Source of the DNA: a virus | DNA: 64,000 nucleotides | Reading direction: 5' to 3' (one strand) | Virus record (IMG/VR): IMGVR_UViG_3300045988_114464 | Location: 32,001-96,000 of that record | Shown: positions 1 to 64,000 of the stretch, piece by piece | Layout of the letters: every line of letters starts with the position of its first letter | How positions within the stretch are numbered: the first letter of the stretch is position 1 | Program-made: the position numbers and the translations under genes | Notes under the pieces: model-generated | The model's database searches: none | What the model was told of the DNA's origin: nothing | Seen by the model: the letters and a program-made list of their open reading frames with translations, nothing else

Positions 1-199
1 GCTTCGGTGCTCTGAACCAACTTAGCGGTACATGAGCGTAAATATAATTGCCATCGTCCTTAACAATAGTTACTTCGTTTGGATGGCTTTCAGCTAACTT
101 ACGAAGTTGGTTCATAAACTTGCGTTCGCTTGTCCCATACTCCATATATTCATGGTCACTGTCGCGTAAGACATTTGTTTCAAAATTATATTTAGCCAT
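1..199 (-). CDS. hypothetical protein, N-terminal 66 codons (gene runs off the left window edge)
   Basis: Manual minus-strand translation from ATG 199-197 (MAKYNFETNVLRDSDHEY...WFRAPK) stays open to base 1. It is absent from the ORF track because no stop lies in the window. Confidence 0.4.
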   Translation of the reverse strand, partial: MAKYNFETNVLRDSDHEYMEYGTSERKFMNQLRKLAESHPNEVTIVKDDGNYIYAHVPLSWFRAPK

Positions 200-350
200 T
201 AGCAACTTCCTTCTTTTCTTCAACAACTACATTGTATGTACCACACTGACACTTCTTGCCACAACATTGACACTTATCTTTCTTAGTGAAAGCATATAGC
301 TTATCAGCCAGCATATCGTTAGCGCAAGTTGAACATAGAATCATTCGCAT
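192..350 (-). CDS. small Cys-rich protein, 52 aa (zinc-ribbon-like CxxC / CxCC / CxC)
   Basis: Manual translation MRMILCSTCAND...KCQCCGKKCQCG. AAAGGAG lies 8 nt upstream of ATG 350. It is packed between flanking minus-strand genes and is below the ORF-track size cutoff. Confidence 0.4.
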   Translation of the reverse strand: MRMILCSTCANDMLADKLYAFTKKDKCQCCGKKCQCGTYNVVVEEKKEVANG

Positions 351-352
351 AG

Positions 353-676
353 TTAATTCTCCTTTTTATTAAAAAGTGTCTTAGTTGGTAAATGACCAGT
401 TTTAACTGTTAACATAGGATTTTCAACATCTGATTCAGCAATCATTGCGTCAATTTTTTCCTTGTGCTCAAGATAATCAATCAACTTGGCGAGATACCAT
501 TGCGCTTTCCGAACATCCTCCAAGCCGTTTTTAGCTTCGTATCTCCAAAGATACTTGATTACATTTGCCACACATACAGCTTCAAGTCCAGTCTTATTTA
601 CTGTTGCCGATTCAAGAGCGTCAATACATTCGACTTTACCTTGCTTATAGTGCGAAGGGTTGATAGCGTCTGCCAT
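353..676 (-). CDS. DUF3310-family phage protein
   Basis: INPSHYKQGKVECID...NVIKYLWRYEAKNGLEDVRKAQWYL matches the DUF3310 pattern as I recall it (NPxHY ... KY..R...K...DL.KA.WY). Confidence 0.7.
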   Translation of the reverse strand: MADAINPSHYKQGKVECIDALESATVNKTGLEAVCVANVIKYLWRYEAKNGLEDVRKAQWYLAKLIDYLEHKEKIDAMIAESDVENPMLTVKTGHLPTKTLFNKKEN

Positions 677-705
677 AGCTTAGACCTCCTTATGTCTTTG
701 TTTTT

Positions 706-734
706 ATTGTATCACAATTTAGGCAAAAAGTCAA
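706..734 (-). promoter_or_regulatory. sigma-A-type promoter reading leftward
   Basis: Minus strand reads TTGACT (734-729), a 17-nt spacer, then TGa-TACAAT (711-706). It lies about 30 nt upstream of the 676 start. Confidence 0.55.
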
Positions 735-770
735 TAATTAAATTGTGAACAAATTGTTAATAAAGTTAAT

Positions 771-2096
771 CTATACTCGTTTAGGATGTTCTTTGTATTT
801 GGGGTATAAATCATAATTATAAGCCGTGTCATATTGCCAAGTAAATCCACCGCAGTGTTTATATTTACCTGTACAGCATTTTTGGATATTTTGTGCCAGT
901 ATGCCTGTTTCAAACGAAGCTGAAGAAGCGTCAAGATAGTGAGTATTTGTTTCGACACAATATACTGGTGTACTACCTTTTATTGGTTTGTTTATAATAG
1001 CTTGAATTTCTTCAAGTTCTAATTGAGAGTATTCGTCATAAAACATCCATTTTAAGTATTGTCCTTCGGCAAATCCAGCATATTCGCTTTTGTGTTCGGC
1101 ACAATTTCTAATAGAATCGCTGAATTTGATATTAGCGTAATCTCTTGCTTCTACCTGTGTTTTATAAATTTTTCCTGTGTTTAAGCATACAATAGGTGGG
1201 TTGACATTAGTCCATCGTTGGACAATAATTTCTGTGATAGTTTCATTTGTAAGTTCTTCATAGTCGTTAATATAAATAAAAATTTGCCCGTAAGTAGTTT
1301 TTTTATCGCCACGGCAACTGCCAGCAACAAGACTATAGGGAATATCGTAATATTCGCTGGCTTTTGAAGGATTGTCAAAAATTTTACCATCAATCAAATT
1401 CATGACAGGGTTAAATTTAAGGCTTTGTAGATAATTCGCGTGTTGCTTTTTTCTATCTTCAAAAAGTTGTTGATAATCTTCAAGAGACTTAGATTTATCA
1501 TATTTTTCCCAAAACAAAGGAGCGCCTTCAATATTTTTGCCCGCAGTCCATTGTCGGCTATTTGTTTCAAATATATGAGATATATTTCGTTCATGGCAAC
1601 CTGTGCATCCTTGTTTGGTCTTTTCTTCTCCTGCAATGGTTAAAGACGGAAAAATCTCTAAGGTGTTTAAGCAAATAACAGGAATGTTTACAGATAGATT
1701 TGCTCTATCGTGATGTTTTCCATAAAAACTATTGTTCTTCCCCTTTCTTGTTTCAGAAAAAAGTTGTTTGGTTTCTTCGCTATGATGCCTACCAAACATA
1801 GGCGCACTACCGCCGATTGAAAGATTATATCCAATCTTAGGGTCACGAGCATGATATTTGTCAATTAGTTCAATTTCTTTTTGAAAGGCTTCTTCTTGAG
1901 TTAGGCCTTCAATCAAAATTTCTTTTATGAAATTATTTTCGCCATATTTTTGAATAGCATGATGCAAACGAGGGTTGCCTTTATATCCATACCCACTTTG
2001 CCATCTTTCTTTTAGAGTTCGTGAAGTGATGCCTATATATATTAAACCGTTGTGTTTATCGGTATATTTGTATACCTTCCAAGTGTTGTTGCACAT
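771..2096 (-). CDS. GIY-YIG homing endonuclease (I-TevI-like, free-standing)
   Basis: N-terminus NGLIYIGITSRTLKERW...YGYKGN...QKEIELIDKY...GYNLSIGG carries the GIY-YIG catalytic core residues. NUMOD3-like repeats follow (GRHHSEETK.., FYGKHH). Confidence 0.85.
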   Translation of the reverse strand: MCNNTWKVYKYTDKHNGLIYIGITSRTLKERWQSGYGYKGNPRLHHAIQKYGENNFIKEILIEGLTQEEAFQKEIELIDKYHARDPKIGYNLSIGGSAPMFGRHHSEETKQLFSETRKGKNNSFYGKHHDRANLSVNIPVICLNTLEIFPSLTIAGEEKTKQGCTGCHERNISHIFETNSRQWTAGKNIEGAPLFWEKYDKSKSLEDYQQLFEDRKKQHANYLQSLKFNPVMNLIDGKIFDNPSKASEYYDIPYSLVAGSCRGDKKTTYGQIFIYINDYEELTNETITEIIVQRWTNVNPPIVCLNTGKIYKTQVEARDYANIKFSDSIRNCAEHKSEYAGFAEGQYLKWMFYDEYSQLELEEIQAIINKPIKGSTPVYCVETNTHYLDASSASFETGILAQNIQKCCTGKYKHCGGFTWQYDTAYNYDLYPKYKEHPKRV

Positions 2097-2251
2097 AATA
2101 TCCTCCTATGCAATAATCCTTAAAATCGAGTAGAAGAATTATTCTACCTATTTATTATTATACTACAAAAGGATAAAAATGTCAACTCAAAAATTGACAA
2201 AATTGGACACCAATATTTATATTTGTGTGGTAAGCACGATTTCTTAAAGAC

Positions 2252-2280
2252 AGTGTAGCACACTGCTGACTTGAAGTCAA
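2252..2280 (-). promoter_or_regulatory. sigma-A-type promoter reading leftward
   Basis: Minus strand reads TTGACT (2280-2275), a 17-nt spacer, then TGc-TACACT (2257-2252). It is one of three copies of the same promoter module. Confidence 0.5.
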
Positions 2281-2422
2281 TAGTAATCATTGGCTAAAGC
2301 ACGAAATTTTTTATTTAAGTAGCAACGGTAGTGAAAAAGTTTATCTGCGGAAAGGTAAGAAGGAAAATTGTAGTCGAAAGCAAAGGAAACAACTGTTGTG
2401 TAAAAGAAATAAGTGAAGGGGG

Positions 2423-2451
2423 TTGACGAAAGTGTAGAAGAGCGGTATAAT
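2423..2451 (+). promoter_or_regulatory. near-consensus sigma-A promoter with no ORF downstream
   Basis: TTGACG (2423-2428), a 17-nt spacer, then TATAAT (2446-2451). The next 400 nt are non-coding and highly structured. Confidence 0.55.
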
Positions 2452-2507
2452 TAAAGCGCAGAAATTAGCAAGTTTGGCTAAACCGAAACGAACCTTTTCT
2501 TTTATTT

Positions 2508-2610
2508 AATTTTCTTTTAGTTATAAAAAACCATTTTATCTATATATAAGTCCTGCTTACGCAGTCCTTATATATATCTAAAGCCGTTATTTTATAACTA
2601 AAAGAAAATT
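2508..2610. repeat. 103-bp nested inverted repeat (cruciform or long hairpin)
   Basis: The outer arms 2508-2528 and 2590-2610 are perfect 21-nt reverse complements. Inner arms are TATATATAAG (2541-2550) / CTTATATATA (2567-2576) and CTGC/GCAG around a TTAC loop. Confidence 0.9.
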
Positions 2611-2733
2611 TTCCAAGCGTTAATTACTTTAGTGATTTAACGCTTTAGTACGTTAAAGTGTATACGCAGTTAATCTCTGATTAACGTAGTACATATATAT
2701 TATAATATATTTATATATTATAATCGCGTGCGC

Positions 2734-2833
2734 GTAGCACATATTTGTTAAAAAGTCAAGACCTAAATTGTAAATAATTTGTGAACAAAATATGAACGGA
2801 GTATGACTTGACTTTTTTGTAAAAATGTGCTAC
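2734..2833. repeat. imperfect 27-bp inverted repeat flanking the AAATTGT motif
   Basis: GTAGCACATATTTGTTAAAAAGTCAAG (2734-2760) faces the reverse complement of 2807-2833 (GTAGCACATTTTTACAAAAAAGTCAAG). The right arm is the rightward promoter. Confidence 0.8.
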
Positions 2834-2836
2834 AAT
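2808..2836 (+). promoter_or_regulatory. sigma-A-type promoter for the rightward operon
   Basis: TTGACT (2808-2813), a 17-nt spacer, then TGc-TACAAT (2831-2836). It lies 35 nt upstream of the first rightward ORF. Confidence 0.65.
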
Positions 2837-2870
2837 AGTTATAATAAATAATAGAATCGAGGTGAGAGAG

Positions 2871-3050
2871 ATGGCTTGGACAGAAATGAGTTATAACAGA
2901 AATTTTTTTGATGACACACTTGACGAAGATACAATTTGTCATAAGAAGTCATTAAGTGAATCATATACTTTGCGCTTACAGAAACGACAAGAGATGGAAA
3001 GTAAGCGTCAAGAGCGACTAAAGAAGAAGTACAAGGGTGAGCAACAATGA
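2871..3050 (+). CDS. hypothetical protein (59 aa, basic C-terminus)
   Basis: I prefer ATG 2871, which follows GAGGTGA, over the track's GTG at 2862. The stop overlaps the RNAP start (ATGA). Confidence 0.5.
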   Translation: MAWTEMSYNRNFFDDTLDEDTICHKKSLSESYTLRLQKRQEMESKRQERLKKKYKGEQQ

Positions 3051-5671
3051 GCCTAACAAATCAAATTCATGCTTATTCGGTGGGTACGGACGCATTTTAT
3101 GATGAATCTGAGCAATTTATTCATAAGCGTTTATTGAAACTGTATAAGCTACGAGCAGTTAATCGCAAGTATAAAGAAAAAGAAACTGAATATTCATGGG
3201 GTACAGCGTGTATCAATCGAGTAATCAAGAAAGAAAAAGAACAACTTGAACAATTACTCAATAAGCGTCTGGAAAGCACTGAACCGCGCACAATGAATCC
3301 AGAAGTTTTGAAGGATAAAAATGTTATTTCATTGTTTGTTAGTTCGCTTACTCGTGCTATTGGAATTGAACACAATCAGTTGTCTGAAGATATTTTTGTT
3401 ATCAGCGTTTATTTCTTTCAAGTATTTCATAACATTGTTCGTGATGGGTTTATATATAATGGAGAAAAATATATTTTTCTTACGGCTTCGGCAGGACAAA
3501 TACGCACAAAGAAAGCGGTTTTTATAAAAGAATCGACTTTTAATCGTATTAAGATGCGAATGATGTGCGGACTAACCGTTGAAGAAATCAACGAAGCTGG
3601 TGGCACAAATGAGAATAAGTTTCTTGCTTATCTTGCTCTTGGTAATTCTGCTACAGATGTTTGGGAAGATTTTGATATTGATAAGTCGATTGTAGTCGAT
3701 GACTTTGAAACAGAAATTCAAACTGAAGTTGACCACATTTCTGCTGATTATAGCATTAAGCGTGAAGTTACTGGTACAGTAATTCCTCACATGGATGGTT
3801 GTGGAATAATGTTGGATAAACCTACGAGAATGGTTCGCGCTCCGTGGATTAAAGGCTTGCTTGTGCATTTTCCTTTTGACAAGTTTATTCAAGAAAAATG
3901 TGACGGCAAAGCAATAGTAACTGATATTTACGGTCAAGACCATGATATTCTTGCTGAAGATATTCGATATATTTTCACAAAAAGCCAGTTTAAGATGTAT
4001 AAGTTTTATCAATCATGGGAAGATTACAAGCAAAAGTTTAAGCAATATCGTTGTGAAGCGTGCTATTGTAATATGGAAGAACAAGATATTCCTCGCGCCA
4101 GAATCAATTATCAGATGCTTCAAACGCTTACTGATATGACCGATGAAGAAATTGCTACATTGACCAAAGAGACAGTTGAAGAAATTGCAGCTATTGGTAA
4201 TGATTTTCAAACTTCTATGAAATTGATTGGCGCAACTTCATATAACAAAAATCCAAGTTATGTGCAAGAAGCGTTAATGATTTATCCAGAACTTATGCGT
4301 GACCAGTATAGCCGTGATATTTTGAAAGAAACTAAAAAGAGTTTGATTAAGCAAGCAAAATCAGGGCGGTTAAGAGTGAATGGCAAATATCTCTTTTTAT
4401 CTCCTGACCTATATGCGTTTTGTGAATGGCTGTTTCTTAATGAAGTGAACCCAAAAGGATTGCTTCAAGACGGCGAAGTGTTTACTACGCAGTTTAGTAA
4501 TGGTGATGAAGTTGCTTGTTTGAGAAGTCCGCATTTGTATCGTGAATGGGCGATTCGCAAAAATGTAAAGAATGAAGATTTGAACAAGTGGTTTGGGGAA
4601 ACGAAATGTGTGTATACCAGTTGTCATGATTTGATTTCAAGGATTCTTCAATTTGATGTGGACGGAGACAAGAGTTTGGTCATTAAAGACAAATTGTTGA
4701 CTTCTATAGCAAAACGTAATATGGCAGGAATTTGCACACTTTCTTATGATTTGAAGAAAGCAAAGGTTGGCGCTATCTCTCCTGACAATATTTACCATAG
4801 TATGACCAAGGCTTATACAGGTGGTAATATTGGTGTAATTAGTAATCAGATTACAAAAGTATGGAATAGTCCTAATTTAACAAAAGATTATGATAGCGCT
4901 CTAAAGACAGTAAAGTTGTTTACTTATATCAATAATCAAGTAATCGACTATGCTAAGACGCTGTGGAAAGTTGACCCACCTTTTGAAGTTGAAGAAATGA
5001 TGAAACGATATACCAAAGCGAAACCACCATATTTTTTCATTTATGCTAAAGACAAGAAGAAATCACAAGTAGAACCGCCAAACAATTCTACCATGAATCG
5101 TATTTGTCAGTCAATCCCCAATAATCGAGTTAAGTTTGCGAAAATGTGTGATAATTTTGATTATCGTATGTTGATGAATCTTGATTATGGTTTTAGTATT
5201 AGTGAAGATAATCAGATAATTGAAAGATATAACTATTGGAATCGACACCAATATTTGTTTAATACTGAAGCTGAAAATGCAAAGCAAGAAGATATGTATA
5301 TGTTTCAACAAATTCGTAAACATATTCTTGCAGAAACTAACGAAGATATTAACGTGGTAGTTAATACGTTGGTCATGTATCTTTACACTATTAAAACAAA
5401 CAACATGAAGAAAACATTATGGGCTTCTTTTGGTGATATACTTGTTGAAAATCTGAAAAAGAATACGGCAAGTCTTGGTAAGGTTTGTGAAGAATGCGGA
5501 GATAGATTTATTTCATTGCAAAGTAATCATCGGTTCTGTTCTGATGAATGTTGTAAGAAAGCAAGAGCTAAAAGATTAAAGCAAAAGCGCAAGTTTTGTA
5601 CGCTCGTTCAGAGCGAAAAAGTTGCAAATATCGAAGATATTTCTCAAAATAAACAAAATAGTGTAGATTAA
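3047..5671 (+). CDS. YonO / QDE-1 (RdRP-family)-like single-subunit two-barrel RNA polymerase
   Basis: Three motifs were read by eye: IFLTASAGQIRTKKAVFI, ACLRSPHLYREW and FDVDGDK (DxDGD at nt 4655-4669). A C-terminal CxxC..CxxxCC zinc ribbon follows. The 874-aa length is similar to YonO. Confidence 0.7.
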   Translation: MSLTNQIHAYSVGTDAFYDESEQFIHKRLLKLYKLRAVNRKYKEKETEYSWGTACINRVIKKEKEQLEQLLNKRLESTEPRTMNPEVLKDKNVISLFVSSLTRAIGIEHNQLSEDIFVISVYFFQVFHNIVRDGFIYNGEKYIFLTASAGQIRTKKAVFIKESTFNRIKMRMMCGLTVEEINEAGGTNENKFLAYLALGNSATDVWEDFDIDKSIVVDDFETEIQTEVDHISADYSIKREVTGTVIPHMDGCGIMLDKPTRMVRAPWIKGLLVHFPFDKFIQEKCDGKAIVTDIYGQDHDILAEDIRYIFTKSQFKMYKFYQSWEDYKQKFKQYRCEACYCNMEEQDIPRARINYQMLQTLTDMTDEEIATLTKETVEEIAAIGNDFQTSMKLIGATSYNKNPSYVQEALMIYPELMRDQYSRDILKETKKSLIKQAKSGRLRVNGKYLFLSPDLYAFCEWLFLNEVNPKGLLQDGEVFTTQFSNGDEVACLRSPHLYREWAIRKNVKNEDLNKWFGETKCVYTSCHDLISRILQFDVDGDKSLVIKDKLLTSIAKRNMAGICTLSYDLKKAKVGAISPDNIYHSMTKAYTGGNIGVISNQITKVWNSPNLTKDYDSALKTVKLFTYINNQVIDYAKTLWKVDPPFEVEEMMKRYTKAKPPYFFIYAKDKKKSQVEPPNNSTMNRICQSIPNNRVKFAKMCDNFDYRMLMNLDYGFSISEDNQIIERYNYWNRHQYLFNTEAENAKQEDMYMFQQIRKHILAETNEDINVVVNTLVMYLYTIKTNNMKKTLWASFGDILVENLKKNTASLGKVCEECGDRFISLQSNHRFCSDECCKKARAKRLKQKRKFCTLVQSEKVANIEDISQNKQNSVD

Positions 5672-5730
5672 AATTGCAAAAACGCATTTTATCTTTTTTG
5701 AAAGCGCGTCTATTATGGAGAGAAATACGG

Positions 5731-5786
5731 GATTCCTCCGATGGGCGGGTATATAAATTGGGGTTTAGCCCGCCCATTGAGGAATC
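5731..5786 (+). other. long GC-rich stem-loop without a U-tract
   Basis: GATTCCTCCGATGGGCGGG (5731-5749) pairs with CCCGCCCATTGAGGAATC (5769-5786) with one or two mismatches. It sits between the RNAP gene and the next gene. Confidence 0.7.
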
Positions 5787-5807
5787 ATCAACGAAAGGAA
5801 AATAACA

Positions 5808-7007
5808 ATGGAACGACAGGAAACGCAGTCTTATCTTGCTTTCGTTGAAGAAGCAACTAAGGCTCTGCAAAATGATGAAATTTCTTACACTGAATGGTGT
5901 AAAGCGATTGTTGGTGAAAAGATTTATTCTGACGAAACCCTAAGACGATGCGCTGTGCTGTTTGGTGAATTTTTAGAGCGACTTGACGCAGATGAGATTA
6001 AAACTCTAAATGACGAAGATAGAGTTAATCGTCTTATTGAAGCAAAAGAAGAATTAGTTAAGGAACGGAAGAAAATTCAAAGCGCTAATCTTGAACACCA
6101 AGAATATTATCGCAAGGTTGCTCGACACGAACTTCTTGACGAAATGATTGTAGACGCGATTAAGCGCCTTGAGCCAGTTAAGATTAAACACGAACATTTT
6201 ACCAAGCCTTCTAAAAGTACAGGCGTTCTTGTGCTTGCTGATGAACACTTTGATTCAACGTTTGTACTCAAAGGGTTAAATGGTGAGATTATCAACGCTT
6301 ACGACAAGGAAATTTTCAAAGAACGTATGTGGCGATTGCTTTCTATGATTGAAAGCGATAACTTTGATTATGACGAACTGCTGATTGTTAGTTGTGGGGA
6401 TGCAATCGAAAATGTCCTCCGCATGGGTAGTTTGCAAAAGTTGCGTTCTAATGTTGTAGATGCAGTTATTGAATTTTCTGAGTTTATGTCACAATGGCTT
6501 ATTGTTGTTCAAGAAAAGTTGAAAGTTCCAGTGAAATTTGCTATTATTTCTGGCAATCACGATGTTAATAGAATTTTAACTCAGCCAGCCGTATTCCCAG
6601 AAGAAACGTTTGCTAAGATTATTCATAAGTTTATTGAAATGCGTCTTGAAGGGTGTAAACCAGATATTACAGTAGAACCGTATGGCGATGTATACTTTAC
6701 TTGTTTATATGGTAATAATCTACTGTTTGCTCATGGCGAAACAAATAATCTTATTGAATTGGCAAATTATTATGAGAATTTCTATGATATTCAGATTGAT
6801 TGCTTGTATGCTGGTCATCTTCATAGAAGCGAAACTAAGCCAGCGGGTGTTGGTTATATGGGCGACCGCGAAGTGATTCGTGTACCGTCTACTGTAGGCA
6901 CTGACCCTTATGCCAAGAGTATTCAAAAGCATAGTCGTGCTGGCGTTTACTTTGCCGTGTATAATGAAAACGGCAGAGATTTAAGCAAAATTTATTATTT
7001 GAATTAA
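5808..7007 (+). CDS. calcineurin-like metallophosphoesterase (Mre11/SbcD-like fold)
   Basis: The ordered motifs LADEHFD, CGDAIEN, SGNHDVN, FAHGE and AGHLHR are typical of metallophosphatases. Confidence 0.7.
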   Translation: MERQETQSYLAFVEEATKALQNDEISYTEWCKAIVGEKIYSDETLRRCAVLFGEFLERLDADEIKTLNDEDRVNRLIEAKEELVKERKKIQSANLEHQEYYRKVARHELLDEMIVDAIKRLEPVKIKHEHFTKPSKSTGVLVLADEHFDSTFVLKGLNGEIINAYDKEIFKERMWRLLSMIESDNFDYDELLIVSCGDAIENVLRMGSLQKLRSNVVDAVIEFSEFMSQWLIVVQEKLKVPVKFAIISGNHDVNRILTQPAVFPEETFAKIIHKFIEMRLEGCKPDITVEPYGDVYFTCLYGNNLLFAHGETNNLIELANYYENFYDIQIDCLYAGHLHRSETKPAGVGYMGDREVIRVPSTVGTDPYAKSIQKHSRAGVYFAVYNENGRDLSKIYYLN

Positions 7008-7180
7008 ACAAAGTAATCTGGCATAGGATATGTTAGATTGTAGAATAAACAACGTAAGGAGGTCACTACTTTTGTCCACTTGTGAAATTTTCACTAAAGC
7101 ATGAAAGGAGTTGGTCTTGGGCGTAAGCCTTATCTCGGTGTAAGTCGTTCTTCGACACGATACTGCACAGCGTTGGAAAA

Positions 7181-7219
7181 AACAGGGCGGGAGCAATAGT
7201 TCCTGCCCTTGTTATTTTG
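7181..7219 (+). terminator. rho-independent terminator
   Basis: The stem AACAGGGCGGGA / TCCTGCCCTTGTT is followed by ATTTTG. Confidence 0.5.
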
Positions 7220-7238
7220 AAAGAAAGGAAAATTTGAA

Positions 7239-8150
7239 ATGGCAACTACACCTCCAAAACAGTTACGCAGAACAGACCGATGTTGTCCTATTTGCGGAAC
7301 TGTTAAGTTAGCGAACTATTTCAATGAAAGTCCTGCCCCATATCACGATAAGTATATTCCTATTTGTCGTAACTGTTGCAATATACTGTTAAAGAGATAT
7401 ATTGCTGAAACGAAAAGTGAAGCCGCGGGCTTGTGGTTACTGTTAGCCCAAGTAAATATTCCATTTATCAATGAAATTTATGAGAAAGCTATTCTTAGGC
7501 TTCAAGACGCTTCTACAAAGAAGCCAAGTTTATTTGTGACATATCTTAGCTTTATGGCACAATGGAATGAACCGTATACTGGTTTTTTGCAGTCTACCAA
7601 TATGCTGACTGATTTTCTAAAGACGGTTGAAGTAGAAGCGGAAAAAATTCGCACCGAACAAAAACCGCTGAAGAATATGAAGGAAGAAATTGAGAAGTGG
7701 GGTAAATTTACAGGAGTTGACGGCAAAATTGACAGAGATTCTTATGATTTTTTGAATAGAACCTTTGATGAGTATACCGCCGATATTCTTGAAATGGACA
7801 CTAACTTAATGAATCGTTACCGCGATTTGTGCAAATGCGAATTGCGTTTGCGTAAAGCTAATGAATCGGGTGACGGTGCTGAGATTAGTAAAGCACAAGA
7901 TGCTTTGAACAAACAATTGGCTCTATTAAAGCTAAATGATTTCCAATCTAAGAACATTAGCGATGAGCAGAAGGCTTTTGAAAAGAAAGTCGCTATGATT
8001 GAATATAGCAAACCTGCTGAGTGTGAAGATTTACAGAAATATCTTGACATGGTAGGTTACGAGAAAGAAAAAGCAATGCTAAAGCGTTCTCTTAGAAATG
8101 CTGTAACTGGTTCTCGTGAATATCCTGATGTAACATTGCAGGAGGGATAA
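7239..8150 (+). CDS. hypothetical zinc-ribbon protein, possibly terminase small subunit by position
   Basis: CPICGT...CRNCC sits at the N-terminus and the rest is coiled-coil rich. The gene is immediately upstream of, and translationally coupled to, the large terminase. Confidence 0.35.
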   Translation: MATTPPKQLRRTDRCCPICGTVKLANYFNESPAPYHDKYIPICRNCCNILLKRYIAETKSEAAGLWLLLAQVNIPFINEIYEKAILRLQDASTKKPSLFVTYLSFMAQWNEPYTGFLQSTNMLTDFLKTVEVEAEKIRTEQKPLKNMKEEIEKWGKFTGVDGKIDRDSYDFLNRTFDEYTADILEMDTNLMNRYRDLCKCELRLRKANESGDGAEISKAQDALNKQLALLKLNDFQSKNISDEQKAFEKKVAMIEYSKPAECEDLQKYLDMVGYEKEKAMLKRSLRNAVTGSREYPDVTLQEG

Positions 8151-8151
8151 T

Positions 8152-10017
8152 ATGGGAAATAGCTTACCAGCTATGGGCGGTATTCGCCGTAAGTTTATGG
8201 CAAAAGAACTCCGAGGAACAGTTAGTGGTGCTGACTTGCTTGAGAAAGAGCAAGAAGAAAAAGTAATTGAATGGGACACATTATTTAGACGTAATTGGGA
8301 TATATACGCAGAATTTTATCTTGGTATTGGTCTAAAGCCATATCAGCGTGAAGCGTTGCATGAGATTGGCACATCCGATGTGTTCTTTTGGCGTGCTGGG
8401 CGTGGTGGTGCAAAGTCATTTATTACTGCTCTTGCCGCAATTTGTAAACTGATGCTTTATCCAAACTGTTGGATTGTTGTTACTGCTTCTACTATTGACC
8501 AAGCAAATAAAATTGTAGAAGATAAGATATTGAGCGAATTGGTTAAAAAATTATCACCATATTTGTTGTATCTTTATGAAAAGCAGTGGCTTGTTATTAC
8601 TAAACCACAAGACGGCTATAAGATTGAAAATACGCTGAACAATAGTGTATTGCGTGTTCTTGCTCCTGTTGAGTCCAGCCGTGGTGTGCGTTCAAATTTC
8701 ACAATTTATGACGAAGTGGCTATTATGAAGAAGGCGAGTATCGACCAAATCTTTGATGGTATGCTTTATCCGCGTCAACCAGTATTTTTGAATAACAATC
8801 CAGAATATGCAAACAACCCACGTTGGCTTGAAGAATCAAAGGCTATTTATCTAACTTCTTCCAAATATAAATATCAATGGTGGTATGGACTTTGGAAGGA
8901 ATGTGTTAAAGGTTGGTTTGATGATAAAAAGACAGTGTTCAATGTTTTTGCTTCAGACTTTTTCGATAATATTGATAATGGTCTAAAGACATGGGGCGAC
9001 TATCGCCGTGCTAAAAAGACTACGGAAGAATTTTCTTTCCGTATGGAGTATCTTAATGAAGCAATAGGTGAAAATGAACACGCCTATTTTACCATTCAGC
9101 AATTCAAAGAAAACCAAACGCTTGAAAAAGCATTTGTTCCTCCAACAAATATCGAAGTTATAACTCAAACCGCGCCTTACAATCCACCGAAGGGCGAAGA
9201 TGAAGTACGCTTGATTCTTGTTGACTACGCATTTGCTAATACAGTAAAGGGTGCTGGTCGAAAAGCAAACGACAATACGATTATTATTTGTATGTCTTTG
9301 CATTGGAAAGAGAATCATTTTGAGCGTCATGTTGATTATATTCAAGGTTGGGAGGCTTCTGATTCCACTGGTGCAGTAAATCGTATTCGTGAATTATATT
9401 GGGACTATCAAACCGACTATATTGTTGATGACCAACAATCTGGCGGTGAAGTAATTTATAATTTATTTACTCAACCTTGGGAACATCCAGAAAGAGGACG
9501 TGCATGGAATAGTCATGGTTTTACTATCAGTGATAAAACTGAATATGTTTCAGCAGTGGCTATTGATAGTAAAATTGAAGATTATAAAATGCGTACAGTT
9601 GACCCGCACGCTATCCCTTGTATTATTCCTGTTAAGGGTTCTTCAACACTTAACGATATTGTGTGGAAAGAAATGCGCCGTCAGCTTGAGTATGGTAATG
9701 TTAAGTTCTTGATTGACACTAACGATTTCCAAGAAACTTTAGTTGACAATGGCGAATATTTCAAAATGACTTCTGAACAGTATGGCGTTGCTTGTGCTCC
9801 ATACAATCATACAGAAGAATTGATAAAAGAAGCAGTAAACCTTAAAGCTGAGTTTAAGCAAGATAAGGTGCGTCTTTCTGAGCCGTTAAACGGTACAAAA
9901 GACCGTATTGTTGCTTTAGCCTATGGTAATTATATTGCTACTTTAATTGAAAACAGATGGAATAAAGATATAGCACAAGATGAATTTGATATTGATTCAA
10001 TTCAGCTTGTGTGGTGA
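8152..10017 (+). CDS. terL: terminase large subunit
   Basis: It has a Walker A-like WRAGRGGAKSF, a Walker B-like FTIYDEVA and a C-terminal RNaseH-like segment (ILVDYAF...). Size and position before the portal fit. Confidence 0.8.
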   Translation: MGNSLPAMGGIRRKFMAKELRGTVSGADLLEKEQEEKVIEWDTLFRRNWDIYAEFYLGIGLKPYQREALHEIGTSDVFFWRAGRGGAKSFITALAAICKLMLYPNCWIVVTASTIDQANKIVEDKILSELVKKLSPYLLYLYEKQWLVITKPQDGYKIENTLNNSVLRVLAPVESSRGVRSNFTIYDEVAIMKKASIDQIFDGMLYPRQPVFLNNNPEYANNPRWLEESKAIYLTSSKYKYQWWYGLWKECVKGWFDDKKTVFNVFASDFFDNIDNGLKTWGDYRRAKKTTEEFSFRMEYLNEAIGENEHAYFTIQQFKENQTLEKAFVPPTNIEVITQTAPYNPPKGEDEVRLILVDYAFANTVKGAGRKANDNTIIICMSLHWKENHFERHVDYIQGWEASDSTGAVNRIRELYWDYQTDYIVDDQQSGGEVIYNLFTQPWEHPERGRAWNSHGFTISDKTEYVSAVAIDSKIEDYKMRTVDPHAIPCIIPVKGSSTLNDIVWKEMRRQLEYGNVKFLIDTNDFQETLVDNGEYFKMTSEQYGVACAPYNHTEELIKEAVNLKAEFKQDKVRLSEPLNGTKDRIVALAYGNYIATLIENRWNKDIAQDEFDIDSIQLVW

Positions 10018-10040
10018 TTATTAAAGAAAGGAGGATTTGA

Positions 10041-11621
10041 TTGGCAGATTCTATTTCAAAACAGGACGTACAGGACGTCATTGATTTTGCACAAGCCATT
10101 GCCGCTATGTCAGGTGAATATGGTATGTATTCTCCAATGATGAGTAATCAACTATTGCAAAATCTAAACAACAATCCTCGTATTCCTTCGCTTGAATCTA
10201 TTCAACAAGCATTATCATCTTATAAAGAAGATGCTGGCACGTTGCAATCCTTTATGGATTTTATGAATAACTATGATATGGTATTTAAGCGTACTTTATA
10301 TAGTTATGCGAATGTGCTTGCTTTTGACTTATCTATGACTTGTACTAATGCTTATTCTCAGCAAGATTACAATTCTAAAGAATACGAAGAAGATAAGAAG
10401 CGAGTATATGATTTTCTTGACAAGTTTAAGTATAAAGACGAGTTTAGAAAATGTGTAGTTGAAGTTCTACTACATGGTGCTTACTTTACTTGGTTTAGAA
10501 AGACTAAGTGGAAGAATCAAGGTATGAAATATGCGCTACAAATAATGCCGCAACAATATTGTATGCTCACAGGATATTGGGAGAAAGGTTTGCTATATGA
10601 CTTTGATTACAGCTATTTCCTAAATCCCGGTGTTGATATTGAAGGATTTGACCCTTCTATGGCTAAGATGTATCGTCAAATGTTTATTGATGGCGATGGT
10701 AGATTGTATAATTATCGTCCTACTCAACCGTTAAATAGACGTACTGGTAAATATGCTTATTGGGGACAGACTTCCCCTGAGGATGGTTCGTGGGTTTTTA
10801 AGCAAAATCCAGAGAACTTTAATACTACGCCATATCTTGCTCCTTTCTTGAAAGACGCTATTACTTCTGCCGAAATCCAGAAGTTACAGCGAGATAAGGA
10901 TATTATTGGTGCTTCAGCTATTCTCGCGGGTGAGATTCGATTGTTCGATAGTGCAAAATCTCAAAAAGCTAATCAATTTGCTATCGACCCAAAAACCCTT
11001 GGTGGTTTTATGGCAAAGGCAAAGGCTGGTCTTGGCAATTTGCTAAAGATTGCGGCGCTACCGCTTGAAAATACCAAATTCTATCAGTTCGTTGATAGCA
11101 ATAGCGATATGTATGAAAATACGCTTGCTACTACCGCTGGCGTTGGCTCTGGTATCAGTCGTGTTATTTATTCGTCTGACCGAATGAGTAATGCTGAAAT
11201 CGAAGCAGGTATTATTGACCAATATAATACTATGAAGCCACTGTATTATCAATTTGAGAATTTTCTTGATTTCTTTGTTAATAAGTTGACAAAGAAATAT
11301 AAATTCCATTTTACTTTTGATGGATGCTCTTATCCATTTGAACGTGAGAAACGATTTGATAAACTAACCAAGATGGCTGATAAAGGTTTGGTTATGAATG
11401 CTTCACAATGGGCTTCGGCTATTGGCGTTGAACCACAAGTATTTGAACGTAGCCTTGCGGAAAGTAAGTACACGGGCTGGGTTGAAGAATATAGCCAGTT
11501 GCTTATGAATGTTAATACGGCTAATACTGGTAGTACTGGTGAAAGTGGCAGACCCAAGAAAGAAGATGGAGATTTGTCCGATTCGGGCGAATTGAATAGA
11601 GATAGTGAGGAAGGTATCTAA
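10041..11621 (+). CDS. portal protein
   Basis: A 526-aa ORF directly after terL with an acidic C-terminus and a TTG start after AAAGGAGGA. The call rests on position and size. Confidence 0.6.
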   Translation: MADSISKQDVQDVIDFAQAIAAMSGEYGMYSPMMSNQLLQNLNNNPRIPSLESIQQALSSYKEDAGTLQSFMDFMNNYDMVFKRTLYSYANVLAFDLSMTCTNAYSQQDYNSKEYEEDKKRVYDFLDKFKYKDEFRKCVVEVLLHGAYFTWFRKTKWKNQGMKYALQIMPQQYCMLTGYWEKGLLYDFDYSYFLNPGVDIEGFDPSMAKMYRQMFIDGDGRLYNYRPTQPLNRRTGKYAYWGQTSPEDGSWVFKQNPENFNTTPYLAPFLKDAITSAEIQKLQRDKDIIGASAILAGEIRLFDSAKSQKANQFAIDPKTLGGFMAKAKAGLGNLLKIAALPLENTKFYQFVDSNSDMYENTLATTAGVGSGISRVIYSSDRMSNAEIEAGIIDQYNTMKPLYYQFENFLDFFVNKLTKKYKFHFTFDGCSYPFEREKRFDKLTKMADKGLVMNASQWASAIGVEPQVFERSLAESKYTGWVEEYSQLLMNVNTANTGSTGESGRPKKEDGDLSDSGELNRDSEEGI

Positions 11622-12124
11622 TGATTGTAACACAAAAAACACAAGACGCTGTTGAACAGCTTATTGGTCAAGCATTTTTTATGAATCGCAAGATTGACCG
11701 TATGGTTAGTGTGTTGGGTGTTAAATTTGCGTTTAATCAAACGTCAAGTTTGATTCATCTTAATATCGCTCATTATTTTCCGCTTGTAGCGGATGTTCTG
11801 GGCGAGAAATGCCTTGAACGCTATAATATTCCAGTATACTATCCTGCTACGCCAGAAGGCAATGAAGATTATCAACTGCCAAGCGAAATTATTCATCGTC
11901 TTGAAGAACTACTACTTGAATATCAAACTATGCTTATGGGCGCTTGTAAAGTGGCTCAAAACAATAACGATATTCATGTTTATGCAGATTTGCTTGAAGT
12001 ATTAAAAGAGTTTAATGTGTATGTTGAGCAAGGTATACTGCTTGTTGATAAGATTGATGCTTATGGCAATGTTCAAGCATTTGACCATGATATTAACAAA
12101 TTCTGGATTTTAGGAGAAAAGTAA
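11621..12124 (+). CDS. hypothetical head-module protein
   Basis: A tightly coupled ORF (ATGA overlap) with predicted helical character. No family was recognised. Confidence 0.5.
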   Translation: MIVTQKTQDAVEQLIGQAFFMNRKIDRMVSVLGVKFAFNQTSSLIHLNIAHYFPLVADVLGEKCLERYNIPVYYPATPEGNEDYQLPSEIIHRLEELLLEYQTMLMGACKVAQNNNDIHVYADLLEVLKEFNVYVEQGILLVDKIDAYGNVQAFDHDINKFWILGEK

Positions 12125-12125
12125 T

Positions 12126-12308
12126 ATGTGCAGAATCGGTGAGCCTTCAGATTTATCATTATATAAATATACTGATGACCCAAATATTATTCTAAGAGTA
12201 CACCAAGCAGGATTCCCCCCAGAGTGGAAAGATTTTTCTGGTGTTGTATATTGGCGTATTACTAATAAGTTGATTAAGGCGTTAAAGAAACACAATATCG
12301 ACCTTTAA
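12126..12308 (+). CDS. hypothetical protein (60 aa)
   Basis: A small co-oriented ORF that fills the gap. Confidence 0.4.
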   Translation: MCRIGEPSDLSLYKYTDDPNIILRVHQAGFPPEWKDFSGVVYWRITNKLIKALKKHNIDL

Positions 12309-12350
12309 GCCTTGATATAATCTTAAAACAGAAGGAGGTGAGTCAGAATA

Positions 12351-14174
12351 TTGGAAAAGAAATATACTTTCGCGGTAGACGATATTCAGCGTATTCAAGC
12401 TGACGATTATGCAGAAGATGAGTTTTGTTTGGCGCGTCTTGGCTTTCTAAGCACACGCCCTAATGCTCATGGACTAATTATTTCTGAAGAAGTGCTTCGT
12501 GAATCTGCGCCAACCATTCTCAATAAATGGCTTGTGGCAGATATGACCGCAGTATATGACGCTTCTACTCACACTGATAAAGAACAGATTGTCGGACGCA
12601 TTCCAGACAATCAAGAAGTAGAATTTGTTGAAGATGAAGATGGCTATCTACGAGCATATGTAGATGTAGTTATTAGTAAAATCTACGCTAAGAATTTTTG
12701 CGAAATGTTTGAACGAAACAACAATCGTTCAGTTAGTGTGGAAATGATTACTTGGGGAACTGAAGAAAATGAAAATGACCTTGTAGGCTTTCGTATTGTA
12801 GGCTGTACTGTTTTGGGTCAGTCAGTTAGTCCCAGTTGTCCTCAATCGGATATTACTTTTACACGCTTTTCAGCCGAAGAAGCTGATAGTTTCTTTGCAC
12901 AAGCTATTGGTGGACTCACCGATTTAACTAAATTTGTGAATGAAAGGAAACGCGCTATGGCTGATAAATCTTACAAAGTAGATAAGTCCAAAGAAGCTAT
13001 GTCGGACGATAATTGGGGTTCTGTTGACAAGACTTCAATGCGTAATAAGATTATGGACGCTTCTAACAAATCCAGTCTTGTAAAATCAGTTTACGCACTG
13101 GTTGAGAGTGGATGGGAAGAATCTCCATCCGAACATCTTAAATATCCAATTATGCAGTTAAAGGGCGACACGTTTGTTTATAATCGTGGTGCGCTATCTT
13201 CTGCGCTTGGGTACGCTAAAAAAGAAGAAGAAACCGCAGTAGTTTCTAAAATTGAAAAGATTTATAAGAAACTTGGTCTTGACTCTGAAGGAAAGGAGGA
13301 AACCGAGAAAATGTCTAAGGAAATTAAATTTGCCGCTGTTAACCTTGACAATCTATGGAGCGCTTTGCGCTCTGCTATGAATGACCATTCTTGGTATTAT
13401 TATATTGACGGTATTTATGAAGAAGATAATCAGAAGTTCGCTATTATTATTGATGACAGAGATGCAGTTAAGAAATATCGTCTTGATTTTAATTACACAG
13501 AAGATGGTCTAACCGTTGCTGATGAAATCACTGAAGTAAAGGTTGATTTTGTTCCTACTGAGAACATAAAGAAGTTTGCCGAACCAGAGAACGCCGAAGA
13601 AGTCAAAAAGTGCGCCGAGCCTGAGAAAAAGGAAGGCGAAGATGGCGATGACGGCAAGGACAATAAGAAGAACGCAGACGGTAAAGCCGAAGGTGAAGAG
13701 GGCGATGATAACGAAAAGAAGAAGCTATCAGACCCAGAGCCAGCAAAAATGTCTGTAGAAGAAATGGAAAAGAAACTTGCTGAACTCCAAAATGATGTTG
13801 AAGAAAAAGAAAACATCATTATGGAAAAGGATAAGAAGCTATCTGAGCAAGAAGCAGAACTTTCCGACCTTCGTGAGTTCAAGGCTGGTATTGAGAAGGA
13901 AGGTCTTTCTAAGGATGTTGAGAAGGTAATGGCAGACGTTAAGGACTTTATTGATAACACTAAGTTTGCCGAACTGCGCGAAGAAGGTCTTGCTTGTGAT
14001 ACTACCAATTTTGATGCGTGGTCTAACAAGGTTAAGGCTACTTGCTTCTCTGCTATTCAGAAGAAGGGGCTAAAGAAGCAGACCAATACTGTTTGGTCTT
14101 TCTCTGCACCAACCGAAACTGAATCGAATGTACCGACCGATTTTTGGTCACAAATGAAATCAAAATATAACTAA
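12351..14174 (+). CDS. prohead protease fused to an acidic coiled-coil scaffold domain
   Basis: The N-terminal region (AHGLIISEEVL...HTDKEQIVGRI...YLRAYVDVV...RSVSVEM) resembles HK97-type (S78) prohead proteases. The C-terminal half is E/K/D-rich and scaffold-like. Confidence 0.55.
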   Translation: MEKKYTFAVDDIQRIQADDYAEDEFCLARLGFLSTRPNAHGLIISEEVLRESAPTILNKWLVADMTAVYDASTHTDKEQIVGRIPDNQEVEFVEDEDGYLRAYVDVVISKIYAKNFCEMFERNNNRSVSVEMITWGTEENENDLVGFRIVGCTVLGQSVSPSCPQSDITFTRFSAEEADSFFAQAIGGLTDLTKFVNERKRAMADKSYKVDKSKEAMSDDNWGSVDKTSMRNKIMDASNKSSLVKSVYALVESGWEESPSEHLKYPIMQLKGDTFVYNRGALSSALGYAKKEEETAVVSKIEKIYKKLGLDSEGKEETEKMSKEIKFAAVNLDNLWSALRSAMNDHSWYYYIDGIYEEDNQKFAIIIDDRDAVKKYRLDFNYTEDGLTVADEITEVKVDFVPTENIKKFAEPENAEEVKKCAEPEKKEGEDGDDGKDNKKNADGKAEGEEGDDNEKKKLSDPEPAKMSVEEMEKKLAELQNDVEEKENIIMEKDKKLSEQEAELSDLREFKAGIEKEGLSKDVEKVMADVKDFIDNTKFAELREEGLACDTTNFDAWSNKVKATCFSAIQKKGLKKQTNTVWSFSAPTETESNVPTDFWSQMKSKYN

Positions 14175-14194
14175 GTAAAGGAGATTAGATAATT

Positions 14195-14746
14195 ATGGCT
14201 ATGAATCATGCTATTCTTGATGGTAGTTCTACCATGTACTGGGATAATGATGCCCTAAACATGGCTGGCGTTTGCGCTACCACCGACCTCGATAATGGTC
14301 AGCTTGTTACCCTAAAGAAGATTAACCGTGTTACTGGCACTGGTGCAGTGGAGGGCTTTGAGTACGAAGTAGCTCCTGCTGAAGCTGGCGCTGACAACGT
14401 ATGGATTGTTGCATCCCCAGAAGTGGGCTATGACCTTGAGTCTCAGCTTCACGATGACCCGCGTTACTTCTTCAATCCGAAGGGTAAGGCAATGTCTGTT
14501 AAGGCTCTTATGGGCGGTGTAGACGTAATTAAGGTAACTAAGGAAGTATTTGCCGCTAACGCACTTCCTGTTGCTAGCGATGTTGATAAGTTTATTCCTG
14601 TTGCCGCTGATGGTAAGTATGGTGCTGTACAGGCAGAAGCACCCGCTTCTGGCGCTTATTTCCGTGTAGAAGGCTTTGGCGCTTTCACTTGCGGTATGGA
14701 AGAAGTACCTGCTGTATACCTTCGTTGTATGGCAAATTATCACTAA
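14195..14746 (+). CDS. hypothetical head protein (decoration or auxiliary)
   Basis: A 183-aa ORF between the scaffold and capsid genes. Confidence 0.5.
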   Translation: MAMNHAILDGSSTMYWDNDALNMAGVCATTDLDNGQLVTLKKINRVTGTGAVEGFEYEVAPAEAGADNVWIVASPEVGYDLESQLHDDPRYFFNPKGKAMSVKALMGGVDVIKVTKEVFAANALPVASDVDKFIPVAADGKYGAVQAEAPASGAYFRVEGFGAFTCGMEEVPAVYLRCMANYH

Positions 14747-14767
14747 TTGAAAGGAGAGTAGATATAT

Positions 14768-15681
14768 ATGATTATGAATCCTGAACTCGTAAAGTTTGCG
14801 GCTGATTCTCAGACTGGTTTCTATGATGCTGCTATGCGCTATTTCTGCGATGGCGAAAAGACCGCAGATAACAAGGAACTAATGCACAAGGCTTTTATGG
14901 CTGAAGTAGAGCACAAGTCTCACTTTGCTCGTGAAGGTCTTGACGTTAATGCTTGGATTGGCAACCCGTCTGTTTCTTGGGCGGCAATGAGTATCGTTGA
15001 CTCCACCATCCGTGCAATTATTCCTGTGACCATTCTACCACACTTTAATCTATTTGCTGATTTCCGCACCCAAGGCTTTGGTGATATTACCAAGTTTACT
15101 ATTCAGCCACGTTCTTTCTATGTTGTTTCTAAGGGCGGTCGTGCGGAACGTACTTCTTTCCGTCAGAGAAAGTTCAATTCTGATGTTACTCTGACCCCAG
15201 AAGAGCACATTATTACTATCTTTGAGAAGATGTATAATGTACTGTCTGGTCGTGTAAACATTGCTGACTTCATGGCATGGGTAATGCTGTCTGTTCAGAC
15301 CGAGATGTACACTGACGCTCTGATTGCTCTGAACGGCGGTCTTGCTACCATTCCAAACGGTTCTCTGAATGTAAACGGCGCATTTGACATGAAAACTCTT
15401 GTTAAGATGTGCGAAACTGTTCAGTACCGTAACGGTGGCGTAAAGCCGATTATTGCTGGCTCTGCAACCGCTCTAATGAACGTACTACCAGATTCTACTT
15501 CTGGCTATCGTATGAACGTAGATGGTGAAGGCAATGGTTCTATCGAACTACTCCGCAATATTATGGGTTACACCGTAATGAAGCTGGATAATGCTGTTAC
15601 TAAGGCTGGTGAACTGATTCTGCCTGATGATAAGATTTATGTTATTAGCCCATCTCAGGATAAGCTACTGAAGGGTGACTT
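14768..15681 (+). CDS. major capsid protein, exon 1 (3' boundary approximate)
   Basis: A long ORF after the scaffold gene. Its frame closes at 15695 just as td-like intron sequence starts. The capsid-like C-terminus resumes at about 17018. Confidence 0.6.
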
Positions 15682-15878
15682 ATGCCCTGCTTGTTAAGTG
15701 ATTAGCAAGTATTTTGCGTTAAATGCTTTGAATCCCTAAAGCCTACAAAACTCAAACAGTAATTGGAAACGATAAGCTGTGTAGTTACGAAAGTAGAAAA
15801 AATTTGTAGGATATTCATAAGGTTAAATCCTAAGTGAATGTAAATGGGTCTTTAGCAAGGAATGTCCTAAGTATAATA

Positions 15879-15907
15879 TTGACTATTATTGCAAAGTATG
15901 CTATAAT
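15879..15907 (+). promoter_or_regulatory. intron-internal promoter
   Basis: TTGACT, a 17-nt spacer, then TGc-TATAAT. It lies inside a roughly 35-nt insert that the paralogous intron lacks. Confidence 0.5.
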
Positions 15908-16029
15908 ATATTATATATGGAAAACCTTCAACGATTATCTCCTTATGGGAGAGTAGGCTACAAGCTAATGGTAGTCGAAAAATGCAACTCTTATACATTA
16001 TAAAAATTTTTAAGAAAGGAGGGAAAAAT

Positions 16030-16920
16030 ATGTTAGTCCCCAATCAATATATTACTGTTAATTGGCATCCAAGAAATAAAGTACATTTGGAAAGTAAAGG
16101 ATATATTTACACACACATTGGTCTACCTGTTCAAGTTAAAGTTGAAGATATGATGGCAGGTTCAAAATGCAGAGTAAAAGTACAATGCGATTATTGTGGA
16201 AAAATATATACCAAGGTATATAAAGATTATTTTGCTCAAAGACAAAACGGAAAAGATTGTTGCGCTAAATGTGCTTCTAAAAAGCGAGGAGAAACCAATC
16301 AAGAATTGTATGGCGGTAATGCTCCTGCTTGTTCTCCTAAAGTTGTAGAGAAAATGCAAAAATCTTGTTTAGATAAATATGGCGTTAAAGTGCCTTCTAA
16401 ATCGTCAAAGGTAAAGGCAAAAATGAGAGAAGTTAATATGGAACGATACGGTTTCCCTGTTCCATGCCAAAATCCAAGTGTACGCGCTAAATTTATTGAA
16501 ACAAATCAAAAGCGACATGGTGGTAATGGAAGTCAATGCAATCCAGAAGTTCGTAAGAAAACCATGCAATCTTTTATAAAACATGGTACGATTTGTTCTT
16601 CTGAACCAGAACGCGAAATGGTTAAAAAATTACAAAAGCTATATGGTTCTCAGAATTGCTTTCCACAATATTTGCTTGATAAAATTGTGTTTGATTGTTT
16701 GGTTATTGTTAATGGTGTCAAAATTGATGTAGAATTTGATGGAAAATATTGGCACAAAGACAAACACAAAGATATTCGGAGAGATTATTACAGTTTTTCT
16801 CAAGGATATAAAGTATTACGCTTTAGTGGGGATAACGATGCCCCTACTGAAGAGCAAATTCAACAAGGAATAGACTTTTTGGTGACAACCACTCACCGCC
16901 ATTTAATTATTGATGTATAA
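16030..16920 (+). CDS. intron-encoded Vsr/DUF559-like (PD-(D/E)XK) homing endonuclease
   Basis: I prefer ATG 16030, which follows AAGGAGGG, because it aligns with the N-terminus of the paralog at 21588. The C-terminus KIDVEFDGKYWHKDK..DIRRDYY..GYKVLRF follows the Vsr/DUF559 pattern. The middle has repeated KYGV..P motifs. Confidence 0.7.
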   Translation: MLVPNQYITVNWHPRNKVHLESKGYIYTHIGLPVQVKVEDMMAGSKCRVKVQCDYCGKIYTKVYKDYFAQRQNGKDCCAKCASKKRGETNQELYGGNAPACSPKVVEKMQKSCLDKYGVKVPSKSSKVKAKMREVNMERYGFPVPCQNPSVRAKFIETNQKRHGGNGSQCNPEVRKKTMQSFIKHGTICSSEPEREMVKKLQKLYGSQNCFPQYLLDKIVFDCLVIVNGVKIDVEFDGKYWHKDKHKDIRRDYYSFSQGYKVLRFSGDNDAPTEEQIQQGIDFLVTTTHRHLIIDV

Positions 16921-17017
16921 GATGAAGATATAATCTGGACTCATATGAAAGTATGAGAAGTTTAATTTATAGGGGATTAAACTGGACGGACGTTGCGAAT
17001 CCGTTTGAACACACTCG

Positions 17018-17156
17018 TGTAATGACTACAACCCTATCTAATTCTAACCAGTTCTACGATAATGCAGACCTAACTACTAACTTTACTCAGCGAGTAGAAT
17101 GGGGCTTCATGTTCGCAACTTCTGCATACGCAGGTGTCTACACTATCAACCAGTAA
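17018..17156 (+). CDS. major capsid protein, exon 2 (5' boundary approximate)
   Basis: ...VMTTTLSNSNQFYDNADLTTNFTQRVEWGFMFATSAYAGVYTINQ continues in frame with exon 1 if the intron is removed as modelled. Confidence 0.55.
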
Positions 17157-17198
17157 TAATTGGTAATCGAAATTAAAGGAACGAAAGGAAAATATAAA

Positions 17199-17834
17199 AT
17201 GGCTGAAACTAAGTCCACTGGGCGTGGTCGTCCAAAGAAGGTAGAATCTACTGAAATTGAAGCGCAAGCGCAGATGCAAAATGTAGAAGCTGAAAATGAC
17301 GCGCTAAAGAAGGAACTTACAGACATTAAGGCTCAAATGCAACTGCTGATGAGTTCTATGACTGCGCCTTCTGTGCCAACTCCTACTAAGAAAAATGAAC
17401 GTCTTATTCGTATCGTTAATATGACTAATGGTATGGCGGTGCTTCGTGGTTCTACTATTTGGAAGATTGACGGTCAGTTTAATTACCAAGATTTCTTGGA
17501 AACCGAAGCAAGTATTATTGTTGCTAATATGAGTAATATGGTACGTTCTGGTAGTATCTATATTGACGATGAACAGTTCCGTGCAGACCACAATCTAACG
17601 GACATTTATCGTTATCTACTTAGCAAAGACCAACTGCAACATCTACTGGATAATGACCCAAAGTATGCTATTGAAGCATATAAGGGCGCTAATGACAATC
17701 AGAAGCAGATTATTCTTGATATGATTTGTGATAAGTTGGATAAGGGGCAAGAAGTTGATGGTAATATTCTTATCACTCTGTCTAAGCTAAGTGGCAAGGA
17801 CTTGCTTGAAATGCAAAATGCCAAGGAGGAATAA
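17199..17834 (+). CDS. hypothetical protein with an N-terminal AT-hook-like GRGRPKK and a coiled coil
   Basis: I prefer ATG 17199 after GAAAGGAAAA. The sequence starts MAETKSTGRGRPKKVES. Confidence 0.5.
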   Translation: MAETKSTGRGRPKKVESTEIEAQAQMQNVEAENDALKKELTDIKAQMQLLMSSMTAPSVPTPTKKNERLIRIVNMTNGMAVLRGSTIWKIDGQFNYQDFLETEASIIVANMSNMVRSGSIYIDDEQFRADHNLTDIYRYLLSKDQLQHLLDNDPKYAIEAYKGANDNQKQIILDMICDKLDKGQEVDGNILITLSKLSGKDLLEMQNAKEE

Positions 17835-17837
17835 CCA

Positions 17838-18275
17838 ATGGGTACTCCTTTTGACCGTGTAGAAGATTTGGCTACACGAAAAGTACATGACTGGAAACTT
17901 GGCAAAATCTATAATCGGTCACTTGAAGGATACAATGCTTGGTGTGATGGCTTTCTGTTAAATGCTATTCCAAACTTTGCCAATGATTGTTGGCAAAGTT
18001 TGGAATACAATGAAGAAACTCGTGAGTTTGTATCTGACCTTACACCTACTGAGATTGATATTCTTGCTTGTTTTTGGGTGCTTGAATGGTGGGAACGTGA
18101 AACAAATGATTCGGCGCAAAACGCCGCAAAAATGCAAACATCTTCGTTTAGTACACATTCTCCTGCACAGCATATGAAGGAAGAACAAGTGATTATCAAC
18201 ACAAAGCGTGAATCAGCATATCAGAAAATCAATGATTATCTGGTGCAAGACCTTGATAAGATTGGAGGTCTATAA
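17838..18275 (+). CDS. hypothetical head-tail joining module protein
   Basis: A co-oriented, coupled ORF. The call is by position only. Confidence 0.45.
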   Translation: MGTPFDRVEDLATRKVHDWKLGKIYNRSLEGYNAWCDGFLLNAIPNFANDCWQSLEYNEETREFVSDLTPTEIDILACFWVLEWWERETNDSAQNAAKMQTSSFSTHSPAQHMKEEQVIINTKRESAYQKINDYLVQDLDKIGGL

Positions 18276-18523
18276 TGGATAGAATTGATGAAATCTTCAA
18301 TGTGCTTGTTCAATATGAAAAGGCGATTGATGATAATGATACTTCTGCTACGCTGGATTCTTACCTTAGTTATGTAGATAAGCTATATGTACGGTATTTT
18401 GGTCAGAACCATAGCGATATTAGTGCTTATCTAAAAGGATTGTATTTACTGGGTGCAGACGCACATCATGATACTGTAAAACGAGTAGTATTTGATATTA
18501 TCCATATTCTTGAAAAGGAGTGA
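18275..18523 (+). CDS. hypothetical protein (82 aa)
   Basis: A coupled ORF with an ATGA-type junction. Confidence 0.45.
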   Translation: MDRIDEIFNVLVQYEKAIDDNDTSATLDSYLSYVDKLYVRYFGQNHSDISAYLKGLYLLGADAHHDTVKRVVFDIIHILEKE

Positions 18524-18527
18524 GCCA

Positions 18528-19796
18528 ATGGCTAACAAATTTTTTGAGAATGAAATGGCTATGGGTATGTGTATGACTCCCAATGACGCATATAGAGGGG
18601 TACAACAAGCCTTTATTGATGACCAGTGGGAAAATACTGCTGTCGAAACCATTGTAGAAGAACAAGATTACATTGGTGCAGATACCTACCATAAAGTTCA
18701 TGTGTGGATGAATAAGGTTATTGGCACTACCACTACTTTTATGAAGAATGGTACTGATTATCGTTCACTAATGTACAGAGAGTTAGATTACTTTCCAGAG
18801 CGCGGTACTTATTTTAAGTATGATAACAACTACTGGATTTCTGATTTCGTAAATCCTTCTGATGGTGTAGTGGGCGGCAATACTATTCGCCGTTGCACTA
18901 ACTTTCTCAGAATTATCGACCCAGAAAACGGCTCAATCTTTACTGTTCCATGTGTACTTGATTACGATATGACTTCACCTTCAGTGCAAGTATCAAACGC
19001 CATTATTACACCAAATAACCATGCGATTGTTATTGTTCAAGCCAATCCAGATACTATGCGTTTGTTTACATACAATAAACGTTTTATTATTGGTGGGCGT
19101 GCGTTCAAATTAACCGCATATCAAAATGCGCTAATGGCAAACGTAGAAGAAAAAGAACCAACTATTCTTTATCTTGATTTGTCACTCGATGAGTTGCATG
19201 ACGGTGATGATTTGGTACATCAAGTAGCTAACAATGGCGCTTATGATTACGCTGTAGTTCTCAATCATTCTGACTTTGCCGTTCCTGATGCTATTGAATC
19301 GCTTGATATTGTGGCTTGCGTTACTCTTAATGGTGAGCAAGTTGACAGACCTATGGTATGGAGTTCAAGTGACACTGCTGTTATCACAGTTAATGGCGGA
19401 AAATTACAAGTTGTTGGGAAAGGTGTAACCACTATTAAGGCACAGCTTAAAGGTAATTATGATGTTTACGCTGAAGTTAAAGTTACAGTTGCCGATAAAC
19501 AAGAGATTGTTCCAGTTGTAACAATGGAAAACGCATTCGATAGTATTAGGCAGTTTGAAGTTAAGCACGCACAATTTAGCGTCAATGGCGAAAAGCTAAC
19601 TAATCTTATATGTACACTGGATAAGGGTGTGACCAATAATAAGGTTTTACGTCTATCCAGTGATGGGACAATTATGACTATTGAATGTATCAATCCATCA
19701 AAAGACGTACAGACATTGTATGTTGAAGGTGATACAGAGAGTTACGGTCATGTATCAGCACAATTTAATATTAAAGCACTCAGTATGATGGGGTAA
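18528..19796 (+). CDS. structural protein with a C-terminal bacterial Ig-like (Big_2-type) domain
   Basis: The start MANKFF follows AAGGAG. The segment VWSSSDTAVITVNGGKLQVVGKGVTTIKAQL..YAEVKVTV is typical Big_2. Confidence 0.55.
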   Translation: MANKFFENEMAMGMCMTPNDAYRGVQQAFIDDQWENTAVETIVEEQDYIGADTYHKVHVWMNKVIGTTTTFMKNGTDYRSLMYRELDYFPERGTYFKYDNNYWISDFVNPSDGVVGGNTIRRCTNFLRIIDPENGSIFTVPCVLDYDMTSPSVQVSNAIITPNNHAIVIVQANPDTMRLFTYNKRFIIGGRAFKLTAYQNALMANVEEKEPTILYLDLSLDELHDGDDLVHQVANNGAYDYAVVLNHSDFAVPDAIESLDIVACVTLNGEQVDRPMVWSSSDTAVITVNGGKLQVVGKGVTTIKAQLKGNYDVYAEVKVTVADKQEIVPVVTMENAFDSIRQFEVKHAQFSVNGEKLTNLICTLDKGVTNNKVLRLSSDGTIMTIECINPSKDVQTLYVEGDTESYGHVSAQFNIKALSMMG

Positions 19797-19805
19797 GGTG
19801 ATAAT

Positions 19806-20372
19806 ATGTATAACAGTATGAAAGCGTTACCTCAAATTCCATATAACATTTTAACGTATTTGGCAAAAAACGATGAAATTATCTGGAAACTGCTAAAGTA
19901 TAATAGCTACGATGCTTTAAGCAAACCAGACCTTACTTTTGCAGAGAAGTTAAACCTTATTTGGAAAACTGGGGCACAAGCAGATTATAGCATCTTTCTT
20001 ACTCCCCTTGTGGAAGATGTTATGGCTGAAAGCAAGTGTATTTTGAAAATTTATGATTATTATATTCATGCCAAAGAATTGTATGTGGCAACACCAGTAT
20101 ATGCGTTTGATTTCTTGTATGGCGGTCAAATGTCTTTGGTAGAATATGAAAATATTCCTGTATCTCGTGGAGATTTGTTTATTCACCGCGCTATGGCTGT
20201 GCTTAATGGCGCATATGTAGCGGGTATTGGTAAACTAACCTTTAGTGATGATATGTCAAGATACAATCTTGCACGAAGCACTATAGGAAATAGTAAAACA
20301 TTTACAGGCGTTCAACTTTATATGAGTACGCTTGTGGGCGATTCTGGTAAGGATGTTGCTTGTGGCGATTGA
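19806..20372 (+). CDS. hypothetical virion protein
   Basis: A co-oriented ORF in the head-tail module. Confidence 0.45.
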   Translation: MYNSMKALPQIPYNILTYLAKNDEIIWKLLKYNSYDALSKPDLTFAEKLNLIWKTGAQADYSIFLTPLVEDVMAESKCILKIYDYYIHAKELYVATPVYAFDFLYGGQMSLVEYENIPVSRGDLFIHRAMAVLNGAYVAGIGKLTFSDDMSRYNLARSTIGNSKTFTGVQLYMSTLVGDSGKDVACGD

Positions 20373-21195
20373 TTTACAATACCTCAAAGAAGTATATTTT
20401 GCTTACGATGAACCAGTCCCCTATAAATGTAAGGGGGGTAACACTATTAACATTATTCCTGTTGATGTAAAACATGGGCTTGTTTTTCAATCCAGTGTTG
20501 ATATTATAGCATTTGACAAAAATAGTGTCAATGATGCAAAGGTAATTTCTATGAGTTATCTTGAGTTTATTATTGGTATGATGGCTGAAGCGCCAGTTTT
20601 TGTCCAAAAGTTTGTCAATATTTTGAAACTTTGTTTAGGGTTAGAGCATCCTGCGATAACTTTTAATGAACAAACTAACAAGCCGTTAATAGTGGATGAA
20701 GAAGCAGGAATAAAAATTACTCACAAAGATTTTGAAGATATTCGGAGAATTATTCTCTACCAGAATATTCCAAAATATGATGATGAGTATATTAACCCAG
20801 ACTTGAAAAAAGCAATGGAAGAAACTGATAGGCTGAGAAACAAAGATATTGATATGCCGACTTTTGAGCGAAAGTGTGCAATTATTACGGCTCATTGTGG
20901 CTTATCCAAGAAAGAACAGCTTGAGATGACGTTACGTTCTCATATTATGCTTTTTGACGAAGTTTGCGGCGAAATTGAATTTACAACGGTTCGTCCCGTG
21001 GCACTTTTTGGTGGCAAGGGTAATGAACTTGAACATTGGATTTTCCATAAAAAGAAGGGTAAATTCGATGGATACATTACAGAGAAAGACCAGCTTGTTA
21101 AGCAGATGGGTGGTGAAGGTAGCTTCACTAATGCGTCTACTGATACAAGTCGTGGTGATTCTCTGGAACAATTATTTAATCAAGGAGGAAATTAA
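20332..21195 (+). CDS. hypothetical virion protein (start uncertain)
   Basis: A long ORF that overlaps the previous gene by 41 nt. An internal start near 20353 is possible. Confidence 0.45.
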   Translation: MWAILVRMLLVAIDLQYLKEVYFAYDEPVPYKCKGGNTINIIPVDVKHGLVFQSSVDIIAFDKNSVNDAKVISMSYLEFIIGMMAEAPVFVQKFVNILKLCLGLEHPAITFNEQTNKPLIVDEEAGIKITHKDFEDIRRIILYQNIPKYDDEYINPDLKKAMEETDRLRNKDIDMPTFERKCAIITAHCGLSKKEQLEMTLRSHIMLFDEVCGEIEFTTVRPVALFGGKGNELEHWIFHKKKGKFDGYITEKDQLVKQMGGEGSFTNASTDTSRGDSLEQLFNQGGN

Positions 21196-21198
21196 AGT

Positions 21199-21406
21199 AT
21201 GGCTTCTGCTAATATTTTCACCGCTGGCCCTGCTCGTGCGCTGTTTTTCTACGGTCAGGACTTGATTGGTGTTGGTACTACTCTAAGTGATACCACTTTC
21301 GATTCTTCTATCACCGCCGAGGAAGTACGCGGTGGTCAGGGCAACCTGCTCTACGGTCAATACTTCCATGATTCTTCACTGACCGTTTCTATTACCGATG
21401 TAACTT
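21199..21406 (+). CDS. major tail (tube) protein, exon 1 (3' boundary approximate)
   Basis: MASANIFTAGPARALFFYG... closes at 21415 where sequence homologous to the capsid intron begins. Confidence 0.55.
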
Positions 21407-21536
21407 GCATTGCTTAATTGGTGACAATTAAGTACCGAGTGTTTAATGCTTTGAAAATGCCCTAAAGCCCTTTTACCCAAACAGTAGTTGGAAACAACAA
21501 GCTGAGTGGTTATAAAAAGTAAAGGGATTGATTTTA

Positions 21537-21565
21537 TTGACTTTTAAGTATTATTATGATATAAT
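21537..21565 (+). promoter_or_regulatory. intron-internal promoter for the endonuclease gene
   Basis: TTGACT, a 17-nt spacer, then TGa-TATAAT, 22 nt upstream of the TTG start. Confidence 0.5.
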
Positions 21566-21587
21566 ATAAGAAAGGGGATGATAAAAT

Positions 21588-22505
21588 TTGCTGTTAAAAG
21601 ATAATTTAGTTGAAATGAAATGGCATCCAACTAATAGAGTTAAATATGCAACTCGTGGTTATAAATTTACCGCTTTTGGCGAAAAGTTTTATGCAAAAGC
21701 GAGTGATGTACTTGAGTTAAGTAGTGGTGCTAAAATTCCTGTGCAATGCGATTATTGTGGCAAAATTTATTATCCTACTTCTCGTAATTATGAGAAATCA
21801 CAGTTACGAAAAGAGAAAGATTGTTGTGTTGCTTGTAAAGGTAAAGAAATTCGCGCAACCGTACAAAAGAAATATGGTGTTAATAATGTAGTAGAGTTGG
21901 ATGAAGTACGCATGAAGATGAAAGAAACTTGTCTTTCAAAATATGGTACTTCTTCTCCGCTTGAGAATAAAGAAATTTTTCAGAAAACACAAGATAGTTT
22001 TAATTCTCATTATGGAACAGAAAACGGTATTAAAGATTTGCGTTCTGTTCCAGAAATTGCTACAAGAATTGAGAATACTAATATTTCTAAGTATGGTGGC
22101 AAAGCACCAATATGCTCTTCTAAAATTAGGAACAAAATCAACCAAACAATGTATGAAAACGGAACTTGCAAAACTTCAGAAAAACAACTGTTATTGAATC
22201 AAATGGTAATTGATTTATACGGTAATTCTGAGTTGAATTATCCTTGCGATAAAGTGTCTTTGGATTGCATGACGATTGTCAATGGAATTAAAATTGACAT
22301 TGAATATGATGGTTGGTATTGGCATAAAGACAAACAAGAAGAAGATAAGCGCAGAGATTTCTTTGTAGAGTCTAAAGGTTATAAAGTTATTCGCTTTATA
22401 GCTTATGAAAACAGACTCCCTACCGAAGAAGAATTACGCAACGCAATTCATAAAATTACAACAACAAGTAGAAAATTTACTAAAGTCAAATTAAATAAAA
22501 TCTAA
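21588..22505 (+). CDS. intron-encoded Vsr/DUF559-like homing endonuclease (paralog of 16030-16920)
   Basis: It aligns by eye with the other endonuclease along its whole length (..KWHPTNRVKY..VQCDYCGKIY.., KIDIEYDGWYWHKDK..KRRDFF..GYKVIRF). Confidence 0.7.
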   Translation: MLLKDNLVEMKWHPTNRVKYATRGYKFTAFGEKFYAKASDVLELSSGAKIPVQCDYCGKIYYPTSRNYEKSQLRKEKDCCVACKGKEIRATVQKKYGVNNVVELDEVRMKMKETCLSKYGTSSPLENKEIFQKTQDSFNSHYGTENGIKDLRSVPEIATRIENTNISKYGGKAPICSSKIRNKINQTMYENGTCKTSEKQLLLNQMVIDLYGNSELNYPCDKVSLDCMTIVNGIKIDIEYDGWYWHKDKQEEDKRRDFFVESKGYKVIRFIAYENRLPTEEELRNAIHKITTTSRKFTKVKLNKI

Positions 22506-22717
22506 TGGGTAGTTTAGCAGGGAAAGTCCTAAGTCTATAAAGATATGGAAAACCCCCAACGACTATCTCTTGGCGAGAGAGTAAGCTACAAGCTAATGGT
22601 AGCTGAAAAATCCTCCCCTCTTTGTAGAGGTGAACAAATAGTCTGAACATCTATCGAAAAGATAGAGCAGTTCTTTAAGAACGGCATAGGGAGTTGCGTC
22701 CTTATGTGAACATATTG

Positions 22718-23604
22718 CAATGTTTAATCTTCAGTACGTTGCCGCAAACCTTGGTGTAAACCTTGAGCAAGGCGGTCTATCCGTAACTGAAGAAGAACTA
22801 ACTGTTGGCGCAGTTGGTGGCGCAGTAACACTAACTAACAAGCCAATCGCATTCTCTGGTTCTTATATCGGCTGGTATAAGAAGCCTTCTGACGCTGATT
22901 GGACTATTGGTACTATTGACGCTGACCAGAAGAAGATGAATATTGCTGGTGCAAAGGAAAATGAGCACTATTGTGTTAAGTATTTCTATCAGAATGAGAA
23001 CGCTAAGTCTATTACTATTAAGGCTCAGTTCGTTCCAAAGGTGCTACACCTTGTTCTGATTAACGACCTATTCTCTGGTTCTACCGCTGATGTAGCGGCT
23101 TCTACTTCTAAGTATGGTCGTCTAATTACCGATATTCCTCAGTTCCAACTCGATGGCGCACAAAATCTGGCATGGGCGGCAGCTTCTGCGGCAACCGTTT
23201 CTCTGTCTGGTAAGGCACTGGCATATTCTGATACCGAGTCTTGCGAAGTAGACCCAGTATACGGTACTATGACTCAAGAGATTTTTGGCGCTAAGTGGCA
23301 GGATGATGTTGTAGCACTCGCTTGCGAGAACGCTGAGATTGACCTTGCTGAATCTGGTACTGAAACTCTGATTGTTCGTGCGGTATTCGGTGGCGCAATT
23401 GCTTCTCAGCGCAAGGAAAACTCCAACTTTACCTTTGCTATTGTAGATGCCCCTGCTTCTACTGCAACTGGTACTACTGTTGGTGCTAATACTGGTATTG
23501 TAACTGCTGGTACTACTGCTGGCACTGCTGTAATTTCTATTACACTTACCAATTATCCGAACGTACCACCCGCATACGCTACCGTAACCGTAACTGTTGG
23601 TTAA
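22718..23604 (+). CDS. major tail (tube) protein, exon 2, with a C-terminal Ig-like domain
   Basis: (S)MFNLQYVAANLG... continues in frame. The C-terminus GTAVISITLTNYPNVPPAYATVTVTV is Ig-like, as in many siphovirus tube proteins. Confidence 0.55.
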
Positions 23605-23608
23605 TCTG

Positions 23609-23646
23609 AATAGGGAGGAAGGTTATTCCTTTCTCCCTATTTTTTC
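23609..23646 (+). terminator. rho-independent terminator
   Basis: TAGGGAG ... CTCCCTA stem followed by TTTTTT. Confidence 0.7.
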
Positions 23647-23664
23647 ATAACAGGAGGTAACATT

Positions 23665-23961
23665 ATGTGTGAATATACTAATGGTAATTTGTGCAAAGTT
23701 ACCAATTCTGTTTGTCCTTATATGATGTACTGCGAAAAAATTCAAGGATATAAGCCGTCAAGATATATGCCTGACGATTGTCCACAAAAGATAAAAGCCC
23801 AAATTCCTGCTGGCTATCGCAGAGTTATTCAAGAACGAAAAGGCAAACTTTATATTGAAATTGGAGAACAAGCAGTTATTGTTCCAAATCCTTTTGACCA
23901 CGTTCCACTTTATGTCAAAGCGACAAAATTAAAGAATGGAACATGGCGATTAAAGGAATGA
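23665..23961 (+). CDS. hypothetical Cys-rich protein (98 aa)
   Basis: ORF after AGGAGG with the N-terminal cysteine cluster CEYTNGNLCKVTNSVCPYMMYC. Confidence 0.5.
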   Translation: MCEYTNGNLCKVTNSVCPYMMYCEKIQGYKPSRYMPDDCPQKIKAQIPAGYRRVIQERKGKLYIEIGEQAVIVPNPFDHVPLYVKATKLKNGTWRLKE

Positions 23962-23976
23962 TGGGAGGGTTGCTAA

Positions 23977-24357
23977 ATGGCAGATGACATCGGTATCTTA
24001 TATCATAAGGTGAACGACCTGTCTGAACGAGTGACAGAATTAGAAAGCACCCGACCGTTTATGCAGGAAATGATAGAGAGAGAAATTAAAGTAAGTGAAA
24101 AATTAGATGCTACTCTTGACGCTGTTCAGTTGTCTATGGTGCAAATGAATGTAAAGATGGACGAACAATCAAAGGCGATTGAAATGTTGCAGAAAAATTC
24201 TGCGGAGTCTAATAAAAAATTAAACAATCGACTTGACGACCTTGAAGAAAGAGGACAATTTGATTTCTTAACTTATATTAAAACAAATTTGCCAACAATT
24301 ATTCTTACTGGTATAGTTGTTGGTGCTTATGTTGCAAAACATTTTAATCTCTTGTAA
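23977..24357 (+). CDS. hypothetical coiled-coil protein with a C-terminal transmembrane helix
   Basis: The C-terminus LPTIILTGIVVGAYVAKHF is hydrophobic. No family was recognised. Confidence 0.5.
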   Translation: MADDIGILYHKVNDLSERVTELESTRPFMQEMIEREIKVSEKLDATLDAVQLSMVQMNVKMDEQSKAIEMLQKNSAESNKKLNNRLDDLEERGQFDFLTYIKTNLPTIILTGIVVGAYVAKHFNLL

Positions 24358-24380
24358 TGAAAGAAAGGAACTAAAAGGAA

Positions 24381-24803
24381 ATGGCAATTATTCCAGAAAA
24401 AGAAACTACATATCTTGATAAGTACGGTGTTACCGTCAATCGTTATCTGACTTATGCTCAGATTCAGCAAATTGCTGAATCAACTATGAAATTCCATACT
24501 TGGGCTGAACGTCAACAGAATATTGATATGCTAATTCTTGTTCATGCTACGGATATGACCGTTGAAGAAATTGAGAAGCATACACATGACGAACTTTTGC
24601 AGTGTAGCCTTATTGATGAAGTAATGTTTCATGTTGACAACGTTTATAGGATTTATGACGCTCTTGAATATCATGAATCTACTCAGCGTGCGCTTGCTCA
24701 AATTCTTGGGGAAATCAACAAGTTTATGGATACACCTGTTGGGAAGAATGTAGTGCAGAAATTTGCACGCAAGGCAATGAACGATGGCGATAACAAGCAT
24801 TGA
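24381..24803 (+). CDS. hypothetical protein (tail assembly chaperone by position?)
   Basis: An acidic 140-aa ORF upstream of the tape measure region. Confidence 0.4.
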   Translation: MAIIPEKETTYLDKYGVTVNRYLTYAQIQQIAESTMKFHTWAERQQNIDMLILVHATDMTVEEIEKHTHDELLQCSLIDEVMFHVDNVYRIYDALEYHESTQRALAQILGEINKFMDTPVGKNVVQKFARKAMNDGDNKH

Positions 24804-25233
24804 AGCCTTAATGTCAATATGCGCTCCTGCAATTCAAAGCGCGTTAAAGTATACAGTGGAAAAGATTAAAGAAAAGAATGAGCAAGTTGTTAATCAGATA
24901 GTATATGCTGTTTATTCACCTCAAATGTATCCTCGTACTTTTGAATTACGAGAAGCATGGAAAGGCGAAGCCAATGCTTCTGGTGCAAGCGGTCATGCAA
25001 CGTTTGAATATGACCCAAGCAAGATTAGTGCTCATTCTAATTTAACTGACGAAGCTGTTCCTTATTTGGCAGAAATTGTATATCAAGGTCTGGCGGGTAA
25101 GATTTACGGTGAAGGCGCTTGGACACAGGCTCGTGACGCATGGCAAGCCCTATTAGACGCTTGTAGTGAAGATGCTATTAAAGAATGGTTTTATCAAGGC
25201 TGTAGACAAGCAGGATTGCCAATAGAAAGATAA
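24784..25233 (+). CDS. hypothetical protein
   Basis: An ORF that overlaps the previous gene by 20 nt in the +1 frame. Confidence 0.45.
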   Translation: MAITSIEALMSICAPAIQSALKYTVEKIKEKNEQVVNQIVYAVYSPQMYPRTFELREAWKGEANASGASGHATFEYDPSKISAHSNLTDEAVPYLAEIVYQGLAGKIYGEGAWTQARDAWQALLDACSEDAIKEWFYQGCRQAGLPIER

Positions 25234-25264
25234 AATAAGGTATAGTACAGAATTGAGGATAACT

Positions 25265-25798
25265 ATGGTTTATTGTGGTATTGATGCTTCAACCACTGCG
25301 GTAGGGTGGAGTATATTCAATGGTACTGACCTTATTGATTATGGGTGCTTTAGACCTAATGGTGATGATTGGCGCGACCGCACTCAGCAAATCGCGCCTT
25401 TCATTAAGCAACTATTAGAAAAGTATCATGTTAATAAGGTGATATTAGAAGATGTTCCTTTAATGGGTAAGCGAGGTAATAAAACCTTGGTTATCCTTGG
25501 TGCTGTGCAAGGAATGTTATTAGGAGTAACATCTTCTATGAATATTCCTACCGAGTTTATTTTACCAAGCGCGTGGAGAAGTCCGATTGGACTTTTTGAT
25601 GGTACGAAAGCTGGTACTCGTAGGGATGAAATGAAAAGAAAGTCAATAGAAAAAGCAAATGAACGATTCGGTCTTGAACTAAAGTGGGTGTCGCCTTGTA
25701 GTAAGAAGAACGATGACGATATTGCTGACGCTATTCTGGTAGCATACTCACAGATAAGCAAAGTTCGCTTTGTCAAAAACCCAAAAGTGAAGGAGTGA
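25265..25798 (+). CDS. RuvC-like Holliday junction resolvase
   Basis: MVYCGIDASTTAVGWS (catalytic Asp), VILEDVP (Glu) and DDDIADAILVAY (C-terminal acidic pair) occur in RuvC order. I prefer ATG 25265. Confidence 0.6.
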   Translation: MVYCGIDASTTAVGWSIFNGTDLIDYGCFRPNGDDWRDRTQQIAPFIKQLLEKYHVNKVILEDVPLMGKRGNKTLVILGAVQGMLLGVTSSMNIPTEFILPSAWRSPIGLFDGTKAGTRRDEMKRKSIEKANERFGLELKWVSPCSKKNDDDIADAILVAYSQISKVRFVKNPKVKE

Positions 25799-25802
25799 GT
25801 TT

Positions 25803-26378
25803 ATGGCAGATTTTAAGATTTCTATTGATACTGAATTAAAAACTTCGCAAATTGATTCACAAATTAGTGAAATAAAATCTAAACTTGAAAATGCGGTTAA
25901 GGATGTTCCTTTAAGTATTAACTTAAATCAAGTAAATAATCAGATTGATGATTTACAAACACGTTTAAGAACCGCGTTTGACAATATCAACGCAAACGTC
26001 AACTTCGGCAATGCTACACAACAAGCAGAGCAATTAGGGCAAAACTTGAGAACTGCTGGTGATAACTTTAATAGTATCGGTAGTGGCGGTGGTGGTAATA
26101 ATGCAAATAACCAATTATTGCAATTAACACAAGGTGCTCAAAATGCTTCTGAGCAAATTCGTGAAACAGCGACCGCAGTTGAAGAATCTACGCTTTCTTA
26201 TCAAGAGTGGAACGTTGTTCTAAACGCTTGTATTGATACTATTAAAAGTTTTGCAGAACAAACTTTTGAAATGGACTCTGCTCTTACAGATTTTAAGAAA
26301 GTATCTGATTTAAGCGGAGATAGTCTAAATCAATATGTAGATAAATTACAAGACCTTGGTTCTACCGTTGCTCGTACT
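25803..26378 (+). CDS. tail tape measure protein, 5' segment (exon 1; boundary approximate)
   Basis: A coiled-coil, Q/N-rich N-terminus that ends ..DKLQDLGSTVART(G) just before the canonical TMP core, which resumes at about 26969. Confidence 0.5.
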
Positions 26379-26732
26379 GGCTAATAATAACCAGAGTGTA
26401 TAGATGGTAAATATGCACTGAGAAGTGTTCAAAACCCTTGAAAGCCTAAGAGCCTTACTACCACAACATAAGGATGAGATACGCCTAAGTGTGACGGTAT
26501 GGAAACTCAAAAAACAGTAAGGATGATATATGGTGGAAACGCCTAAGTATTGATATAAATATTGTATAGTGTTGATATAAAAATGTCAATAGTGTAAAGT
26601 ATTTATATAAAATGGCAGTTTGGGCGCGAAGTCCTGATGAGGGATGTGTCAACAGAGTAAAAGTTCACTTCCCTCCAAAATATATAGGGAAAAGAAGTAT
26701 TCGGGCTGTAAGAGAAATCTTATAGAATTATC

Positions 26733-26760
26733 TTGACAACGCTAAATAATATGATATAAT
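26733..26760 (+). promoter_or_regulatory. promoter for the small intervening-sequence ORF
   Basis: TTGACA, a 16-nt spacer, then TGa-TATAAT, followed by AAGGAG and ATG 26786. Confidence 0.55.
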
Positions 26761-26785
26761 AGGCTTATAAAAGGAGTTGAATATC

Positions 26786-26962
26786 ATGGAGATTATTAAG
26801 ACGTTGGCTGAATGTTTTGCCGTTCAGTGTTTCTTCTGGCTTATTGGCGGTACGGTTAATTATTTCCGTACTGGCAAGTTCTTTATTGTACATTATAAGG
26901 CACAAAGGAATGATGAAAAATCTAAGGAGATTTATTCTAAAAGCTGGTGGGATAAAAGATAA
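26786..26962 (+). CDS. 58-aa hydrophobic/basic peptide encoded inside the tape measure intervening sequence
   Basis: MEIIKTLAECFAVQCFFWLIGGTVNYF..., one predicted TM-like segment and a basic tail, with its own promoter and RBS. Confidence 0.45.
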   Translation: MEIIKTLAECFAVQCFFWLIGGTVNYFRTGKFFIVHYKAQRNDEKSKEIYSKSWWDKR

Positions 26963-26968
26963 CTGTCG

Positions 26969-29900
26969 GAAATGGTAGAAGGTGCGACTGAGTTCCGCAA
27001 AAACTCTTTCAATGATGAAGATTCTGCGAACTTAGCGCAAGTTTCAGCTATGTTTCAAAACGTAGCGGATGAATCACTATCTGCTGGTGATTCTGCTTCG
27101 TTTATTATCGCACAAATGAAAGCGTTTGGCATTGAAGCTGACAATGCCATCCATATCGTAGACGCGGTGAACGCCGTTTCTAACAATTTTGCGGTTTCAT
27201 CTGGCGACCTCGCTACGAACCTTGGTAATATGTCTGCCGCACTTGCAGTAGGTAATAATACATTTGAGCAGTCTTTGGCAATGCTTACGGGTATTACCGA
27301 AGTTACTCGTAATGCGTCTAAGGGTAGCCGTGCGTTGGTGTCCGTGCAGAGCCGTCTTAACCAAGTCGTTGATGAAAGTTCAAGCACAGGTCAAAAATTA
27401 ACTAATTGGTATAATGACCATAATATTGCGATTTATGACCAAGAAGGCGAATTAAGAAGTCTGTATGAAATCTTAGGTGACGTTTCTAAACAGTGGGACG
27501 GACTATCTAAGAATGAGCAGTCTTATTTTCTAAACATACAAGCGGGTGCAAATCAGTCTCAGAACCTTGCTTCACTTCTCTCAAACTGGGATTCTGTAGT
27601 AAAGGCTCAAGATGTAGCACTTAATTCCGCAGGTTCAGCCGCAAAGGAAAATACGGCATATATGGACAGCCTTGAGTCCAAGGTTGCGGCTCTAAAGGCT
27701 TCTTTCCAAGAACTTGCTAACGCTGTAATTACCAAAGAAATGGTATCAGAAGTGTTGAATTTGGTCAACGCTTTTACTAAACTTGCTGATACTGGTGTAG
27801 GTAGAGCAATTATTAAATTTGCGCTATTCTCTACTACCATGAGAGCGGCTTCTGCTATTTTTGGCAATACGGCAAGAGTATTGCTTCAGATGTTCACAGG
27901 CATGAGCACTGGACAAAGAACCATTACTGAGTTGATGAATGCTGGCGGTAGAATTGGTTCGATATTCACCAATTTGATGGGTATTTTTAACGATGTTCGT
28001 ATGTCTGCTTCTGGTATGGCTGGACCGATGACAGCTTCTTCCAGTGCGTTGTCAGGAATGGCTTCATCTGCACTTTCGGCTCTTACTTCGCTAAATCCAC
28101 TTGCGATTGGCATAGGTGCTGTTGTTGCCGCTGGCGCTGGGCTTGCAATAGCTATTAAACATTATGCTAATGAAGAAAAGAATCTTCAGAAGTCAGTAGA
28201 CGAACATAAAAATTCTGTTAGTGATATTCAAAGTCAAATTGACGAATACAATTCGACCCTTGAATCTAACAAACAACGTCTTGAAGAAATCAATTCCTTA
28301 AAGGGTACTTCAAAGTGGAATGGCGAACTTGAAAATGAAGCAAACACGCTTGAACGCCAAAATACTCTTATCGAAAGACAGATTACTCTACAAGAGCAAA
28401 AGCTAAAGGCAGAGCAAGCCGCACTTTGGCAAGAACAATCTAAGTTGTTTGATAAGCAGTATGGCGATAAAATGCGCTATACTACAAAGCAACAAAATCT
28501 TCGTGGTGAAGAAGTATCTGTTACTCTTACTGGCGAAAAAGCCTATAAACAAAAATTAACAGATTTACAAACAACTATCCATAAGTTTACACAAACACAA
28601 AATCTTGATTATAAAGAAGCCGCTACTGAAGCTGAAAGTTCGATTCTATCAATTATTTCTGAACTTGAAGAATATAAAGAAGCGGCTGTATCTGCTGGCG
28701 ATACTACTAAAGCTGATTACATTCAATCTTTAATTGATTTGGCTGAAGCCAGTGATTCTGTAAGCGGTGGTACTATTGGTGATGCACTTGACGGCGATTC
28801 AAAAGCAATGGAGAACGCCGCCGATAAAGCAGAACAATTACACGACCGTATAGTAAATCTTGCACAAGATTTGGGAACAACTGTTGCTCAACTTGGCATT
28901 AAAGCTAAAGACGCTTTTTCTACAGAAGAATGGTTGGAAAAACTTGACCCATCTTCTTTGAACAATCTTGAGCAAATACTAAATCTGATAGGCGACCGTG
29001 CGGGTTGGCTTGGCTCACAGCTTAGCAATATGTCAACAGAAGAAACCGTCACTTATCTATCAGAAGTTATGCGCCGATTTACTGGTGCTGTGCAAGACGC
29101 TACTGGCGCTTATGATGAATTTGACAAGGCTTTAGAAACAGATTTTGCAAAGCCTTTGCAACAAATGAATGAAATGGCTGACTACATTGAGCAGTCAGAT
29201 AAACATGGCATTCAGAATATGCAAGCGTATAACAAGGCTTTGGAAGGCGTATACGGTACAACTGATAAGAATATTATTGCGCTTCAAGACCAGAAAGCCG
29301 CTATGTCGGATTTCCGTACAACTACGGTTGAAACGGCTACTGCTCTTGATAATATGAAAGCCTACTATGATTCAGCGGGTAATTTCTTAGGCGATAAACT
29401 TCTTAAAAATATTGAGCAAATTTCCAAAAACAAGGACAAGTTTGGCGACCTTGTTAATTTTGAGAAATTTGATGACGGCACTTTCAAAGTAGCTGTTAAG
29501 GATTTTGGCGACCTTGCGGACGCTCTTGGTATAACTCAGCCAATGTTGAGCAGTTTTATGGAAGCCCTTGGTGGTTCTGTAGACTTCCAAATGGGGGACA
29601 CCTTAAATGCCGCTCAAGCCGCTATTCAAGATATTCATGACGCTGTTTCTAATACAGATGCAGGTGGTATTTCAGACCTACTAAATAAACTTGGTAGTGC
29701 TGACCCCACGAATATTAAGAATAGAGTGCAAGATTTACAAGCGCTTAATGATAAACTTAATGACCTTTCATCCTATACAAATGTACCTTTTGATTTTGAC
29801 TTTAGTAAATTAGAAGGTCAAGATTTTACTGATGCCGCAAAGCAAGTTGAAGGTTACGCAAATGCACTTAAAACCTTTACTACGGATTCTGGTTCTTGGG

Positions 29901-32900
29901 ATTTAAGTGGTACTATTGACAAGGTTAATAGTGCGCTTAAAGACGCAAGTAAAGGTACTAAAATCGAACTTGATGGTAATAACATTAAGTTTGAGTCGGA
30001 AGATGCAGTCAATGAACTAAAGAGCCAAATCGAAGATGCCTTTGATGGTATGGACTTTGAAGATATTGTCAAAACTGATGCGGGCAAGAGCATACTTGCT
30101 AATCTTTTTGACGGTATGGAAATTGACGCTGACCAAGCGGGCGATGTAGGTAAAGATTTCGCTGACGCAGTAACCGAAGCTATTCAAGACCAATTAAACA
30201 CCACTCAAATCGCACTTAACGGTATTGGTGCTGAAGTCAAGGGCGAGTTAGGTTATCAAGTTGACGAAGGCATGAACGCTGTTCAAGAATCTGGTCAACG
30301 AACTGCTGATTGGTTCTCTAATAGCTTTGCGCCACAAGTACAGCAAGGTGTTCAGAGCGCTATGTCTGGTGCAGAACAATCCGCACAAAATAGCGTAAGT
30401 GTTCTACAAGGCATATTCTCTAACATGAATATTGCTGACCCAATGCAACAAGTTCAGCAAGGTATTCAAAACGTCAACGGCGAAGTTAATAACTTTAGTG
30501 CTGGTAACATGACAAGTCAGCTTGGTGAAGTTGGCACTGCCGCAGGGCAAGCAGGAGATAAATCTGAAGAAGCTAAAACTAAGGCTCAACAACTGAGTCA
30601 AGTTTCTATGTCGAACTTTATCACTGGTATGGTGAATGGCGCAAGTTCGGCTTCTGCGCTATCTTCTATTGCTTCTACTGCTTATAACAATGCTTCTAAG
30701 TTAAATACTACCTTTACTACCGTATTTAAGGCTGATACTTCTCAGTGGAAAGTTCCTTCTCTTCCTACGGGAGTAAAGAAGGCTGTGGGTCAAATTCCAG
30801 CTTATGCCAACGGTAAAATGGATGACCTTTCTGGCACTCAACCAATGCGTTCTCAATCCTCTAAGATTGCGCTCGTTGGTGAGGAAGGCGCAGAGTTCCG
30901 TATTACTGCTGATGGCAGAAAAGAACTTCTTGGTAAGAATGGTGCAGAATTTGTCAAGGTAAATAAGGGTGATACCATTATTCCTGCGAATGTTACTGAT
31001 ATGATTCGCAAGGGACAACTTCAAGGGTATGAAGCGGGCAAATTTGGTGGTAGAACTTCTGTTTCTGGTTCTGGTGTAAGCAATGGCAATCATACTATTC
31101 ATGTTGGCAAAACCGAAAGTCGATATGTTGGTGCGACCAGTAGTAGCACTAAGGCTACTCATGCTAATACTAAGGCGACTAATGCCAATACTTCTGCTAA
31201 GTCTGCTAACGCTTCTGCAAGTTCCAAAGCCGCTGAAGCAACAGACGAACTAACAGACGCACAGAAAAAGCAGAAAGAAGCCTTTGAAGAAGCTAACGAT
31301 GTAACCGAACACCATATTTTCTTGCGTGAAAAACAAGGCGCTTCTTACGCTGAACTCATTAAGATGAGTAAGGCTTATCAGAAGCAACTTAATAAGCAAG
31401 CAAATTGGTGGAGAAGCCAAGGGTTTAACGATGATTCTGAAGAAATCCGCAAAATCCAAAAGGATTGGTGGGGACTTCAAGATGACATAACTTCCTATCA
31501 AGAAAAGGCTTTTGACGAACGCTATCAGAAATCCAAAGATTACATTGATGACCGTAATGACCTTGAAGATTGGGGTGCTGACTCCGAAATTGAAGCATGG
31601 CATCGTGTTGAAAAGTGGATGGATGAATGGTATGCTCGTGGCGAGATTAGCTACAAGTATTACCTTGAAAAGCGTAAAGAAGCCACAAAAAAAGCCGCCG
31701 AAGCTGAAAAGAAGGCTTGGGAAGAAGCTAAAAAGTCTCAGATTAAAGAACTTGAAGATTGGCAAGACGTTTACGAAGATTTGTTTGACCTTGTAGCTGA
31801 CAAGGCTCAAGAAGAAATCGACAAACTGAACGAACAACGCGATACCGTTGAAAAATATTGGGACGATAAAATTGACGCGCTTGAAAAGGCGAACGATGAA
31901 CTTGACGACCAGATTGAAAAGGAAGAAGCACTTGACGCTTTGGCTCGTGCTCGTTCCACTAAAGTCATGGTTTATCAGAATGGTCGATTCCAATATATCA
32001 ACGATATGGACGAAGTTTCTGAAGCTAAGACTAACCTTGAAAAGATTGAGCGCGAACAAGCACTCAAGAAAGAAAAGGAAAATCTTGAAAAGCAGAAAGA
32101 AGCGGCTCTAAAGGCTATTGACGACCAGATTGACGCATGGGAAAAATACAAAGACGAGTGGGGCAAGGTTGTTTCTGATTACGAAAAGAAGCAGAAGGAA
32201 CTTAATGTTCTACAGAAACTTGGTATTGACCTTGAAGCAGATAACTGGAAAGAGCGCCTTGGTAATCTACAAGATTACGTTAATAAGTATGCCGAAATTA
32301 TGGGGCAACTTACCAAACTTAAAAAAGAAGAAGAATTGGGTAAAGACCTGCCTTCCTATGACTCTAACAAGGGTACTGCTGGCGCGGGTGCTGGTGCAAT
32401 TATTGGTACTGGTGCAGGTATTGCCGCTGGTGGTGCTATTGGTGGCGCTGTCGGTGGTGCTATTGGCACGGTCATTGGCGCTGTAACCGGTGGTCTTGGG
32501 CTTAATAAAGGTAGTTCTTCTTCTGGTGGTTCAAGTTCTTCTGGAAAAACTTACCAATCTGTTGGTGGTAAAGCACCTTCTGGCTTAAAAGCTGGTGACA
32601 AGGTAGTTACTAATGGTGGTACTTACACTATCACTGGTGTTAATAAGGACGGTTCTTATACTTCTCAGAAAACTTCTAACACTACAAAGTCCAATTATAA
32701 AGGCACTTATTCAAAGAAGGCTTCTGGCACTAAATATAATGCGGCAGGTATTTCGCTCGTTGGCGAAGAAGGCGCAGAATTGCGCGTACTTGGTCAAGGT
32801 GAAGGTATTGTTCCTCATGATATGACAGCTAACCTGTTTGAATGGGGACAAACCAGACCGAGCGATATTGTATCTGCTATCACAGGCGCACAAACTGAAA

Positions 32901-33040
32901 ATTCTGGTGTGACGATTTGCATAGAAAACTTCAATCCTTCTCTACCCAATGTTGTGGATGGTGAAGGTTTTGCTAATTATCTCAAGAATAATTTCTGGCG
33001 TAATGTTGTACAATATAAGACGACTATGGGGAGGGCGTGA
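26969..33040 (+). CDS. tail tape measure protein, main segment (exon 2)
   Basis: More than 2000 aa with a TP901-type TMP core (..SAGDSASFIIAQMKAFGI..NLGNMSAALAVG..), long coiled coils, a Gly-zipper (GAGAGAIIGTGAGIAAGGAIGG) and two LVGEEGAE motifs. Confidence 0.85.
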   Translation, partial: EMVEGATEFRKNSFNDEDSANLAQVSAMFQNVADESLSAGDSASFIIAQMKAFGIEADNAIHIVDAVNAVSNNFAVSSGDLATNLGNMSAALAVGNNTFEQSLAMLTGITEVTRNASKGSRALVSVQSRLNQVVDESSSTGQKLTNWYNDHNIAIYDQEGELRSLYEILGDVSKQWDGLSKNEQSYFLNIQAGANQSQNLASLLSNWDSVVKAQDVALNSAGSAAKENTAYMDSLESKVAALKASFQELANAVITKEMVSEVLNLVNAFTKLADTGVGRAIIKFALFSTTMRAASAIFGNTARVLLQMFTGMSTGQRTITELMNAGGRIGSIFTNLMGIFNDVRMSASGMAGPMTASSSALSGMASSALSALTSLNPLAIGIGAVVAAGAGLAIAIKHYANEEKNLQKSVDEHKNSVSDIQSQIDEYNSTLESNKQRLEEINSLKGTSKWNGELENEANTLERQNTLIERQITLQEQKLKAEQAALWQEQSKLFDKQYGDKMRYTTKQQNLRGEEVSVTLTGEKAYKQKLTDLQTTIHKFTQTQNLDYKEAATEAESSILSIISELEEYKEAAVSAGDTTKADYIQSLIDLAEASDSVSGGTIGDALDGDSKAMENAADKAEQLHDRIVNLAQDLGTTVAQLGIKAKDAFSTEEWLEKLDPSSLNNLEQILNLIGDRAGWLGSQLSNMSTEETVTYLSEVMRRFTGAVQDATGAYDEFDKALETDFAKPLQQMNEMADYIEQSDKHGIQNMQAYNKALEGVYGTTDKNIIALQDQKAAMSDFRTTTVETATALDNMKAYYDSAGNFLGDKLLKNIEQISKNKDKFGDLVNFEKFDDGTFKVAVKDFGDLADALGITQPMLSSFMEALGGSVDFQMGDTLNAAQAAIQDIHDAVSNTDAGGISDLLNKLGSADPTNIKNRVQDLQALNDKLNDLSSYTNVPFDFDFSKLEGQDFTDAAKQVEGYANALKTFTTDSGSWDLSGTIDKVNSALKDASKGTKIELDGNNIKFESEDAVNELKSQIEDAFDGMDFEDIVKTDAGKSILANLFDGMEIDADQAGDVGKDFADAVTEAIQDQLNTTQIALNGIGAEVKGELGYQVDEGMNAVQESGQRTADWFSNSFAPQVQQGVQSAMSGAEQSAQNSVSVLQGIFSNMNIADPMQQVQQGIQNVNGEVNNFSAGNMTSQLGEVGTAAGQAGDKSEEAKTKAQQLSQVSMSNFITGMVNGASSASALSSIASTAYNNASKLNTTFTTVFKADTSQWKVPSLPTGVKKAVGQIPAYANGKMDDLSGTQPMRSQSSKIALVGEEGAEFRITADGRKELLGKNGAEFVKVNKGDTIIPANVTDMIRKGQLQGYEAGKFGGRTSVSGSGVSNGNHTIHVGKTESRYVGATSSSTKATHANTKATNANTSAKSANASASSKAAEATDELTDAQKKQKEAFEEANDVTEHHIFLREKQGASYAELIKMSKAYQKQLNKQANWWRSQGFNDDSEEIRKIQKDWWGLQDDITSYQEKAFDERYQKSKDYIDDRNDLEDWGADSEIEAWHRVEKWMDEWYARGEISYKYYLEKRKEATKKAAEAEKKAWEEAKKSQIKELEDWQDVYEDLFDLVADKAQEEIDKLNEQRDTVEKYWDDKIDALEKANDELDDQIEKEEALDALARARSTKVMVYQNGRFQYINDMDEVSEAKTNLEKIEREQALKKEKENLEKQKEAALKAIDDQIDAWEKYKDEWGKVVSDYEKKQKELNVLQKLGIDLEADNWKERLGNLQDYVNKYAEIMGQLTKLKKEEELGKDLPSYDSNKGTAGAGAGAIIGTGAGIAAGGAIGGAVGGAIGTVIGAVTGGLGLNKGSSSSGGSSSSGKTYQSVGGKAPSGLKAGDKVVTNGGTYTITGVNKDGSYTSQKTSNTTKSNYKGTYSKKASGTKYNAAGISLVGEEGAELRVLGQGEGIVPHDMTANLFEWGQTRPSDIVSAITGAQTENSGVTICIENFNPSLPNVVDGEGFANYLKNNFWRNVVQYKTTMGRA

Positions 33041-33063
33041 GCGTAATGCTCACCCCTCTTTTA
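33031..33063 (+). terminator. rho-independent terminator
   Basis: GAGGGcGTGAGC-loop-GCTCACCCCTC followed by TTTT. It overlaps the TMP stop. Confidence 0.6.
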
Positions 33064-33076
33064 TTAGGAGGACATT

Positions 33077-33328
33077 ATGGACGAAATGAACCAAGAAGCT
33101 GTACAAGCTATGCTTGAGGGCTTTAATTTGTTGCTTAAAGAAGCAATTAGTAATACTACGAAAATTTATGATGGCTTTGTCATTGGACAGAATGGAACTA
33201 ATTGGAATGTAAGATATAATGGACAAGTTCATTCTATCAAACAGTATGGCGACAATCCAGTAAAAGCTGGAAAAATCGTTAAAGTGTTTATTCCCCAAGG
33301 CAACGCCAATTTAACATTTTTTATGTAA
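33077..33328 (+). CDS. hypothetical tail protein (83 aa)
   Basis: ORF after AGGAGG, downstream of the TMP. Confidence 0.5.
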   Translation: MDEMNQEAVQAMLEGFNLLLKEAISNTTKIYDGFVIGQNGTNWNVRYNGQVHSIKQYGDNPVKAGKIVKVFIPQGNANLTFFM

Positions 33329-33334
33329 GGAGGT

Positions 33335-34435
33335 ATGGCAATGGCTTTACCAAGACCAGTGTTAAATACACAGGTTGCGTTTGACGCTACACAGGCTCAT
33401 ACCTTTACGTTTACTGTATATGGGTCTGGTGCTCAAGTTACAGCAAACAAGCTAACCATTAGAAAACAGACTGATAATTCGATTGTTTATCAACAGCAAC
33501 AAACTACATTTAAGTTTGAACATACGTTACCTGCTGGTTCTCTAACCAATGGTAACTATTATAATGCAACTATTATCGTGATTGATGGCAACGGAGTAGA
33601 ATCAGCAGAATCTATTCCTATTCAATTTTGGTGCTATTCTGCTCCAAGTATTGTAATGACGAATTTTCCTGTTACTGCAATTATTGATAATGCTTCATTC
33701 AACTTTGAGTTTAGTTATAATCAAGCTGAAGGAGAAAGATTAAATAGCTATGTAGTTAATTTGTATGATAGTACAAAGACGTTAATTTCCACTTCTGGTA
33801 CAGTGTATGTAGAAGATGGTATACCGCCATATGATGGTGGTTATTTGTTTAACGGCTTTGAGAATACAACCGAATACTTTATTGAAATTGTTGGTCTAAC
33901 AATCAATGGAACTACAGTAACGACAGGACAAGTACGGTTTAATACACGATATATTAACCCAAGTATTTATTCACAGATAGAACTTGAAAACCATTGCAAA
34001 GATGGTTATATTACTGTTACTTCTAATATGATTTTGATTGAGGGTGTAAGTCAGCCCGACCCACCGACATATATAAATAATAAAGAAGTGGATTTACGCC
34101 AAAATAACAGTTATGTTGAATGGAATCAAGGTTACAATATTTCCAGCGATTTTACGACAAAATTATGGTTTAGGGGCGCAAATCCAAATTCAACTTTAAT
34201 TCGCTTTAGCAATACTAATGGTCAAACGGTTGCAGTAGATTATCGAGAAGGATATAAAGACCAAACCGCTCAAGATAAGCAAGCGTATATGGAAGTATAT
34301 GTTGAATCTATCAGTGGAATGAAGTATTATATCTTTAGTGATTATCTTGATATTCTGCCAGACAGTTCATATTATTGTTTTTGGCTAAGACGAATTAACA
34401 ATATTTATCAAACACATTTTGCGATTGTAGAATAA
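33335..34435 (+). CDS. tail structural protein (distal tail/baseplate region)
   Basis: The call is by position after the TMP. The ORF is long and beta-rich. Confidence 0.45.
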   Translation: MAMALPRPVLNTQVAFDATQAHTFTFTVYGSGAQVTANKLTIRKQTDNSIVYQQQQTTFKFEHTLPAGSLTNGNYYNATIIVIDGNGVESAESIPIQFWCYSAPSIVMTNFPVTAIIDNASFNFEFSYNQAEGERLNSYVVNLYDSTKTLISTSGTVYVEDGIPPYDGGYLFNGFENTTEYFIEIVGLTINGTTVTTGQVRFNTRYINPSIYSQIELENHCKDGYITVTSNMILIEGVSQPDPPTYINNKEVDLRQNNSYVEWNQGYNISSDFTTKLWFRGANPNSTLIRFSNTNGQTVAVDYREGYKDQTAQDKQAYMEVYVESISGMKYYIFSDYLDILPDSSYYCFWLRRINNIYQTHFAIVE

Positions 34436-34450
34436 GAAAGGGGTGGATTT

Positions 34451-35359
34451 ATGTTTCAGTTTATAGGACTAAGTGCGTTTGCAGGTCAAGATTGCTTAAA
34501 TCCAACTCCTGCACAAGTTAATGATATTAAGACAACAAGAGTAACAAATGCTATTTTTGACCAATTCAGTGTAACGAAGAATGTATCTGAACCATTTAAT
34601 GTTTCACTTCCCACTATTTGGGACTATGATACTATTATGGACGCTACATTTGACGGCAACATTGAAGCTGGCAATGTAGAGTTTGCTTTGAATCAGATTA
34701 CTGAAGTCAAAATTAAGCGCCGTGTCCGTGGCACGTTTGATTGGCTGACGCTAAAATCTGTTCCTATTCACTCTGTATCTGACCTATCTTTTGCTTTTGA
34801 AGATAGAACAAATACGCATGGTGTAGAATATGAATATGCTTTTGTTCCAGTGTTAAATAATGCTGAAGGTGACTATATCATTAACAGTATTATGTCCGAC
34901 CTTGAAGGTGTATTTATTGGTGACGCTGATACTTGCTACCGATTCTTGTATGATGTGCAATATGGGACGAATGCACGCAAAGTAAATGTTGGTACATTCC
35001 AACCATTAGGTAGAAAATATCCTATCGTTATTTCTAATGGTTTGTTAAGTTATGATACAGGTTCTATTTCTGGTATTGTTCTTGACGATGAATTTGAAAA
35101 CACTGGTATTATAGATAGCGCAAAAACCAATGAAAAGAAGCGTAAACTCAAAGATTTTCTTGCTGATAAAAAACCAAAGATTTTACGCGATTGGACTGGC
35201 GCTAAGTGGTTGGTAGCTATTACCGATGATATTCAGATTTCTTATGCTGAATCTTCTGGTTTGCGCGTACCTTCTATGACTATTACATGGACGGAGATTG
35301 GTAATGCTGATGACCAAAATGATTTGTACTACAATGGTATTATTGACGCGCCATCATAA
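34451..35359 (+). CDS. tail/baseplate structural protein
   Basis: By position only. Confidence 0.45.
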   Translation: MFQFIGLSAFAGQDCLNPTPAQVNDIKTTRVTNAIFDQFSVTKNVSEPFNVSLPTIWDYDTIMDATFDGNIEAGNVEFALNQITEVKIKRRVRGTFDWLTLKSVPIHSVSDLSFAFEDRTNTHGVEYEYAFVPVLNNAEGDYIINSIMSDLEGVFIGDADTCYRFLYDVQYGTNARKVNVGTFQPLGRKYPIVISNGLLSYDTGSISGIVLDDEFENTGIIDSAKTNEKKRKLKDFLADKKPKILRDWTGAKWLVAITDDIQISYAESSGLRVPSMTITWTEIGNADDQNDLYYNGIIDAPS

Positions 35360-35371
35360 GGAGGAAGAAAT

Positions 35372-37357
35372 ATGCCAGTAACACTTGCACAATTTCAAAC
35401 TTCTGTTCAATCGGTTCAATCTCGTTTTATTAAGGTTGAATTGTTGAATTATCAATTTCAAACTGTAGATGAAATATCAGGAGTTTGTACTTCTGGTAGC
35501 ATATCTATTGATTCTACTGCTGATGTGCGAAGAACAGCGAGTATTGTTCTTGCGGTAAAAGATACCAGTTTTGAAGTAGCCAGTGGCGCAAGAGTATGGC
35601 TTGATAAATATATTCGTTTACTTGTCGGTACACAATCAATGCGAACTGGCGAGATTGAATATGTAAATTGTGGCATTTATATTATTGACGCTCCAAGCTA
35701 TGAATATGCGCCAGAAACTAATACAGTATCATTTAGTTTGCTTGACCTTATGGCAAAATTGACTGGTACACGAAATGGTTATTTGAAGGGTGTTCCTGTT
35801 GTGCTTAAAGCTGGTGAAAACATTCGTCAGACAATCATTGATACATTGGCTTTAGGTGGGTTTACACAATATGTTGTTGAAGAAGCACCATTTCCAAGTG
35901 TAATTCCTACAGACCTTGAATTTAGTCAAGGCGCAACTGTATATGATTTGTTGTCAGGACTAAGGGATATATACCCATATTATGAGATATATTTTGATGT
36001 AAATGGTACGTTCTTTTATAAGCGTAAGCCAACTGGCGAAAACGACCCAGTTGTTGTTGATGATACTACGTTTATTCCAATCGTTACCAATGAAAAGATT
36101 GAAGTTGACTTCCAAAACGTAAAGAATAGCATTGAGGTATGGGGGCGAACCCATGACCCAGCGCATTATTCTGATACTGCGGAAGTTACTGACAATACTA
36201 TTAAGCTAACCATTGAAGATGTAACAACCTATACCGAAAATGTGGTATACGGTTTTACAATGAAAAATAATAAGGGTTTAACTGCGCCAAAGCTAAAAAT
36301 CAATGACCTTGCTGTATTGCCGATTAAGAATGATGATGGTACTGACACCAATATCGTTGCCGAAGAAGGCGATGTTTATTTTTGTGTTCAGTATAAAACA
36401 ACTTATTGGCGATGGCTTGGACATTTGCAAGCATATGGTTTCGCTGAAGATACAAATGAAAAAAGTCCTTATTATGTAAATGGCTCAGTAGGGCGTATTC
36501 GATTGCCACTGTATGATGATGATTATGCAAATTGTCTAACAGATGATTTGGCACTACAACGCGCTAAATATGAGTTATGGCTTCACACCAATCTGAATGA
36601 TACTGTAACATTAAGTTGTGTTCCTGTATATTGGCTTGACGTTAATATGCTTGTTGAATACACATTGAATCGCAATGGCGAAAAACGTAAGTATCTTATC
36701 ACTTCAATTCAGCAAGGTCTTGCTCCAACAGATGACATGACTATTACTATGGCAAGATACTATGGTGAAAATGAAGCTGATACAGATTATGAGTTGCTTG
36801 AATATATTGAATCTGATGGCGACCAATGGATTGATGTTGGGTTCAATCCAAAGCAAGATACTCGTGTTTACGCCAAAGTTAGTCAATATCCAAACGCCAA
36901 GGAAGGCGCATTGTTTGGCGCTCGTGATTCTGCGGATGGCACAGTACATTATACATTCCGTACCAATGACAAAAAGTATCGTACAGAATATGCCAATGTT
37001 TACGCTGAATTTGCTACAGAAGTAAATTTTGAAGAACCGTTTACAGTGGATAAAGATGATAATGTAACCACTCTGAATACAGATAAAACGGTTACAATTG
37101 CATACACTGGTACATTCACTTGTGCCAATAGTTTGTATATATTCGCTTGTAATACTGGTGGGAAAGCCGACCTAAAGACTAAGGGTGTTAGAATCCATAG
37201 TCTTGTTATTTATGATGATGATAACGCTGTACGCAATCTTATTCCTGCTCGTCACAAAGAAACTGGCGAAATTGGTATGTACGATGGCGTAGAGTTAAAA
37301 TTTTACAAAAATGCTGGTACTGGCAAGTTTATTGCTGGTAAGGCAAAAGGAAATTAA
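35372..37357 (+). CDS. baseplate/tail-tip protein with a C-terminal YELLEYIESDG..WIDVGF domain
   Basis: The call rests on size and position. The C-terminal LEYIES.G.Q(W/Y)ID.G motif recurs in prophage tail proteins as I recall. Confidence 0.45.
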   Translation: MPVTLAQFQTSVQSVQSRFIKVELLNYQFQTVDEISGVCTSGSISIDSTADVRRTASIVLAVKDTSFEVASGARVWLDKYIRLLVGTQSMRTGEIEYVNCGIYIIDAPSYEYAPETNTVSFSLLDLMAKLTGTRNGYLKGVPVVLKAGENIRQTIIDTLALGGFTQYVVEEAPFPSVIPTDLEFSQGATVYDLLSGLRDIYPYYEIYFDVNGTFFYKRKPTGENDPVVVDDTTFIPIVTNEKIEVDFQNVKNSIEVWGRTHDPAHYSDTAEVTDNTIKLTIEDVTTYTENVVYGFTMKNNKGLTAPKLKINDLAVLPIKNDDGTDTNIVAEEGDVYFCVQYKTTYWRWLGHLQAYGFAEDTNEKSPYYVNGSVGRIRLPLYDDDYANCLTDDLALQRAKYELWLHTNLNDTVTLSCVPVYWLDVNMLVEYTLNRNGEKRKYLITSIQQGLAPTDDMTITMARYYGENEADTDYELLEYIESDGDQWIDVGFNPKQDTRVYAKVSQYPNAKEGALFGARDSADGTVHYTFRTNDKKYRTEYANVYAEFATEVNFEEPFTVDKDDNVTTLNTDKTVTIAYTGTFTCANSLYIFACNTGGKADLKTKGVRIHSLVIYDDDNAVRNLIPARHKETGEIGMYDGVELKFYKNAGTGKFIAGKAKGN

Positions 37358-37374
37358 AGGAAAGGAGTGGTTAT

Positions 37375-38220
37375 TTGTCAACACGTTATAACGATTTATC
37401 TTTGACTTCGTTTCCTGATTCAGTAGACGTATTTAAGACATTTTTGAATATTGAAGCAAGAGATGGTACAGCTATCAAGGGCTATACTGATGCTATGCAA
37501 GCTGGCGACCAAGTATTAGCAAATCAATATCTTGCACAGATTTCTTCTGCATCGCAAAAGATTATTCAAGCGACTGACTTAAATAAATTAACAGAAGCTA
37601 TTCTTGCGATTGAGCGTTTCTATTCTACAGATATTAACGATGATATTGAACAACGTCAAATTGCGTGGAAAGCATTGATTGATAATTTTAGCTATATTAG
37701 TGAATGGGCTTCTGGCACACCATACAAAAAGAACAATCTTGTTTCATATACAGTTGGAACTAAGACAAATATCTATATTGCTATTGCTGATACTCCCGCT
37801 GATATTGCTCCTACAAATGGCAATTATTGGCGAGTAATGACGCAGAGAGGTAAGCAAGGCGTATCTGGTGTGGGTTTGGCTTACCGTGCGGAGTGGAACG
37901 CAAGCGAAGATTATCAGAAGGATAATGCAGTTACTTACGATGGTGCTCTTTGGCAATCTTTAGCGACAAACACTAATATTAAGCCCGGCACAAATGACAG
38001 TATTTGGAAGTTGGTTATGCCGTATAGCGTTACTGTATATCCAATTCAAGATACTGAGCCAAGTAATCAGAGCGAAGGTGAACTTTGGTTTGATACCACT
38101 GGCAATCCAACCAAATATTACAAACTTGAGCCACTTATCAATCCTGCAAGCGCATCTAATATTACCGCTGGCTTTGAAGCGTATGATGGTCAAGGTAACT
38201 TGATTGTAGGCACAGCGTAA
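37375..38220 (+). CDS. tail fibre/receptor-binding candidate with CBM5/12-like aromatic repeats
   Basis: It contains the repeats YKKNNLVSY...YIAIADTP...NGNYWRVM and YQKDNAVTYDGALWQSLATN...SIWKLV. Confidence 0.4.
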   Translation: MSTRYNDLSLTSFPDSVDVFKTFLNIEARDGTAIKGYTDAMQAGDQVLANQYLAQISSASQKIIQATDLNKLTEAILAIERFYSTDINDDIEQRQIAWKALIDNFSYISEWASGTPYKKNNLVSYTVGTKTNIYIAIADTPADIAPTNGNYWRVMTQRGKQGVSGVGLAYRAEWNASEDYQKDNAVTYDGALWQSLATNTNIKPGTNDSIWKLVMPYSVTVYPIQDTEPSNQSEGELWFDTTGNPTKYYKLEPLINPASASNITAGFEAYDGQGNLIVGTA

Positions 38221-38231
38221 GGAGGGTTATT

Positions 38232-39293
38232 ATGGCGAATCCTAATAGCCTTTTTTCGTGGCTAAAATATCAAGATATTCAAATTGCTGATATAGCGTTA
38301 CGAACGCAATTTGAATCTTATATGAGTGTAGGTAATTATAGTCAAGCGTTACGTTTACTTTCCGATAATCAATCACAACTTCAAGGCAAGGCATGGATTG
38401 GTGACAGTATTAACACGCTTATCAATGGAATTATAACGCTTGAAAGTTTGTACAATGACAATGTAATTAAGTTTTTGTCCGATTTGTCAGAAACTTTACA
38501 AAATCTTGTAGACAATTATCGTAATGTCGGTACATGGATTGTTGGCAATGAATATAAGGAACTGAACTTTGTTGCTTATGACAATGAAATGTATATGGCG
38601 TTGCAAGATGTTCCTGCAAATACGCCTATTACCGATACTAATTATTGGTTATATGTTGGCTTGCGTGGAGAACAAGGTGTAGCTGGCGTAAATGTTCGTC
38701 AGCAGTACGATTATTCTTTTGGCAAAGCATATAACACTAACGACCTTGTTGTTTATCAAGGACAGATATATGTCGCGTTAAAAAGCAACACTAATGTTCT
38801 TCCTACAAATAGTGATACTTGGTTGTTGTACGAACGAGTAGTTAAAGCCAATATTTATGTAAATAATGTCGCGCCAACTGAAGAACTAATCAACGGCAAA
38901 ATTTGGTTCAAAACGCAATCTGACCCCTATACACATCTTGCCGATACACCGATTATTGGCACATTTATGATGTATCAAAATGGTACTTGGGAAGAAATGT
39001 ACCCTGATACCATCTTTGATTGGGTAGAAGATAAAGACCAATATAGAGAAGTCGGGTTTGAGTTTCAAGTTACAATTCAAACAAACGAATGGAATAATTT
39101 GTCAGTTGATATTAGCAATAGTCATATTACTATTGATTCTATTGTAAATATAATGCCACAATCTAATATGAGCAACACGCAATGGGTTGAGTACAATAAA
39201 CTTGAATCTGTTACCGTTGCCAATGGCAAAATTACAATTATGGCTAACTCACAAATTACACAAAGTTTGCCGATAAAAATTTTAGTAAGATAA
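38232..39293 (+). CDS. tail fibre/receptor-binding candidate (paralogous repeat architecture)
   Basis: YKELNFVAYDNEMYMALQDVP..TNYWLYV and YNTNDLVVYQGQIYVALKSN..DTWLLY follow the same repeat pattern as the previous gene. Confidence 0.4.
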   Translation: MANPNSLFSWLKYQDIQIADIALRTQFESYMSVGNYSQALRLLSDNQSQLQGKAWIGDSINTLINGIITLESLYNDNVIKFLSDLSETLQNLVDNYRNVGTWIVGNEYKELNFVAYDNEMYMALQDVPANTPITDTNYWLYVGLRGEQGVAGVNVRQQYDYSFGKAYNTNDLVVYQGQIYVALKSNTNVLPTNSDTWLLYERVVKANIYVNNVAPTEELINGKIWFKTQSDPYTHLADTPIIGTFMMYQNGTWEEMYPDTIFDWVEDKDQYREVGFEFQVTIQTNEWNNLSVDISNSHITIDSIVNIMPQSNMSNTQWVEYNKLESVTVANGKITIMANSQITQSLPIKILVR

Positions 39294-39305
39294 GGAGGGA
39301 GTAAG

Positions 39306-39653
39306 TTGATAGAATTTCGTCTTTCTGCAAAACAAAATAATACCTATCTTGACTTGTTCCCTCGCACTACTGTCAATGCTATTACCAATGATGAGCATAT
39401 TCGGGGAACGCAAGTTCTTGAAGTAGACGTACCTGCTACAACCGAAACAATTCAGACGATTACTATTCAGACAAATAATCGTATTGTAGACGCGCCATTT
39501 GAAGTTCATTATGTTAGTGGTGATAAGAATAGCTACAACACTATTAGTCAAATAGAAGTTAACGAGAACGTGCTTACTATTTATCATATTCATAATAAGC
39601 CAGAAGCCAGTGTTAAAATCGCCTTGGTATTCTATACTATGGGGGTAGGTTGA
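39306..39653 (+). CDS. hypothetical tail-associated protein
   Basis: A co-oriented ORF with a TTG start. Confidence 0.4.
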   Translation: MIEFRLSAKQNNTYLDLFPRTTVNAITNDEHIRGTQVLEVDVPATTETIQTITIQTNNRIVDAPFEVHYVSGDKNSYNTISQIEVNENVLTIYHIHNKPEASVKIALVFYTMGVG

Positions 39654-39654
39654 T

Positions 39655-40023
39655 ATGGCAAATAAAGGTTTTACTATGAAAGTCAAGACAGCGAATGGGT
39701 ATGTTAGTCTGTATCCACAAACGCTGTTAGAGAAGATTGACGGTCTGAATATTGGCTCTGTATATAAGCAGATTGTTACTTTGTCAGCCAATAATTGGCA
39801 AGATTTACAACAAACTGTTGATGTTGCAGATATTCTTGAATCAGATACACCTATGGTTAATAAGATTCTTGAAGGAACGATAGAACAAATGCGACTTCAA
39901 GAAAATGCGTTTAATACACTTGACCCTATTGTGGGGGTTTATTCTTTTGATGGGAAAGTAAGATTTACTTGCAAGACATTGCCGCAAGTAGATTTTAAGG
40001 TACAAATATATTGGACTCGATAA
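39655..40023 (+). CDS. hypothetical tail-associated protein
   Basis: A coupled ORF. Confidence 0.45.
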   Translation: MANKGFTMKVKTANGYVSLYPQTLLEKIDGLNIGSVYKQIVTLSANNWQDLQQTVDVADILESDTPMVNKILEGTIEQMRLQENAFNTLDPIVGVYSFDGKVRFTCKTLPQVDFKVQIYWTR

Positions 40024-40040
40024 AGAAAGGAGTGTGAAAA

Positions 40041-40757
40041 ATGCCAGATTATATTAAAGCCCCAGACGGTGCGTATCTATTCAGAGCCAGTGAAGTCGAA
40101 ATTATCAAGGATGAGTTGGGTAGACCTATTGTAATATTTAAGTCTGCTGGTACAACTGCTGTTAAATCAGTAAATGGTAAAACAGGTGATGTTCAGATTT
40201 CTTGTGAAGATGTTCATGCTTTGCCAAATACTACTCAGTATGTAACGCCAGATAATCTCAAGATTCTTGAAGATACTGTTCAAGCCTTGAATAGTGAAGT
40301 TGGAGATTGCGAAAAGAAATTAGACGGCTTCAATATTCGTGTGACTGATGTTGAAGGTGCTATCGCTTCTAAGCTGACGTTGACAGGTGGTACAATGTTG
40401 GGTAATATTGACATGAATGAACACGCTTTGATTAACGCACAAAAAATTCATGTTGATGGTACTACACCTGTGTTCATTGGTTCAGTTATTGAAAAAACTG
40501 ACGAGGGTGTAAGACTAACCAGCACTACAGAAGGTGAAGCCGCATTTGTTAAGCCAAATACTCAGAACACTTATGTTCCTGTGTTTGGTGGTGCTCCAAC
40601 AAATGCAAGCCACTTAACAACCAAAACATACGTTGATAACGAAATTAGCAACATGGAATCCAAGATGGACGGACTTGTGCCATCTTTTACCACTGATATG
40701 GAAGGCTATGTCCTCACTATTAAAAATGGTGTACCGACTTGGGTTCAACCATCTTAA
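40041..40757 (+). CDS. tail fibre-like protein
   Basis: The N-terminal module MPDYIKAPDGAYL...KDELGRPIV is shared with the next ORF. Confidence 0.45.
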   Translation: MPDYIKAPDGAYLFRASEVEIIKDELGRPIVIFKSAGTTAVKSVNGKTGDVQISCEDVHALPNTTQYVTPDNLKILEDTVQALNSEVGDCEKKLDGFNIRVTDVEGAIASKLTLTGGTMLGNIDMNEHALINAQKIHVDGTTPVFIGSVIEKTDEGVRLTSTTEGEAAFVKPNTQNTYVPVFGGAPTNASHLTTKTYVDNEISNMESKMDGLVPSFTTDMEGYVLTIKNGVPTWVQPS

Positions 40758-40773
40758 TTAAAGGAGAGATTTC

Positions 40774-40974
40774 ATGCCGAAGAAACCTATAATGGCTCCT
40801 GATGGTGGCTATCTGCTCGATGGCGATGATTTTGTTATCACTAAAGACGAGTTGGGTAGACCAGTTATCAGTGTAGTAGGTGGGGCTACGGGAGAAGTCA
40901 AAAAGATTGTAGAAGAACACAATGACGACCCGAACGCCCACGAAAAGATTGACCTCGATGGTGGCGAGTTGTAA
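40774..40974 (+). CDS. short paralog of the 40041 N-terminal module (66 aa)
   Basis: MPKKPIMAPDGGYL...KDELGRPVI aligns with the start of 40041-40757. Confidence 0.4.
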   Translation: MPKKPIMAPDGGYLLDGDDFVITKDELGRPVISVVGGATGEVKKIVEEHNDDPNAHEKIDLDGGEL

Positions 40975-41054
40975 TTCCACCAAAAGTATGCAAAATATGA
41001 GGATAACCTCATATAAATAAAAAATATATTTTTTATAAAAGGAGATTTTTTATT

Positions 41055-42689
41055 ATGGCTATTATTCAAATTAAGAGAACTTCTGAACTTGCCAAGATTA
41101 CTGCCGCACAGCTAAAGGCTGGCGAACTTGCTGTCGTACTGGGTACTGGCGCTGACGCTGGTAAGCTGTATGTCGGTGTTGACGGCGTAGCTGGCACTGC
41201 CATTCCTGTAAAGGCTTCTGGTGCTGACATTGCTAATAAGCTGGCAAACGCTCAGAACTTCTCTATTAAAGGTGACGTAACTGCTACTCCTGTTGCATTT
41301 GATGGCACTGGTGCTGTTGCGCTACAAGCTGTTATTGCTAATAAGGCTGTAACCAAGGCAAAGCTGGCTGACGAAGTTACCGCTTCTCTTGATAAGGCTG
41401 ATTCTGCTGTACAAGAAGTTATTACTGGTAAGACCAACGGTACTATCAGCGTTGATGGTACTGACGTAGCAGTATTTGGTCTTGGCGATGCGGCATACAA
41501 GACTGCTAAGTATTTTGAAGATGACGCTCAAACCAAGGCTGACGCTGTTAAGAATGCAGTAGTCAACACTATCACTGCTGGCAATGGCGTTGCTGTAACT
41601 GGTACTGCTACCAAAAAGACCGTTGCAGTTGTTGTTGACCCAACTTCTGATGAGCATCTAACTGTTGGTGCTGATGGTCTAAAGCTAACTCTACCTGCCG
41701 CTGATGAGTATAGCGTTGTTAAGGATGCTGATGCAGGTGAGTTCTCTGCTGTTTACCACCTAACCAAGAATGGTGCTAACGTTGGTGTGGCAATCAACAT
41801 TCCTAAGGACTTGTTCGTTAAGTCTGGTGAAGTTGTTGTAAATCCAGAAGGTCAACTTGCTGGCACTTACATTAAGCTGACCCTACAGAACCAAGAAGCA
41901 CCTCTCTACATCAACGTTGCTACTCTAATTGACGCTTACACTGGTGTTGATGGCACTGAGATTACCGTTGCTGTATCCGAGGACAACAAGATTTCCGCAG
42001 TTATCAAGGATGGTACTATTGCTCTTGGCAAGCTGGCTCAAGGTGTACAAGACTCTATCGCCAAGGCTGATACCGCACTACAGAAGGCTGACATTGCAGA
42101 AGGTGCTACCAACGGCACTATCGCTGTAAAGGGTACTGACATTGCTGTACACGGTCTAAAGGACGCGGCTTACTCTACTGTTGCTGACCTAAACAAGCAC
42201 GCTGATGACGCTGTTGACGCTCTAAAGGGTACTGAAGCTGACGCTACTACCGCTATCACTGTTTACGGTGCTCGTGCTCTGGCACAAAAGGGTGTAGACG
42301 ATGCCGCTACTGCAAAGGCTGAAGCCGACAAGAAGGTTGCTTCTGTAACCGCTGAAGATAAGTCTATCGTTGTTGGCGGTACTGCTACTGCTCCAACTGT
42401 TAAGGTTGGTGTATCTACCACCGAAGGCAACGCTCTGACTCTGGACACTAACGGTCTGTTCGTAGCTACTCCTTCTTCTATGGCGGCTGGCAACGGTATT
42501 ACCATTGAAGGTAACACTGTATTTGCAAAGGTAGTTGCCGCTAACGGTCTATCTGTTGACGCTTCTGGTATCAAGATGGCTCTTGGCTCTGCTACCACTG
42601 CTGGTGCTGTTAAGGGTTCTTCTGAGATTGCTATTGGTGCTGACGGTGCTATGACCGTAGCTGTAATCGATGCAGGTTCTCTCGACTAA
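41055..42689 (+). CDS. tail fibre protein (Ala/Thr/Gly-rich with an internal duplication)
   Basis: The N-terminus IIQIKRTSELAKITAAQLKAGELAV...KLYVGVDG is a fibre N-terminal module. TNGTISVDGTDVAVFGLGDAAYKT is repeated as TNGTIAVKGTDIAVHGLKDAAYST. Confidence 0.55.
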   Translation: MAIIQIKRTSELAKITAAQLKAGELAVVLGTGADAGKLYVGVDGVAGTAIPVKASGADIANKLANAQNFSIKGDVTATPVAFDGTGAVALQAVIANKAVTKAKLADEVTASLDKADSAVQEVITGKTNGTISVDGTDVAVFGLGDAAYKTAKYFEDDAQTKADAVKNAVVNTITAGNGVAVTGTATKKTVAVVVDPTSDEHLTVGADGLKLTLPAADEYSVVKDADAGEFSAVYHLTKNGANVGVAINIPKDLFVKSGEVVVNPEGQLAGTYIKLTLQNQEAPLYINVATLIDAYTGVDGTEITVAVSEDNKISAVIKDGTIALGKLAQGVQDSIAKADTALQKADIAEGATNGTIAVKGTDIAVHGLKDAAYSTVADLNKHADDAVDALKGTEADATTAITVYGARALAQKGVDDAATAKAEADKKVASVTAEDKSIVVGGTATAPTVKVGVSTTEGNALTLDTNGLFVATPSSMAAGNGITIEGNTVFAKVVAANGLSVDASGIKMALGSATTAGAVKGSSEIAIGADGAMTVAVIDAGSLD

Positions 42690-42707
42690 TTTTAGTCAAA
42701 ATTCCTA

Positions 42708-42736
42708 TTGACATTTCACAAATAGTGTGATACAAT
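42708..42736 (+). promoter_or_regulatory. sigma-A-type promoter inside the fibre cluster
   Basis: TTGACA, a 17-nt spacer, then TGa-TACAAT. Confidence 0.55.
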
Positions 42737-42738
42737 TA

Positions 42739-42773
42739 AGGGAGAGGGGAAATATCCTCTCTCCCTATTTTTT
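42739..42773 (+). terminator. terminator hairpin overlapping the predicted transcription start
   Basis: AGGGAGAGG...CCTCTCTCCCT followed by TTTTTT. Confidence 0.55.
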
Positions 42774-42797
42774 ACGAAAAGGAGGTTTGAGTCAGAG

Positions 42798-43454
42798 ATG
42801 CGAATAATTCTGAACGGTCGTGACGTATCATATATTAACAATGACCGTGTTGTTGGCTTTGAAACAGACAACGATGTGAACGAGTTCATTTGCGTTGTAG
42901 AAGATTCTATACCTACGCCAGCTTGGGGATATAAACTTGATGTTAAAGCCAAATTGGGTGACAAGACATTCTACAACACAATTAACTTGACCAAGAGTAA
43001 AGACGCAGATAATGAGTATAGTGTTTTGCTTGGGGCGAATATGTTACCGCAAGGTAAATGTTTATGTAATATTCGCCGTATTTCGGGCAAAAAGGTTTAT
43101 AACTCAGATGTGTTTGAAATGTGGGTTAAGAAGCCTGTGCTTAGTTATTGTGGCGCATATCAGGAAGATGGATTTATCCCCAGTGAGTTCTTTCAAATTG
43201 AGCAAAGAATGGACGAAATAAATAATCATCCTCCTGTCCCTGACGCAAGTGGATACTGGAAAATTTGGAATGCTGATAAAGGCGAATATGAAATTTCAGA
43301 TATTCCTTCTTCTGGTGGAACAGTATCTTTTATTGCTGGTGACGGTCTTGATATTCAAGATAACAAAATTTCAATTAAAACAGATAAAAAGTCTATTTCC
43401 GTCAATGAAGATAACGAGATTTACGTTAATGGCATTGACGGTGATATTTTGTAA
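42798..43454 (+). CDS. hypothetical fibre-cluster protein
   Basis: ORF after AAAGGAGG. Confidence 0.5.
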   Translation: MRIILNGRDVSYINNDRVVGFETDNDVNEFICVVEDSIPTPAWGYKLDVKAKLGDKTFYNTINLTKSKDADNEYSVLLGANMLPQGKCLCNIRRISGKKVYNSDVFEMWVKKPVLSYCGAYQEDGFIPSEFFQIEQRMDEINNHPPVPDASGYWKIWNADKGEYEISDIPSSGGTVSFIAGDGLDIQDNKISIKTDKKSISVNEDNEIYVNGIDGDIL

Positions 43455-43469
43455 GAAAGGAGATTATTT

Positions 43470-44117
43470 ATGACGAAGAAAATTCAACTGCTTCGTGGCA
43501 AAGAAGTTAAGCTAAAGTCTGCTACCAATCCTTCTGGTTACGTTCTTTCTGACGCTGAGTTCTTTGTAGATACTACTCAACACAAGGTTATTGTTGGTGA
43601 CGCTAACGCTACGCCAGACGGTCGCTTTGCATTGGCTAATGAGTCTGAAGTAAAGGCGGTACAAACCGAAGTTGAGGGTATTGCTCAAGATGTTGGTGAT
43701 ATTCAGCTTGATTATGCTAAAACCGCAAGTGGTAATACCATTGCTGCTAATAGCGTGGCTGTTGCTAATGGCGAAGGTAAGCTAACTGGCGTTACTGGTA
43801 CTGCGGGTCAATTTATTGGTTTTGACGCTAATGGTGTACCTACTGCACAATCTGTTAGCACTTCTAGCGCTCTTAACAAATCTGCAACTGTTACTCTGCC
43901 AGTGATAAGTGGCACTACTGCTATTGTTGCTGTAAGCGGTATGGTGGCAAATGCTGACCCATTCTTTGTTATTCCTCAGTGGAGCACTCATATGACCGAT
44001 GAAAAGTCTGCGTGGAATAAGATTGTTAGCGTTGAATCTCAAGCAGGTTCTCTCAAGTTTACTACAAGTGGTAGCACTGCAACTGCTGTTACTTTTAAGG
44101 TCTTTTGGACTGCATAA
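43470..44117 (+). CDS. tail fibre-like protein
   Basis: The N-terminus KKIQLLRGKEVKL...DAEFFVDTTQHKVIVGD is the same module type as 41055. Confidence 0.5.
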   Translation: MTKKIQLLRGKEVKLKSATNPSGYVLSDAEFFVDTTQHKVIVGDANATPDGRFALANESEVKAVQTEVEGIAQDVGDIQLDYAKTASGNTIAANSVAVANGEGKLTGVTGTAGQFIGFDANGVPTAQSVSTSSALNKSATVTLPVISGTTAIVAVSGMVANADPFFVIPQWSTHMTDEKSAWNKIVSVESQAGSLKFTTSGSTATAVTFKVFWTA

Positions 44118-44120
44118 TAA

Positions 44121-44157
44121 TAGGGAAGATAGTTAATTCTATCTTCCCTATTTTTTT
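44121..44157. terminator. bidirectional terminator between the convergent arms
   Basis: A perfect 12-bp stem, TAGGGAAGATAG-TTAATT-CTATCTTCCCTA, with T7 downstream and an A-rich run upstream. Confidence 0.8.
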
Positions 44158-44167
44158 GATTGTTGTT

Positions 44168-44722
44168 TTAGATGGTGCGCAGAGTATTTTCAATTTCTGA
44201 CCAAGACTTGAAAGGATAAAGATTATATTTATTATCTTTATTCCACATCTGACCAAACAAGTAACAAAATCTGCGAGTGCTTGAAGCCATATTCCATTTG
44301 TGAATATTTTCGGCGCAATCATCAATAAGAACGTCACCTTGTACCAGTTCTTTATGCTGTGTGATGACAATATGGTTGTTGAGCCAATCTGTAGATACGC
44401 CTAAGTTTCGTTTTAGGCAAATCATCTTTTCGGCAAAGGCTGGATTGAATACATTGGACGCTGTGACAAAGTAAACTTCGTGCTCTCGGTTGAGCCAATC
44501 AAAGGCGTTTTTAGCACCGTCAATTAACGATACTTCATCGTGCCAGAATGTGCAATCTTCAAGTTCAGCCCACGGATTGATATTCTTATATACGCTCTCA
44601 AACCAATGATAATGCGTTACGTTTTCAAGAGTATACCTTGTACCGTAACGATTGTTAAGACGCTTGAGTAATGCTTCTTGAGTGTTAAGCATTACGCCGT
44701 CTACATCAATTAAGATTCTCAT
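44168..44722 (-). CDS. HAD-family 5'(3')-deoxyribonucleotidase
   Basis: MRILIDVDGVM carries the DxDGV nucleophile motif, and LIDD sits near the C-terminus. Size and layout resemble the NT5C family. Confidence 0.6.
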   Translation of the reverse strand: MRILIDVDGVMLNTQEALLKRLNNRYGTRYTLENVTHYHWFESVYKNINPWAELEDCTFWHDEVSLIDGAKNAFDWLNREHEVYFVTASNVFNPAFAEKMICLKRNLGVSTDWLNNHIVITQHKELVQGDVLIDDCAENIHKWNMASSTRRFCYLFGQMWNKDNKYNLYPFKSWSEIENTLRTI

Positions 44723-44985
44723 AGAAATGTTACCACCTTTGAACGTTTGCCACGCGAGTTATTGTTTCTTGACTCTAAAAATTCTGCCATGTAACGCTCT
44801 TTTTTGTCGCTTGGTAGAATATTAACAATACAATAGGGGCATGATAAACATTCTGGTATTTTCATTGCGGGCGCACTACAAATGTCAAAAAGAGTATCGC
44901 CTAAAGACTTTCTTTCTTTGTAGCACTTGCGATATTTTCTCCAACGCTTAACACTTCTAAACAGATTACGAAGTCGCATCATCAT
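44719..44985 (-). CDS. hypothetical basic CxxC protein
   Basis: I prefer the MMMRLRNLF start (44985). The sequence contains CLSCPYC. Confidence 0.4.
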   Translation of the reverse strand: MMMRLRNLFRSVKRWRKYRKCYKERKSLGDTLFDICSAPAMKIPECLSCPYCIVNILPSDKKERYMAEFLESRNNNSRGKRSKVVTFL

Positions 44986-45694
44986 CAACTCCGAACATCT
45001 GACCATACCAGCCTTCTTCAGTGAAAGCCAATCTATTGTTATTATCAGTAATTACCTTGGGGTCATCTGGGTCTGTCATATCCCAATAATCAAATGCTAC
45101 ATTACAATTAAGGCAAGCAATAGCAGTATCTACCTTTGCGTTTACCTTTACGCCACAGCACGGGCAAATATAAGACTTCTTCTGTGCAGGATTGACTTCT
45201 GGAAAAGTAGTATTGCGAGTATAGTCACAGATATGCGGGTCTACAATACCATCGTCAATAAGGGATTGAATGAAGTCGCAGAAAGCAGGGGTCGCTTCAG
45301 TATGACCCCAACCAATGCCTTGCGCCTTGTCACAGATAAGGTCACGGGCTTCGCACGCCTTCTTGAACTTCTTATTATGGGATTTACCCTTACAATCAAT
45401 GATACTATTAACCTTGCAGTACAGATGAATCATCTCGTGCATAAGGGTTTCGGAGGTCTGATAGATACCATCACCAAGGCGTTCACCAGCGATGCTAATT
45501 TCGTACTTAATGTCAGTATCATCGTTGACATTAACATAAGTGTCATCCCAGAAGCACCCTGCGAGGTTATTGCCATTCTTCTTTGCGCCTACAGTAAGGG
45601 TGATATAGGGCTGTGGGAGAGTGGACTCAAAATAATGCTTATTAAGGTGCTGAAATAAGGTTTCAAGATTCTTAATTACTTCATAACTTGTCAT
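44966..45694 (-). CDS. SprT-like zinc metalloprotease with a C-terminal zinc ribbon
   Basis: LMHEMIHLY carries the HExxH motif in an SprT-like context (HYFESTLP...), followed by CPCCG...CLNC. Confidence 0.6.
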   Translation of the reverse strand: MTSYEVIKNLETLFQHLNKHYFESTLPQPYITLTVGAKKNGNNLAGCFWDDTYVNVNDDTDIKYEISIAGERLGDGIYQTSETLMHEMIHLYCKVNSIIDCKGKSHNKKFKKACEARDLICDKAQGIGWGHTEATPAFCDFIQSLIDDGIVDPHICDYTRNTTFPEVNPAQKKSYICPCCGVKVNAKVDTAIACLNCNVAFDYWDMTDPDDPKVITDNNNRLAFTEEGWYGQMFGVDDDATS

Positions 45695-45706
45695 GGTTAT
45701 TCTCCT

Positions 45707-46102
45707 TTAATCATTAGAAGTGATGGTTACAGGCGCAATCATTTCTGGCAGGAAGTTGACTTCGTAGTGATACTTGTCAACGTAAGCACCGCTTACATCT
45801 TCGACAACGTAAATTGTCCAATCGTTAAGATATACAAGGTGCTTTTTGTAAACGCCCTTTCCAATTTCTACCGTGACTTCAAGTTCGTTGGTATCGTTGT
45901 TTGCAATGGCGAAGTTGCCAATCAGTTCAAATACAGGCTTGTCGGTACGAGCGTTAATGACTTCAAGCCTACGAGTTACGTTAAAATTATCGGCTTCTTT
46001 TGAAATGTTGTATGCAACGCGGGTACTCTGACGACCACAACCAGAAGCACATAGAAGGGTTACACCAGCTAATGTGCCAGCAATTACACGTTTGATATTC
46101 AT
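45707..46102 (-). CDS. lipoprotein
   Basis: The signal peptide MNIKRVIAGTLAGVTLLCASGC contains an A-S-G-C lipobox. Confidence 0.7.
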   Translation of the reverse strand: MNIKRVIAGTLAGVTLLCASGCGRQSTRVAYNISKEADNFNVTRRLEVINARTDKPVFELIGNFAIANNDTNELEVTVEIGKGVYKKHLVYLNDWTIYVVEDVSGAYVDKYHYEVNFLPEMIAPVTITSND

Positions 46103-46114
46103 ATAGATTTCCTT

Positions 46115-46402
46115 TCATTTAGGGGAGCGGTTTATTCCGTTCCCCCTATTTTTCCCATCGTCATCATTGAACTCTGATAGAAGCCCATCGTCAAATCCAT
46201 CATACCAACCTTTTTCATAAAAGATTCCCGCTTGAGCAATGAATGTGGAAAAGAGATTCATAAACAGTGCTACTGTTTTTCGGTCATCTTCAAGTGTCAT
46301 GCCAAATAGTGACGCTTCTTTATTTGGAAGGTCGGTATCAACAATTATAATGACAGCGTAACCAGAGTTGTTATAATTGAAATGCAGTGTGGGATAAATC
46401 AT
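46115..46402 (-). CDS. hypothetical protein
   Basis: A co-oriented ORF. Confidence 0.45.
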   Translation of the reverse strand: MIYPTLHFNYNNSGYAVIIIVDTDLPNKEASLFGMTLEDDRKTVALFMNLFSTFIAQAGIFYEKGWYDGFDDGLLSEFNDDDGKNRGNGINRSPK

Positions 46403-46414
46403 AGCTTCATGCGC

Positions 46415-46987
46415 TTACTTACCAGTAGAACCCAGTCCACCATTTCCTCTTGCTGTATCGCTCAGATTCTTTACTTCGTTGAAGTCAATCTGTTGGTATC
46501 TGCGAAGTTCCATCTGTGCAATACGGTCGCCCTTGGTAATGGTAAAGTCTGTGCCAGAAGTATTGAGAAGAATTACCTTAATCTCTCCGCGATAATCTTC
46601 GTCAATTTCACCACCTACAGTAATAATGCCCTTACTTGCAAGACCAGAGCGAGAACGAATCTTGAGCATGAAGCCTTCTGGCGGTTCGCAAGCAATACCA
46701 GTGCCAATAACTGCGGTAGTACCAGCGGGAACAATCTTATCCTCAATGGCATAAAGGTCACATAGACCAGCCTTTGCGCTACCATACTTGGGGATAATAG
46801 CGTCATCGTTCATCTTCTTAATCTTTACCTTGACCTTTGCCTTGGTAAACATTTCAAAGGTCTGCGCAGTCATCATCTGTACGAATTGGGGAAGGTCTAC
46901 TTGCATAGACTGACCGATTGGTGGTTCACCACCCATTCGCTTGGGGTCGAAATTTGGGGTTGCTTGATTGGGTAGAATGATTGACAT
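46415..46987 (-). CDS. trimeric dUTPase with an N-terminal extension
   Basis: It carries the motifs AGLCDLYA, IRSRSGLASKG, GGEIDEDYRGEI, GDRIAQM and RGNGGLGSTGK. Confidence 0.9.
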   Translation of the reverse strand: MSIILPNQATPNFDPKRMGGEPPIGQSMQVDLPQFVQMMTAQTFEMFTKAKVKVKIKKMNDDAIIPKYGSAKAGLCDLYAIEDKIVPAGTTAVIGTGIACEPPEGFMLKIRSRSGLASKGIITVGGEIDEDYRGEIKVILLNTSGTDFTITKGDRIAQMELRRYQQIDFNEVKNLSDTARGNGGLGSTGK

Positions 46988-47013
46988 AATGATTCCTCCT
47001 TAAATTTAGATAC

Positions 47014-47061
47014 ATAAAAAATAAGTGTGTACTAATTGTCTTTCCTTAGTACACACTTATT
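47014..47061 (-). terminator. rho-independent terminator (minus strand)
   Basis: A perfect 16-bp stem (47020-47035 / 47046-47061) followed on the minus strand by T6. Confidence 0.75.
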
Positions 47062-47073
47062 GTATCATGCTAT

Positions 47074-47715
47074 TTAGTTCTTGTCAATAGTTACTTCGTA
47101 AAAATCTTTCAAATAAGGGATTTTTTCGAGCATGGTGGAAACGAATACGCGCCACTCTGGAAGTCGATGATTTGCTCTCTGCTTACACATATTAAGTAGA
47201 GTTTCAAGGGAACAATCATAGGTTGCCCGAATCATAAAGCCCTGTGGGAGCATATTGCGAATCTCTTGGAAGATAACTGGGTCTTTGGTGTCCAGATAGA
47301 TTTCACGCAGACGGTTCAATTCTTTAATCGTGCTATGCCACCATTCAGCGTGAACAGGGTCTTGATAAGTCATTGCTTCAACATTGAAGTCGAGCATATA
47401 AAATTCTTCAGACACGCCCTTGTGCATAAAAGAACAAGAATTACGAGCAGTGGCTACCTTGTATGTGTCAAATTCAGCCCATACATACGCGGGCATGATA
47501 ATATCCATCTGAACGTGGATAAAGCGTAGGAACTTACGGTGCTCTGTGCCAGCCTTTACAAGACGCTTTGCAAGGTTAAGGTCAGCTTCACCAAGAGAGA
47601 ATGTGCCGTCTGGGTAAAAGAAGCTGTCTGACTTAACCCATGATTGTAGCGGTGCTCTCATACCACGAAAAGCGGATTCCCAACCACAAGTTGTAATGTT
47701 TTCAATTTTAATCAT
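47074..47715 (-). CDS. divergent ThyX-like protein (canonical RHR/SxRY motif not evident)
   Basis: The block order parallels ThyX (GTEHRKFLRFI vs GHE.PFEH; NMLPQG..ATYDCSLETLLNMCKQR vs R..LP....T.N.RSL.NF..LR). The RHR...S..RY segment reads DTYK...NSCSFMH instead. Confidence 0.4.
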   Translation of the reverse strand: MIKIENITTCGWESAFRGMRAPLQSWVKSDSFFYPDGTFSLGEADLNLAKRLVKAGTEHRKFLRFIHVQMDIIMPAYVWAEFDTYKVATARNSCSFMHKGVSEEFYMLDFNVEAMTYQDPVHAEWWHSTIKELNRLREIYLDTKDPVIFQEIRNMLPQGFMIRATYDCSLETLLNMCKQRANHRLPEWRVFVSTMLEKIPYLKDFYEVTIDKN

Positions 47716-47716
47716 A

Positions 47717-48436
47717 TTATTTTACCTCTTTCCAAGTTTTTCTTTTTACTATATCTCTAATTGTTGACGGGTCAACATTAAACATTCTACCTAATGCGCC
47801 ACTACTATAATTTTTATCTCGCTTTTTGTAATGCTCTCGGATAAATTTTATATCTTGAATTGTGAATTTGTGAGCATGATGATTTTCACCATACGATATT
47901 TTTTCCAATCCTGTTTCATAAGCGTGTCGAGTATTTTGCGAATAAGTTACCCATTCAAGATTTTCATAATTATTGTTTTTCTTGTTACCGTCTATATGAT
48001 TCACAATCATCTTATCGCCTTTAAGTAAAGGTAAAAAGGGTTGAGGAACAAAATATTGCGCGATAAGCCTATGGATATAAACAGCTTTCCCTTTATGGGG
48101 AAAATGAACATATCCTTGTCGGTCAGTGCTTACATGATATTCGTTACCCATAGTATTAAAAACTCGCCCTGATTTTGTAATAAATATATTATATTCTTTA
48201 ATATAATATAAGTCTGATATTTGAACTTCGCTGTTTGTTAAATTTTCAGCAAAAATTTTCCAACGAATATCAAGCATTTTTGAACGAGCATCTTCTAAAG
48301 TTGGGTAATTCCCGTAATATTTTGTTTTACCGTGAGTGGATATGTTGACAACATATTTTTGTTGGCGAGAATCAAAAGTAACGCCTGCACTTTGATGAAT
48401 TTGATTAAATTGAGTTCTTATCGAACCATCAATCAT
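47717..48436 (-). CDS. HNH homing endonuclease (HNH_3 type, free-standing)
   Basis: VYIHRLIAQYF...VNHIDGNKKNNNYENLEWVTYSQNTRHA, followed by a C-terminal HTH-like region. Confidence 0.8.
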   Translation of the reverse strand: MIDGSIRTQFNQIHQSAGVTFDSRQQKYVVNISTHGKTKYYGNYPTLEDARSKMLDIRWKIFAENLTNSEVQISDLYYIKEYNIFITKSGRVFNTMGNEYHVSTDRQGYVHFPHKGKAVYIHRLIAQYFVPQPFLPLLKGDKMIVNHIDGNKKNNNYENLEWVTYSQNTRHAYETGLEKISYGENHHAHKFTIQDIKFIREHYKKRDKNYSSGALGRMFNVDPSTIRDIVKRKTWKEVK

Positions 48437-48513
48437 TGGGGGATTCCTCCTTATAGGTGTTGTACATAGTTTTCTTTATGAATAGTGCTGTGTTCATCAT
48501 TGTGGCGATTAAC

Positions 48514-48963
48514 TCAAACAGTGCGAACAACAGCAGTACCATCTGCGTTCAAAATGATAGCGGCACAGGTGTCTTTATCAGGGAACTTGTTATTCTGCAA
48601 GCGAACAACAACCTTGGTTACGCTACCAAGTTCAAATTCAGCTTCACTTACTTCGCCGTGTAACATAGCTTTATAGCAATTATGAGGAAGGTGAAGTTCA
48701 GAAACACGCTTAAAATAGTGCCGTGTAGGGATAATAGTGTATTTCTTTCTCAAGGTGTACTGTACGGCATATTCAACTTCATCACACCAGAATACATTTT
48801 TATTAAATGTGCCGTTAAGAGAGTAAAGGAAAGTGCTAAAAAGATAACTTTCAAGAGAACGAGATAAACTACTCCAAGTATACTGGCCATCTCGAATTTG
48901 ATGCTTCGTACCGTTAATTTCAACATACGAGTCGTAAATTTCCACATCAAAAGTAATTTTCAT
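48514..48963 (-). CDS. hypothetical protein
   Basis: A co-oriented ORF. Confidence 0.5.
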   Translation of the reverse strand: MKITFDVEIYDSYVEINGTKHQIRDGQYTWSSLSRSLESYLFSTFLYSLNGTFNKNVFWCDEVEYAVQYTLRKKYTIIPTRHYFKRVSELHLPHNCYKAMLHGEVSEAEFELGSVTKVVVRLQNNKFPDKDTCAAIILNADGTAVVRTV

Positions 48964-48976
48964 TTTAATCTCTCCT

Positions 48977-49028
48977 TAAAAAACAATACTTCTTATTCAT
49001 ATAGATAGTATATCACAAGAAGTATTGT
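48977..49028 (-). terminator. terminator-like hairpin (minus strand)
   Basis: A perfect 12-bp stem (48983-48994 / 49017-49028) with a 22-nt loop, followed on the minus strand by T6. Confidence 0.5.
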
Positions 49029-49042
49029 AAGTCAAGGGTTAT

Positions 49043-49282
49043 TTAGTTGTCAGAATTAAAAAGAGTAACGTTACAGTCAACCATAATAACACGGTCACTT
49101 TCACCATAAGTGTAAGATACACTATCCACACGAGCAGTTTCACAAGTGTTGGGTGAAGTGTAGATATATTCGCCTACACGCGGAGTAGGTGAACCGAGTG
49201 GCATTTCCCACTGTGCGTATACATAGTCGCTATATTGACCTGATTCTGCGTCAAGGTCAAATAGTCTGATTAGTGTGTTCAT
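49043..49282 (-). CDS. hypothetical protein
   Basis: An ORF coupled to nrdG. Confidence 0.45.
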   Translation of the reverse strand: MNTLIRLFDLDAESGQYSDYVYAQWEMPLGSPTPRVGEYIYTSPNTCETARVDSVSYTYGESDRVIMVDCNVTLFNSDN

Positions 49283-49803
49283 TAAGTTCCCTCCATTAGA
49301 ATAGGTTGTTCTTGCCCCAGTGACATATGAGATAAAATAACACGTTGATTAGATGAACCACGCCACTTTAGCGAAGGGTCGCGTAGCGAATCAATGTATT
49401 GTCCATCTACTATTACGTCACATAATGATATTAGGTTTTGGCGGTAGATTCTCATGTCAGATTCATCGTTCCATATATCTTCCCACTTGAAGCCAGTCCA
49501 TAGCCATACTGTTTTACCAAGGCTACGAGCGGTTAAAGCAAGTTGGTTCATAATATGAAAACCTGTGTTGTCTTGACATAGTGGGTCGCCACCTGTGAAT
49601 GTAATACCACTGCACCAAGGTTGACGAAGCGTGTCACAGACGAAATTAAATTGTTCTTCGCCAAATTCGTCACCATTGCGGCTATCCCATGTTTCTGGGT
49701 TAAAACAGTTTTGACAATGATGATTACAACCAGATACCCAAACTACGCAACGTAAACCGCTACCGTTATTCATGTTACAAGAGTCAATTTTAATATAGTT
49801 CAT
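49282..49803 (-). CDS. anaerobic ribonucleotide reductase activating protein (radical SAM)
   Basis: VVWVSGCNHHCQNCFN carries the CxxxCxxC cluster. The gene lies directly downstream of nrdD. Confidence 0.85.
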   Translation of the reverse strand: MNYIKIDSCNMNNGSGLRCVVWVSGCNHHCQNCFNPETWDSRNGDEFGEEQFNFVCDTLRQPWCSGITFTGGDPLCQDNTGFHIMNQLALTARSLGKTVWLWTGFKWEDIWNDESDMRIYRQNLISLCDVIVDGQYIDSLRDPSLKWRGSSNQRVILSHMSLGQEQPILMEGT

Positions 49804-49812
49804 ACTGACACC

Positions 49813-50775
49813 TCACATTGATTTGCGGTCTTTGAACTCTGCGAGTTTGTGGTCTGCATACATGGTTCTGCCTTTGATTTTAGAATATCCTAAATATCCG
49901 TTCATTCTCTCAATACGAGTGATGTTTTTACTGCCACATTTAGGACATTCATCTTTATCAATGAAAGAAGCGCCACAATCTTCACAATAATCAAGCTGTA
50001 GATTTACACCTTCATAGAAGCCCATATCCATTGCTCTACGAATGAGAGTTTTCATTGCTTCAATATTGTAGTCTGTAGTATAACGACAATATTGAATATT
50101 ACCACCATTACATAGATGGAACATTGGATATTCAATATCTTGCTTTTGAATAGGCGAAATATCTTCCCATACACCACAATGAAACGAATTAGAAGTGTAA
50201 GGACGGTCAGATACGCCCTTAATAATGCCGTATTTCTTGCGGAACTGCTCGACCTGCAAACCGCAAAGGGATTCAGCAGGAGTTCCGTAGAGAGCATATA
50301 GAATGTTGTCGATTTTCTTATATTTCTCAGCATAATCATTGATAAACTTCAAAACTTCAATGGCAAAAGTATTATCTTCGGCAATGGTTTTACCGTTATA
50401 CAGTACACTGGTTTCATTGAGTGCAGTAATACCAAAACTCATTGTCATAGGACGAAGGAAATCTTCGCCAATTTCTTCTTCTGGGTCAAAGTGACCATTA
50501 AGAAAACCGCCTTGACAGAAAGCAAGTGGGTTAGTACCAGCTTTCTTGTGAGAAAGATAAGTAAATGTGCGCTTGTGAATAGCGCGGCACATATCAAGAT
50601 AATAAGTTAGTACGTCATAAAAATCCTTGTTTTCTTGCTTTGCTTTAGCAAGAATCATAGGAAAGTGAAGGGAGATTGCTCCGAGGTTACAACGCCCTTC
50701 ATATACAGGCTTGTCTTGGTCATCTGCGGGGTACATACCGCCACGCTCATACCAAGGTGAAAGATTTGCTCGACA
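49813..50775 (-). CDS. anaerobic ribonucleotide reductase NrdD, exon 2
   Basis: It starts CRANLSPW..EGRCNLGAISL and ends with the zinc site CEDCG..CPKCG and the glycyl-radical loop RMNGYLGY. The track's Met is a TTG that belongs to the intron. Confidence 0.85.
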   Translation of the reverse strand, partial: CRANLSPWYERGGMYPADDQDKPVYEGRCNLGAISLHFPMILAKAKQENKDFYDVLTYYLDMCRAIHKRTFTYLSHKKAGTNPLAFCQGGFLNGHFDPEEEIGEDFLRPMTMSFGITALNETSVLYNGKTIAEDNTFAIEVLKFINDYAEKYKKIDNILYALYGTPAESLCGLQVEQFRKKYGIIKGVSDRPYTSNSFHCGVWEDISPIQKQDIEYPMFHLCNGGNIQYCRYTTDYNIEAMKTLIRRAMDMGFYEGVNLQLDYCEDCGASFIDKDECPKCGSKNITRIERMNGYLGYSKIKGRTMYADHKLAEFKDRKSM

Positions 50776-51596
50776 CAAGGGAATTATATCCCTTAGACTA
50801 TATCATAATTGTTTGGTCAATTCTTCGCGCTTCCATAGCAAGAATTGCACTTGCTATGTACTCTACTTGGTTACTTTCTGATACAACCCAAATTACATAT
50901 CAGATACCCTTTCGATAGTCGTTTAACATACATATTCAAATTTGTAATTATCGAAGTAATTAGGACTTAATTCGCCTTTTAGCACTCGCGCAATTTTGTG
51001 CCTATCCATATGTAAACATCTACCAGCTTCACGAATAGAAGTGAAATTTTGCACATTGCCTTCTTTGTCAATAGCGCGAATAGCCGTGTTGTTTTTGTGT
51101 GTTCTATTGCCACTATCCCAACCATGTTGTACATTATAAGCATTAGTACACCATTCAAGATTTTCAAGACGATTGTCTGTTTTATCAGAATTGATATGAT
51201 TAACGTACTTATAATTGTTAGGATTTGGGATGAAACAATGTGCTAAGATAACATGAACTCGTTCATGTACAAAACTGTGGTCAGGTAAACTACGCATTAC
51301 TTGCATATATCCATCACTGCCTTTATGTGGGGTGACTTGATTACCTGTGCGAGAGTTATAAAAGTTAAAATTTTCATCTACCAAAAATCCGTTGTATTCT
51401 TTATATTGCATTTTATCACCTTCTTTCGTATAAAATCATTTGAATATGCTTAGCACAGCGATTATTTCATACTTTTGTATGAACCTTCCCTGTTAGCAGA
51501 GATATTAACAAACCATTTCCTGTTTGAACTTACGTTATCTCCACACCATATATTTATATGTTCACGAAGTTTTACATGGGCTATCGTGTCATTTCA
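50776..51596 (-). mobile_element. group I intron in nrdD
   Basis: P1 pairs exon AUGGGU with intron GCCCAU (51581-51576), giving a U-G wobble at the splice site. It has the R-like element AAACGACTATCG, the S-like element GATATAGTCTAAGG and a terminal G at 50776. Removing it joins ..ISRMG|CRANLS.., the conserved NrdD motif, in frame. Confidence 0.85.
50923..51411 (-). CDS. intron-encoded HNH homing endonuclease
   Basis: VHVILAHCFIPNP..VNHINSDKTDNRLENLEWCTNAYNVQH, with its own RBS (GAAGGTGA). Confidence 0.8.
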   Translation of the reverse strand: MQYKEYNGFLVDENFNFYNSRTGNQVTPHKGSDGYMQVMRSLPDHSFVHERVHVILAHCFIPNPNNYKYVNHINSDKTDNRLENLEWCTNAYNVQHGWDSGNRTHKNNTAIRAIDKEGNVQNFTSIREAGRCLHMDRHKIARVLKGELSPNYFDNYKFEYVC

Positions 51597-52784
51597 ACCC
51601 ATTCGACTAATAGTTACACCATACTTTTTATAAATTTCTGGTGCATAGCCATCACCTGTACACGAGATAAAATCGGGGTACATACATTTGCTACTGCAAT
51701 CAATCGCTTCATCAAACAGCCATTCCAGTTCTTTGCCTTCGCCGTGAAGTTCTTTATCATAAAGGAAACTTAGTTTAGGAAATAGCACAGGATGTTTGAA
51801 ACCTTTCTTACCTTGTCCTTCCTTGCGTACCCTTAGGCAAACAGAAGATAGCATAGATTCCATACGGTTAGTACCCAGTCCAAAAGAAACAGCGGTAAAC
51901 GGATAATCGCCACGACTTGAAGCCACAGAATTAAACTTCATTTCCCATGCTTGGAAACCTTGCTCTGCTTCACGAGTAACTTTATTAAAAGCATAGGTAT
52001 CTGCCGCTTGTTCAAATGCCTGACTGCTTGTATTACCTTGCCAATTATCTACGATTGCGAAATAATCTTGGTAATATTTCTCATAACTCTTTTGAGCATA
52101 AGGAGCAAGTAGCTTATCAATCTCGCTGATTGTATAGCCACCATACTGAGCCGCCGCCATATTCATTGCAACATCAGCTACAAGGTCGAAAGCTACATCA
52201 AGGCTATGCGGTTCTTCATAATCGAGATTACCCATAGTAAAACCACCAGTAAGAATTGACTTCATATCAGCAAGGCAACAGTTTACACTATCAAGTCTTG
52301 AGCCACGGTCGTGAATATAGATATAGCCTTCAGACATTGCTTGTTCTTCTTCGATAGTAAGGAAGAATTTCTTGTAAAGTTCACTGTTTAATTCATTGTA
52401 CACAATAGCCTTTTGTGTGGTTACAAGAGCACTATCGGCATTAGCATTGCTTCTATCTCCGATAAAAGATAGAGACAGCTTCTTGCTATATACCTTATCC
52501 AACATTGAAGCAAAGGCGCTCTTATTGTCACGATATTCACGATAAGATTTTGCTACCGCTGAATTAACCGAATCAAGAGCAACTTCCACCATATTGTGAA
52601 TAGTATTGACAGGAACAGGAGTTTCATTATACTGTAGCTTGCCACGAACGGTTGATACAACCTTATCTTCGTCATTCTTAGATAAAGGCATACATACACG
52701 TTCCGCACTTTTTTGGATAGCTTTGCGAATCTTGTTTCCGTCAAAATTTACGATAGCCCCATTCTTTTTAAGGACTTTAATCAT
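51597..52784 (-). CDS. anaerobic ribonucleotide reductase NrdD, exon 1
   Basis: It has an N-terminal ATP-cone (MIKVLKKNGAIVNFDGNKIRKAI) and class III RNR body motifs, ending ..GVTISRMG. Confidence 0.85.
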
Positions 52785-52821
52785 AAATTATCACACTCCC
52801 TTGTATATAAATTTTTATAAC

Positions 52822-52837
52822 CTACAATATCTTGTAG
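52822..52837. promoter_or_regulatory. NrdR-box-like palindrome upstream of nrdD
   Basis: CTACAATATCTTGTAG resembles the NrdR box consensus acaCwAtATaTwGtgt and lies 38-53 nt upstream of the nrdD start. Only one box was found. Confidence 0.3.
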
Positions 52838-52903
52838 AATACCATAGTAACATAAAAATGTTACTATGGTATGAACAAATTGTAAACAAATTATGAACAA
52901 TTA

Positions 52904-53236
52904 TTACGATGCTCTGCACTTTGCTTCACGTTCGATTTGTGCAATCTTCGGCAACAGAACTTCAAATAGAATATCAAGTTCTTCAGCATAACTGAAATTA
53001 CTACCACGAGCAGGTGGCGCATCTATAATATCACGATAAGTTTGAATCAGCCAATGGTATAATAGTTTATCTCGTTCATAGAAGAATTGCGTATTAAAAT
53101 AGTTATTTACATCTTCAAAAGTATCAAAAGTAATAAGAAAACTTTTTTTCCCAAATTCATCAAAATTGACTTCATCACCAAAATTGACTTCATCAAAGTT
53201 TACAAATCCTCTGGTTGTACAGTCATCAATATACAT
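52904..53236 (-). CDS. hypothetical protein
   Basis: A co-oriented ORF. Confidence 0.5.
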   Translation of the reverse strand: MYIDDCTTRGFVNFDEVNFGDEVNFDEFGKKSFLITFDTFEDVNNYFNTQFFYERDKLLYHWLIQTYRDIIDAPPARGSNFSYAEELDILFEVLLPKIAQIEREAKCRAS

Positions 53237-53424
53237 TATCCTAAATCCTCATCAAAACCAATAGCCATTACTTCTTCAGCCCTGACAAAGACATGATTAC
53301 TGTTGCTTCTTTCGATAATCCAATAATCTTCATCATGTGGCAGTCTAAACTCTACCACATCGAAAAGAAACAATGAACTACCGTTTTTCCTAATAATTTT
53401 CAGTGTTTTCGGTGTGCTTACCAT
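53236..53424 (-). CDS. hypothetical protein
   Basis: A co-oriented, coupled ORF. Confidence 0.45.
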   Translation of the reverse strand: MVSTPKTLKIIRKNGSSLFLFDVVEFRLPHDEDYWIIERSNSNHVFVRAEEVMAIGFDEDLG

Positions 53425-53434
53425 TACCTACACC

Positions 53435-53923
53435 TCACTTCACGCTAATGCTCTTGTTCTCCACCAGCTTAACACCATGTAGCGGAGTACCACTCTGTAC
53501 CATCTTCTTGAGGTCGGTCTTGCTATACTTGTAGGTTTCAATCTTAGTGCATAGGTCTTTGTGGAACTTGAGAAATTCTTCTTCATTGATCTCGGTGCTT
53601 GTAGACTTACGGAAAGAAATCTTGCAACGTGCAGTTTCAAACTTGCTACCTTGCAGGTCATCAGACAGCATAACCTTTAGACGATTGATAAGATTTTCCT
53701 TGACCTTTCTACGCTTTGCAAGGTTGACTTCTTCCTTCTTGATAGCGTCACACTCGGCTTCAACAGACTTAATGTAACAAGCGATGTTTTCAATCTTTTC
53801 GTCATGTGCTACTTGAAGCTGGTCAAGTAGCGACATATCGGTAAGGATTTCGCCAGTTTCTTCGTCAATCTCGATGTTGTTCATAAAGTCAAGAATTTGA
53901 GAGTTAATATCATATAGTGTCAT
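53435..53923 (-). CDS. Siphovirus Gp157-like protein
   Basis: The start MTLYDINSQILDFM follows GGAGGAATCAAA. The acidic N-terminus and coiled-coil layout are typical of the Sipho_Gp157 family. Confidence 0.55.
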   Translation of the reverse strand: MTLYDINSQILDFMNNIEIDEETGEILTDMSLLDQLQVAHDEKIENIACYIKSVEAECDAIKKEEVNLAKRRKVKENLINRLKVMLSDDLQGSKFETARCKISFRKSTSTEINEEEFLKFHKDLCTKIETYKYSKTDLKKMVQSGTPLHGVKLVENKSISVK

Positions 53924-54631
53924 TTTGATTCCTCCATTAAATAGTTGTACCATGTTTCAGCCATTGCTTGCGCGATAGATGGGAAAGTTTTACTACGATT
54001 CTTAGCGCGTTCAGCTTGGTTCTTACCGCCTTGAGCGTCACACCAGTTTACTCTTTGTCCATTGTGGAGATAGTATTTAGCGTCCGGCTTATCAAAATCG
54101 TTACGTCTTTCAAGTAAAGGTAGACCCTTTAACCAAAGACAAGTGCGCTTCATGTCATAGCTTTCGTCATCTTTACTCGTGACAAAGTAATAGGGGTGGA
54201 TAATCTGATTTGGCTTACGATAATGCGTGTTCATATAGCCAACAGGGTTTTCAATAGCAATATGCTTACAGTTGGCATGGACAAAGTTCATAAAGAAATC
54301 ATACGCTTCTTCACGTTGCTTAATGCGTTCAGCAACTTTTTCTGGTGAGTTACATCGTAAGCTATAATGTCTTGTCCCTGCCACAGTAAGGTAAGTACAA
54401 GGTGGATGAGCAATGATTAAATCCCACTGTCCTTCCACCTTATGCACTTTGCCGTCCATTGTGGTAAATTCACAGTTACCGTTAAGTAAACTTAACACAT
54501 CACCTTTAATATGCCATTCAGGGTGTCCACCGCTACACTCTTGAATGTCACAGGAGAAGCAACGCCCCCCCCAACTCACGGAAAGCCTTACAAACAGTTT
54601 GGCTTTCTTCACAAGCAATTAGAATATTCAT
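53920..54631 (-). CDS. C5-cytosine DNA methyltransferase, frameshifted at a G8 tract (phase-OFF as sequenced)
   Basis: The body has IIAHPPCTYLTVAG (motif IV) and IAIENPVG (motif VI). The true N-terminus MNILIACEESQTVCKAFRELGG begins at ATG 54631 after AAGGAGA, but G8 puts it in another frame. G7 would fuse the two parts. Confidence 0.75.
54565..54572. repeat. homopolymer C8 (G8 on the coding strand)
   Basis: Counted directly; located at codons 20-23 of the C5-MTase gene. Confidence 0.95.
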
Positions 54632-54645
54632 GGTTATCTCCTTAG

Positions 54646-54903
54646 TTATACTTCTTCGTATGTTTTTTCAAAAATATCAGGTTTACAAGGGTAAAACTCG
54701 CCGTTTACACCCTTGATGATGTAGTCACCAACAGATGCCAGCATAGTTCCCTCAAGAGTTAAAACAAGGAACATTTTCTTGTTCTCACTCCACACGACAT
54801 TCATTCCGCAAAACTTGTCGATTTCCGTCTGGTTCTTGCCTGTCCACTGAACAGCTTCGATAACTACAGGTTTCTTACGATATTTCATAATCATTTTCTT
54901 CAC
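54646..54903 (-). CDS. PGDYG-domain-like small protein
   Basis: KKPVVIEAVQWTG...SVGDYIIKGVNGEFYPCKPDIFEKTYEEV resembles the family pattern as I recall it. Confidence 0.4.
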   Translation of the reverse strand: MKKMIMKYRKKPVVIEAVQWTGKNQTEIDKFCGMNVVWSENKKMFLVLTLEGTMLASVGDYIIKGVNGEFYPCKPDIFEKTYEEV

Positions 54904-55097
54904 TCTCCGAAAATCATAATATATTTAGTCCCGCTCTCAGGGTCATGTTTGCGTAACCAATCCTTAAATTCCTTTTCAGTAGAACAGCGATATAGCATAT
55001 TCTGCATTTCGTTCAAGTTCTGACGAATGATTTCAAGGTCTTTACGAACGCCGTTGATTGAATTGATAATGTCTTGTTGCACTTCTTTGTCAATCAT
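54900..55097 (-). CDS. hypothetical protein
   Basis: A small coupled ORF. Confidence 0.4.
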   Translation of the reverse strand: MIDKEVQQDIINSINGVRKDLEIIRQNLNEMQNMLYRCSTEKEFKDWLRKHDPESGTKYIMIFGE

Positions 55098-55100
55098 TGC

Positions 55101-55328
55101 TTACTCCTTTCTAATGCCAATGCCAGCTTGCATAAGCAAATCATACAAGTCAAGGTCGCTTGAATCGGTGAGATAATCGCCGTTTTTATCATAAAGATTG
55201 TAATTGGTATAAGGTCGAGCCGTAATGCCTGTTAGATGTTGAAGTTTGGTGAGAAACACGGCATCAACGCCATCATATTCAAGATACTCGTTTAATTCAT
55301 TGAACTGTTTTTGAGAGATTGTTCTCAT
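55101..55328 (-). CDS. hypothetical protein
   Basis: A small coupled ORF. Confidence 0.4.
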   Translation of the reverse strand: MRTISQKQFNELNEYLEYDGVDAVFLTKLQHLTGITARPYTNYNLYDKNGDYLTDSSDLDLYDLLMQAGIGIRKE

Positions 55329-55549
55329 TCTACCTCACACCCCATATTCTTTGCCAGTTGTTCTACAGAAGTTTTAATTGTTGCATTCGTCAATTTCATA
55401 CCGTACTGCGGTAAATTTTCAATAATATCATTGATTTCCGCTTTGTACTCAATACCGTTATCTCTTAACGCTTGTAGTAGTTCATCTTTACGAATTAGAC
55501 CACTAATCTCTATTGTGTAAGAATCACAAGTATTTGTTATTCCTTTCAT
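55325..55549 (-). CDS. hypothetical protein
   Basis: A small coupled ORF. Confidence 0.4.
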   Translation of the reverse strand: MKGITNTCDSYTIEISGLIRKDELLQALRDNGIEYKAEINDIIENLPQYGMKLTNATIKTSVEQLAKNMGCEVE

Positions 55550-55806
55550 TCCAATTCCTCCTGCAAGTCCATATTCACTGTTTCAGTACCGCAAGCATTC
55601 GGCTGTACCTTGTACTCAAAGCCATACTGCTTCTCATACCCTTGCAGTACACCTTCGATAGCTTCATAGCCTGTGTCGAACCTATGAACATCATGGTTTG
55701 CCTTGTCGATTAACTGCTCTGGGTCAATTTCATCTTCACATTCAATAATGTGATAGTGCTTGGTTAGTTCAACGATTAGATACTTAGCCATTGGTTTCAC
55801 CTTCAT
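55546..55806 (-). CDS. hypothetical protein
   Basis: A small coupled ORF. Confidence 0.4.
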   Translation of the reverse strand: MKVKPMAKYLIVELTKHYHIIECEDEIDPEQLIDKANHDVHRFDTGYEAIEGVLQGYEKQYGFEYKVQPNACGTETVNMDLQEELE

Positions 55807-55984
55807 TTGAAGAATTTTGTAAGTCGTTAATAAACGTCATAATCTTATTATAGCACTCGTTACATACGCAACTGTACACCTTGTCAACAAAACCTTCGTG
55901 TTTTTCCGTCATGATGTTCCAACTCATGTACATCGTTCTCGCATTCATTTCCTTGCCACATACATCGCAAAATGTTTTAGTCAT
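55784..55984 (-). CDS. hypothetical zinc-ribbon protein
   Basis: CDVCGK...CVCNEC forms two Cys pairs. Confidence 0.4.
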   Translation of the reverse strand: MTKTFCDVCGKEMNARTMYMSWNIMTEKHEGFVDKVYSCVCNECYNKIMTFINDLQNSSNEGETNG

Positions 55985-56055
55985 TATGATTCTCCTTTCA
56001 CTAATTTTTGCTTGTTGATTGTACTATATCCGTCACGGAATATTTATCAATCATC

Positions 56056-56304
56056 TCAAACTAATAAATCTTTTATTTCTTTGCCATCAATAGACTTAAC
56101 AAAATAAAGCATAATATTAGGCGAAGAAGGACTTCCCAGCAAAATTGAAGTCGTCATATTTGTGTTGGTACAATATACTGTGATAACATCATTTTCGATA
56201 GATTTAACATACCCAGTTGTGTTATCTTTGAATAAAATAAGCATATTAGGTTCAATCCAGCCAAATACTTGTTTTAAGTATGTGCTTGAAAATTTCGTTT
56301 TCAT
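56056..56304 (-). CDS. hypothetical protein
   Basis: A co-oriented ORF. Confidence 0.4.
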   Translation of the reverse strand: MKTKFSSTYLKQVFGWIEPNMLILFKDNTTGYVKSIENDVITVYCTNTNMTTSILLGSPSSPNIMLYFVKSIDGKEIKDLLV

Positions 56305-56360
56305 TGAACGCCAACCGCCTTTCTTAGCTTTTTATAATTGCTTATACACCACAAAATGTT

Positions 56361-57133
56361 TTAATCATTATTATATTTTCCTTTCCACCTAAACAGCTTT
56401 TCTGTTTTCTTAGGCTGATTATTCTTGTTATAGTCAAGCGTTCTTCTCAATTCCTTTTCCCAGACAACTTCAAAATCGTCTGGCGCTTCTTGCTCGGAAA
56501 TAAATACAATACATCTCTTAGAAAGTTCACGCATATATTCCCAAAATTCTTCGTGGTTAAAATCACCAGTTGTATAACCAGTAGTTTTAGCATAAGGCGG
56601 GTCACAATATACAACCGCCCCGTTTGGAATATCAACTTCACGATAATCAAGACAAGTAAAATTGGCATTTTGTACACCTTGCAAGTCACGAAGTAAACTG
56701 CGTTCCGCTCGGGCACAATAATTGTCACCTCGTTTATTACTTGCCAACCCACCAAACCATTTACCACCAAACGAACAACCAAAACCGACAAAACCAGTTA
56801 ATGCCTTATTCTCGTCTTTGTGCTCTTTGATGTAATAATATTCTTCTTTAGTGATAATAGAAGGTGGTGTCCAGCCAGACTGTAAACCTTTCCACATTTC
56901 AATCAAATATGGATGCTTATCATTAAGAATTTTGGTTTCTGCTTTTACTTTCGCTTCAACAGCACAAGAGCCACAGAACAGACTTACGAATGTCTGCCCC
57001 CCCCAAGTTCAAGGTGTGGTTGATAACTTGTGCAATCTGAGTTGAGATACGAGATTTTCCGCCCATGTATTGCATTGTTAATTACCTCCGAAATTTGTTT
57101 AGAAATACGAGATTTACCGCCTAAGTAACGCAT
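56361..57133 (-). CDS. Dam-like (D12 class) N6-adenine DNA methyltransferase, frameshifted at a G8 tract, with a duplicated 5' end
   Basis: The body has FVSLFCGSCAVE (motif I) and VVYCDPPY (motif IV). Two N-termini, MRYLGGKSRISKQI (ATG 57133) and MQYMGGKSRISTQI (ATG 57075), lie in the two other frames. G7/G10 fuse ATG2 to the body and G6/G9 fuse ATG1. Confidence 0.75.
56997..57004. repeat. homopolymer C8 (G8 on the coding strand)
   Basis: Counted directly; located at codons 24-27 from ATG2 of the Dam-like gene. Confidence 0.95.
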
Positions 57134-57164
57134 ATAATCATCCTTTCATGTTGATGATTATATC

Positions 57165-57266
57165 TTATCTCATTTTAGTTGCTTTGTCAATACGTTCTTT
57201 GGCGATTTCAAAATAATTTTCATCAAGTTCCATACCGATGAAATTGCGGTTTGTATTGACAATTAT
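57165..57266 (-). pseudogene. 3' remnant of an N4/N6 (PF01555-like) DNA methyltransferase gene
   Basis: ..NTNRNFIGMELDENYFEIAKERIDKATKMR* is the typical C-terminal motif of this MTase family. The frame opens only 33 codons before the stop. Confidence 0.55.
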
Positions 57267-57892
57267 TCAAAATTAAACTTATATACTCTTTTAACCCAAC
57301 TTAAAAAATCTTCTTTTGACATTGTACTTTTGGCTGTGTTACAATATTTGCAACAAGGAACTGTATTTGTGACAGTATAGCCTATGTTACTATCAATTCT
57401 GTCAATTCCATTGCATTTTACAACAGTATCAGAAAATAAACCGTCTGCTTTTGTTTCGTTTCTTCTATCATATAAAACTTTAGAATACTCTAACCCACAA
57501 TAATAACATGGCGATTTTGATTTTTTGATAAAATCTTCTATTGGCATAATTGTCCCATTAAATTTTTTGTGCCTTCTCATTAAATGGGAATATTGAACTT
57601 TGAAAATGGCGTATTCTCTATCTTCAAATAACCCAAATTGATTTCCTCTTTTTTTAAGAAACTCGGTTAGTAAGCATCCGCAACTTTTTGATTTTCCACT
57701 TGATAAATTATCGCCAACTACAATTTTTTGCTGACCGCAATCACATTGGCACAACCATGTATGTTTTCCCCTGTGGTCTTTACCCATGTGTTTTATTACT
57801 ACCAATCTTCCATATCTTTCACCCGTTCTGTCTCTAAATGCGCTCAATAATAAACCTGCTTTCTTTTTTATTGAGTTCAAGGCAATCGCCAT
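57263..57892 (-). CDS. HNH-type homing endonuclease (start uncertain)
   Basis: GERYGRLVVIKH..WLCQCDCG..SCGC at the N-terminus and CNGIDRIDSNIGYT..NTVPCCKYCNTAK at the C-terminus match a common phage HNH family. Confidence 0.65.
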   Translation of the reverse strand: MAIALNSIKKKAGLLLSAFRDRTGERYGRLVVIKHMGKDHRGKHTWLCQCDCGQQKIVVGDNLSSGKSKSCGCLLTEFLKKRGNQFGLFEDREYAIFKVQYSHLMRRHKKFNGTIMPIEDFIKKSKSPCYYCGLEYSKVLYDRRNETKADGLFSDTVVKCNGIDRIDSNIGYTVTNTVPCCKYCNTAKSTMSKEDFLSWVKRVYKFNFE

Positions 57893-57908
57893 TCTTAATA
57901 TCAATCAT
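57834..57908 (-). pseudogene. 5' remnant of the same methyltransferase gene (24 codons)
   Basis: MIDIKNGDCLELNKKE is the typical N-terminus of PF01555-like MTases and has a good RBS (TAGGAG). The frame stops after 24 codons and overlaps the HNH ORF. Confidence 0.5.
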
Positions 57909-57939
57909 TATTATTCTCCTATTTAACTTAAAGTTAATT

Positions 57940-58460
57940 TCACTTCTTCTGAATTTCTTCAAAGACAATCTGCTTTGGTAACATCTTGTGGCACACATAC
58001 GCACTACTGAAAGGTGGGTTAAGGCTTGGCTTTTGGTCTGCGTAGTCCTTGAAGTAAGCAACTCTGCGGTTAAGGTACATGATTTCAAACTCATTGTTCT
58101 TAAATATATCGAACCTTCGCTGAGATTCAAACAAGCCTACAACACCCACCAGCATTGCGAACGGCTTGCCAATTTCAAACAGTCGTTCCAACACTTCTGT
58201 CTTGACGCTATAAGGTGGATTGCTGATAATCATGTCACACTGTGGTATTGGCATTGTGAAAAAGTCCTGACCATTATCAATGTGCGTACAGATTACCTTG
58301 TTGCCCTGTGCTTTAAGCATTTTAACGAAGTGTGATTCTTCTGTATCAAAAGGACACCATACCGTCAGTTGGGGGGGGCATAAGCCAAGATAGGCTTAAC
58401 GGCATAGGGCGGTGTGTAGAAGTTATCGTTGCCAGAGCCAGCTACTTTATCCATTTTCAT
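57940..58460 (-). CDS. small N6-adenine DNA methyltransferase (NPPY), frameshifted at a C8 tract
   Basis: The N-terminus MKMDKVAGSGNDNFYTPPYAVKPILAYAPP (ATG 58460) stops at 58365. The body ..LTVWCPFDTEESHFVKMLKAQGNKV...MIISNPPYS.. is in another frame. C9 or C6 would fuse them. Confidence 0.7.
58371..58378. repeat. homopolymer G8 (C8 on the coding strand)
   Basis: Counted directly; located at codons 28-30 of the NPPY MTase gene. Confidence 0.95.
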
Positions 58461-58473
58461 GATTGTTCTCTCC

Positions 58474-58929
58474 TTACTTAATCTCAATAATTTTTTCTGC
58501 ATCGCTCATCGTCATATCATTGGAAACGCGTTTAACATAAAAGAAATACTTCTTTGCGCCATCCTTTACTTTGTAGACGATAAAGATATAATTTTGTCCA
58601 AGAACAAATGGCTCATCGTCTGTGTATTGAATGGTTTGGCTAACAACTTGTTCGTCAATGATTTCAGCGTGAGCGTCTAACCATGCTGAATCAATTTCTT
58701 CTACACAACAAGCGGGATAAGAAAAATTTTCTGTACCATTATAATAAGTGGTATAGTTAACAAATTTACCGTTATTATCCTTCTTGGCTTCTACAATATG
58801 CCCCCAATCTCCATATTGAGGAAGGATACCGAGAATAAAATCAATACCGTCTACAGTGTCTACAAGTCTTTCGTCAAATTCTTTGGCGCTTTTCAGCGCT
58901 TCTTCCCAAGGCTTAATATAAACTTTCAT
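58474..58929 (-). CDS. hypothetical protein, paralog A
   Basis: MKVYIKPWEEALKSAKE..GDWGHI..YPACCVEEI..WLD.H aligns with the next gene. Confidence 0.55.
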   Translation of the reverse strand: MKVYIKPWEEALKSAKEFDERLVDTVDGIDFILGILPQYGDWGHIVEAKKDNNGKFVNYTTYYNGTENFSYPACCVEEIDSAWLDAHAEIIDEQVVSQTIQYTDDEPFVLGQNYIFIVYKVKDGAKKYFFYVKRVSNDMTMSDAEKIIEIK

Positions 58930-58941
58930 AGCGTCCTCTCC

Positions 58942-59400
58942 TTAGTTAATTTCTCTAAAATCTTCTACAGTTTCTTCGCAACCGTTATACGAAATACAAT
59001 AAACATAAAAGAAATAAGCGTGTCTTGCGTCCATAGCCTTGTAAATCGTGATGTGGTGGGTTTCGTAACTTTCAAAGTTATCGTCCCATGCATCTGTGGT
59101 GAATACTTCTTCGCTAAACTTACTTGCGTGCTCTTCAAGCCAATTTGGTGTGATTTCTTCTACGCAACAAGCATCATAACTAAAACCTATATCTTTAGAC
59201 CGAGAATGCACTACGGTATAAGAAGTGTATTCATCATCACTGTTTTTCGTAACCGTGCAAATATGTCCCCAATCGCCCATGCGTCGAGAAACGCCCAAAA
59301 TTTCCGCACGGTCAGGAAAGAAGTTTACAAACCCTTCATGCTTCTTGGCTTCTTTCAGTGCTTCAACCCACGGTTTGATATATACTTTCATAGTTTCCAT
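58942..59400 (-). CDS. hypothetical protein, paralog B
   Basis: I prefer the start METMKVYIKPWVEALKEAKK after AAGGAGG. It shares GDWGHI, ACCVEEI and WLEEH with paralog A. Confidence 0.55.
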   Translation of the reverse strand: METMKVYIKPWVEALKEAKKHEGFVNFFPDRAEILGVSRRMGDWGHICTVTKNSDDEYTSYTVVHSRSKDIGFSYDACCVEEITPNWLEEHASKFSEEVFTTDAWDDNFESYETHHITIYKAMDARHAYFFYVYCISYNGCEETVEDFREIN

Positions 59401-59471
59401 AATAAAACCTCCTTGATTTGATACTATTGTACCATTCTCAAGGAGGTCTGTCAAGCATTTATTTTAAGTTT

Positions 59472-59819
59472 TTAGAGAGAATTATAGCCAGAATTTTGTT
59501 TAGTTAAATATTGAAGCCCTTCTGATAGCGCTTCAAACATCATCTCTGCGTCATCAGTTGTCCAATATTCATCACGAATTTTATATTTAACAACACAATC
59601 TGCTCCATAATTTTTTAGAGCGTCTTTGAATTGCTTCGCTAATTCTTCGCCATATACCGCTGGTTCTCCCATAATGGTTTTCACGCCATCTTTAGGTACA
59701 GAAACATAGTATGTTCCAGATAGATAGTTGTTAGGTTCTTGCTGTATATAAAGTCCCATTATATTTGCTTTTATAGCAGTGGTGGCAAACTCTAAATCTT
59801 TTTGTTGCTTTTCGTTCAT
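59472..59819 (-). CDS. hypothetical protein
   Basis: A co-oriented ORF. Confidence 0.5.
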   Translation of the reverse strand: MNEKQQKDLEFATTAIKANIMGLYIQQEPNNYLSGTYYVSVPKDGVKTIMGEPAVYGEELAKQFKDALKNYGADCVVKYKIRDEYWTTDDAEMMFEALSEGLQYLTKQNSGYNSL

Positions 59820-59822
59820 TGC

Positions 59823-62057
59823 TTAGTTCTCCTTCAGCATATCTTTCAGCCAAGTATCTCGTGTAGTTTCTTCTTGTACTTCTAACGCATCTCTCAACAC
59901 ATCTACATCGCTAATAACAATTAACTTATCACGAGAACGTGTCATAGCTACATAGCATAAGTTGCGAGATAGTAGACGCTTATGTGCTTGGTCGGCAAGG
60001 AAAATTACCGCCTTTGCACTCGACCCTTGGCTCTTATGTGTAGAAATACAATAGCCCAAAATCAAGTTTCTAAGGTCAGCACCTTCATATACACCGTAGC
60101 CATTCTCAAATTCAACAATAAGAGCATAACCCTTATCAGTTTCCATAACTTCGCGCACATAACCAATATCACCATTCATTACTTCGATAGGGAAAGAAGA
60201 GCTAAAAGAACCTTCATCATTCAGCGCAACAGCGGTCATGCGATAATTGTTCTTGGTGTTTAGTACCTTATCGCCCCACTTAAACTGAATCTTACCACCC
60301 TTATTGTTATCTTCGTATTCAACAGGCGTATAGTCTCTATCATTGAAATGCGCTTGGATAGCACGATTGATTGCCACTGAGCCAGCTTCACCCTTGTTAA
60401 ACGGCGAAAGAATCATAATATCGTCCTTAGTATATCCTTCATCGAGCAAATGCTGATATTCTGTCATCACTTGCTTAATAGGATTTGAAATCGGCTCAAA
60501 TTCATAATCGTCATACTTTTCTGCTATATGGTCAATATTACCGTTACGAGTATCAGTTGCAATCGTGATTAGACCGCTTGTAGAATAGCGAAAAATCTTG
60601 TTTAGACTTGCTACTGGTACAATTCCACTATTGATAACATCAACGATAAAATTGCCACATTGAATAGATGCTAACTGTGCAGGGTCGCATACAAATACAA
60701 GTTTGCATTTATAGCCGACCTTTTTGAGAAGTTGTGCCATAAGGTGTACGCTTACCATTGAACTCTCGTCTACAATAACGACACCACGATACTGCATACA
60801 CTGACCTTCTTGTTCATCCATGCTATGCTGTGCAAGAAAACGATGAATAGTAGAAGCCTTACGCCCTGTGCTATTAGCCAATACTTTACTTGCAATACCA
60901 GTAGGTGCTAATAACATATAGTCTACACACATATCTTCTAACATACGAACAAGCGCTTTGGTAGACGCTGACTTACCCGAACCACTATAACCACGAAGGA
61001 CGCAAATATTCTGCTCCCAAGTATTATAAAGCACTTGCATCTGCTCATCGGTACACTTAAAGCCGTCAACTTCTCTGAACTTTTCAAAGTCTGGCTCGTT
61101 CATAGTGTATTCTGTTTCAAAGATATTACCTTGTAGTAGTCTATCCTTAATATGTTTTGCAATCGTTTCTTCGGCTTCATAAGTATCAATCAACGCCGAA
61201 TAACCAGTAGTTTCATCGTGATGAATAAAACGGCAACCGTTTACTACTTCTGGAATGTACTCTTTGCACTCTGGAATCATTTCTTCTGCCATATAACCGA
61301 GAACTTCTGCTTCAATGCGCGTATCGCCTTCAAGTTCGTTCTCATGTAGAATATTAACACAGCCATATTCACAGCGAAGTTTGCTGTTTTTTAGGTCAGG
61401 ATAGCGCTTCAACACCTCTCTATCGCTCTTAGCAAACGACCAGTTAATAACATCGTGATAAATACGGTAAGGATTTTCTTCAAAGTCTTGCTGAAGCAGT
61501 TCTGGACTTGCGTATTTGTCCGAAAGTTTCTGTACATCTTTGTCTTGTGTGATACCCAATTCAGCGCAAACGGGGAAGAAAAGGATGGATTCAAGGTTCT
61601 TCTTAATTTTATCAATATACATTTCAACGCGAACCTTGCCTACGTTATAAATGTTATGATAATCAATATCTTCTTCTTCACCGCGCAACACCATCTGAAC
61701 AAAGTGAGGATATGCTTCATGCACACGTTCGGCTTGAATATATTCCATCATCGTGCTAAGAATAGATATTTCTTTTTCTTCTTCGACTACAATCTCATCT
61801 TTTTCCATCTTTAGACCCGGATAACCGACAAGAATATAACTTGCTGGACGTTTGGCGTTCTGATTAGGGCGAATAGTAATTTCAACTTCATCGCCTTCCT
61901 TAAAGCCAAACAGATTGCTACCAGAGATAGAGAAGCCACCCCACTTATCAAGTTCCATATTATAGTTTCCAATGGGTTTACAGCCCAAAATACGGAACTC
62001 ATCAAGATAATTGACGAATACTTGCTTTCTAATTTTGCATTTAACGTCTAATGCCAT
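59823..62057 (-). CDS. RecD/Dda-like SF1 DNA helicase
   Basis: It has Walker A GYSGSGKSAST, Walker B VVIVDESSMV, VFVCDPAQL, ISTHKSQGSSAKAVIF and YVAMTRSRDKLIVI. I prefer the MALDVK start after GGAGG. Confidence 0.8.
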   Translation of the reverse strand: MALDVKCKIRKQVFVNYLDEFRILGCKPIGNYNMELDKWGGFSISGSNLFGFKEGDEVEITIRPNQNAKRPASYILVGYPGLKMEKDEIVVEEEKEISILSTMMEYIQAERVHEAYPHFVQMVLRGEEEDIDYHNIYNVGKVRVEMYIDKIKKNLESILFFPVCAELGITQDKDVQKLSDKYASPELLQQDFEENPYRIYHDVINWSFAKSDREVLKRYPDLKNSKLRCEYGCVNILHENELEGDTRIEAEVLGYMAEEMIPECKEYIPEVVNGCRFIHHDETTGYSALIDTYEAEETIAKHIKDRLLQGNIFETEYTMNEPDFEKFREVDGFKCTDEQMQVLYNTWEQNICVLRGYSGSGKSASTKALVRMLEDMCVDYMLLAPTGIASKVLANSTGRKASTIHRFLAQHSMDEQEGQCMQYRGVVIVDESSMVSVHLMAQLLKKVGYKCKLVFVCDPAQLASIQCGNFIVDVINSGIVPVASLNKIFRYSTSGLITIATDTRNGNIDHIAEKYDDYEFEPISNPIKQVMTEYQHLLDEGYTKDDIMILSPFNKGEAGSVAINRAIQAHFNDRDYTPVEYEDNNKGGKIQFKWGDKVLNTKNNYRMTAVALNDEGSFSSSFPIEVMNGDIGYVREVMETDKGYALIVEFENGYGVYEGADLRNLILGYCISTHKSQGSSAKAVIFLADQAHKRLLSRNLCYVAMTRSRDKLIVISDVDVLRDALEVQEETTRDTWLKDMLKEN

Positions 62058-62126
62058 AAATAAGACCTCCGTTCTTGCGATTATTGTACCATAGAACGAA
62101 GGTCTTGTCAAGCATTTTATTCGATT

Positions 62127-62312
62127 TTATTCTTCTTCTCGTCTAAATTGTTCAATCCAATCAATGTAATTCTTCCAACCACACCGAGGACAATAAACTA
62201 CACGATAATCTATAAGAGAAAACCAGTTGTCTTTAACCTTCCAATCAATCGTATCTTCATCGACTTCAAAGTTTTTATGACAACATTCGCAGTTTACCTT
62301 TAGAATAGCCAT
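62127..62312 (-). CDS. hypothetical zinc-ribbon protein
   Basis: CECCHK...CPRCG. Confidence 0.45.
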   Translation of the reverse strand: MAILKVNCECCHKNFEVDEDTIDWKVKDNWFSLIDYRVVYCPRCGWKNYIDWIEQFRREEE

Positions 62313-62314
62313 AA

Positions 62315-62638
62315 TTACACCTCTTGGTCTACAATCTCGATAATCTCTTGCAAAGTGTCTAAAGCAGTTTGAGATTGTCGTACTCTCCCCAGTCCAGAAA
62401 TACGCTGAACAATTTCCTTAATATCCATAAGAGCACGCTGAGCCGATTCAAGGTTTGCTTCATAAGATTCAAGTTCATACTTGGTAGCGTCTAAATCGTC
62501 TTGAACGTTAATAGGCTCTATGCAATTCTTGAGTTCTCTAAGAAAATCGCCACCCATATATTGATGAATATAATAGTAGCAATCTTCAAGGTCTTGAATA
62601 ATTGCTTGACCACCATTCTTAATTGGTGTTACTGTCAT
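62315..62638 (-). CDS. hypothetical protein
   Basis: I prefer the MTVTPIKNGG start after GGAGGTG. Confidence 0.45.
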   Translation of the reverse strand: MTVTPIKNGGQAIIQDLEDCYYYIHQYMGGDFLRELKNCIEPINVQDDLDATKYELESYEANLESAQRALMDIKEIVQRISGLGRVRQSQTALDTLQEIIEIVDQEV

Positions 62639-62823
62639 TGTTTCACCTCCGTTCTCCTGTTCCATGCTTCAATTACTTTTTCAACAGCACTGGTTTTATA
62701 GCATTCACTATCCACCAAAATTTTAGAAGAAGCGCGACATTTAGTACAAAGCACTCTTACGCCGTCATTTACAAACAGCCTTGCTTCTCCACCACAAAAA
62801 GGACAAGATTTAAGTTCAATCAT
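62635..62823 (-). CDS. Lar-family restriction alleviation-like zinc-ribbon protein
   Basis: LKSCPFCGGEARLF...VLCTKC...VIEAWNRR matches the Lar_restr_allev pattern as I recall it. Confidence 0.55.
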   Translation of the reverse strand: MIELKSCPFCGGEARLFVNDGVRVLCTKCRASSKILVDSECYKTSAVEKVIEAWNRRTEVKQ

Positions 62824-62825
62824 TG

Positions 62826-63020
62826 TTAAATATATCCCCTATTCTTCTTTTTAGCTTCGATGTTTGCCATTACTTCTGATAATTCAAAAGCGTCTATGCA
62901 ACAGTTCCAACTATCTGCACCAAACGAACGTAAAATACAGTTCTGGCAACATGATTGTTCTTCGCAGAATGTGCCAATGGTTTCAACAGCTTCTAATAAT
63001 TTTTTATTGCTGATTGCCAT
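62826..63020 (-). CDS. hypothetical protein
   Basis: A small coupled ORF. Confidence 0.4.
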   Translation of the reverse strand: MAISNKKLLEAVETIGTFCEEQSCCQNCILRSFGADSWNCCIDAFELSEVMANIEAKKKNRGYI

Positions 63021-63270
63021 TTTCTTTATCTTCCTTAATCGTTACACGAAGTTCAACTACTCGACCGTCTTTGAGTGTCCACTCCCATCCACTTGATGAT
63101 GCTTTAGAGCAACCAAAACCACCAAGTAGTTCCATTACCATATGGTCACGAACGGCTTGAATTGCTTCTTCAGTAACGTCTGACTTGTTACGCCACAAGG
63201 ATTTGTTCTTTGGCTCAAGCGTTCCTGCATAAATACCGAAAGCACCACAGCCAACATGATATTCAGCCAT
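63004..63270 (-). CDS. hypothetical protein
   Basis: A small coupled ORF. Confidence 0.4.
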   Translation of the reverse strand: MAEYHVGCGAFGIYAGTLEPKNKSLWRNKSDVTEEAIQAVRDHMVMELLGGFGCSKASSSGWEWTLKDGRVVELRVTIKEDKENGNQQ

Positions 63271-63541
63271 CTTTTTTACCTCCGCTCATCTTTGCCCCGC
63301 AGTTGGGGCAGTAAGGCTTGTCGTACTCTTGCGAAAAATTTCGACAATGGGTGCATTGCTCTTCATAGTTTCCCGTTTCCAGATTGAACCGTCCCGCGCC
63401 CCATTCTCCATACACTACTGGCACAACGTCAGCAGTAGGAATTTTATCAAGGAAATCTTGAATATCCTGTCTTGTCTTAAAAGCGCGTCTTGGTAATACT
63501 TCTGTTACAGCGTCACATTCAATATCTACATATCGTGCCAT
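63263..63541 (-). CDS. hypothetical zinc-ribbon protein
   Basis: CTHCRN...CPNCGAKM. Confidence 0.45.
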   Translation of the reverse strand: MARYVDIECDAVTEVLPRRAFKTRQDIQDFLDKIPTADVVPVVYGEWGAGRFNLETGNYEEQCTHCRNFSQEYDKPYCPNCGAKMSGGKKDG

Positions 63542-63605
63542 GCTTTATTCCTCCTTCGGCTCATAACCGTATCTGTAACTTTGTAACTCCATTGTACCAT
63601 CATCT

Positions 63606-64000
63606 TCATTGATTGTCAAGATTTTTTGTAGCTTGTGTATGCTTTATTGGTGTTTCAAAAGCACTCTCTACAGACCATTTAAGGCGTACTATACGATTAT
63701 AAATAGCATTATAAGGAAGATTTAACTCTTTGCACCATTGTGATAAGTTTTGGGTAGTTTCTTTGTATACTAACTTATGATTAGTCTGTCTATTATTTGC
63801 TTGCATTGTTCGGTCAGTCCAACGGCAATTATTTGGCTCATAATTTCCATTGTTATCAATACGGTCGATAGTAAGCCCTTCTTGATAGCCATTTTTTATA
63901 GACCATCTATAAAACATTTCAAATGAATTGAGCCAATCGTCACAGATTGTAATTCCTCTGCCACCATATCTATTATAATTTTCAGCGTTGGGATTGTAAC
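63606..64000 (-). CDS. HNH/AP2-type homing-endonuclease-like protein (5' end beyond the window)
   Basis: The frame stays open upstream of the track's Met to base 64000 (..YNPNAENYNRYGGRGITICDDW..). The motif TIDRIDNNGNYEPNNCRW..QANN is present. Confidence 0.6.
   Translation of the reverse strand, partial: YNPNAENYNRYGGRGITICDDWLNSFEMFYRWSIKNGYQEGLTIDRIDNNGNYEPNNCRWTDRTMQANNRQTNHKLVYKETTQNLSQWCKELNLPYNAIYNRIVRLKWSVESAFETPIKHTQATKNLDNQ

Follow-up and report, generated by a model that had tools for sequence, protein, structure and literature searches.

Among known relatives of cellular RNA polymerases, YonO of phage SPbeta is, to our knowledge, the smallest. Forrest et al. 2017 (PMC5467207) characterized it as a strictly DNA-dependent RNA polymerase (RNAP) that pauses little, shows no trigger-loop homology, and loses RNA extension when its Asp triad is replaced by Asn. 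The same work found YonO to be essential for plaque formation and required for 37 SPbeta late genes, which form one operon with a start site downstream of yonO (PMC5467207). In the literature searched, no later paper that defines the YonO promoter came up. Upstream of yonO, the yonP promoter is a binding site of MrpR, the master repressor of SPbeta (PMC10516654). The two-barrel superfamily has eight invariant catalytic residues in common with the beta/beta' core of multi-subunit RNAP (PMC2919709): an Asp and two basic residues belong to one barrel, an Arg, a Pro and the Asp triad to the other. A first-pass annotation of the DNA analyzed here had named YonO as the only characterized phage member of its group, which is too narrow: two preprints describe the virion RNAP of the crAss-like phage phi14:2 and the tape-measure-fused and non-virion RNAPs of P23-45, all phage-encoded single-polypeptide two-barrel enzymes (bioRxiv 10.1101/2020.03.07.982082, 10.1101/2022.12.01.518664).

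The stretch of DNA under study (the window; 64,000 nt) comes from an uncultured phage of ~114 kb from a human-gut metagenome. Its 874-aa ORF, opening with ATG, aligns with SPbeta YonO over 95% of its length at 45% identity (BLASTP, 372/835 identical, E = 0, query residues 2-831), and tblastn against 26 SPbeta-like phages returned 44-46% identity over 95% of the query. The protein also matches PHROG 8308 (E = 2e-250) and the Pfam RdRP family PF05183 (E = 2.7e-13; 49.9 bits against a gathering cut-off of 23.8; residues 121-672, profile positions 52-560 of 582). Given the strength of these matches, the polymerase assignment is not a chance result. Near-identical DNA was not found among GenBank phages, and sequence and profile searches of the PDB, including one with a sub-fragment up to E = 10, gave no polymerase match. 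As judged from its sequence, the gene is clearly a relative of YonO, and thus a new member of a known family and not a new enzyme type; its product is 35 residues longer than SPbeta YonO at the C-terminus. The features of the locus are as follows.

2808..2836, + strand: sigma-A-type promoter, TTGACT-17-TACAAT with extended -10 TG, 36 nt 5' of the small ORF preceding the polymerase gene
2873..3050, + strand: 59-aa ORF in the yonP position, also present at that length among the gene calls of the source contig
3047..5671, + strand: gene for a YonO-family single-subunit RNA polymerase of the two-barrel type (874 aa), assigned from homology, conserved residues and predicted fold
3794..3853, + strand: D250 ... 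R264-x4-K269, proposed catalytic residues of the beta-like barrel
4523..4531, + strand: R493-S-P495 of "LRSPHL", proposed counterpart of QDE-1 R962/P964
4655..4669, + strand: metal-binding Asp triad D537-V-D539-G-D541, aligned with QFDNDGDK of SPbeta YonO
5486..5554, + strand: C-terminal four-Cys ribbon, C814, C817, C831 and C835
5731..5786, + strand: long GC-rich hairpin just 3' of the polymerase stop codon, without a U-tract (MFE -40.1 kcal/mol, z = -2.76)
5808..7007, + strand: YonJ-like exonuclease gene, 399 aa (PHROG 284 exonuclease, E = 2.4e-35; Pfam YonJ_CC; 27% identical to SPbeta YonJ)
7053..7184, + strand: conserved structured RNA "R1", candidate leader for the operon of late genes (packaging and structural), from a covariance model and covariation
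7184..7219, + strand: intrinsic-terminator-like hairpin (11 bp, 7 G-C pairs) with a T-run; the start codon of the YonG-like gene follows 20 nt later
7239..8150, + strand: YonG-like gene (Pfam YonG_N)
8152..10017, + strand: large terminase gene, YonF-like (Pfam TerL_ATPase)
10041..11621, + strand: portal gene, YonE-like (portal PHROG)

The order of these genes follows that of SPbeta, with a small ORF immediately 5' of and overlapping the polymerase gene (64-aa yonP there, 59 aa here), a sigma-A-type promoter upstream, and, beyond the polymerase gene and on its strand, genes resembling yonJ, yonG, yonF (terminase), yonE (portal) and yonD. On the source contig, the Pfam families YonJ_CC, YonG_N, TerL_ATPase and YonD_N all lie downstream of the polymerase; tblastn matched SPbeta yonJ and yonF, and portal and tape-measure PHROGs were found in the late block, a same-strand block that opens with the genes at 7239..11621 and runs to about 44.1 kb. 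The stop codon of the 59-aa ORF, for which family searches gave no match, overlaps the polymerase start codon (ATGA), suggesting translational coupling of the two. Several differences from SPbeta stand out as well. An HU-like yonN gene is absent here, as is the 1.7-kb non-coding spacer between polymerase and exonuclease genes; instead, the leader follows the exonuclease gene and measures only 231 bp. Moreover, yonJ lies downstream of the YonO start site in SPbeta, whereas the exonuclease gene lies upstream of R1 in the window. The GC-rich hairpin behind the polymerase gene has counterparts in the same position in three relatives (L004, L005 and L006) and in SPbeta; a processing site, a weak terminator or a promoter element are candidate roles for it.

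This arrangement changes how the gene should be placed within the transcription map. The first-pass annotation described it as the first long gene after a rightward promoter, directly upstream of the terminase gene and heading the structural operon. The promoter is indeed present, but the 59-aa ORF lies between it and the polymerase gene, and the exonuclease gene together with the 231-bp non-coding region separates the polymerase gene from the terminase module. Heading the operon is probably wrong, given the polymerase gene's own sigma-A promoter, the terminator ahead of the terminase module, and the SPbeta precedent of a YonO-dependent start downstream of yonO; the polymerase gene and the structural genes probably reside on separate transcripts. 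The central claim of that annotation, a YonO-like single-subunit RNAP beside late genes, is well backed by full-length homology, the catalytic residues, a predicted fold resembling QDE-1 and RDR2, and SPbeta-like synteny.

The best explanation of the locus as a whole, to which we assign a probability of roughly 0.8, is that it encodes a YonO-family single-chain DNA-dependent RNAP that would be made from a host-type promoter and would then transcribe the late block. After infection or induction, the promoter at 2808-2836 would let host sigma-A RNAP transcribe the small ORF together with the polymerase gene, and probably the YonJ-like exonuclease gene as well, a step suggested by the conserved promoter and by master repressor binding at the SPbeta yonP promoter. 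The newly made polymerase would then transcribe the packaging, head, tail and lysis block of roughly 37 kb, all on one strand, from 7239 onward; here we infer from homology with SPbeta, in which deletion of yonO silences 37 late genes. The hand-over point probably lies within 7008-7238, where, speculatively, the terminator would halt host read-through while the processive phage enzyme would pass; what has been shown for YonO in this respect is reduced pausing (PMC5467207). A host-type promoter upstream of the polymerase gene appears to recur across distant relatives, with near-consensus TTGACA-17-TATAAT sites in the equivalent position in L020, L026, L033, L035 and L038, and the window contains a second sigma-A-like site (TTGACG-17-TATAAT) at 2423-2451. 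Two other candidates in this upstream region were rejected. A possible operator, TGTGCTACA, overlies the -10 element of the polymerase promoter, but its two copies against 0.55 expected were equaled in 9 of 100 shuffles and are not significant. Several IMG/VR contigs begin 120-340 bp 5' of the gene, as they might at a genome terminus; however, the closest of them (L018) begins with a Nextera adapter, so contig starts were not counted as terminus evidence.

Within the non-coding region at 7008-7238, a structured RNA (about 135 nt) precedes the intrinsic-terminator-like hairpin. A covariance model of this RNA, R1, scores 69.8 bits in the window (E = 8e-14); each of 34 related loci contains a single match to it, and every match is on the + strand. 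In all 33 loci that reach into the YonG-like gene, the match lies 52-176 nt 5' of it. The structure is backed by covariation in the alignment of relatives. Rfam gave no match anywhere in the window at gathering thresholds, and a permissive scan of 6950-7300 returned only a chance-level match on the opposite strand (E = 0.58), making R1 a candidate new RNA family. A strong hairpin occupies the terminator position in all 25 aligned relatives, with a U-rich tail that is clear in some of them (the window, L021, L039/L002) but only weak elsewhere, for example in L084. In relative L077, the gap between the exonuclease gene and R1 is just 13 nt, leaving little room for a promoter, so R1 may be internal to a longer transcript instead of forming its 5' end. 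Distinctively, a 14-nt tract in the R1 consensus of the relatives, with complementarity to the 16S rRNA 3' end, is paired in a helix with an anti-Shine-Dalgarno mimic; the window's own copy of this tract, GAAAGGAGTTGGTC, is degenerate. The late leader of SPbeta has no detectable R1 counterpart: the covariance model gave none with default filters or with filters off (best 8.8 bits, E = 0.29, wrong strand). A link to the SPbeta YonO start region through an 11-mer (TGTCTGTATCT) and "TATC..GGTAAG", shared by eye, was rejected on the strength of this negative result. The SPbeta start site itself is provisionally placed at L001 15403, from coordinates of strain SP1 (CP058242). The long late leader of SPbeta is, in one large clade, reduced to a short conserved structured RNA and a terminator, and this compact arrangement offers a practical substrate for in vitro work on promoters and terminator read-through.

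Tentatively, and with the odds against it, R1 and the terminator could together constitute a cis-acting "late switch", not described before, in gut phages that encode YonO. Host-polymerase transcripts from the early sigma-A promoter would then stop at the terminator, phage-polymerase transcripts would pass it or begin just 5' of it, and R1 would act as a processive-antitermination RNA or a 5' stabilizer. If this were true, the 231-bp fragment would be a compact DNA for mapping the YonO promoter and its termination behavior.

The same elements can be read in favor of the host enzyme. In that case, host RNAP would make the late RNA, R1 would be a cis-acting antitermination or attenuation RNA (the put RNAs of HK022 and EAR of B. 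subtilis are examples of cis-acting antitermination RNAs), and the YonO-like enzyme would be an accessory, for instance making regulatory or priming RNA. A structured RNA and a terminator before the first late gene are the usual layout of an attenuator or antiterminator, and a weak sigma-A-like site (CTGGCA-17-TAGAAT, 7018-7046) would place a transcription start close to where R1 begins; this site, however, agrees with the consensus at 9/12 positions, and the sequence upstream of R1 shows no conservation among relatives. Most late intergenic regions had been described as lacking sigma-A promoters, which does not hold, since three strong, near-consensus sigma-A-like promoters lie inside the late block (15879-15907, 21537-21565 and 26733-26760), so host polymerase could contribute to late transcription. 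Yet two of the three precede inserted homing-endonuclease genes and not structural genes, and without YonO all 37 SPbeta late genes are silent. On balance, we regard a host-driven late programme as unlikely and favor late transcription by the phage-encoded enzyme.

The sequence of this enzyme carries the features expected of such a catalyst. The motifs listed in the first-pass annotation were all recovered where it had placed them: IFLTASAGQIRTKKAVFI (aa 143-160), ACLRSPHLYREW (aa 490-501), FDVDGDK (aa 536-542) with its Asp triad, and the zinc ribbon C814-x2-C817 ... C831-x3-C835-C836, which is followed by the basic tail KKARAKRLKQKRK. SAGQIR was put forward in that annotation as a possible counterpart of the RDR "SxSQLR" block. 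SPbeta YonO shares the QFDxDGDK triad, the LRSPHL and SAGQIRTKK blocks and the C-terminal Cys4 ribbon, and the published YonO 3D>3N mutagenic primer, encoding QFNNNGNK, targets the same Asp positions as D537/D539/D541. D250, R264, K269, R493, P495, D537, D539, D541 and the four Cys are invariant in 43 homologues (B. subtilis YonO included), down to 43% identity. All eight catalytic-site residues of the superfamily thus appear to be present, as in the multi-subunit RNAP core, with the residue-to-residue match to QDE-1 drawn from spacing: the R-x4-K spacing equals that of QDE-1 R738/K743, the R-x-P block lies 44 residues from the Asp triad here versus 45 in QDE-1 (R962/P964/D1007), and D250/R264/K269 are proposed, by spacing only, to correspond to D709/R738/K743 (QDE-1 residue list from PMC2919709).

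An AlphaFold model of the polymerase is confident overall (pLDDT 85.9, pTM 0.82). It places D250/R264/K269 within predicted strands 252-255, 261-265 and 268-274, while the Asp triad occupies a loop that connects helix 529-534 to strand 543-546, amid six predicted strands (477-567); pLDDT is 81-87 in the Cys ribbon and <50 in residues 850-874, the basic tail. In the fold comparison that the first-pass annotation had proposed, the best 21 Foldseek matches in the PDB are all two-barrel enzymes, RDR2 or QDE-1 (among them 2J7N, 5FSW, 7RQS and 7W82; E = 2.5e-17 to 6e-11, probability 1.00, TM about 0.42-0.53, 795-956 aligned columns). Among viral proteins, the best matches come from phages and bear the annotation "RdRP" (E = 4.7e-34). 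Matches to beta'-type chains of multi-subunit RNAP are only marginal (E above 1), and the phi14:2 and P23-45 RNAPs do not occur among the 50 PDB matches of the model. Virion RNAPs of the phi14:2/P23-45 type are packaged and act on early genes, whereas the window gene is placed like yonO and its product is presumably made after infection. The model is best explained by a single chain that probably has two double-psi-barrel catalytic domains, with a metal site at the Asp triad and a Cys4 ribbon near the C-terminus.

The kinship with QDE-1 and RDR2 extends to the Pfam family, the DxDGD loop and the R-x-P block, and it raises the question of template. An RNA-dependent RNA polymerase that copies or amplifies phage or host RNA would agree with the Pfam RdRP match, with RNAi polymerases as the closest solved folds, and with several GenBank relatives annotated as "RNA-dependent RNA polymerase". 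However, identity to QDE-1 and RDR2 is 11-13% in the structural alignments, whereas the sole tested family member, YonO (45% identical), strongly prefers DNA templates; QDE-1, too, is reported to have DNA-dependent activity (PMC9508822). Together with the phage context, a gene position beside late genes of a dsDNA phage, as in SPbeta, leads us to expect DNA-templated function and makes an RNA-copying enzyme very improbable. Least credible of all is the reading that the gene is decaying or inactive, a remnant that travels with the module: many relatives are interrupted (insertions of about 1 kb) or called as 625-634-aa fragments, but these interruptions resemble intron or endonuclease insertions (SPbeta relatives have a separate gene between the halves), the window copy is uninterrupted and keeps every invariant residue, and near-identical copies (92-98% identity) occur in many independent samples.

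The phage encodes an anaerobic ribonucleotide reductase, so its host is probably an anaerobe; tRNA genes were not found in the window. Host assignment through relatives in genome collections was rejected, since these are metagenome bins of mutually conflicting taxonomy (Gastranaerophilales, "Rickettsiales", Bacilli, Clostridia, Lachnospira) that look like mis-binned phage contigs. In gut and environmental phages, the polymerase family spans >4,000 database clusters and 463 IMG/VR contigs.

The ORF at 3047..5671 (+ strand, ATG start, 874 aa), which the first-pass annotation read as a YonO-like RNA polymerase, is present, and every motif block proposed for it lies at its assigned position: IFLTASAGQIRTKKAVFI (aa 143–160), ACLRSPHLYREW (aa 490–501), FDVDGDK (aa 536–542, with DVDGD at nt 4655–4669) and a cysteine ribbon (C814-x2-C817...C831-x3-C835-C836) followed by a basic tail. 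The Pfam RdRP profile (PF05183) matches residues 121–672 (E = 2.7e-13; 49.9 bits, cut-off 23.8), and PHROG 8308 covers the protein end to end (E = 2e-250). A translated search of GenBank phages matched 40 records, with Clostridium phage D-1873, the SPbeta group (SPbeta, phi3T, SPR, Goe phages) and Psychrobacillus phage Perkons at the top (44–46% identity, 95% of the query covered); against YonO, the single-chain RNA polymerase of Bacillus phage SPbeta, BLASTP gave 372/835 identical residues (E = 0). Among the candidates examined, the family comprises 4,140 clusters with E ≤ 1e-5. Relatives are encoded on 463 IMG/VR contigs, copies at 92–98% identity recur on contigs of ~107–114 kb, and a human-gut metagenome scaffold (ENA ERZ28663390 scaffold_83, 113,623 bp) contains a stretch identical to the window. 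YonO homology, conserved catalytic residues, the predicted fold and SPbeta-like gene order all support the YonO-like reading; by every testable measure the polymerase belongs to the YonO family, and the novelty does not lie in the enzyme type. The accompanying claim that YonO is the sole characterised phage member is outdated for the wider two-barrel class, since characterised enzymes now include the crAss-like phi14:2 virion RNA polymerase and those of P23-45 (bioRxiv 10.1101/2020.03.07.982082, 10.1101/2022.12.01.518664).

Residue conservation was assessed in an alignment of 43 homologues, reaching down to 43% identity and including the B. subtilis "DNA-directed RNA polymerase YonO" (P0121). 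Invariant positions were D250, R264 and K269; R493 and P495; the Asp triad D537, D539 and D541, which aligns with QFDNDGDK of YonO; and C814, C817, C831 and C835. The R-x-P-to-triad spacing is 45 residues in the fungal polymerase QDE-1 versus 44 here, and the R-x4-K spacing also matches. Judged from spacing and invariance, D250/R264/K269 and R493/P495/D537–541 are the probable equivalents of the QDE-1 catalytic site; sequence searches of the polymerase against the PDB yielded no alignment able to confirm this assignment. An AlphaFold2 model made from the 43-homologue alignment (mean pLDDT 85.9, pTM 0.82) was poor only at residues 740–747 and the last 25. Foldseek against the PDB returned 21 significant matches, comprising only RDR2 from plants and QDE-1 from fungi (E = 2.5e-17 to 6e-11, TM 0.42–0.53, 795–956 columns, 11–13% identity), in keeping with the proposed QDE-1-like fold; subsequent matches had E above 1, several being beta'-type subunits. 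The closest predicted viral structures were phage proteins labelled "RdRP" (E = 4.7e-34 and 1.9e-29). In the model, the Asp triad is placed in a loop between helix 529–534 and strand 543–546, amid six predicted strands (477–567).

Several observations concern the database record of this family. Some homologues (P0216, P0232) carry the misleading automatic JGI label "ribosomal protein L37E", presumably because of their C-terminal Cys4 ribbon. The window copy is uninterrupted, whereas in many relatives a ~1 kb insertion splits the gene, as in L005 (2570–3580), where it falls at residues 530–535, just 5' of the DxDGD loop. Interrupted genes with ~3.5-kb matches occur in IMG/VR loci L044, L046, L053, L077, L084, L086, L087, L089–L091 and L093, and GenBank phages phi3T, SPR, Goe11 and Goe14 are listed among those with an interrupted gene; in SPbeta relatives the polymerase halves flank a separate gene. 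Some database entries are 625–634-aa fragments. In L018, an IMG/VR contig with 99% identity to the window, the first bases (1–47) are Nextera transposase adapter sequence (AGATGTGTATAAGAGACAG), an artefact of assembly in publicly deposited viral sequence.

Features around the polymerase gene (window coordinates, strand).
771–2096, −: free-standing GIY-YIG/NUMOD homing endonuclease gene, upstream of the polymerase gene
2423–2451: second sigma-A-like promoter, TTGACG-17-TATAAT
2808–2836, +: sigma-A-like promoter, TTGACT-17-TACAAT, TG before the −10
2873–3050, +: 59-aa ORF between promoter and polymerase gene, with ORF stop and polymerase start overlapping in ATGA
5731–5786, +: GC-rich 56-nt hairpin without U-tract, 3' of the polymerase stop codon (z = −2.76)
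5808–7007, +: YonJ-like exonuclease gene
7053–7184, +: structured RNA R1 (69.8 bits), in the 231-bp non-coding gap between the YonJ-like and YonG-like genes
7184–7219, +: strong terminator-like hairpin and T-run, end of the gap, before the YonG-like gene
7239–8150, +: YonG-like gene
8152–10017, +: large terminase
10041–11621, +: portal
12351–14174, +: YonD_N-domain protein
further downstream, +: virion structural protein, 2,022-aa tape-measure protein, tail and fibre proteins

These genes match the SPbeta order yonP-yonO-(yonN)-...-yonK-yonJ-...-yonG-yonF-yonE-yonD; the window differs from SPbeta in its operon layout, a polymerase tail longer by 35 residues, and the leader RNA. In five distant relatives (L020, L026, L033, L035, L038), a near-consensus TTGACA-17-TATAAT likewise precedes the small ORF and polymerase pair. 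Such conserved promoters support expression of the polymerase by the host sigma-A enzyme. Because the gene has its own sigma-A promoter and is followed by the hairpin at 5731–5786 and the terminator-like element at 7184–7219, we infer that it does not head a single structural transcript, contrary to the operon originally proposed. Instead, the polymerase gene would form an earlier transcription unit, whose product would transcribe the block starting at 7239. Downstream of the near-consensus promoter 2423–2451 come a large palindrome of nested arms (perfect 21-nt arms 2508–2528/2590–2610, inner 32-nt arms 2525–2592) and then AT-rich palindromes at 2690–2724; the SPbeta counterpart of 2423–2724, the yonR-yonP interval, is the proposed location of the pac site (PMC8270828).

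In SPbeta, YonO is a strict DNA-dependent RNA polymerase, pausing less and making more errors than E. coli RNA polymerase; it is produced upon prophage induction, is required for plaque formation and is needed by 37 late genes, which form a single operon. Transcription of this operon starts 5' of yonK (genome position 2,225,998), its promoter having been left undefined (PMC5467207). To place this start, we combined two positions given by Kohm et al. 2023 (mrpR G407A = 2,204,767; yoqA T68C = 2,201,412), which refer to strain SP1 rather than the 168 reference, with the SPBc2 annotation. Both pairs agree (genome + record = 2,286,453), so the late start is record position 60,455, a G at 15,403 of the SPbeta locus L001, within the published primer-extension bracket (~L001 15,285–15,528). 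Kohm et al. 2023 (PMC10516654) also report binding of MrpR, the master repressor, at the promoter of yonP, which makes yonP-yonO of SPbeta a repressor-controlled unit, presumably transcribed by the host polymerase.

The 231-bp gap retains recognisable similarity among relatives, and iterated nhmmer found its motif in 36 loci, on the + strand every time. In an alignment of 21 sequences with a 35-pair structure taken from individual folds, 82.6% of paired cells were complementary versus 34–45% with partners slid by 1–3 columns, a fraction inflated because the structure derives from those same sequences. The stronger evidence is the two-sided changes (119 cells versus 15–31 in slid controls); the covariation score was 0.476 versus 0.08–0.14. 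The resulting covariance model, R1 (137 positions, motif ~135 nt), gave a single + strand match in each of 34 loci (E = 2.4e-28 to 2.7e-10; e.g. L021 12047–12185, L084 13662–13802, L002 9786–9930). In 33/33 loci reaching the YonG-like gene, R1 follows the YonJ-like gene and precedes the YonG-like one by 52–176 nt; the 34th, L005, has R1 after the YonJ-like gene and stops before the YonG-like gene. In 25/25 aligned relatives R1 is followed by a strong hairpin, with a U-rich tail that is evident in some loci but weak elsewhere.

R1 consists of a long stem (5' strand GGUCAC..CCUU, paired with GAAAGGAGGUGAUC in the consensus of relatives), a single-stranded AUAUCU, and a two-tier hairpin bulged at UAAG and ACU. 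The 14-nt GAAAGGAGGUGAUC tract, sequestered in this consensus helix, is complementary to the 16S rRNA 3' end (B. subtilis sequence); the window's own version, GAAAGGAGTTGGTC, is degenerate. R1 had no match in Rfam 15, and its model detected no counterpart in SPbeta or the Bacillus-type loci. One link to SPbeta is the Rfam motif DUF3800-VIII, found in the SPbeta late leader (L001 16384–16449) downstream of the mapped YonO start and also in a non-coding region of the gut relative L084 (13216–13283), ~380 nt upstream of R1. Candidate roles for R1 are late-transcript leader, processive antiterminator, 5' stabiliser or attenuator. In L077, R1 is only 13 nt from the preceding gene, which counts against a promoter always immediately 5' of it. 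This compact, conserved leader-plus-terminator region is a candidate handle on the unsolved YonO promoter question. SPbeta also shows a sub-threshold skipping-rope RNA match 3' of yonN (L001 15030–15139; 29.6 bits vs 36.7), and a hairpin with loop CUACUAAUCA occurs in several gut loci and at ~L001 16145.

The same-strand late block ends near 44.1 kb. Promoter-like sites at 1–20 kb numbered 68 against 68.1 expected from shuffled sequence, showing no excess. The statement that most late intergenic regions lack sigma-A promoters holds broadly for the structural genes, not absolutely: the block contains three near-consensus sites with an extended −10.

Sigma-A-like sites in the late block.
15879–15907, +: 5' of homing-endonuclease gene 15982–16920
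21537–21565, +: 5' of homing-endonuclease gene 21588–22505
26733–26760, +: perfect 12/12 consensus, TTGACA-16-TATAAT and TG, in the 587-bp gap 5' of the 2,022-aa tape-measure gene

Both homing-endonuclease genes inserted in the block belong to PHROG 12131. From 44 to 64 kb, the opposite strand carries a DNA metabolism block (exonuclease V/Dda-like helicase, methyltransferase, anaerobic ribonucleotide reductase). The NrdD-like reductase gene, which points to an anaerobic host, is split across 49813–52784 (− strand), apparently by insertion of an intron or endonuclease.

Parts of the split NrdD-like gene.
51594–52784, −: ORF matching profile positions 5–392
50923–51411, −: 162-aa ORF between the two parts
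49813–50778, −: ORF matching profile positions 393–711

Follow-up and report, generated by a model that had tools for sequence, protein, structure and literature searches.

The tape measure gene (TMP) in the 64,000-nt stretch of viral DNA analysed here (hereafter the window) is very likely, judging from sequence comparison, interrupted by a group I intron that carries a promoter-driven cassette encoding a small protein. The intron is a member of a large, undescribed family in gut phages, of which 45 distinct copies (cores) were found in uncultured phage contigs, all at the same TMP site. In each copy, the ribozyme is followed by a TTGACA-17-TGnTAnnnT promoter, a Shine-Dalgarno site and one to three small membrane-protein genes. 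The features of the window copy are collected in Table 1.

Table 1. Positions of the TMP exons, the predicted intron and its parts in the window.
Feature	Position	Strand	Description
TMP exon 1	25803..26381	+	193 codons, C-terminal end ...V-A-R-T-G; ORF list and translation, PHROG TMP matches
P1	26376..26395	+	5' exon ACUGGC (26376-81) with guide sequence ACCAGA (26390-95); C opposite A at the splice-site position
Group I intron (predicted)	26382..26965	+	584 nt; 5' end at three in-frame TAA, 3' end at G26965; colinearity with intron-less TMPs and 45 homologous insertions at the same codon junction
P2 hairpin	26395..26419	+	conserved loop GAUGGUAAA; 5 of 7 pairs changed on both sides
P3 5' strand	26422..26427	+	GAAGUG pairing with CACUUC 26666-26671; by inspection, covaries in relatives
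J3/4 AAA, P4, P5, extended P5 domain	26432..26624	+	P4 26435-40 with 26619-24; P5 26444-47 with 26613-16
P5a	26453-59/26516-22	+	extended P5 domain
P5b	26466-92	+	extended P5 domain
P5d	26525-51	+	11-nt receptor UAUGG/CCUAAG and GAAA loop
P5e	26552-26612	+	extended P5 domain; optional AT-rich hairpin
P6 and P6a	26625..26648	+	P6 CGC/GUG; P6a GUCCU-GAUGA-GGGAU; 100% of cells paired, 2 P6a pairs changed on both sides
P7 5' strand	26653-59	+	C-A(bulge)-GAGUA, paired with UAUUCGG
P3 3' strand	26666-71	+	CACUUC
P8, then J8/7	P8 26671-89	+	between P3 3' strand and P7 3' strand
P7 3' strand	26698-26704	+	UAUUCGG
P9 hairpin	26706..26725	+	CUGUAAGA-GAAA-UCUUAUAG; 5 of 6 pairs changed on both sides
Closing helix, 5' arm	26728..26734	+	UUAUCUU, pairs with AAGAUAA 26956-26962; RNA duplex analysis
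Promoter, sigma-70/sigma-A type	26733..26760	+	TTGACA-16-TGaTATAAT; 12 of 12 consensus positions, extended -10
Shine-Dalgarno site	26771..26776	+	AAGGAG, 9 nt before ATG
58-aa ORF (MEIIKTLAECFAVQCFFWLIGGTVNYFRTGKFFIVHYKAQRNDEKSKEIYSKSWWDKR)	26786..26962	+	ATG 26786, TAA 26960-26962; protein start MEIIKTLAECFAVQCFFWLIGG...
TMP exon 2	26966..33040	+	2024 codons plus stop, N-terminal S-E-M-V-E-G-A-T-E-F

The limits of the insertion were set by comparison of the two TMP reading frames with uninterrupted homologues. The upstream ORF (25803–26384, 193 aa) stops in three tandem TAA codons at 26382–26390, just as a first-pass annotation of the window had described, while the resumption of the TMP core in an open frame, placed there at about 26969, could be refined to 26966 (TCG GAA ATG...), with the long ORF itself spanning 26972–33040. 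Five intron-less TMP homologues were colinear with the exons codon for codon over the junction, the interruption falling exactly between Gly193 and Ser. Furthermore, the C-terminal residues of exon 1 completed matches to PF10145 (profile positions 2–194, 88 bits) and TIGR01760 (profile positions 6–253) once joined to exon 2; without this joining, neither match crossed the junction. The stop codons and the frame change ruled out an intein at this position.

The 5' 345 nt of the intron could be folded into a ribozyme-like structure with P1–P9, a P3/P7 pseudoknot, a P7 with a bulged A and an 11-nt receptor for a GAAA loop, and the intron ends in a terminal G. All helices were located in the window copy, the P3 register in the window lineage being set by hand. 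The first-pass annotation had failed to find a convincing S/P7 element, but one is present as TATTCGG at 26698–26704 within AAGAAGTATTCGGGC, its partner CAGAGTA (26653–26659) lying inside the block that had been described as R-like. This P7 has a G-C pair where the guanosine-binding site falls, in addition to the bulged A. The 3' splice site is predicted to follow G26965; the small ORF thus ends close to it, as had been noted, but the distance from the stop codon is 3 nt and not 6 nt. Several features counted against the intron reading, among them the tandem U·U mismatches in the window P4, the splice-site pair C26381 opposite A26390, which replaces the near-universal U·G, and the G-C splice-site pair of three relatives, which is unusual for group I introns. 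In addition, the window sequence AAUAAUA is unable to form P10 with the 3' exon UCGGA. P10 is not strictly needed for group I splicing, and a C·A wobble is able to stand in for U·G in P1. Two other RNA classes were considered by inspection: a hammerhead, suggested by CUGAUGAG, lacked hammerhead stems, CUGAUGAG being the P6a loop, and a group II intron, judged by eye, lacked GUGYG and domain V.

Support for the fold came from the relatives, where the hand-built structure was scored on 17 diverse copies. In these copies 86.7% of the cells were paired, compared to 32–45% when the partners were slid, and 39 of 75 pairs had changed on both sides (9–20 in the slid controls). The covariation score was 0.39, against at most 0.12 in the controls, and none of 500 shuffles reached the observed value. 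P7 reads CAGACUAU/AUAGUCGG in L038 and L096, and its pair 347/392 was seen as AU, GC, CG and GU. Compensatory changes were likewise found in P1 (ACCGGU/GCCGGU, ACUGGU/GCCAGU, AGCGGU/GCCGCC and ACCGGC/ACCGGA), and P10 pairs UCUGA with UCAGA in relatives, with a compensatory UCAGG/UCUGA in L038, which means that the guide sequence covaries with both exons, through P1 on the 5' side and P10 on the 3' side. The pair at the 5' splice site was U·G in 11 of the 17 copies, G-C in the three mentioned above and C-G in L021, and the window and L085 have C opposite A. The 3'-terminal G was invariant in every copy with a locatable 3' end. Taken with the colinearity of the exons, the covarying fold, the invariant G and the guide–exon covariation support the intron call that had initially been offered as tentative.

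The family was cleanly separated with an nhmmer profile, and a profile built without the window copy found 26391–26726 at E 4e-52. The cores are 92–99% identical, whereas the adjoining 30 nt of exon are only 67–72% identical; such near-identical cores inside strongly diverged TMP genes imply that the intron is mobile, and on these comparisons the family appears confined to a single TMP codon junction. In L004 and L012 a neighbouring intron lies 24 nt downstream, and the window has a free-standing HEG at 771–2096; either may be a source of an endonuclease acting in trans on the intron-less site. When 50,697 deposited phage records were searched by megablast and blastn, neither the region nor the ribozyme core had a relative, and among 185,579 genomes only 2 of 96 pattern matches were true copies. 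The low number of copies in genomes counted against a prophage or moron reading of the element, as did the character of the phage, which appears lytic, with no integrase among the ORFs scanned. The covariance-model search suggested by the first-pass annotation gave no match of Rfam RF00028 to the window intron (26200–27200, 1 kb, E <=10), nor to the relatives at the same TMP site, and an Rfam scan of the window at the gathering cutoff was likewise negative here. On other introns of the relatives' TMP genes the model scored 77–95 bits; it scored below threshold on the HEG-bearing introns of the window and also missed two introns of L197 with canonical-looking R and S elements. The sequence blocks thought to be common to the window's introns did not hold up, since nothing else in the window closely matches CCCTTGAAAGCCTAAG or GTCAACAGAGTAAAAG; what the introns have in common is limited to the generic CCUAAG/UAUGG tetraloop-receptor motif.

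Between P9 and the 3' tail, the intron contains a consensus host-type promoter, a ribosome-binding site and the 58-aa gene, all three of which had been correctly recognized from the window sequence. The promoter is the best match within 24–34 kb and is kept in 40 of 40 distinct copies, its spacer varying in sequence. Across the structural-gene block at 15–42 kb, the only strong promoters on the plus strand, with 11 or more of the 12 positions matching, are those ahead of intron ORFs. The HEG-bearing introns elsewhere in the window have the same promoter-plus-ORF layout, and since their ORFs match homing-endonuclease PHROGs and have similar promoters, the small ORF sits in the endonuclease slot, in agreement with the earlier description. 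In most copies the promoter region pairs over a long range with the 3' tail of the intron, so that the resulting helix encloses the cassette. This closing helix was strong in 28 of 36 distinct relatives (mean z -3.6) and weak in the window (7 bp, z -1.5). The promoter-derived transcript was more open in 34 of 40 copies, but sequestration of the ribosome-binding site by upstream sequence, in the manner of I-TevI, was inconsistent under shuffled-upstream controls (mean z -0.65), and no claim is therefore made for it. No terminator was found between the stop codon of the small ORF and the 3' splice site.

The cargo ORFs of the family encode membrane proteins of 58–134 aa, built from one or more transmembrane segments, a charged linker and a C-terminal aromatic-Gly motif. 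They form at least 100 clusters at 50% identity and are under purifying selection (dN/dS 0.05–0.16). The window ORF is a divergent member of this family. It had been called hydrophobic, which is marginal, as its maximal Kyte-Doolittle average over 19 residues was 1.55, compared to 2.1–3.0 in the relatives. Searches of Pfam, PHROG and PADLOC with the window ORF and nine relatives yielded no significant family, and hence no homing-endonuclease match.

On the proposed mechanism, the 5' 345 nt of the intron would fold in late whole-gene transcripts into a ribozyme with P1–P9 and the extended P5 domain, the guide sequence at 26390–26395 would pair with the end of exon 1, and G26965 would mark the 3' splice site. 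Splicing would join ...VARTG to SEMVEGATEF... and yield a single TMP of 2217 aa, with the predicted junction peptide TGSEMVEGATEFR and a ligated exon junction of GTTGCTCGTACTGGC followed by TCGGAAATGGTAGAAGG. Base pairing between the promoter region and the final nucleotides of the intron would close a loop around the cassette, and the 58-aa gene would be transcribed by the host RNA polymerase from a start near 26767, without depending on the late TMP message. As for the role of the cargo, our best guess is an early membrane function in phage–phage competition or host takeover, for example blocking the genome injection of later phages.

Several features make the window copy atypical, and it could be asked whether it is a decaying member of a real intron family that splices poorly or not at all, leaving the TMP dependent on inefficient splicing or made as two polypeptides. 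The C·A in place of U·G, the lack of P10, the weak closing helix and the shortened 58-aa cargo without the WG motif all point in this direction. However, all core helices are retained in four near-identical contigs as well as in the more distant L085, where a compensatory change in P1 (ACCGGC/ACCGG compared to ACUGGC/ACCAG) implies selection on the pairing; exon 2 lacks its own ribosome-binding site, and the wobble noted above is a tolerated substitute. We consider decay improbable on this evidence. Degeneration limited to the small ORF, with only the promoter or the RNA structure mattering, is slightly easier to entertain but still unlikely: the ORF is the shortest member of its family, marginally hydrophobic, without the conserved Trp/Tyr-Gly motif and without a known family, but only 0–1 amino acid changes accompany 2–5 nucleotide changes among the four contigs, its Shine-Dalgarno site and ATG are intact, and its related cargo ORFs are constrained. 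Least probable is a TMP that is genuinely two genes, separated by an insertion other than an intron (for instance a moron or a small mobile cassette with inverted repeats) and expressed with no RNA splicing. The flanking inverted repeats could indeed be terminal repeats at the DNA level, a similar cassette is present in a different intron (L197), a free-standing homologue of the cargo family occurs in a bacterial contig (L199), and Rfam gave no match. Such an insertion would nevertheless leave unexplained the covarying group I fold of 345 nt that precedes the cassette, the invariant terminal G with the covariation of the guide with both exons, and a junction that is codon-exact across TMPs only 40–50% identical.

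Within the preferred reading of a cassette-bearing group I intron, the cargo proteins could, rather than being exclusion factors, set the timing of lysis in the manner of holins or antiholins, or be small membrane toxins favouring intron retention. One to three transmembrane segments with a highly charged C-terminal tail are the generic architecture of holins and type I toxins, and the cargo is variable in copy number and diversifies fast in sequence; on the other hand, the best family match was a PHROG holin at a non-significant E of 0.14, and the consensus host-type promoter suggests early and not late expression. We consider this assignment rather unlikely. A broader picture, which we put forward tentatively, is that TMP group I introns may serve as vehicles for accessory genes beyond homing endonucleases. 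A promoter-driven cassette bracketed by inverted repeats would provide early small membrane proteins that favour the phage carrying the intron, and thereby the intron itself, in phage–phage conflict, for example by blocking the TMP-dependent genome injection of competitors. In the RNA, the inverted repeats could also form the helix by which the 3' splice site is drawn close to the ribozyme, and the cassette may move between introns, L197 being a case in point, as well as into or out of bacterial chromosomes (L199).

To our knowledge, the cargo of bacterial and phage group I introns is limited to homing endonucleases, a transposase in the case of IStrons, or none. The td, nrdB and nrdD introns of phage T4 carry I-Tev endonuclease genes with their own promoter, expressed independently of the message of the host gene, and thus resemble the present intron in combining a phage group I intron with an internally promoted ORF; here, in contrast, the ORF is not an endonuclease and lies between P9 and the 3' splice site, and I-TevI-like control of its ribosome-binding site was not consistently found. 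The IStrons of Clostridioides difficile, in which a group I ribozyme is fused to an IS200/605 element, also have a 5' ribozyme and non-endonuclease cargo in the 3' part, the whole element being spliced out (predicted in the present case), but the cargo here is a promoter with a small membrane protein and no transposase, at one TMP site only. TMP introns of subclass IA1 or IA2, either ORF-less or with GIY-YIG/HNH endonucleases, have been described in prophages of the Bacillus cereus group (Tourasse & Kolsto 2008, PMC2504315). These likewise occupy conserved TMP sites, are common to diverged phages and have P1 and P10 fitted to the site (PMC2504315), whereas the present family has an extended P5 domain, no RF00028 match, and a promoter with small membrane-protein genes. 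A parallel for the cargo is the HK97 moron gp15, a small membrane protein with its own promoter that adjoins the TMP gene in the tail operon, is expressed from the prophage and blocks genome injection in a phage-tail-dependent manner, with bacterial chromosomal homologues (YebO) (PMC3594210). The two are alike in architecture (a transmembrane segment and a charged tail), in their place in the tail operon and in having a free-standing bacterial homologue, here L199. They have no sequence similarity, however, and for superinfection exclusion proteins of the gp15 and T4 Imm type as a whole the resemblance is limited to this architecture and location; gp15 lies between genes and not in an intron, while the present phage looks lytic and its ORF has no terminator.

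What is new here is a large mobile intron family with a conserved cargo, namely a host-type promoter and small membrane-protein genes under purifying selection. It also leads one to ask how an intron without an endonuclease could spread with such precision. Since the Rfam group I model misses this whole clade of phage introns, split TMPs in gut-phage annotations have probably been misread as two genes. The small-protein family so defined is uncharacterised and has a directly testable phenotype. If the proposed reading is true, a self-splicing intron would give accessory genes a protected place within a late gene that is essential, where insertion would be free of cost because the element splices out.

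The tape measure protein (TMP) gene of the window is divided between two open reading frames, and, as the first-pass annotation had described, the N-terminal segment closes with three tandem TAA codons, the core resumes in an open frame, and a promoter, an AAGGAG site and a 58-codon ORF all lie within the gap. Searched alone, the C-terminal piece matched the Pfam family PhageMin_Tail only from profile position 16-19 onwards, whereas the 193-aa piece joined to SEMVEG... matched positions 2-194 (88 bits, compared to 81 bits unjoined), and in the joined protein TIGR01760 covered residues 145 to 401, spanning the junction. Among 17 related TMP loci from a scan of viral contigs, five (L005, L007, L014-L016) are uninterrupted and were codon-for-codon colinear with the joined window TMP in tblastn alignments, the intron-less sequence reading ...VARTA/TQVIEAATEF... 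across the junction versus ...VARTG/SEMVEGATEF... in the window. In the other 12 (L001-L004, L006, L008-L013, L017), precisely this junction holds an insertion of 584-650 nt. These comparisons indicate that the window gene is interrupted, at 26382-26965, rather than merely trailed by a second gene. Immediately upstream of the TMP gene, as in the contig loci L081 and L202, lies a RuvC-like Holliday junction resolvase gene (25253-25798). Approximately 105 nt inside exon 2, a terminator-like hairpin (27071-27093; 9-bp stem, T-rich tail) could halt transcripts initiated at the intron promoter.

Features of the TMP intron and of other interrupted regions in the window
Feature	Position	Strand	Remarks
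Homing-endonuclease ORF (phrog_12131)	15982-16920	+	insertion 15698-17159, between ORFs 14768-15697 and 17160-17834
Homing-endonuclease ORF	21588-22505	+	insertion 21196-22719, ~1.5 kb; near-consensus promoter 21537-21565
TMP N-terminal ORF	25803..26384	+	193 aa; stops at three consecutive TAA codons 26382-26390
Promoter TTGACA-16-TGaTATAAT	26733-26760	+	12/12 consensus positions; best promoter match in 24-34 kb
Shine-Dalgarno AAGGAG	26771-76	+	
58-codon cargo ORF	ATG 26786 to TAA 26960-62	+	
Long TMP ORF downstream of gap	26972..33040	+	2022 aa; frame open already from 26963
nrdD (anaerobic ribonucleotide reductase), split	49813-52784	minus	HNH endonuclease ORF 50923-51411 between parts

The 5' 345 nt of the insertion are predicted to fold as a group I ribozyme, with P1, P2, P3, P4, P5, an extended P5 domain, P6/P6a, P7, P8 and P9 assigned from A1, the alignment of intron copies, and with the helices in the P3/P7 pseudoknot arrangement characteristic of group I introns. 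In a count over 17 diverse copies, with slid partners and 500 shuffles as controls, standard pairs made up 86.7% of cells (32-45% with slid partners), both-sided changes were seen in 39/75 pairs (9-20 in slid controls) and the covariation score was 0.39 compared to <=0.12 in the controls, values that were reached by 0/500 shuffles. P7 has the form C-A(bulge)-G-A-(G/A/C)-U-A with a matching 3' strand (CAGACUAU/AUAGUCGG in L038 and L096), J3/4 is an invariant AAA, P5d holds an 11-nt receptor (UAUGG/CCUAAG) with a GAAA loop as cap, the P9 loop is GAAA-type, and, wherever the 3' end could be located, the intron terminates in G. In most copies the guide sequence is UCUGA-GCCGGU. Its GCCGGU half pairs with the 5' exon ACCGGU, an arrangement that puts U·G at the splice site, and its UCUGA half forms P10 with the 3' exon UCAGA. 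Covariation between 5' exon and guide is seen as ACUGGU/GCCAGU in L011 and L029 and AGCGGU/GCCGCC in L071, and between 3' exon and guide as exon UCUGA with UCAGG in L038. The first-pass annotation could find no convincing S/P7 element, but an S element is present (AAGAAGTATTCGGGC, P7 strand 26698-26704); its 'R-like' block corresponds to the J6/7-P7 region, and the 16-nt blocks it described as common to the window's other introns were not reproduced. On the minus strand, the optional AT-rich P5e hairpin contains a promoter-like site (TTGACA-17-TACAAT, 26561-26589; 11/12 positions), which is more poorly conserved in L085 and probably a by-product of the palindrome.

A covariance-model search, proposed as a check in the initial annotation and run with Rfam RF00028, gave no match at the window site at any threshold tried, nor on relatives at the same TMP site, and group I membership thus has no support from this model. 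The same model scored 77-95 bits on other introns of the same TMP genes and only 26 bits on the window's two endonuclease-bearing introns, and it was also blind to two introns in locus L197 with canonical-looking R and S elements. Since RF00028 misses or underscores other introns too, the negative is treated as low sensitivity for this clade, which has a ~170-nt P5 extension and is without P7.1/P7.2, and not as evidence against group I.

The 5' end of the intron, starting UAAUAAUAA, is remodelled in the window as well as in L001-L003 and L085, which are closely related to it. The splice-site pair of this lineage is C26381 opposite A26390, not U·G, and the P10 pairing is absent, as might be expected of a copy crippled for splicing; the U·G pair at the group I 5' splice site is regarded as critical (PMC2504315). 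However, P1 is kept by a compensatory change (ACUGGC/ACCAG in the window versus ACCGGC/ACCGG in L085), and the core helices are all intact. A C·A wobble is able to replace U·G in vitro. Crippled splicing is considered improbable, and the window copy has likely retained its ability to splice.

Directly 3' of P9, every copy carries a cassette consisting of promoter, Shine-Dalgarno site and small ORF(s), in that order. The -35 box is TTGACA in 39/40 distinct versions and TTGACT in one, the spacer is 17 nt long (16 in the window lineage, 18 in one copy) and varies in sequence among lineages, and the extended -10 has TGn in 39/40 distinct versions, followed by TAnnnT. Each copy has between one and three small cargo ORFs (58-110 aa), which end 3-25 nt before the 3' splice site. 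In 28/36 distinct copies, the -35 box and its surroundings are complementary to the intron's final 20-30 nt (e.g. AAUUGUCUAUUG/CAAUAGACAAUU in L058, or AAAUUAUCUAAU/AUUAGAUAAUUU versus AAAUUAUUUAAU/AUUAAAUAAUUU in two sister lineages), with a mean z of -3.6 versus shuffled 3' ends; in the window, a helix of just 7 bp (26728-34 with 26956-62) falls short of significance when taken alone. Such a closing helix is what a group I intron with a peripheral-loop ORF needs to return the 3' splice site to the core, and it also accounts for the short distance between the end of the ORF and the splice site.

The cargo proteins have one to three hydrophobic segments, a Lys/Arg/Glu-rich linker in which T-P-x-G-R-x-Q is frequent, and a C-terminal aromatic-Gly motif (e.g. 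KYDNDWGYI, INEWGLDDDWRWGKL, YWGTIDYWEDK). Substitution patterns show purifying selection on them: dN/dS is 0.05-0.16 within cargo types, and for the window type there are 0-1 amino-acid changes against 2-5 nucleotide changes in four contigs. They had no family match in Pfam, PHROG or PADLOC; a profile search of 5.8 billion proteins yielded 23 proteins, none named, and a full HMMER scan of 1.84 billion representatives yielded 103 clusters, nearly all of 55-134 aa with one 183-aa outlier. Family members in L198 and L202 occupy the same TMP site. In L197 (1-1100), the member P0046 (114 aa) is carried by a different group I intron, which sits elsewhere in the TMP gene (after ...FEQIIGLT) and has canonical-looking R/S elements, no RF00028 match and a cassette with the promoter TTGACT-17-TGaTATAAT and a closing inverted repeat. 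A free-standing 58-aa homologue, P0118 (motif TPRGRE...NEYGII), is found at 1700-2100 of L199, on the bacterial contig GCA_029258595.1, where the gene comes with both an extended -10 promoter and a rho-independent terminator of its own and adjoins a MerR-like gene.

The phage appears to be lytic and intron-rich, and its homing-endonuclease ORFs at 15982-16920 and 21588-22505 are both carried by insertions in structural genes. The insertion at 15698-17159, probably another intron, has its own promoter (TTGACT-17-TGnTATAAT, 15879-15907) and a sub-threshold RF00028 match (16822-16957, 26 bits, E 0.016). The 21196-22719 insertion, which has a sub-threshold RF00028 match at 22469-22667, seems to be an intron that splits a structural gene (20332-21195 + 22720-23604) whose latter part matches a virion-protein PHROG. 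The 5' part of this insertion (about 21440-21530) resembles P5/P5a of the TMP intron. The two nrdD parts correspond to profile positions 5-392 (51594-52784) and 393-711 (49813-50778). Within the 15-42 kb structural-gene block, the only strong plus-strand promoters (at least 11/12 positions) are 15879-907, 21537-565 and 26733-760, all three standing before intron ORFs, and the small ORF therefore occupies the endonuclease slot of the sister introns. This was also the first-pass placement of the ORF, and the sister introns' ORFs indeed match homing endonucleases and have similar promoters. The finding is real, and the original interpretation of an intron with cargo was essentially right, given the colinear intron-less TMPs, the group I fold and the promoter-driven ORF.

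An 18-nt pattern from the conserved core retrieved 83 stretches in IMG/VR, and a core profile about 70 loci with 45 distinct cores, all located in a TMP gene, 3' to its ...(A/G)-R-T-G codons. The window copy (26391-26726), the only one in the window, was recovered at E 4e-52 by a profile built without it. The element was absent from deposited phage genomes in blast searches of 50,697 phage records, and in 185,579 bacterial and archaeal genomes 2/96 pattern matches were true copies, both on 80-100 kb contigs with the appearance of phage genomes. In L081 (reverse complement, 7671-7947), a family-related ribozyme (107 bits versus the core profile) follows a 384-aa ORF and occupies a different TMP site, and the ribozyme clade is therefore not confined to one site.

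For 85/861 pairs of distinct elements, the cores were at least 25 points more identical than the flanking exons (99% versus 67% for L093 and L056), and a core identity of 92% or more was found in 56 pairs, whose adjoining exons matched at only 67-72% over the nearest 30 nt on each side. The similarity boundary therefore coincides with the intron ends, as would be expected from intron-level transfer. Near-identical cores carry different cargo, either one versus three ORFs or unrelated sequences. No endonuclease is encoded in the intron, and spread might conceivably proceed by reverse splicing, co-infection recombination or endonucleases encoded elsewhere. In L004 and L012, a second, endonuclease-bearing intron of canonical group I type (RF00028 77-88 bits) lies 24 nt downstream. 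The relatives' TMP genes hold up to four insertions (L004 1499-4842; L012 2274-3974; L017 2745-4001; L003 4582-6109), and in L003 an extra 1.5-kb insertion follows residue 195 of the exon-2 query segment (LSEMVEG...), in a region otherwise identical to the window. On the minus strand of the window, a 441-aa ORF (771-2096) matching homing-endonuclease PHROGs (phrog_314, E 3e-36) is apparently free-standing and a candidate trans-acting nuclease.

The consensus host-type promoter predicts early expression of the cargo in a lytic phage, and by the positive-inside rule the conserved C-terminal motif would be cytoplasmic. Family members are diverse, vary in copy number and are tied to TMP genes. The closest functional counterpart is the HK97 moron gp15, a small protein of the inner membrane whose gene lies beside the TMP gene; it has bacterial homologues and blocks genome injection in a tail-dependent way (PMC3594210). 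Promoter type, predicted topology, family diversity together with the TMP link, and the gp15 analogy lead us to favour, tentatively and at clearly less than even probability, superinfection exclusion or another early membrane function of that kind; holin-, antiholin- or toxin-like roles are somewhat less likely alternatives. Group I introns in TMP genes are already known (PMC2504315), and no description of such intron cargo was found in the literature searched. What is new is a ribozyme clade missed by Rfam and, more importantly, its conserved, promoter-driven cargo other than an endonuclease.

Follow-up and report, generated by a model that had tools for sequence, protein, structure and literature searches.

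G/C homopolymer tracts in the DNA methyltransferase genes of a gut phage are probable contingency loci

RESULTS

Methyltransferase genes interrupted by G/C tracts

The window, meaning here the whole 64-kb stretch of viral DNA that was analysed (GC content 38.2%), belongs to a gut phage, probably virulent, with a genome of roughly 114 kb. It contains three DNA methyltransferase genes, here named MT1, MT2 and MT3, and the remains of a fourth, MT4 (Table 1). Each of the three carries one homopolymer, read as C8, C8 and G8 in the strand analysed and thus as G8, G8 and C8 on the coding strand, since all three genes lie on the minus strand. These are the only G/C homopolymers of at least 7 nt in the window; the next longest are two 6-mers (12215–12220 and 20433–20438), and A/T runs reach a maximum length of 7. 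The three G/C runs of at least 8 nt compare with 0.106 expected under a first-order Markov model, and one criterion for contingency loci, that SSR length exceeds chance, is met in the three methyltransferase ORFs. The 8-mers are composed of the rarest Gly and Pro codons: GGG accounts for 6.2% of Gly codons and CCC for 8.0% of Pro codons in the window, with Gly-Gly pairs written as GGGGGG in 1/57 cases and Pro-Pro pairs as CCCCCC in 0/15.

Table 1. Features of the methyltransferase region, in window positions
Feature	Position	Strand	Description
MT1 gene	53920–54631	−	C5-cytosine-methyltransferase-like, phrog_757 family; ATG 54631, in frame with G7 (236 aa); OFF
MT1 tract	54565–54572	−	Coding-strand G8; Leu-Gly-Gly codons TTG GGG GGG
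MT2 gene	56361–57133	−	D12-class (Dam-like, DPPY) N6-adenine methyltransferase (predicted); two starts in two frames; OFF
MT2 tract	56997–57004	−	Coding-strand G8; Leu-Gly-Gly, next Gln
MT4 3′ remnant	57165–57258	−	Ends in …NRNFIGMELDENYFEIAKERIDKATKMR and a stop codon
HNH endonuclease gene	57263–57904	−	In place of the MT4 body
MT4 5′ remnant	57873–57908	−	12 codons, MIDIKNGDCLEL; N6_N4 methyltransferase, PF01555
MT3 gene	57940–58460	−	173-aa NPPY amino-methyltransferase, phrog_799, EcoRI_methylase-like family; ATG 58460, in frame with C9; OFF
MT3 tract	58371–58378	−	Coding-strand C8; Ala-Pro-Pro-Gln when C9

In all three genes a family-typical N-terminus and the catalytic body are found in different frames, each off by 1 nt, and each start is preceded by a Shine-Dalgarno sequence (AAGGAG, GGAGG and AAGGAGAG). 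The N-terminal part of MT1 is a 27-aa ORF (54548–54631), with the catalytic body continuing in another frame to its stop at 53920. The tracts start at nt 60 in MT1, at nt 83 in MT3 and, in MT2, at nt 72 from ATG 57075 or nt 130 from the upstream ATG 57133. Shortening the tract from 8 to 7 restores an ORF of 236 aa in MT1, and lengthening it from 8 to 9 restores one of 173 aa in MT3.

The arrangement in MT2 is more elaborate. ATG 57075 (MQYMGGKSRIS...) requires a tract of G7 or G10 to be in frame and yields 237 aa; ATG 57133, which opens a duplicated N-terminal segment (MRYLGGKSRIS...), requires G6 or G9 and yields about 256–257 aa. G8 fits neither start. MT2 therefore has three states, as the second ATG sits in another frame, although a function of the long-form product is not shown. 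In this genome all three switches are OFF.

An earlier note on this DNA, made from the sequence alone, had described these elements, and our recount agrees with its statement that the three 8-mers are the only G/C runs of at least 8 nt and that two 6-mers come next. The tracts were placed there 60–90 nt inside the genes, for which we measure 60–83 nt; the N-termini with good ribosome-binding sites that are out of frame with the catalytic body, and the restoration of full-length ORFs by a single-nucleotide change, are likewise found in all three genes. The gene types it proposed (C5-like with PPC and ENP, Dam-like with DPPY, and small NPPY) hold at the level of family or fold, as described below.

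The fourth methyltransferase gene, MT4, has been destroyed by the gene for an HNH endonuclease, which probably starts at ATG 57892 (MAIALN...), the alternative-frame ATG of MT4. In related phages MT4 carries a C7–C9 tract a few codons beyond the 12 that remain here, and the replacement junction in the window lies about 12 nt upstream of the expected tract site. With C9, MT4 would yield an alternative-start product whose function is only putative.

Family and fold of the three enzymes

MT1 matches phrog_757 ('DNA methyltransferase') at E 8.6e-57, and no match was found to PF00145 or elsewhere in Pfam, to NCBIfam or to PDB sequences. The motifs PPC and ENP are fully conserved in both alignments of the MT1 family (A1 and A2). 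An AlphaFold model (pLDDT 92) of a homologue with 83% identity matches the C5-methyltransferase folds of DNMT3A/3B, DNMT1 and M.HaeIII (E 6e-5, TM about 0.5), and homologues are called 'DNA cytosine methyltransferase' by some sources. In the structural model the tract corresponds to the linker joining helix A to strand 2; distant homologues have LGHEAY at this site, without a tract.

For MT2 the score against the Pfam D12 class (PF02086) is 73.9 bits, with a cut-off of 22; T4 Dam structures are matched at E 2.4e-5 and the motif CDPPYA is present. The protein falls below the TIGR00571 cut-off (66 versus 114.85) and is thus a divergent member. Judged by profile and DPPY motif, with no activity data, MT2 meets the requirements for a predicted D12-class (Dam-like) N6-adenine methyltransferase.

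The match of MT3 to phrog_799 has an E value of 3.5e-31. The window protein scores 21.7 against PF13651, below the cut-off of 26.4, and this Pfam family is recorded for many of its homologues. NPPY is invariant in the MT3 family, and the model matches class I methyltransferases of the N6-adenine type (HsdM, TrmM and KsgA-type). On the basis of such model matches, the substrate of MT3 could in principle be RNA instead of DNA. The MT3 tract falls in a linker that is variable across the family. In the models, the linkers encoded by the tracts are Leu-Gly-Gly or Pro-Pro loops leading from the first helix to the next strand.

Tract length and reading frame among relatives

Tract lengths were compared across 45 non-redundant related phage loci from independent gut metagenome assemblies. 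The tracts occur at conserved sites with lengths of 6–10, and every family has both ON and OFF states. MT1 has G7 (ON) in five loci (L030, L036, L045, L046 and L058) and G8 (OFF) in nine. The MT3 tract is C9 (ON, 173 aa) in five loci (L015, L016, L038, L042 and L052), C8 in 15 and C7 in one. Six MT2 alleles have G8, three G7, and one each G6, G9 and G10, and genes have been called at 234–256 aa for the lengths other than G8. The G10 allele (L048) adds one Gly in the linker, which is apparently tolerated. As the same runs differ in length and frame among relatives, they look like mutational on/off switches.

The change in length appears to be rapid. Nearest-neighbour alleles share a tract length in 5/11, 3/10, 8/14, 2/13 and 0/6 cases, equal to the random expectation, and tract length is uncorrelated with gene-body similarity. 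Between L032 and L037 (99.26% identity across 9,555 nt) there are 70 mismatches and a single gap, which is the tract. Tract lengths change faster than point substitutions, which satisfies a further criterion for contingency loci.

The reading frames downstream of the tracts are intact. No internal stop or second frameshift occurs in 45 alleles, and a tract change of ±1 gives a full-length product in every OFF allele. Values of dN/dS are 0.05–0.065 for MT1, 0.042 for MT2 and 0.015 for MT3, at dS of 0.26–0.42, and are the same for OFF-OFF, OFF-ON and ON-ON pairs. Tracts that have been interrupted, or 'locked', by substitutions are found in MT4 of L024, L025, L031 and L039 and in MT3 of L039, all in the ON frame. 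The frame is toggled by tract length while the downstream ORF is kept by selection, and this criterion for contingency loci is also met.

These data bear on whether the genes are plain pseudogenes, dead methyltransferases decaying at mutational hot spots. That MT1, MT2 and MT3 are all out of frame here, with MT4 destroyed, could suggest decay, but the low dN/dS, with OFF-OFF pairs constrained like ON-ON pairs, the absence of secondary lesions and the ON alleles in close relatives speak strongly against it, and we regard it as very improbable. There is equally little support for the proposal that the tracts are homopolymer sequencing or assembly errors and that those of the real genome are in frame. 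Some platforms are prone to errors at homopolymers, and the three window genes are off by exactly 1 nt; the same OFF lengths, however, recur in many independent short-read assemblies made with different pipelines, and over 10.2 kb the window has 100% identity to an independent ENA assembly, in which the tract lengths are likewise 8/8/8. Moreover, the far more numerous A/T runs show no frameshifts, the window outside the tracts contains long intact ORFs, and error would leave unexplained why G/C runs are confined to modification genes. Two short contigs (L011 and L012) start 23–25 nt upstream of a tract, as expected from an assembly-graph break at a polymorphic site, although in the absence of reads this is only a hint.

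OFF states predominate in consensus assemblies, with 9/14 for MT1 and 16/21 for MT3. In IMG/VR, 37 viral contigs (GC 38–51%) carry C7–C10 at the linker of the MT3 family, with C8 (OFF) in 28/37 and C9 (ON) in 6/37. The modal length is 8 in most families, whichever length is ON. An OFF majority is compatible with random drift among frames, for which 2/3 OFF is expected; it would also fit an 8-nt allele that is still expressed via slippage. In the latter case, full-length enzyme would be made steadily in small amounts, through slippage of RNA polymerase or frameshifting of ribosomes at G8/C8, and the tract would be an expression attenuator, not a heritable switch. Homopolymers are known transcriptional slippage sites, and both the common length of 8 and purifying selection on OFF alleles as strong as that on ON alleles are consistent with this. 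However, efficient transcriptional slippage is known mostly at A/T runs, and the length polymorphism of 6–10 is seen directly in the DNA. The interrupted MT4 tracts, always in the ON frame, would be needless if slippage gave expression, and the 8-nt alleles need opposite corrections, −1 in MT1 and +1 in MT3. Slippage in place of a heritable switch is thus unlikely, though not negligible, and it could operate alongside switching at the DNA level.

Distribution across gene families and other phages

Across 410 kb of related loci, 76/77 G/C runs of at least 7 nt lie inside seven families of DNA-modification genes: MT1, MT2, MT3, MT4, MT4b, a Mom-like gene and MT5. Six of these families have their tract 17–38 codons after the start codon; in MT5 it lies at about codon 122. 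Relatives in the clade have up to five tract-bearing genes each. Such tracts are a general feature and not peculiar to this clade. A second lineage, of phages of about 130 kb, has seven polymorphic tracts within 3.2 kb, which sit in PAPS-reductase-like and methyltransferase genes. In the cultured Enterocloster phage PMBT24 an MT1-family gene is frameshifted at a G7 tract, and this phage may have polyG tracts both in modification genes and in genes of receptor-binding type.

Mosaicism in this region is high, and individual methyltransferase cassettes are found in some genomes and missing from others. It is conceivable that the tracts serve another role at the DNA level, such as that of hot spots for recombination or homing that drive cassette exchange, with frame switching as a side effect; the position of the MT4 replacement junction close to the expected tract and the unusually conserved 5′ region of MT2 could be read in this way. 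Nevertheless, the tracts lie inside coding sequences at loops and not at cassette boundaries, most of which have no tract, and the frames, alternative ATGs and locked-ON alleles fit control of translation. We consider such a role improbable.

DISCUSSION

We favour, with a probability of roughly 0.8 and without read-level or methylation data, an interpretation of the three tracts as hypermutable homopolymer contingency loci. The earlier note had proposed slipped-strand contingency loci, and this is supported by the length polymorphism and frames in the 45 loci, the dN/dS values and the locked-ON tracts, slippage itself being inferred. Its two potential refutations, assembly error and plain pseudogenes, are opposed by the comparative data. 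The description of the phenomenon as occurring three times over is correct for the tracts present and understated otherwise, since a fourth methyltransferase of the tract-bearing kind survives in the window as a remnant and relatives have up to five.

In the mechanism we envisage, slipped-strand mispairing during phage DNA replication would add or remove one G:C pair per tract. A change of ±1 moves the catalytic body in or out of frame because the tract lies 20–29 codons into the gene, as is evident from the sequence. Each methyltransferase would then toggle heritably and reversibly between ON and OFF, reversibility not having been shown here. The phage population would be a mixture of genotypes with different active modification enzymes, presumably giving different patterns of virion DNA methylation. 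Under such bet-hedging, a methylated subpopulation could survive in hosts whose R-M systems cut unmethylated sites, and an unmethylated one could escape modification-dependent (Type IV) restriction or costs that methylation might otherwise carry. We take bet-hedging to be the likely benefit, purely by inference, from the analogy with the agt gene of phage T2 (see below).

The closest bacterial counterparts are the Type III R-M systems of Haemophilus, Neisseria, Helicobacter and Moraxella in which the mod genes are phase-variable (phasevarions), and the Type IIG gene cj0031 of Campylobacter, which is under polyG control. As in these, an SSR in the 5′ part of a methyltransferase ORF switches translation ON or OFF by its length, the repeat length differs between close relatives, and several switches generate combinatorial states. 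The phage genes differ in encoding orphan methyltransferases (D12, C5-like and 173-aa NPPY) and not mod or hsd products. No restriction partner, res or hsd gene was found beside them in the window or in the gene tables of related loci, and a phasevarion with a Type III Mod or Type I HsdM/S component was rejected since the enzymes are orphans. Unlike in phasevarions, nothing points to control of a bacterial regulon; it is the phage's own genome that would be methylated, and restriction evasion is thus the likely effect.

In T2, the A-run of agt acts as a contingency locus through which restriction by TgvAB is traded off against restriction by McrBC (Gomez, Barrick and Waters, bioRxiv 10.1101/2025.10.21.683753). 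The resemblance lies in a homopolymer within a phage DNA-modification gene subject to frameshifts, whose reversibility is shown for T2 only; in T2 the demonstrated advantage is a compromise between two restriction systems of the host, and we propose the same logic here. The T2 tract is an A-run in an AT-rich genome with an ON wild type, whereas the present ones are 8-mers of G or C, composed of the rarest codons. Putative repeats were reported in all gene classes in the T2 study (bioRxiv 10.1101/2025.10.21.683753), in contrast to their near confinement to modification genes here, where they reach the densities given above for the clade and the 130-kb lineage. Our evidence is polymorphism in natural populations, without the experiments available for agt.

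Campylobacter Fletchervirus phages are reported to have hypermutable polyG tracts of 7–11 nt that give rise to phenotypically mixed progeny (Sorensen et al. 2021, Cell Rep 35:109214). The likeness is in polyG tracts within phage genes; in those phages they lie in genes for receptor-binding proteins, with an effect on adsorption, and here in DNA-modification genes. For Bordetella phage BPP-1, a polyG tract was noted in a methylase gene (Liu et al. 2004) and, according to a citing preprint, was not studied further; that case involves one gene and comes without population data. In the literature we searched, sets of tracts spanning several methyltransferase genes were not reported for any phage. 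If the interpretation as contingency loci is true, a phage population could vary how its own DNA is marked.

Homopolymer tracts and reading frames in the window

The window has a GC content of 38.2%, and the number of G/C runs of at least 8 nt expected in it is 0.106 (first-order Markov model, analytic). It contains three, in the minus-strand methyltransferase genes MT1, MT2 and MT3; the next-longest G/C runs are two 6-mers, and A/T runs do not exceed 7 nt. In the long ORFs of the window GGG accounts for 6.2% of Gly codons and CCC for 8.0% of Pro codons, with 1 of 57 Gly-Gly pairs written GGGGGG and 0 of 15 Pro-Pro pairs written CCCCCC, so that the tracts consist of the least-used codons. On the coding strand, the tracts lie 60, 72 and 83 nt downstream of the start codons of MT1, MT2 and MT3, respectively, each of which has a good Shine-Dalgarno sequence. 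In all three genes the catalytic body is in a different frame from the N-terminus, and a change of one nucleotide restores a full ORF (MT1, 8 to 7, 236 aa; MT2, 8 to 7, 237 aa; MT3, 8 to 9, 173 aa). The run scan and frame check thus confirm the earlier note's observation of three G/C 8-mers, each within an out-of-frame methyltransferase gene. Tract lengths that place start codon and catalytic body in the same frame are hereafter called ON, and the others OFF. Coordinates are collected in the table below.

Coordinates of tracts and associated features (window positions unless another sequence is named)
Feature	Sequence	Position	Strand	Observation
G/C run C8, in MT1	window	54565-54572		one of only three G/C homopolymers of at least 7 nt in the window
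G/C run C8, in MT2	window	56997-57004		one of only three, as for MT1
G/C run G8, in MT3	window	58371-58378		one of only three, as for MT1
MT2 N-terminal duplication	window	57075-57133	-	MRYLGGKSRISKQISEVINN then MQYMGGKSRISTQIAQVIN; two ATGs in two frames
MT4 remnant (N6_N4, tract-bearing in relatives)	window	57165-57908	-	12 N-terminal and about 30 C-terminal codons left
Split nrdD	window	49813-52784	-	ORFs of 396 aa and 321 aa around a 162-aa HNH/I-HmuI-like ORF
MT1 homolog, codon 11	L004, L007	about 6031-6033		in-frame TAG
G7 run	L030	5990-5996		near 3' end of a 184-200-aa gene of unknown function
Tract near contig start	L011	24-29		short contig
Tract near contig start	L012	26-33		short contig
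175-aa 'methyltransferase Dmt'	PMBT24	34314-34841		frameshifted at G7, about codon 155
G9 tract	PMBT24	28317-28325		12 codons into unannotated ORF of about 190 aa (MAVLNRFPTGGG / IPDDLNTTPAEVLEGYKFIG)
G6 tract	PMBT24	23705-23710		in paralog of the 190-aa ORF

Translated, the G tracts read Leu-Gly-Gly (TTG GGG GGG) and the C tracts Pro-Pro, with GCC or ATC on one side of the latter and CAA or CAG on the other. Structure models place these residues in the loop that connects the first helix to the next strand; the sequence of this loop is variable across the MT3 family. IMG/VR also contains distant MT1 homologs (50-58% identity), which lack the tract and carry LGHEAY at this site; the tract is therefore lineage-specific and not dictated by the protein sequence.

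Identity of the modification genes

MT2 is a D12-class (Dam-like) adenine methyltransferase, matching PF02086 with 73.9 bits (cut-off 22) and T4 Dam structures with an E-value of 2.4e-5, and it has a DPPY motif. The MT1 family has no Pfam domain and is very large, with over 8,000 homologs and 412 phage records in GenBank; MT1 matches phrog_757, labelled 'DNA methyltransferase' in PHROGs, with an E-value of 8.6e-57. Sequence searches of the PDB with MT1, by single sequence and by profile, returned spurious matches only, so a fold comparison was used. Modelled by AlphaFold (pLDDT 92), a homolog with 83% identity has its best PDB matches in DNMT3A/3B, DNMT1 and M.HaeIII, and the PPC and ENP motifs are invariant among family members. 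The C5-type label proposed earlier for MT1 is accordingly supported at the level of fold and motif but is not backed by a profile match. The MT3 family (about 173 aa) is strongly conserved; it counts 4,301 homologs of 68-78% identity, and PF13651 (EcoRI_methylase) is present in many of them; NPPY is invariant, and the model (pLDDT 86) matches class I methyltransferases of the N6-adenine type (HsdM, TrmM, KsgA). That its substrate is DNA is inferred from context.

Two loci (L004 and L007) have an MT1 homolog in which an invariant Gln is replaced by an in-frame TAG (EES*RIT, versus EESQ in every other homolog), which suggests that TAG is translated as an amino acid in these phages through stop-codon recoding.

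Tract lengths across relatives

The phage genome to which the window belongs measures about 113.7 kb and encodes portal, tail and tape-measure proteins as well as homing endonucleases. A megablast search of the region against 50,697 GenBank phage records gave no match, and relatives were therefore sought by protein look-ups. Exact-match look-ups returned nothing for one window ORF or for P0361, and a first anchor protein yielded short contigs only; small conserved neighbouring proteins led to contigs of 50-114 kb, which come from numerous independent metagenome assemblies of ENA, Logan and IMG/VR. The comparison set comprises 45 non-redundant loci (410 kb in total). The tracts recur at identical sites in these loci, with the lengths listed below.

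Tract lengths (number of alleles) in the 45 loci
Family	Lengths	In the window
MT1	G7 (ON) x5, G8 (OFF) x9	present
MT2	G6 x1, G7 x3, G8 x6, G9 x1, G10 x1	present
MT3	C7 x1, C8 x15, C9 (ON) x5	present
MT4 (N6_N4, PF01555)	C7 x5, C8 (ON) x6, C9 x6	absent or destroyed
MT4b (N6_N4), tract within DPPY codons	C6 x2, C7 (ON) x2, C8 x1	absent or destroyed
Mom-like (PF25680)	G6 x2, G7 (ON) x1, G8 x3	absent or destroyed
MT5 (318 aa)	G7 (ON) x2, G8 x1	absent or destroyed

These seven families hold 76 of the 77 G/C runs of at least 7 nt in the set; the sole run outside recognised modification genes is the G7 of L030. States are combined in different ways within a genome: MT3 and MT2 are ON in L038 with MT1, MT4b and Mom-like OFF, MT1 and Mom-like are ON in L046 with MT3 OFF, and every tract-bearing methyltransferase of the window is OFF. 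The cassettes of several relatives (L026, L031, L034, L044-L047) lie amid Lar-like restriction-alleviation, Sequestin (PF21825) and Mom-like genes, other likely anti-restriction functions, and the gene content of this region varies strongly between genomes.

Owing to the duplicated N-terminal segment of MT2 and its second-frame ATG, two of three tract-length classes give a full-length ORF: G6 and G9 yield about 256 aa, G7 and G10 about 237 aa, and the gene is OFF at G8 only. MT4 also has a second ATG, in use with C9; activity of the alternative MT2 and MT4 products is not established. The 160 nt 5' of the MT2 tract are nearly invariant among relatives, with gene bodies differing by 2-8%, and thus offer too little variation for a codon-position test of selection on the long form. 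In the window an HNH endonuclease gene occupies the place of the MT4 body and apparently reuses the alternative-frame ATG of MT4, with the junction about 12 nt upstream of the expected tract position. The anaerobic ribonucleotide reductase gene nrdD, split in the window, is intact (716-724 aa) or split in other ways in relatives, as if a mobile intron or homing endonuclease had inserted.

Evidence against assembly error and gene decay

The earlier note allowed that the 8-nt tracts might be assembly errors or mark plain pseudogenes. The first alternative is not borne out as an explanation: tracts of 8/8/8 are also present in an independent ENA assembly (ERZ28663390, sample SAMEA3664508), whose sequence agrees with the window over 10.2 kb at 100% identity, and the same sites are polymorphic in relatives. 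Nearest-neighbour alleles share their tract length in 5/11, 3/10, 8/14, 2/13 and 0/6 cases, as expected at random, and length is independent of gene-body similarity. Over 9,555 nt, L032 and L037 differ by 70 substitutions and by a single gap, which corresponds to the MT4 tract.

Pseudogenes can be ruled out, as no internal stops occur among the tract-bearing alleles of the 45 loci and dN/dS is low (MT1 0.05-0.065, MT2 0.042, MT3 0.015; dS 0.26-0.42) and equal among OFF-OFF, OFF-ON and ON-ON pairs. Where tracts are interrupted, in MT4 (cccctccc, ccctcccc, cccttctc) and in MT3 of L039, the frame is ON in every case. From the absence of stops, the low dN/dS and the ON frame of all interrupted tracts we infer, on sequence comparison, that the genes are maintained by selection and that, relative to the time over which the sequences diverge, the OFF state does not last long. 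The interpretation as slipped-strand contingency loci is supported by length polymorphism, frame logic and selection on gene bodies, which, like the tract positions, are direct results of the analysis.

Roughly two-thirds of consensus states across families are OFF, the expectation for random drift among three frames. This share leaves room for 8-nt alleles still being expressed through transcriptional or ribosomal slippage, which we regard as unlikely.

The short metagenome contigs L011 and L012 start 23-25 nt upstream of a tract. Their ends might be graph breaks at a tract polymorphic within the sample; since the distances do not exactly match a k=31 graph break, this is a weak hint only.

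Other lineages and the cultured phage PMBT24

A pattern scan of IMG/VR returned 37 viral contigs (L078-L115; GC 38-51%, 16-141 kb) with C7-C10 at the same MT3-family linker, 28 with C8 (OFF) and 6 with C9 (ON), and often with 5-9 further G/C runs at the loci. We have no explanation for the strong excess of length 8. A second lineage of gut phages (about 130 kb, GC 41-43%) has seven G/C tracts within 3.2 kb (L068-L077, 3.2 kb each; L090, L094), in PAPS-reductase-like genes, an MT3-family gene and C5 methyltransferase genes. Their lengths mostly vary between samples (6-9); the MT3-family tract is C7 in 10/10, a value fixed by the look-up query. One further tract lies within the Walker A motif of a kinase/HD-domain protein.

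The portal of the window's phage is 45% identical to portals of virulent Enterocloster bolteae siphoviruses (PMBT24 and the CB457P/CB473P series; PMC11035940), from which a Lachnospiraceae host is proposed as probable, though the inference is weak. The annotated Dmt of cultured PMBT24 (OQ326496.2) is a frameshifted MT1-family gene. The words 'frameshift' and 'homopolymer' do not occur in the PMBT24 genome paper (PMC11035940). The unannotated ORF of about 190 aa in PMBT24 looks like a fibre protein.

Discussion

Phase-variable methyltransferases are classic in bacteria, and phage methyltransferases are usually viewed as fixed anti-restriction equipment. A 2026 review on methyltransferase epigenetics treats phage-encoded enzymes only as constitutive. 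PolyG tracts are known in phage receptor-binding genes (Sorensen 2021), whereas those of the window are in methyltransferase genes; according to a citing preprint, a Bordetella phage methylase with a polyG tract was noted in 2004. No description of phage methyltransferase sets gated by G/C tracts came up in full-text literature searches; subscription journals were poorly covered and an earlier report is possible.

Length changes would arise by slipped-strand mispairing in replication, and one phage population would hold mixed progeny of tract states. Methylated virions could then escape classical R-M systems, and unmethylated ones modification-dependent restriction or other methylation costs. 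This bet-hedging role is inferred by analogy with phage T2 agt, a known contingency locus with an A-run in place of G/C and a trade-off between TgvAB and McrBC restriction (preprint, bioRxiv 10.1101/2025.10.21.683753).

If the genes are stochastic switches, one phage 'genome' stands for a population whose methylation states may number up to 8 in the present phage and at least 32 in relatives that have five switches; host range, restriction evasion and motif-based phage-host matching would then need reinterpretation. Methylation-based phage-host binning could mislead, and tract slippage may shift the host range of therapeutic or model phages. Tract genes are prone to being miscalled as fragments by annotators, as in PMBT24. 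The tracts offer natural-population evidence for the recent laboratory claim of phage contingency loci, for which PMBT24 on E. bolteae is a culturable system.

With a probability of roughly 55%, we propose that large virulent gut-Firmicutes phages routinely carry an 'epigenetic phasome', a set of G/C-tract-gated adenine and cytosine methyltransferase, Mom-like and PAPS-reductase-like genes. If so, the virions from each burst would carry DNA marks in many different combinations and would thereby be hedged at all times against whatever restriction systems the encountered strains possess; this counter-defence strategy would be widespread and so far undescribed. As tract state would predict methylome state, metagenomes would suffice as a readout.
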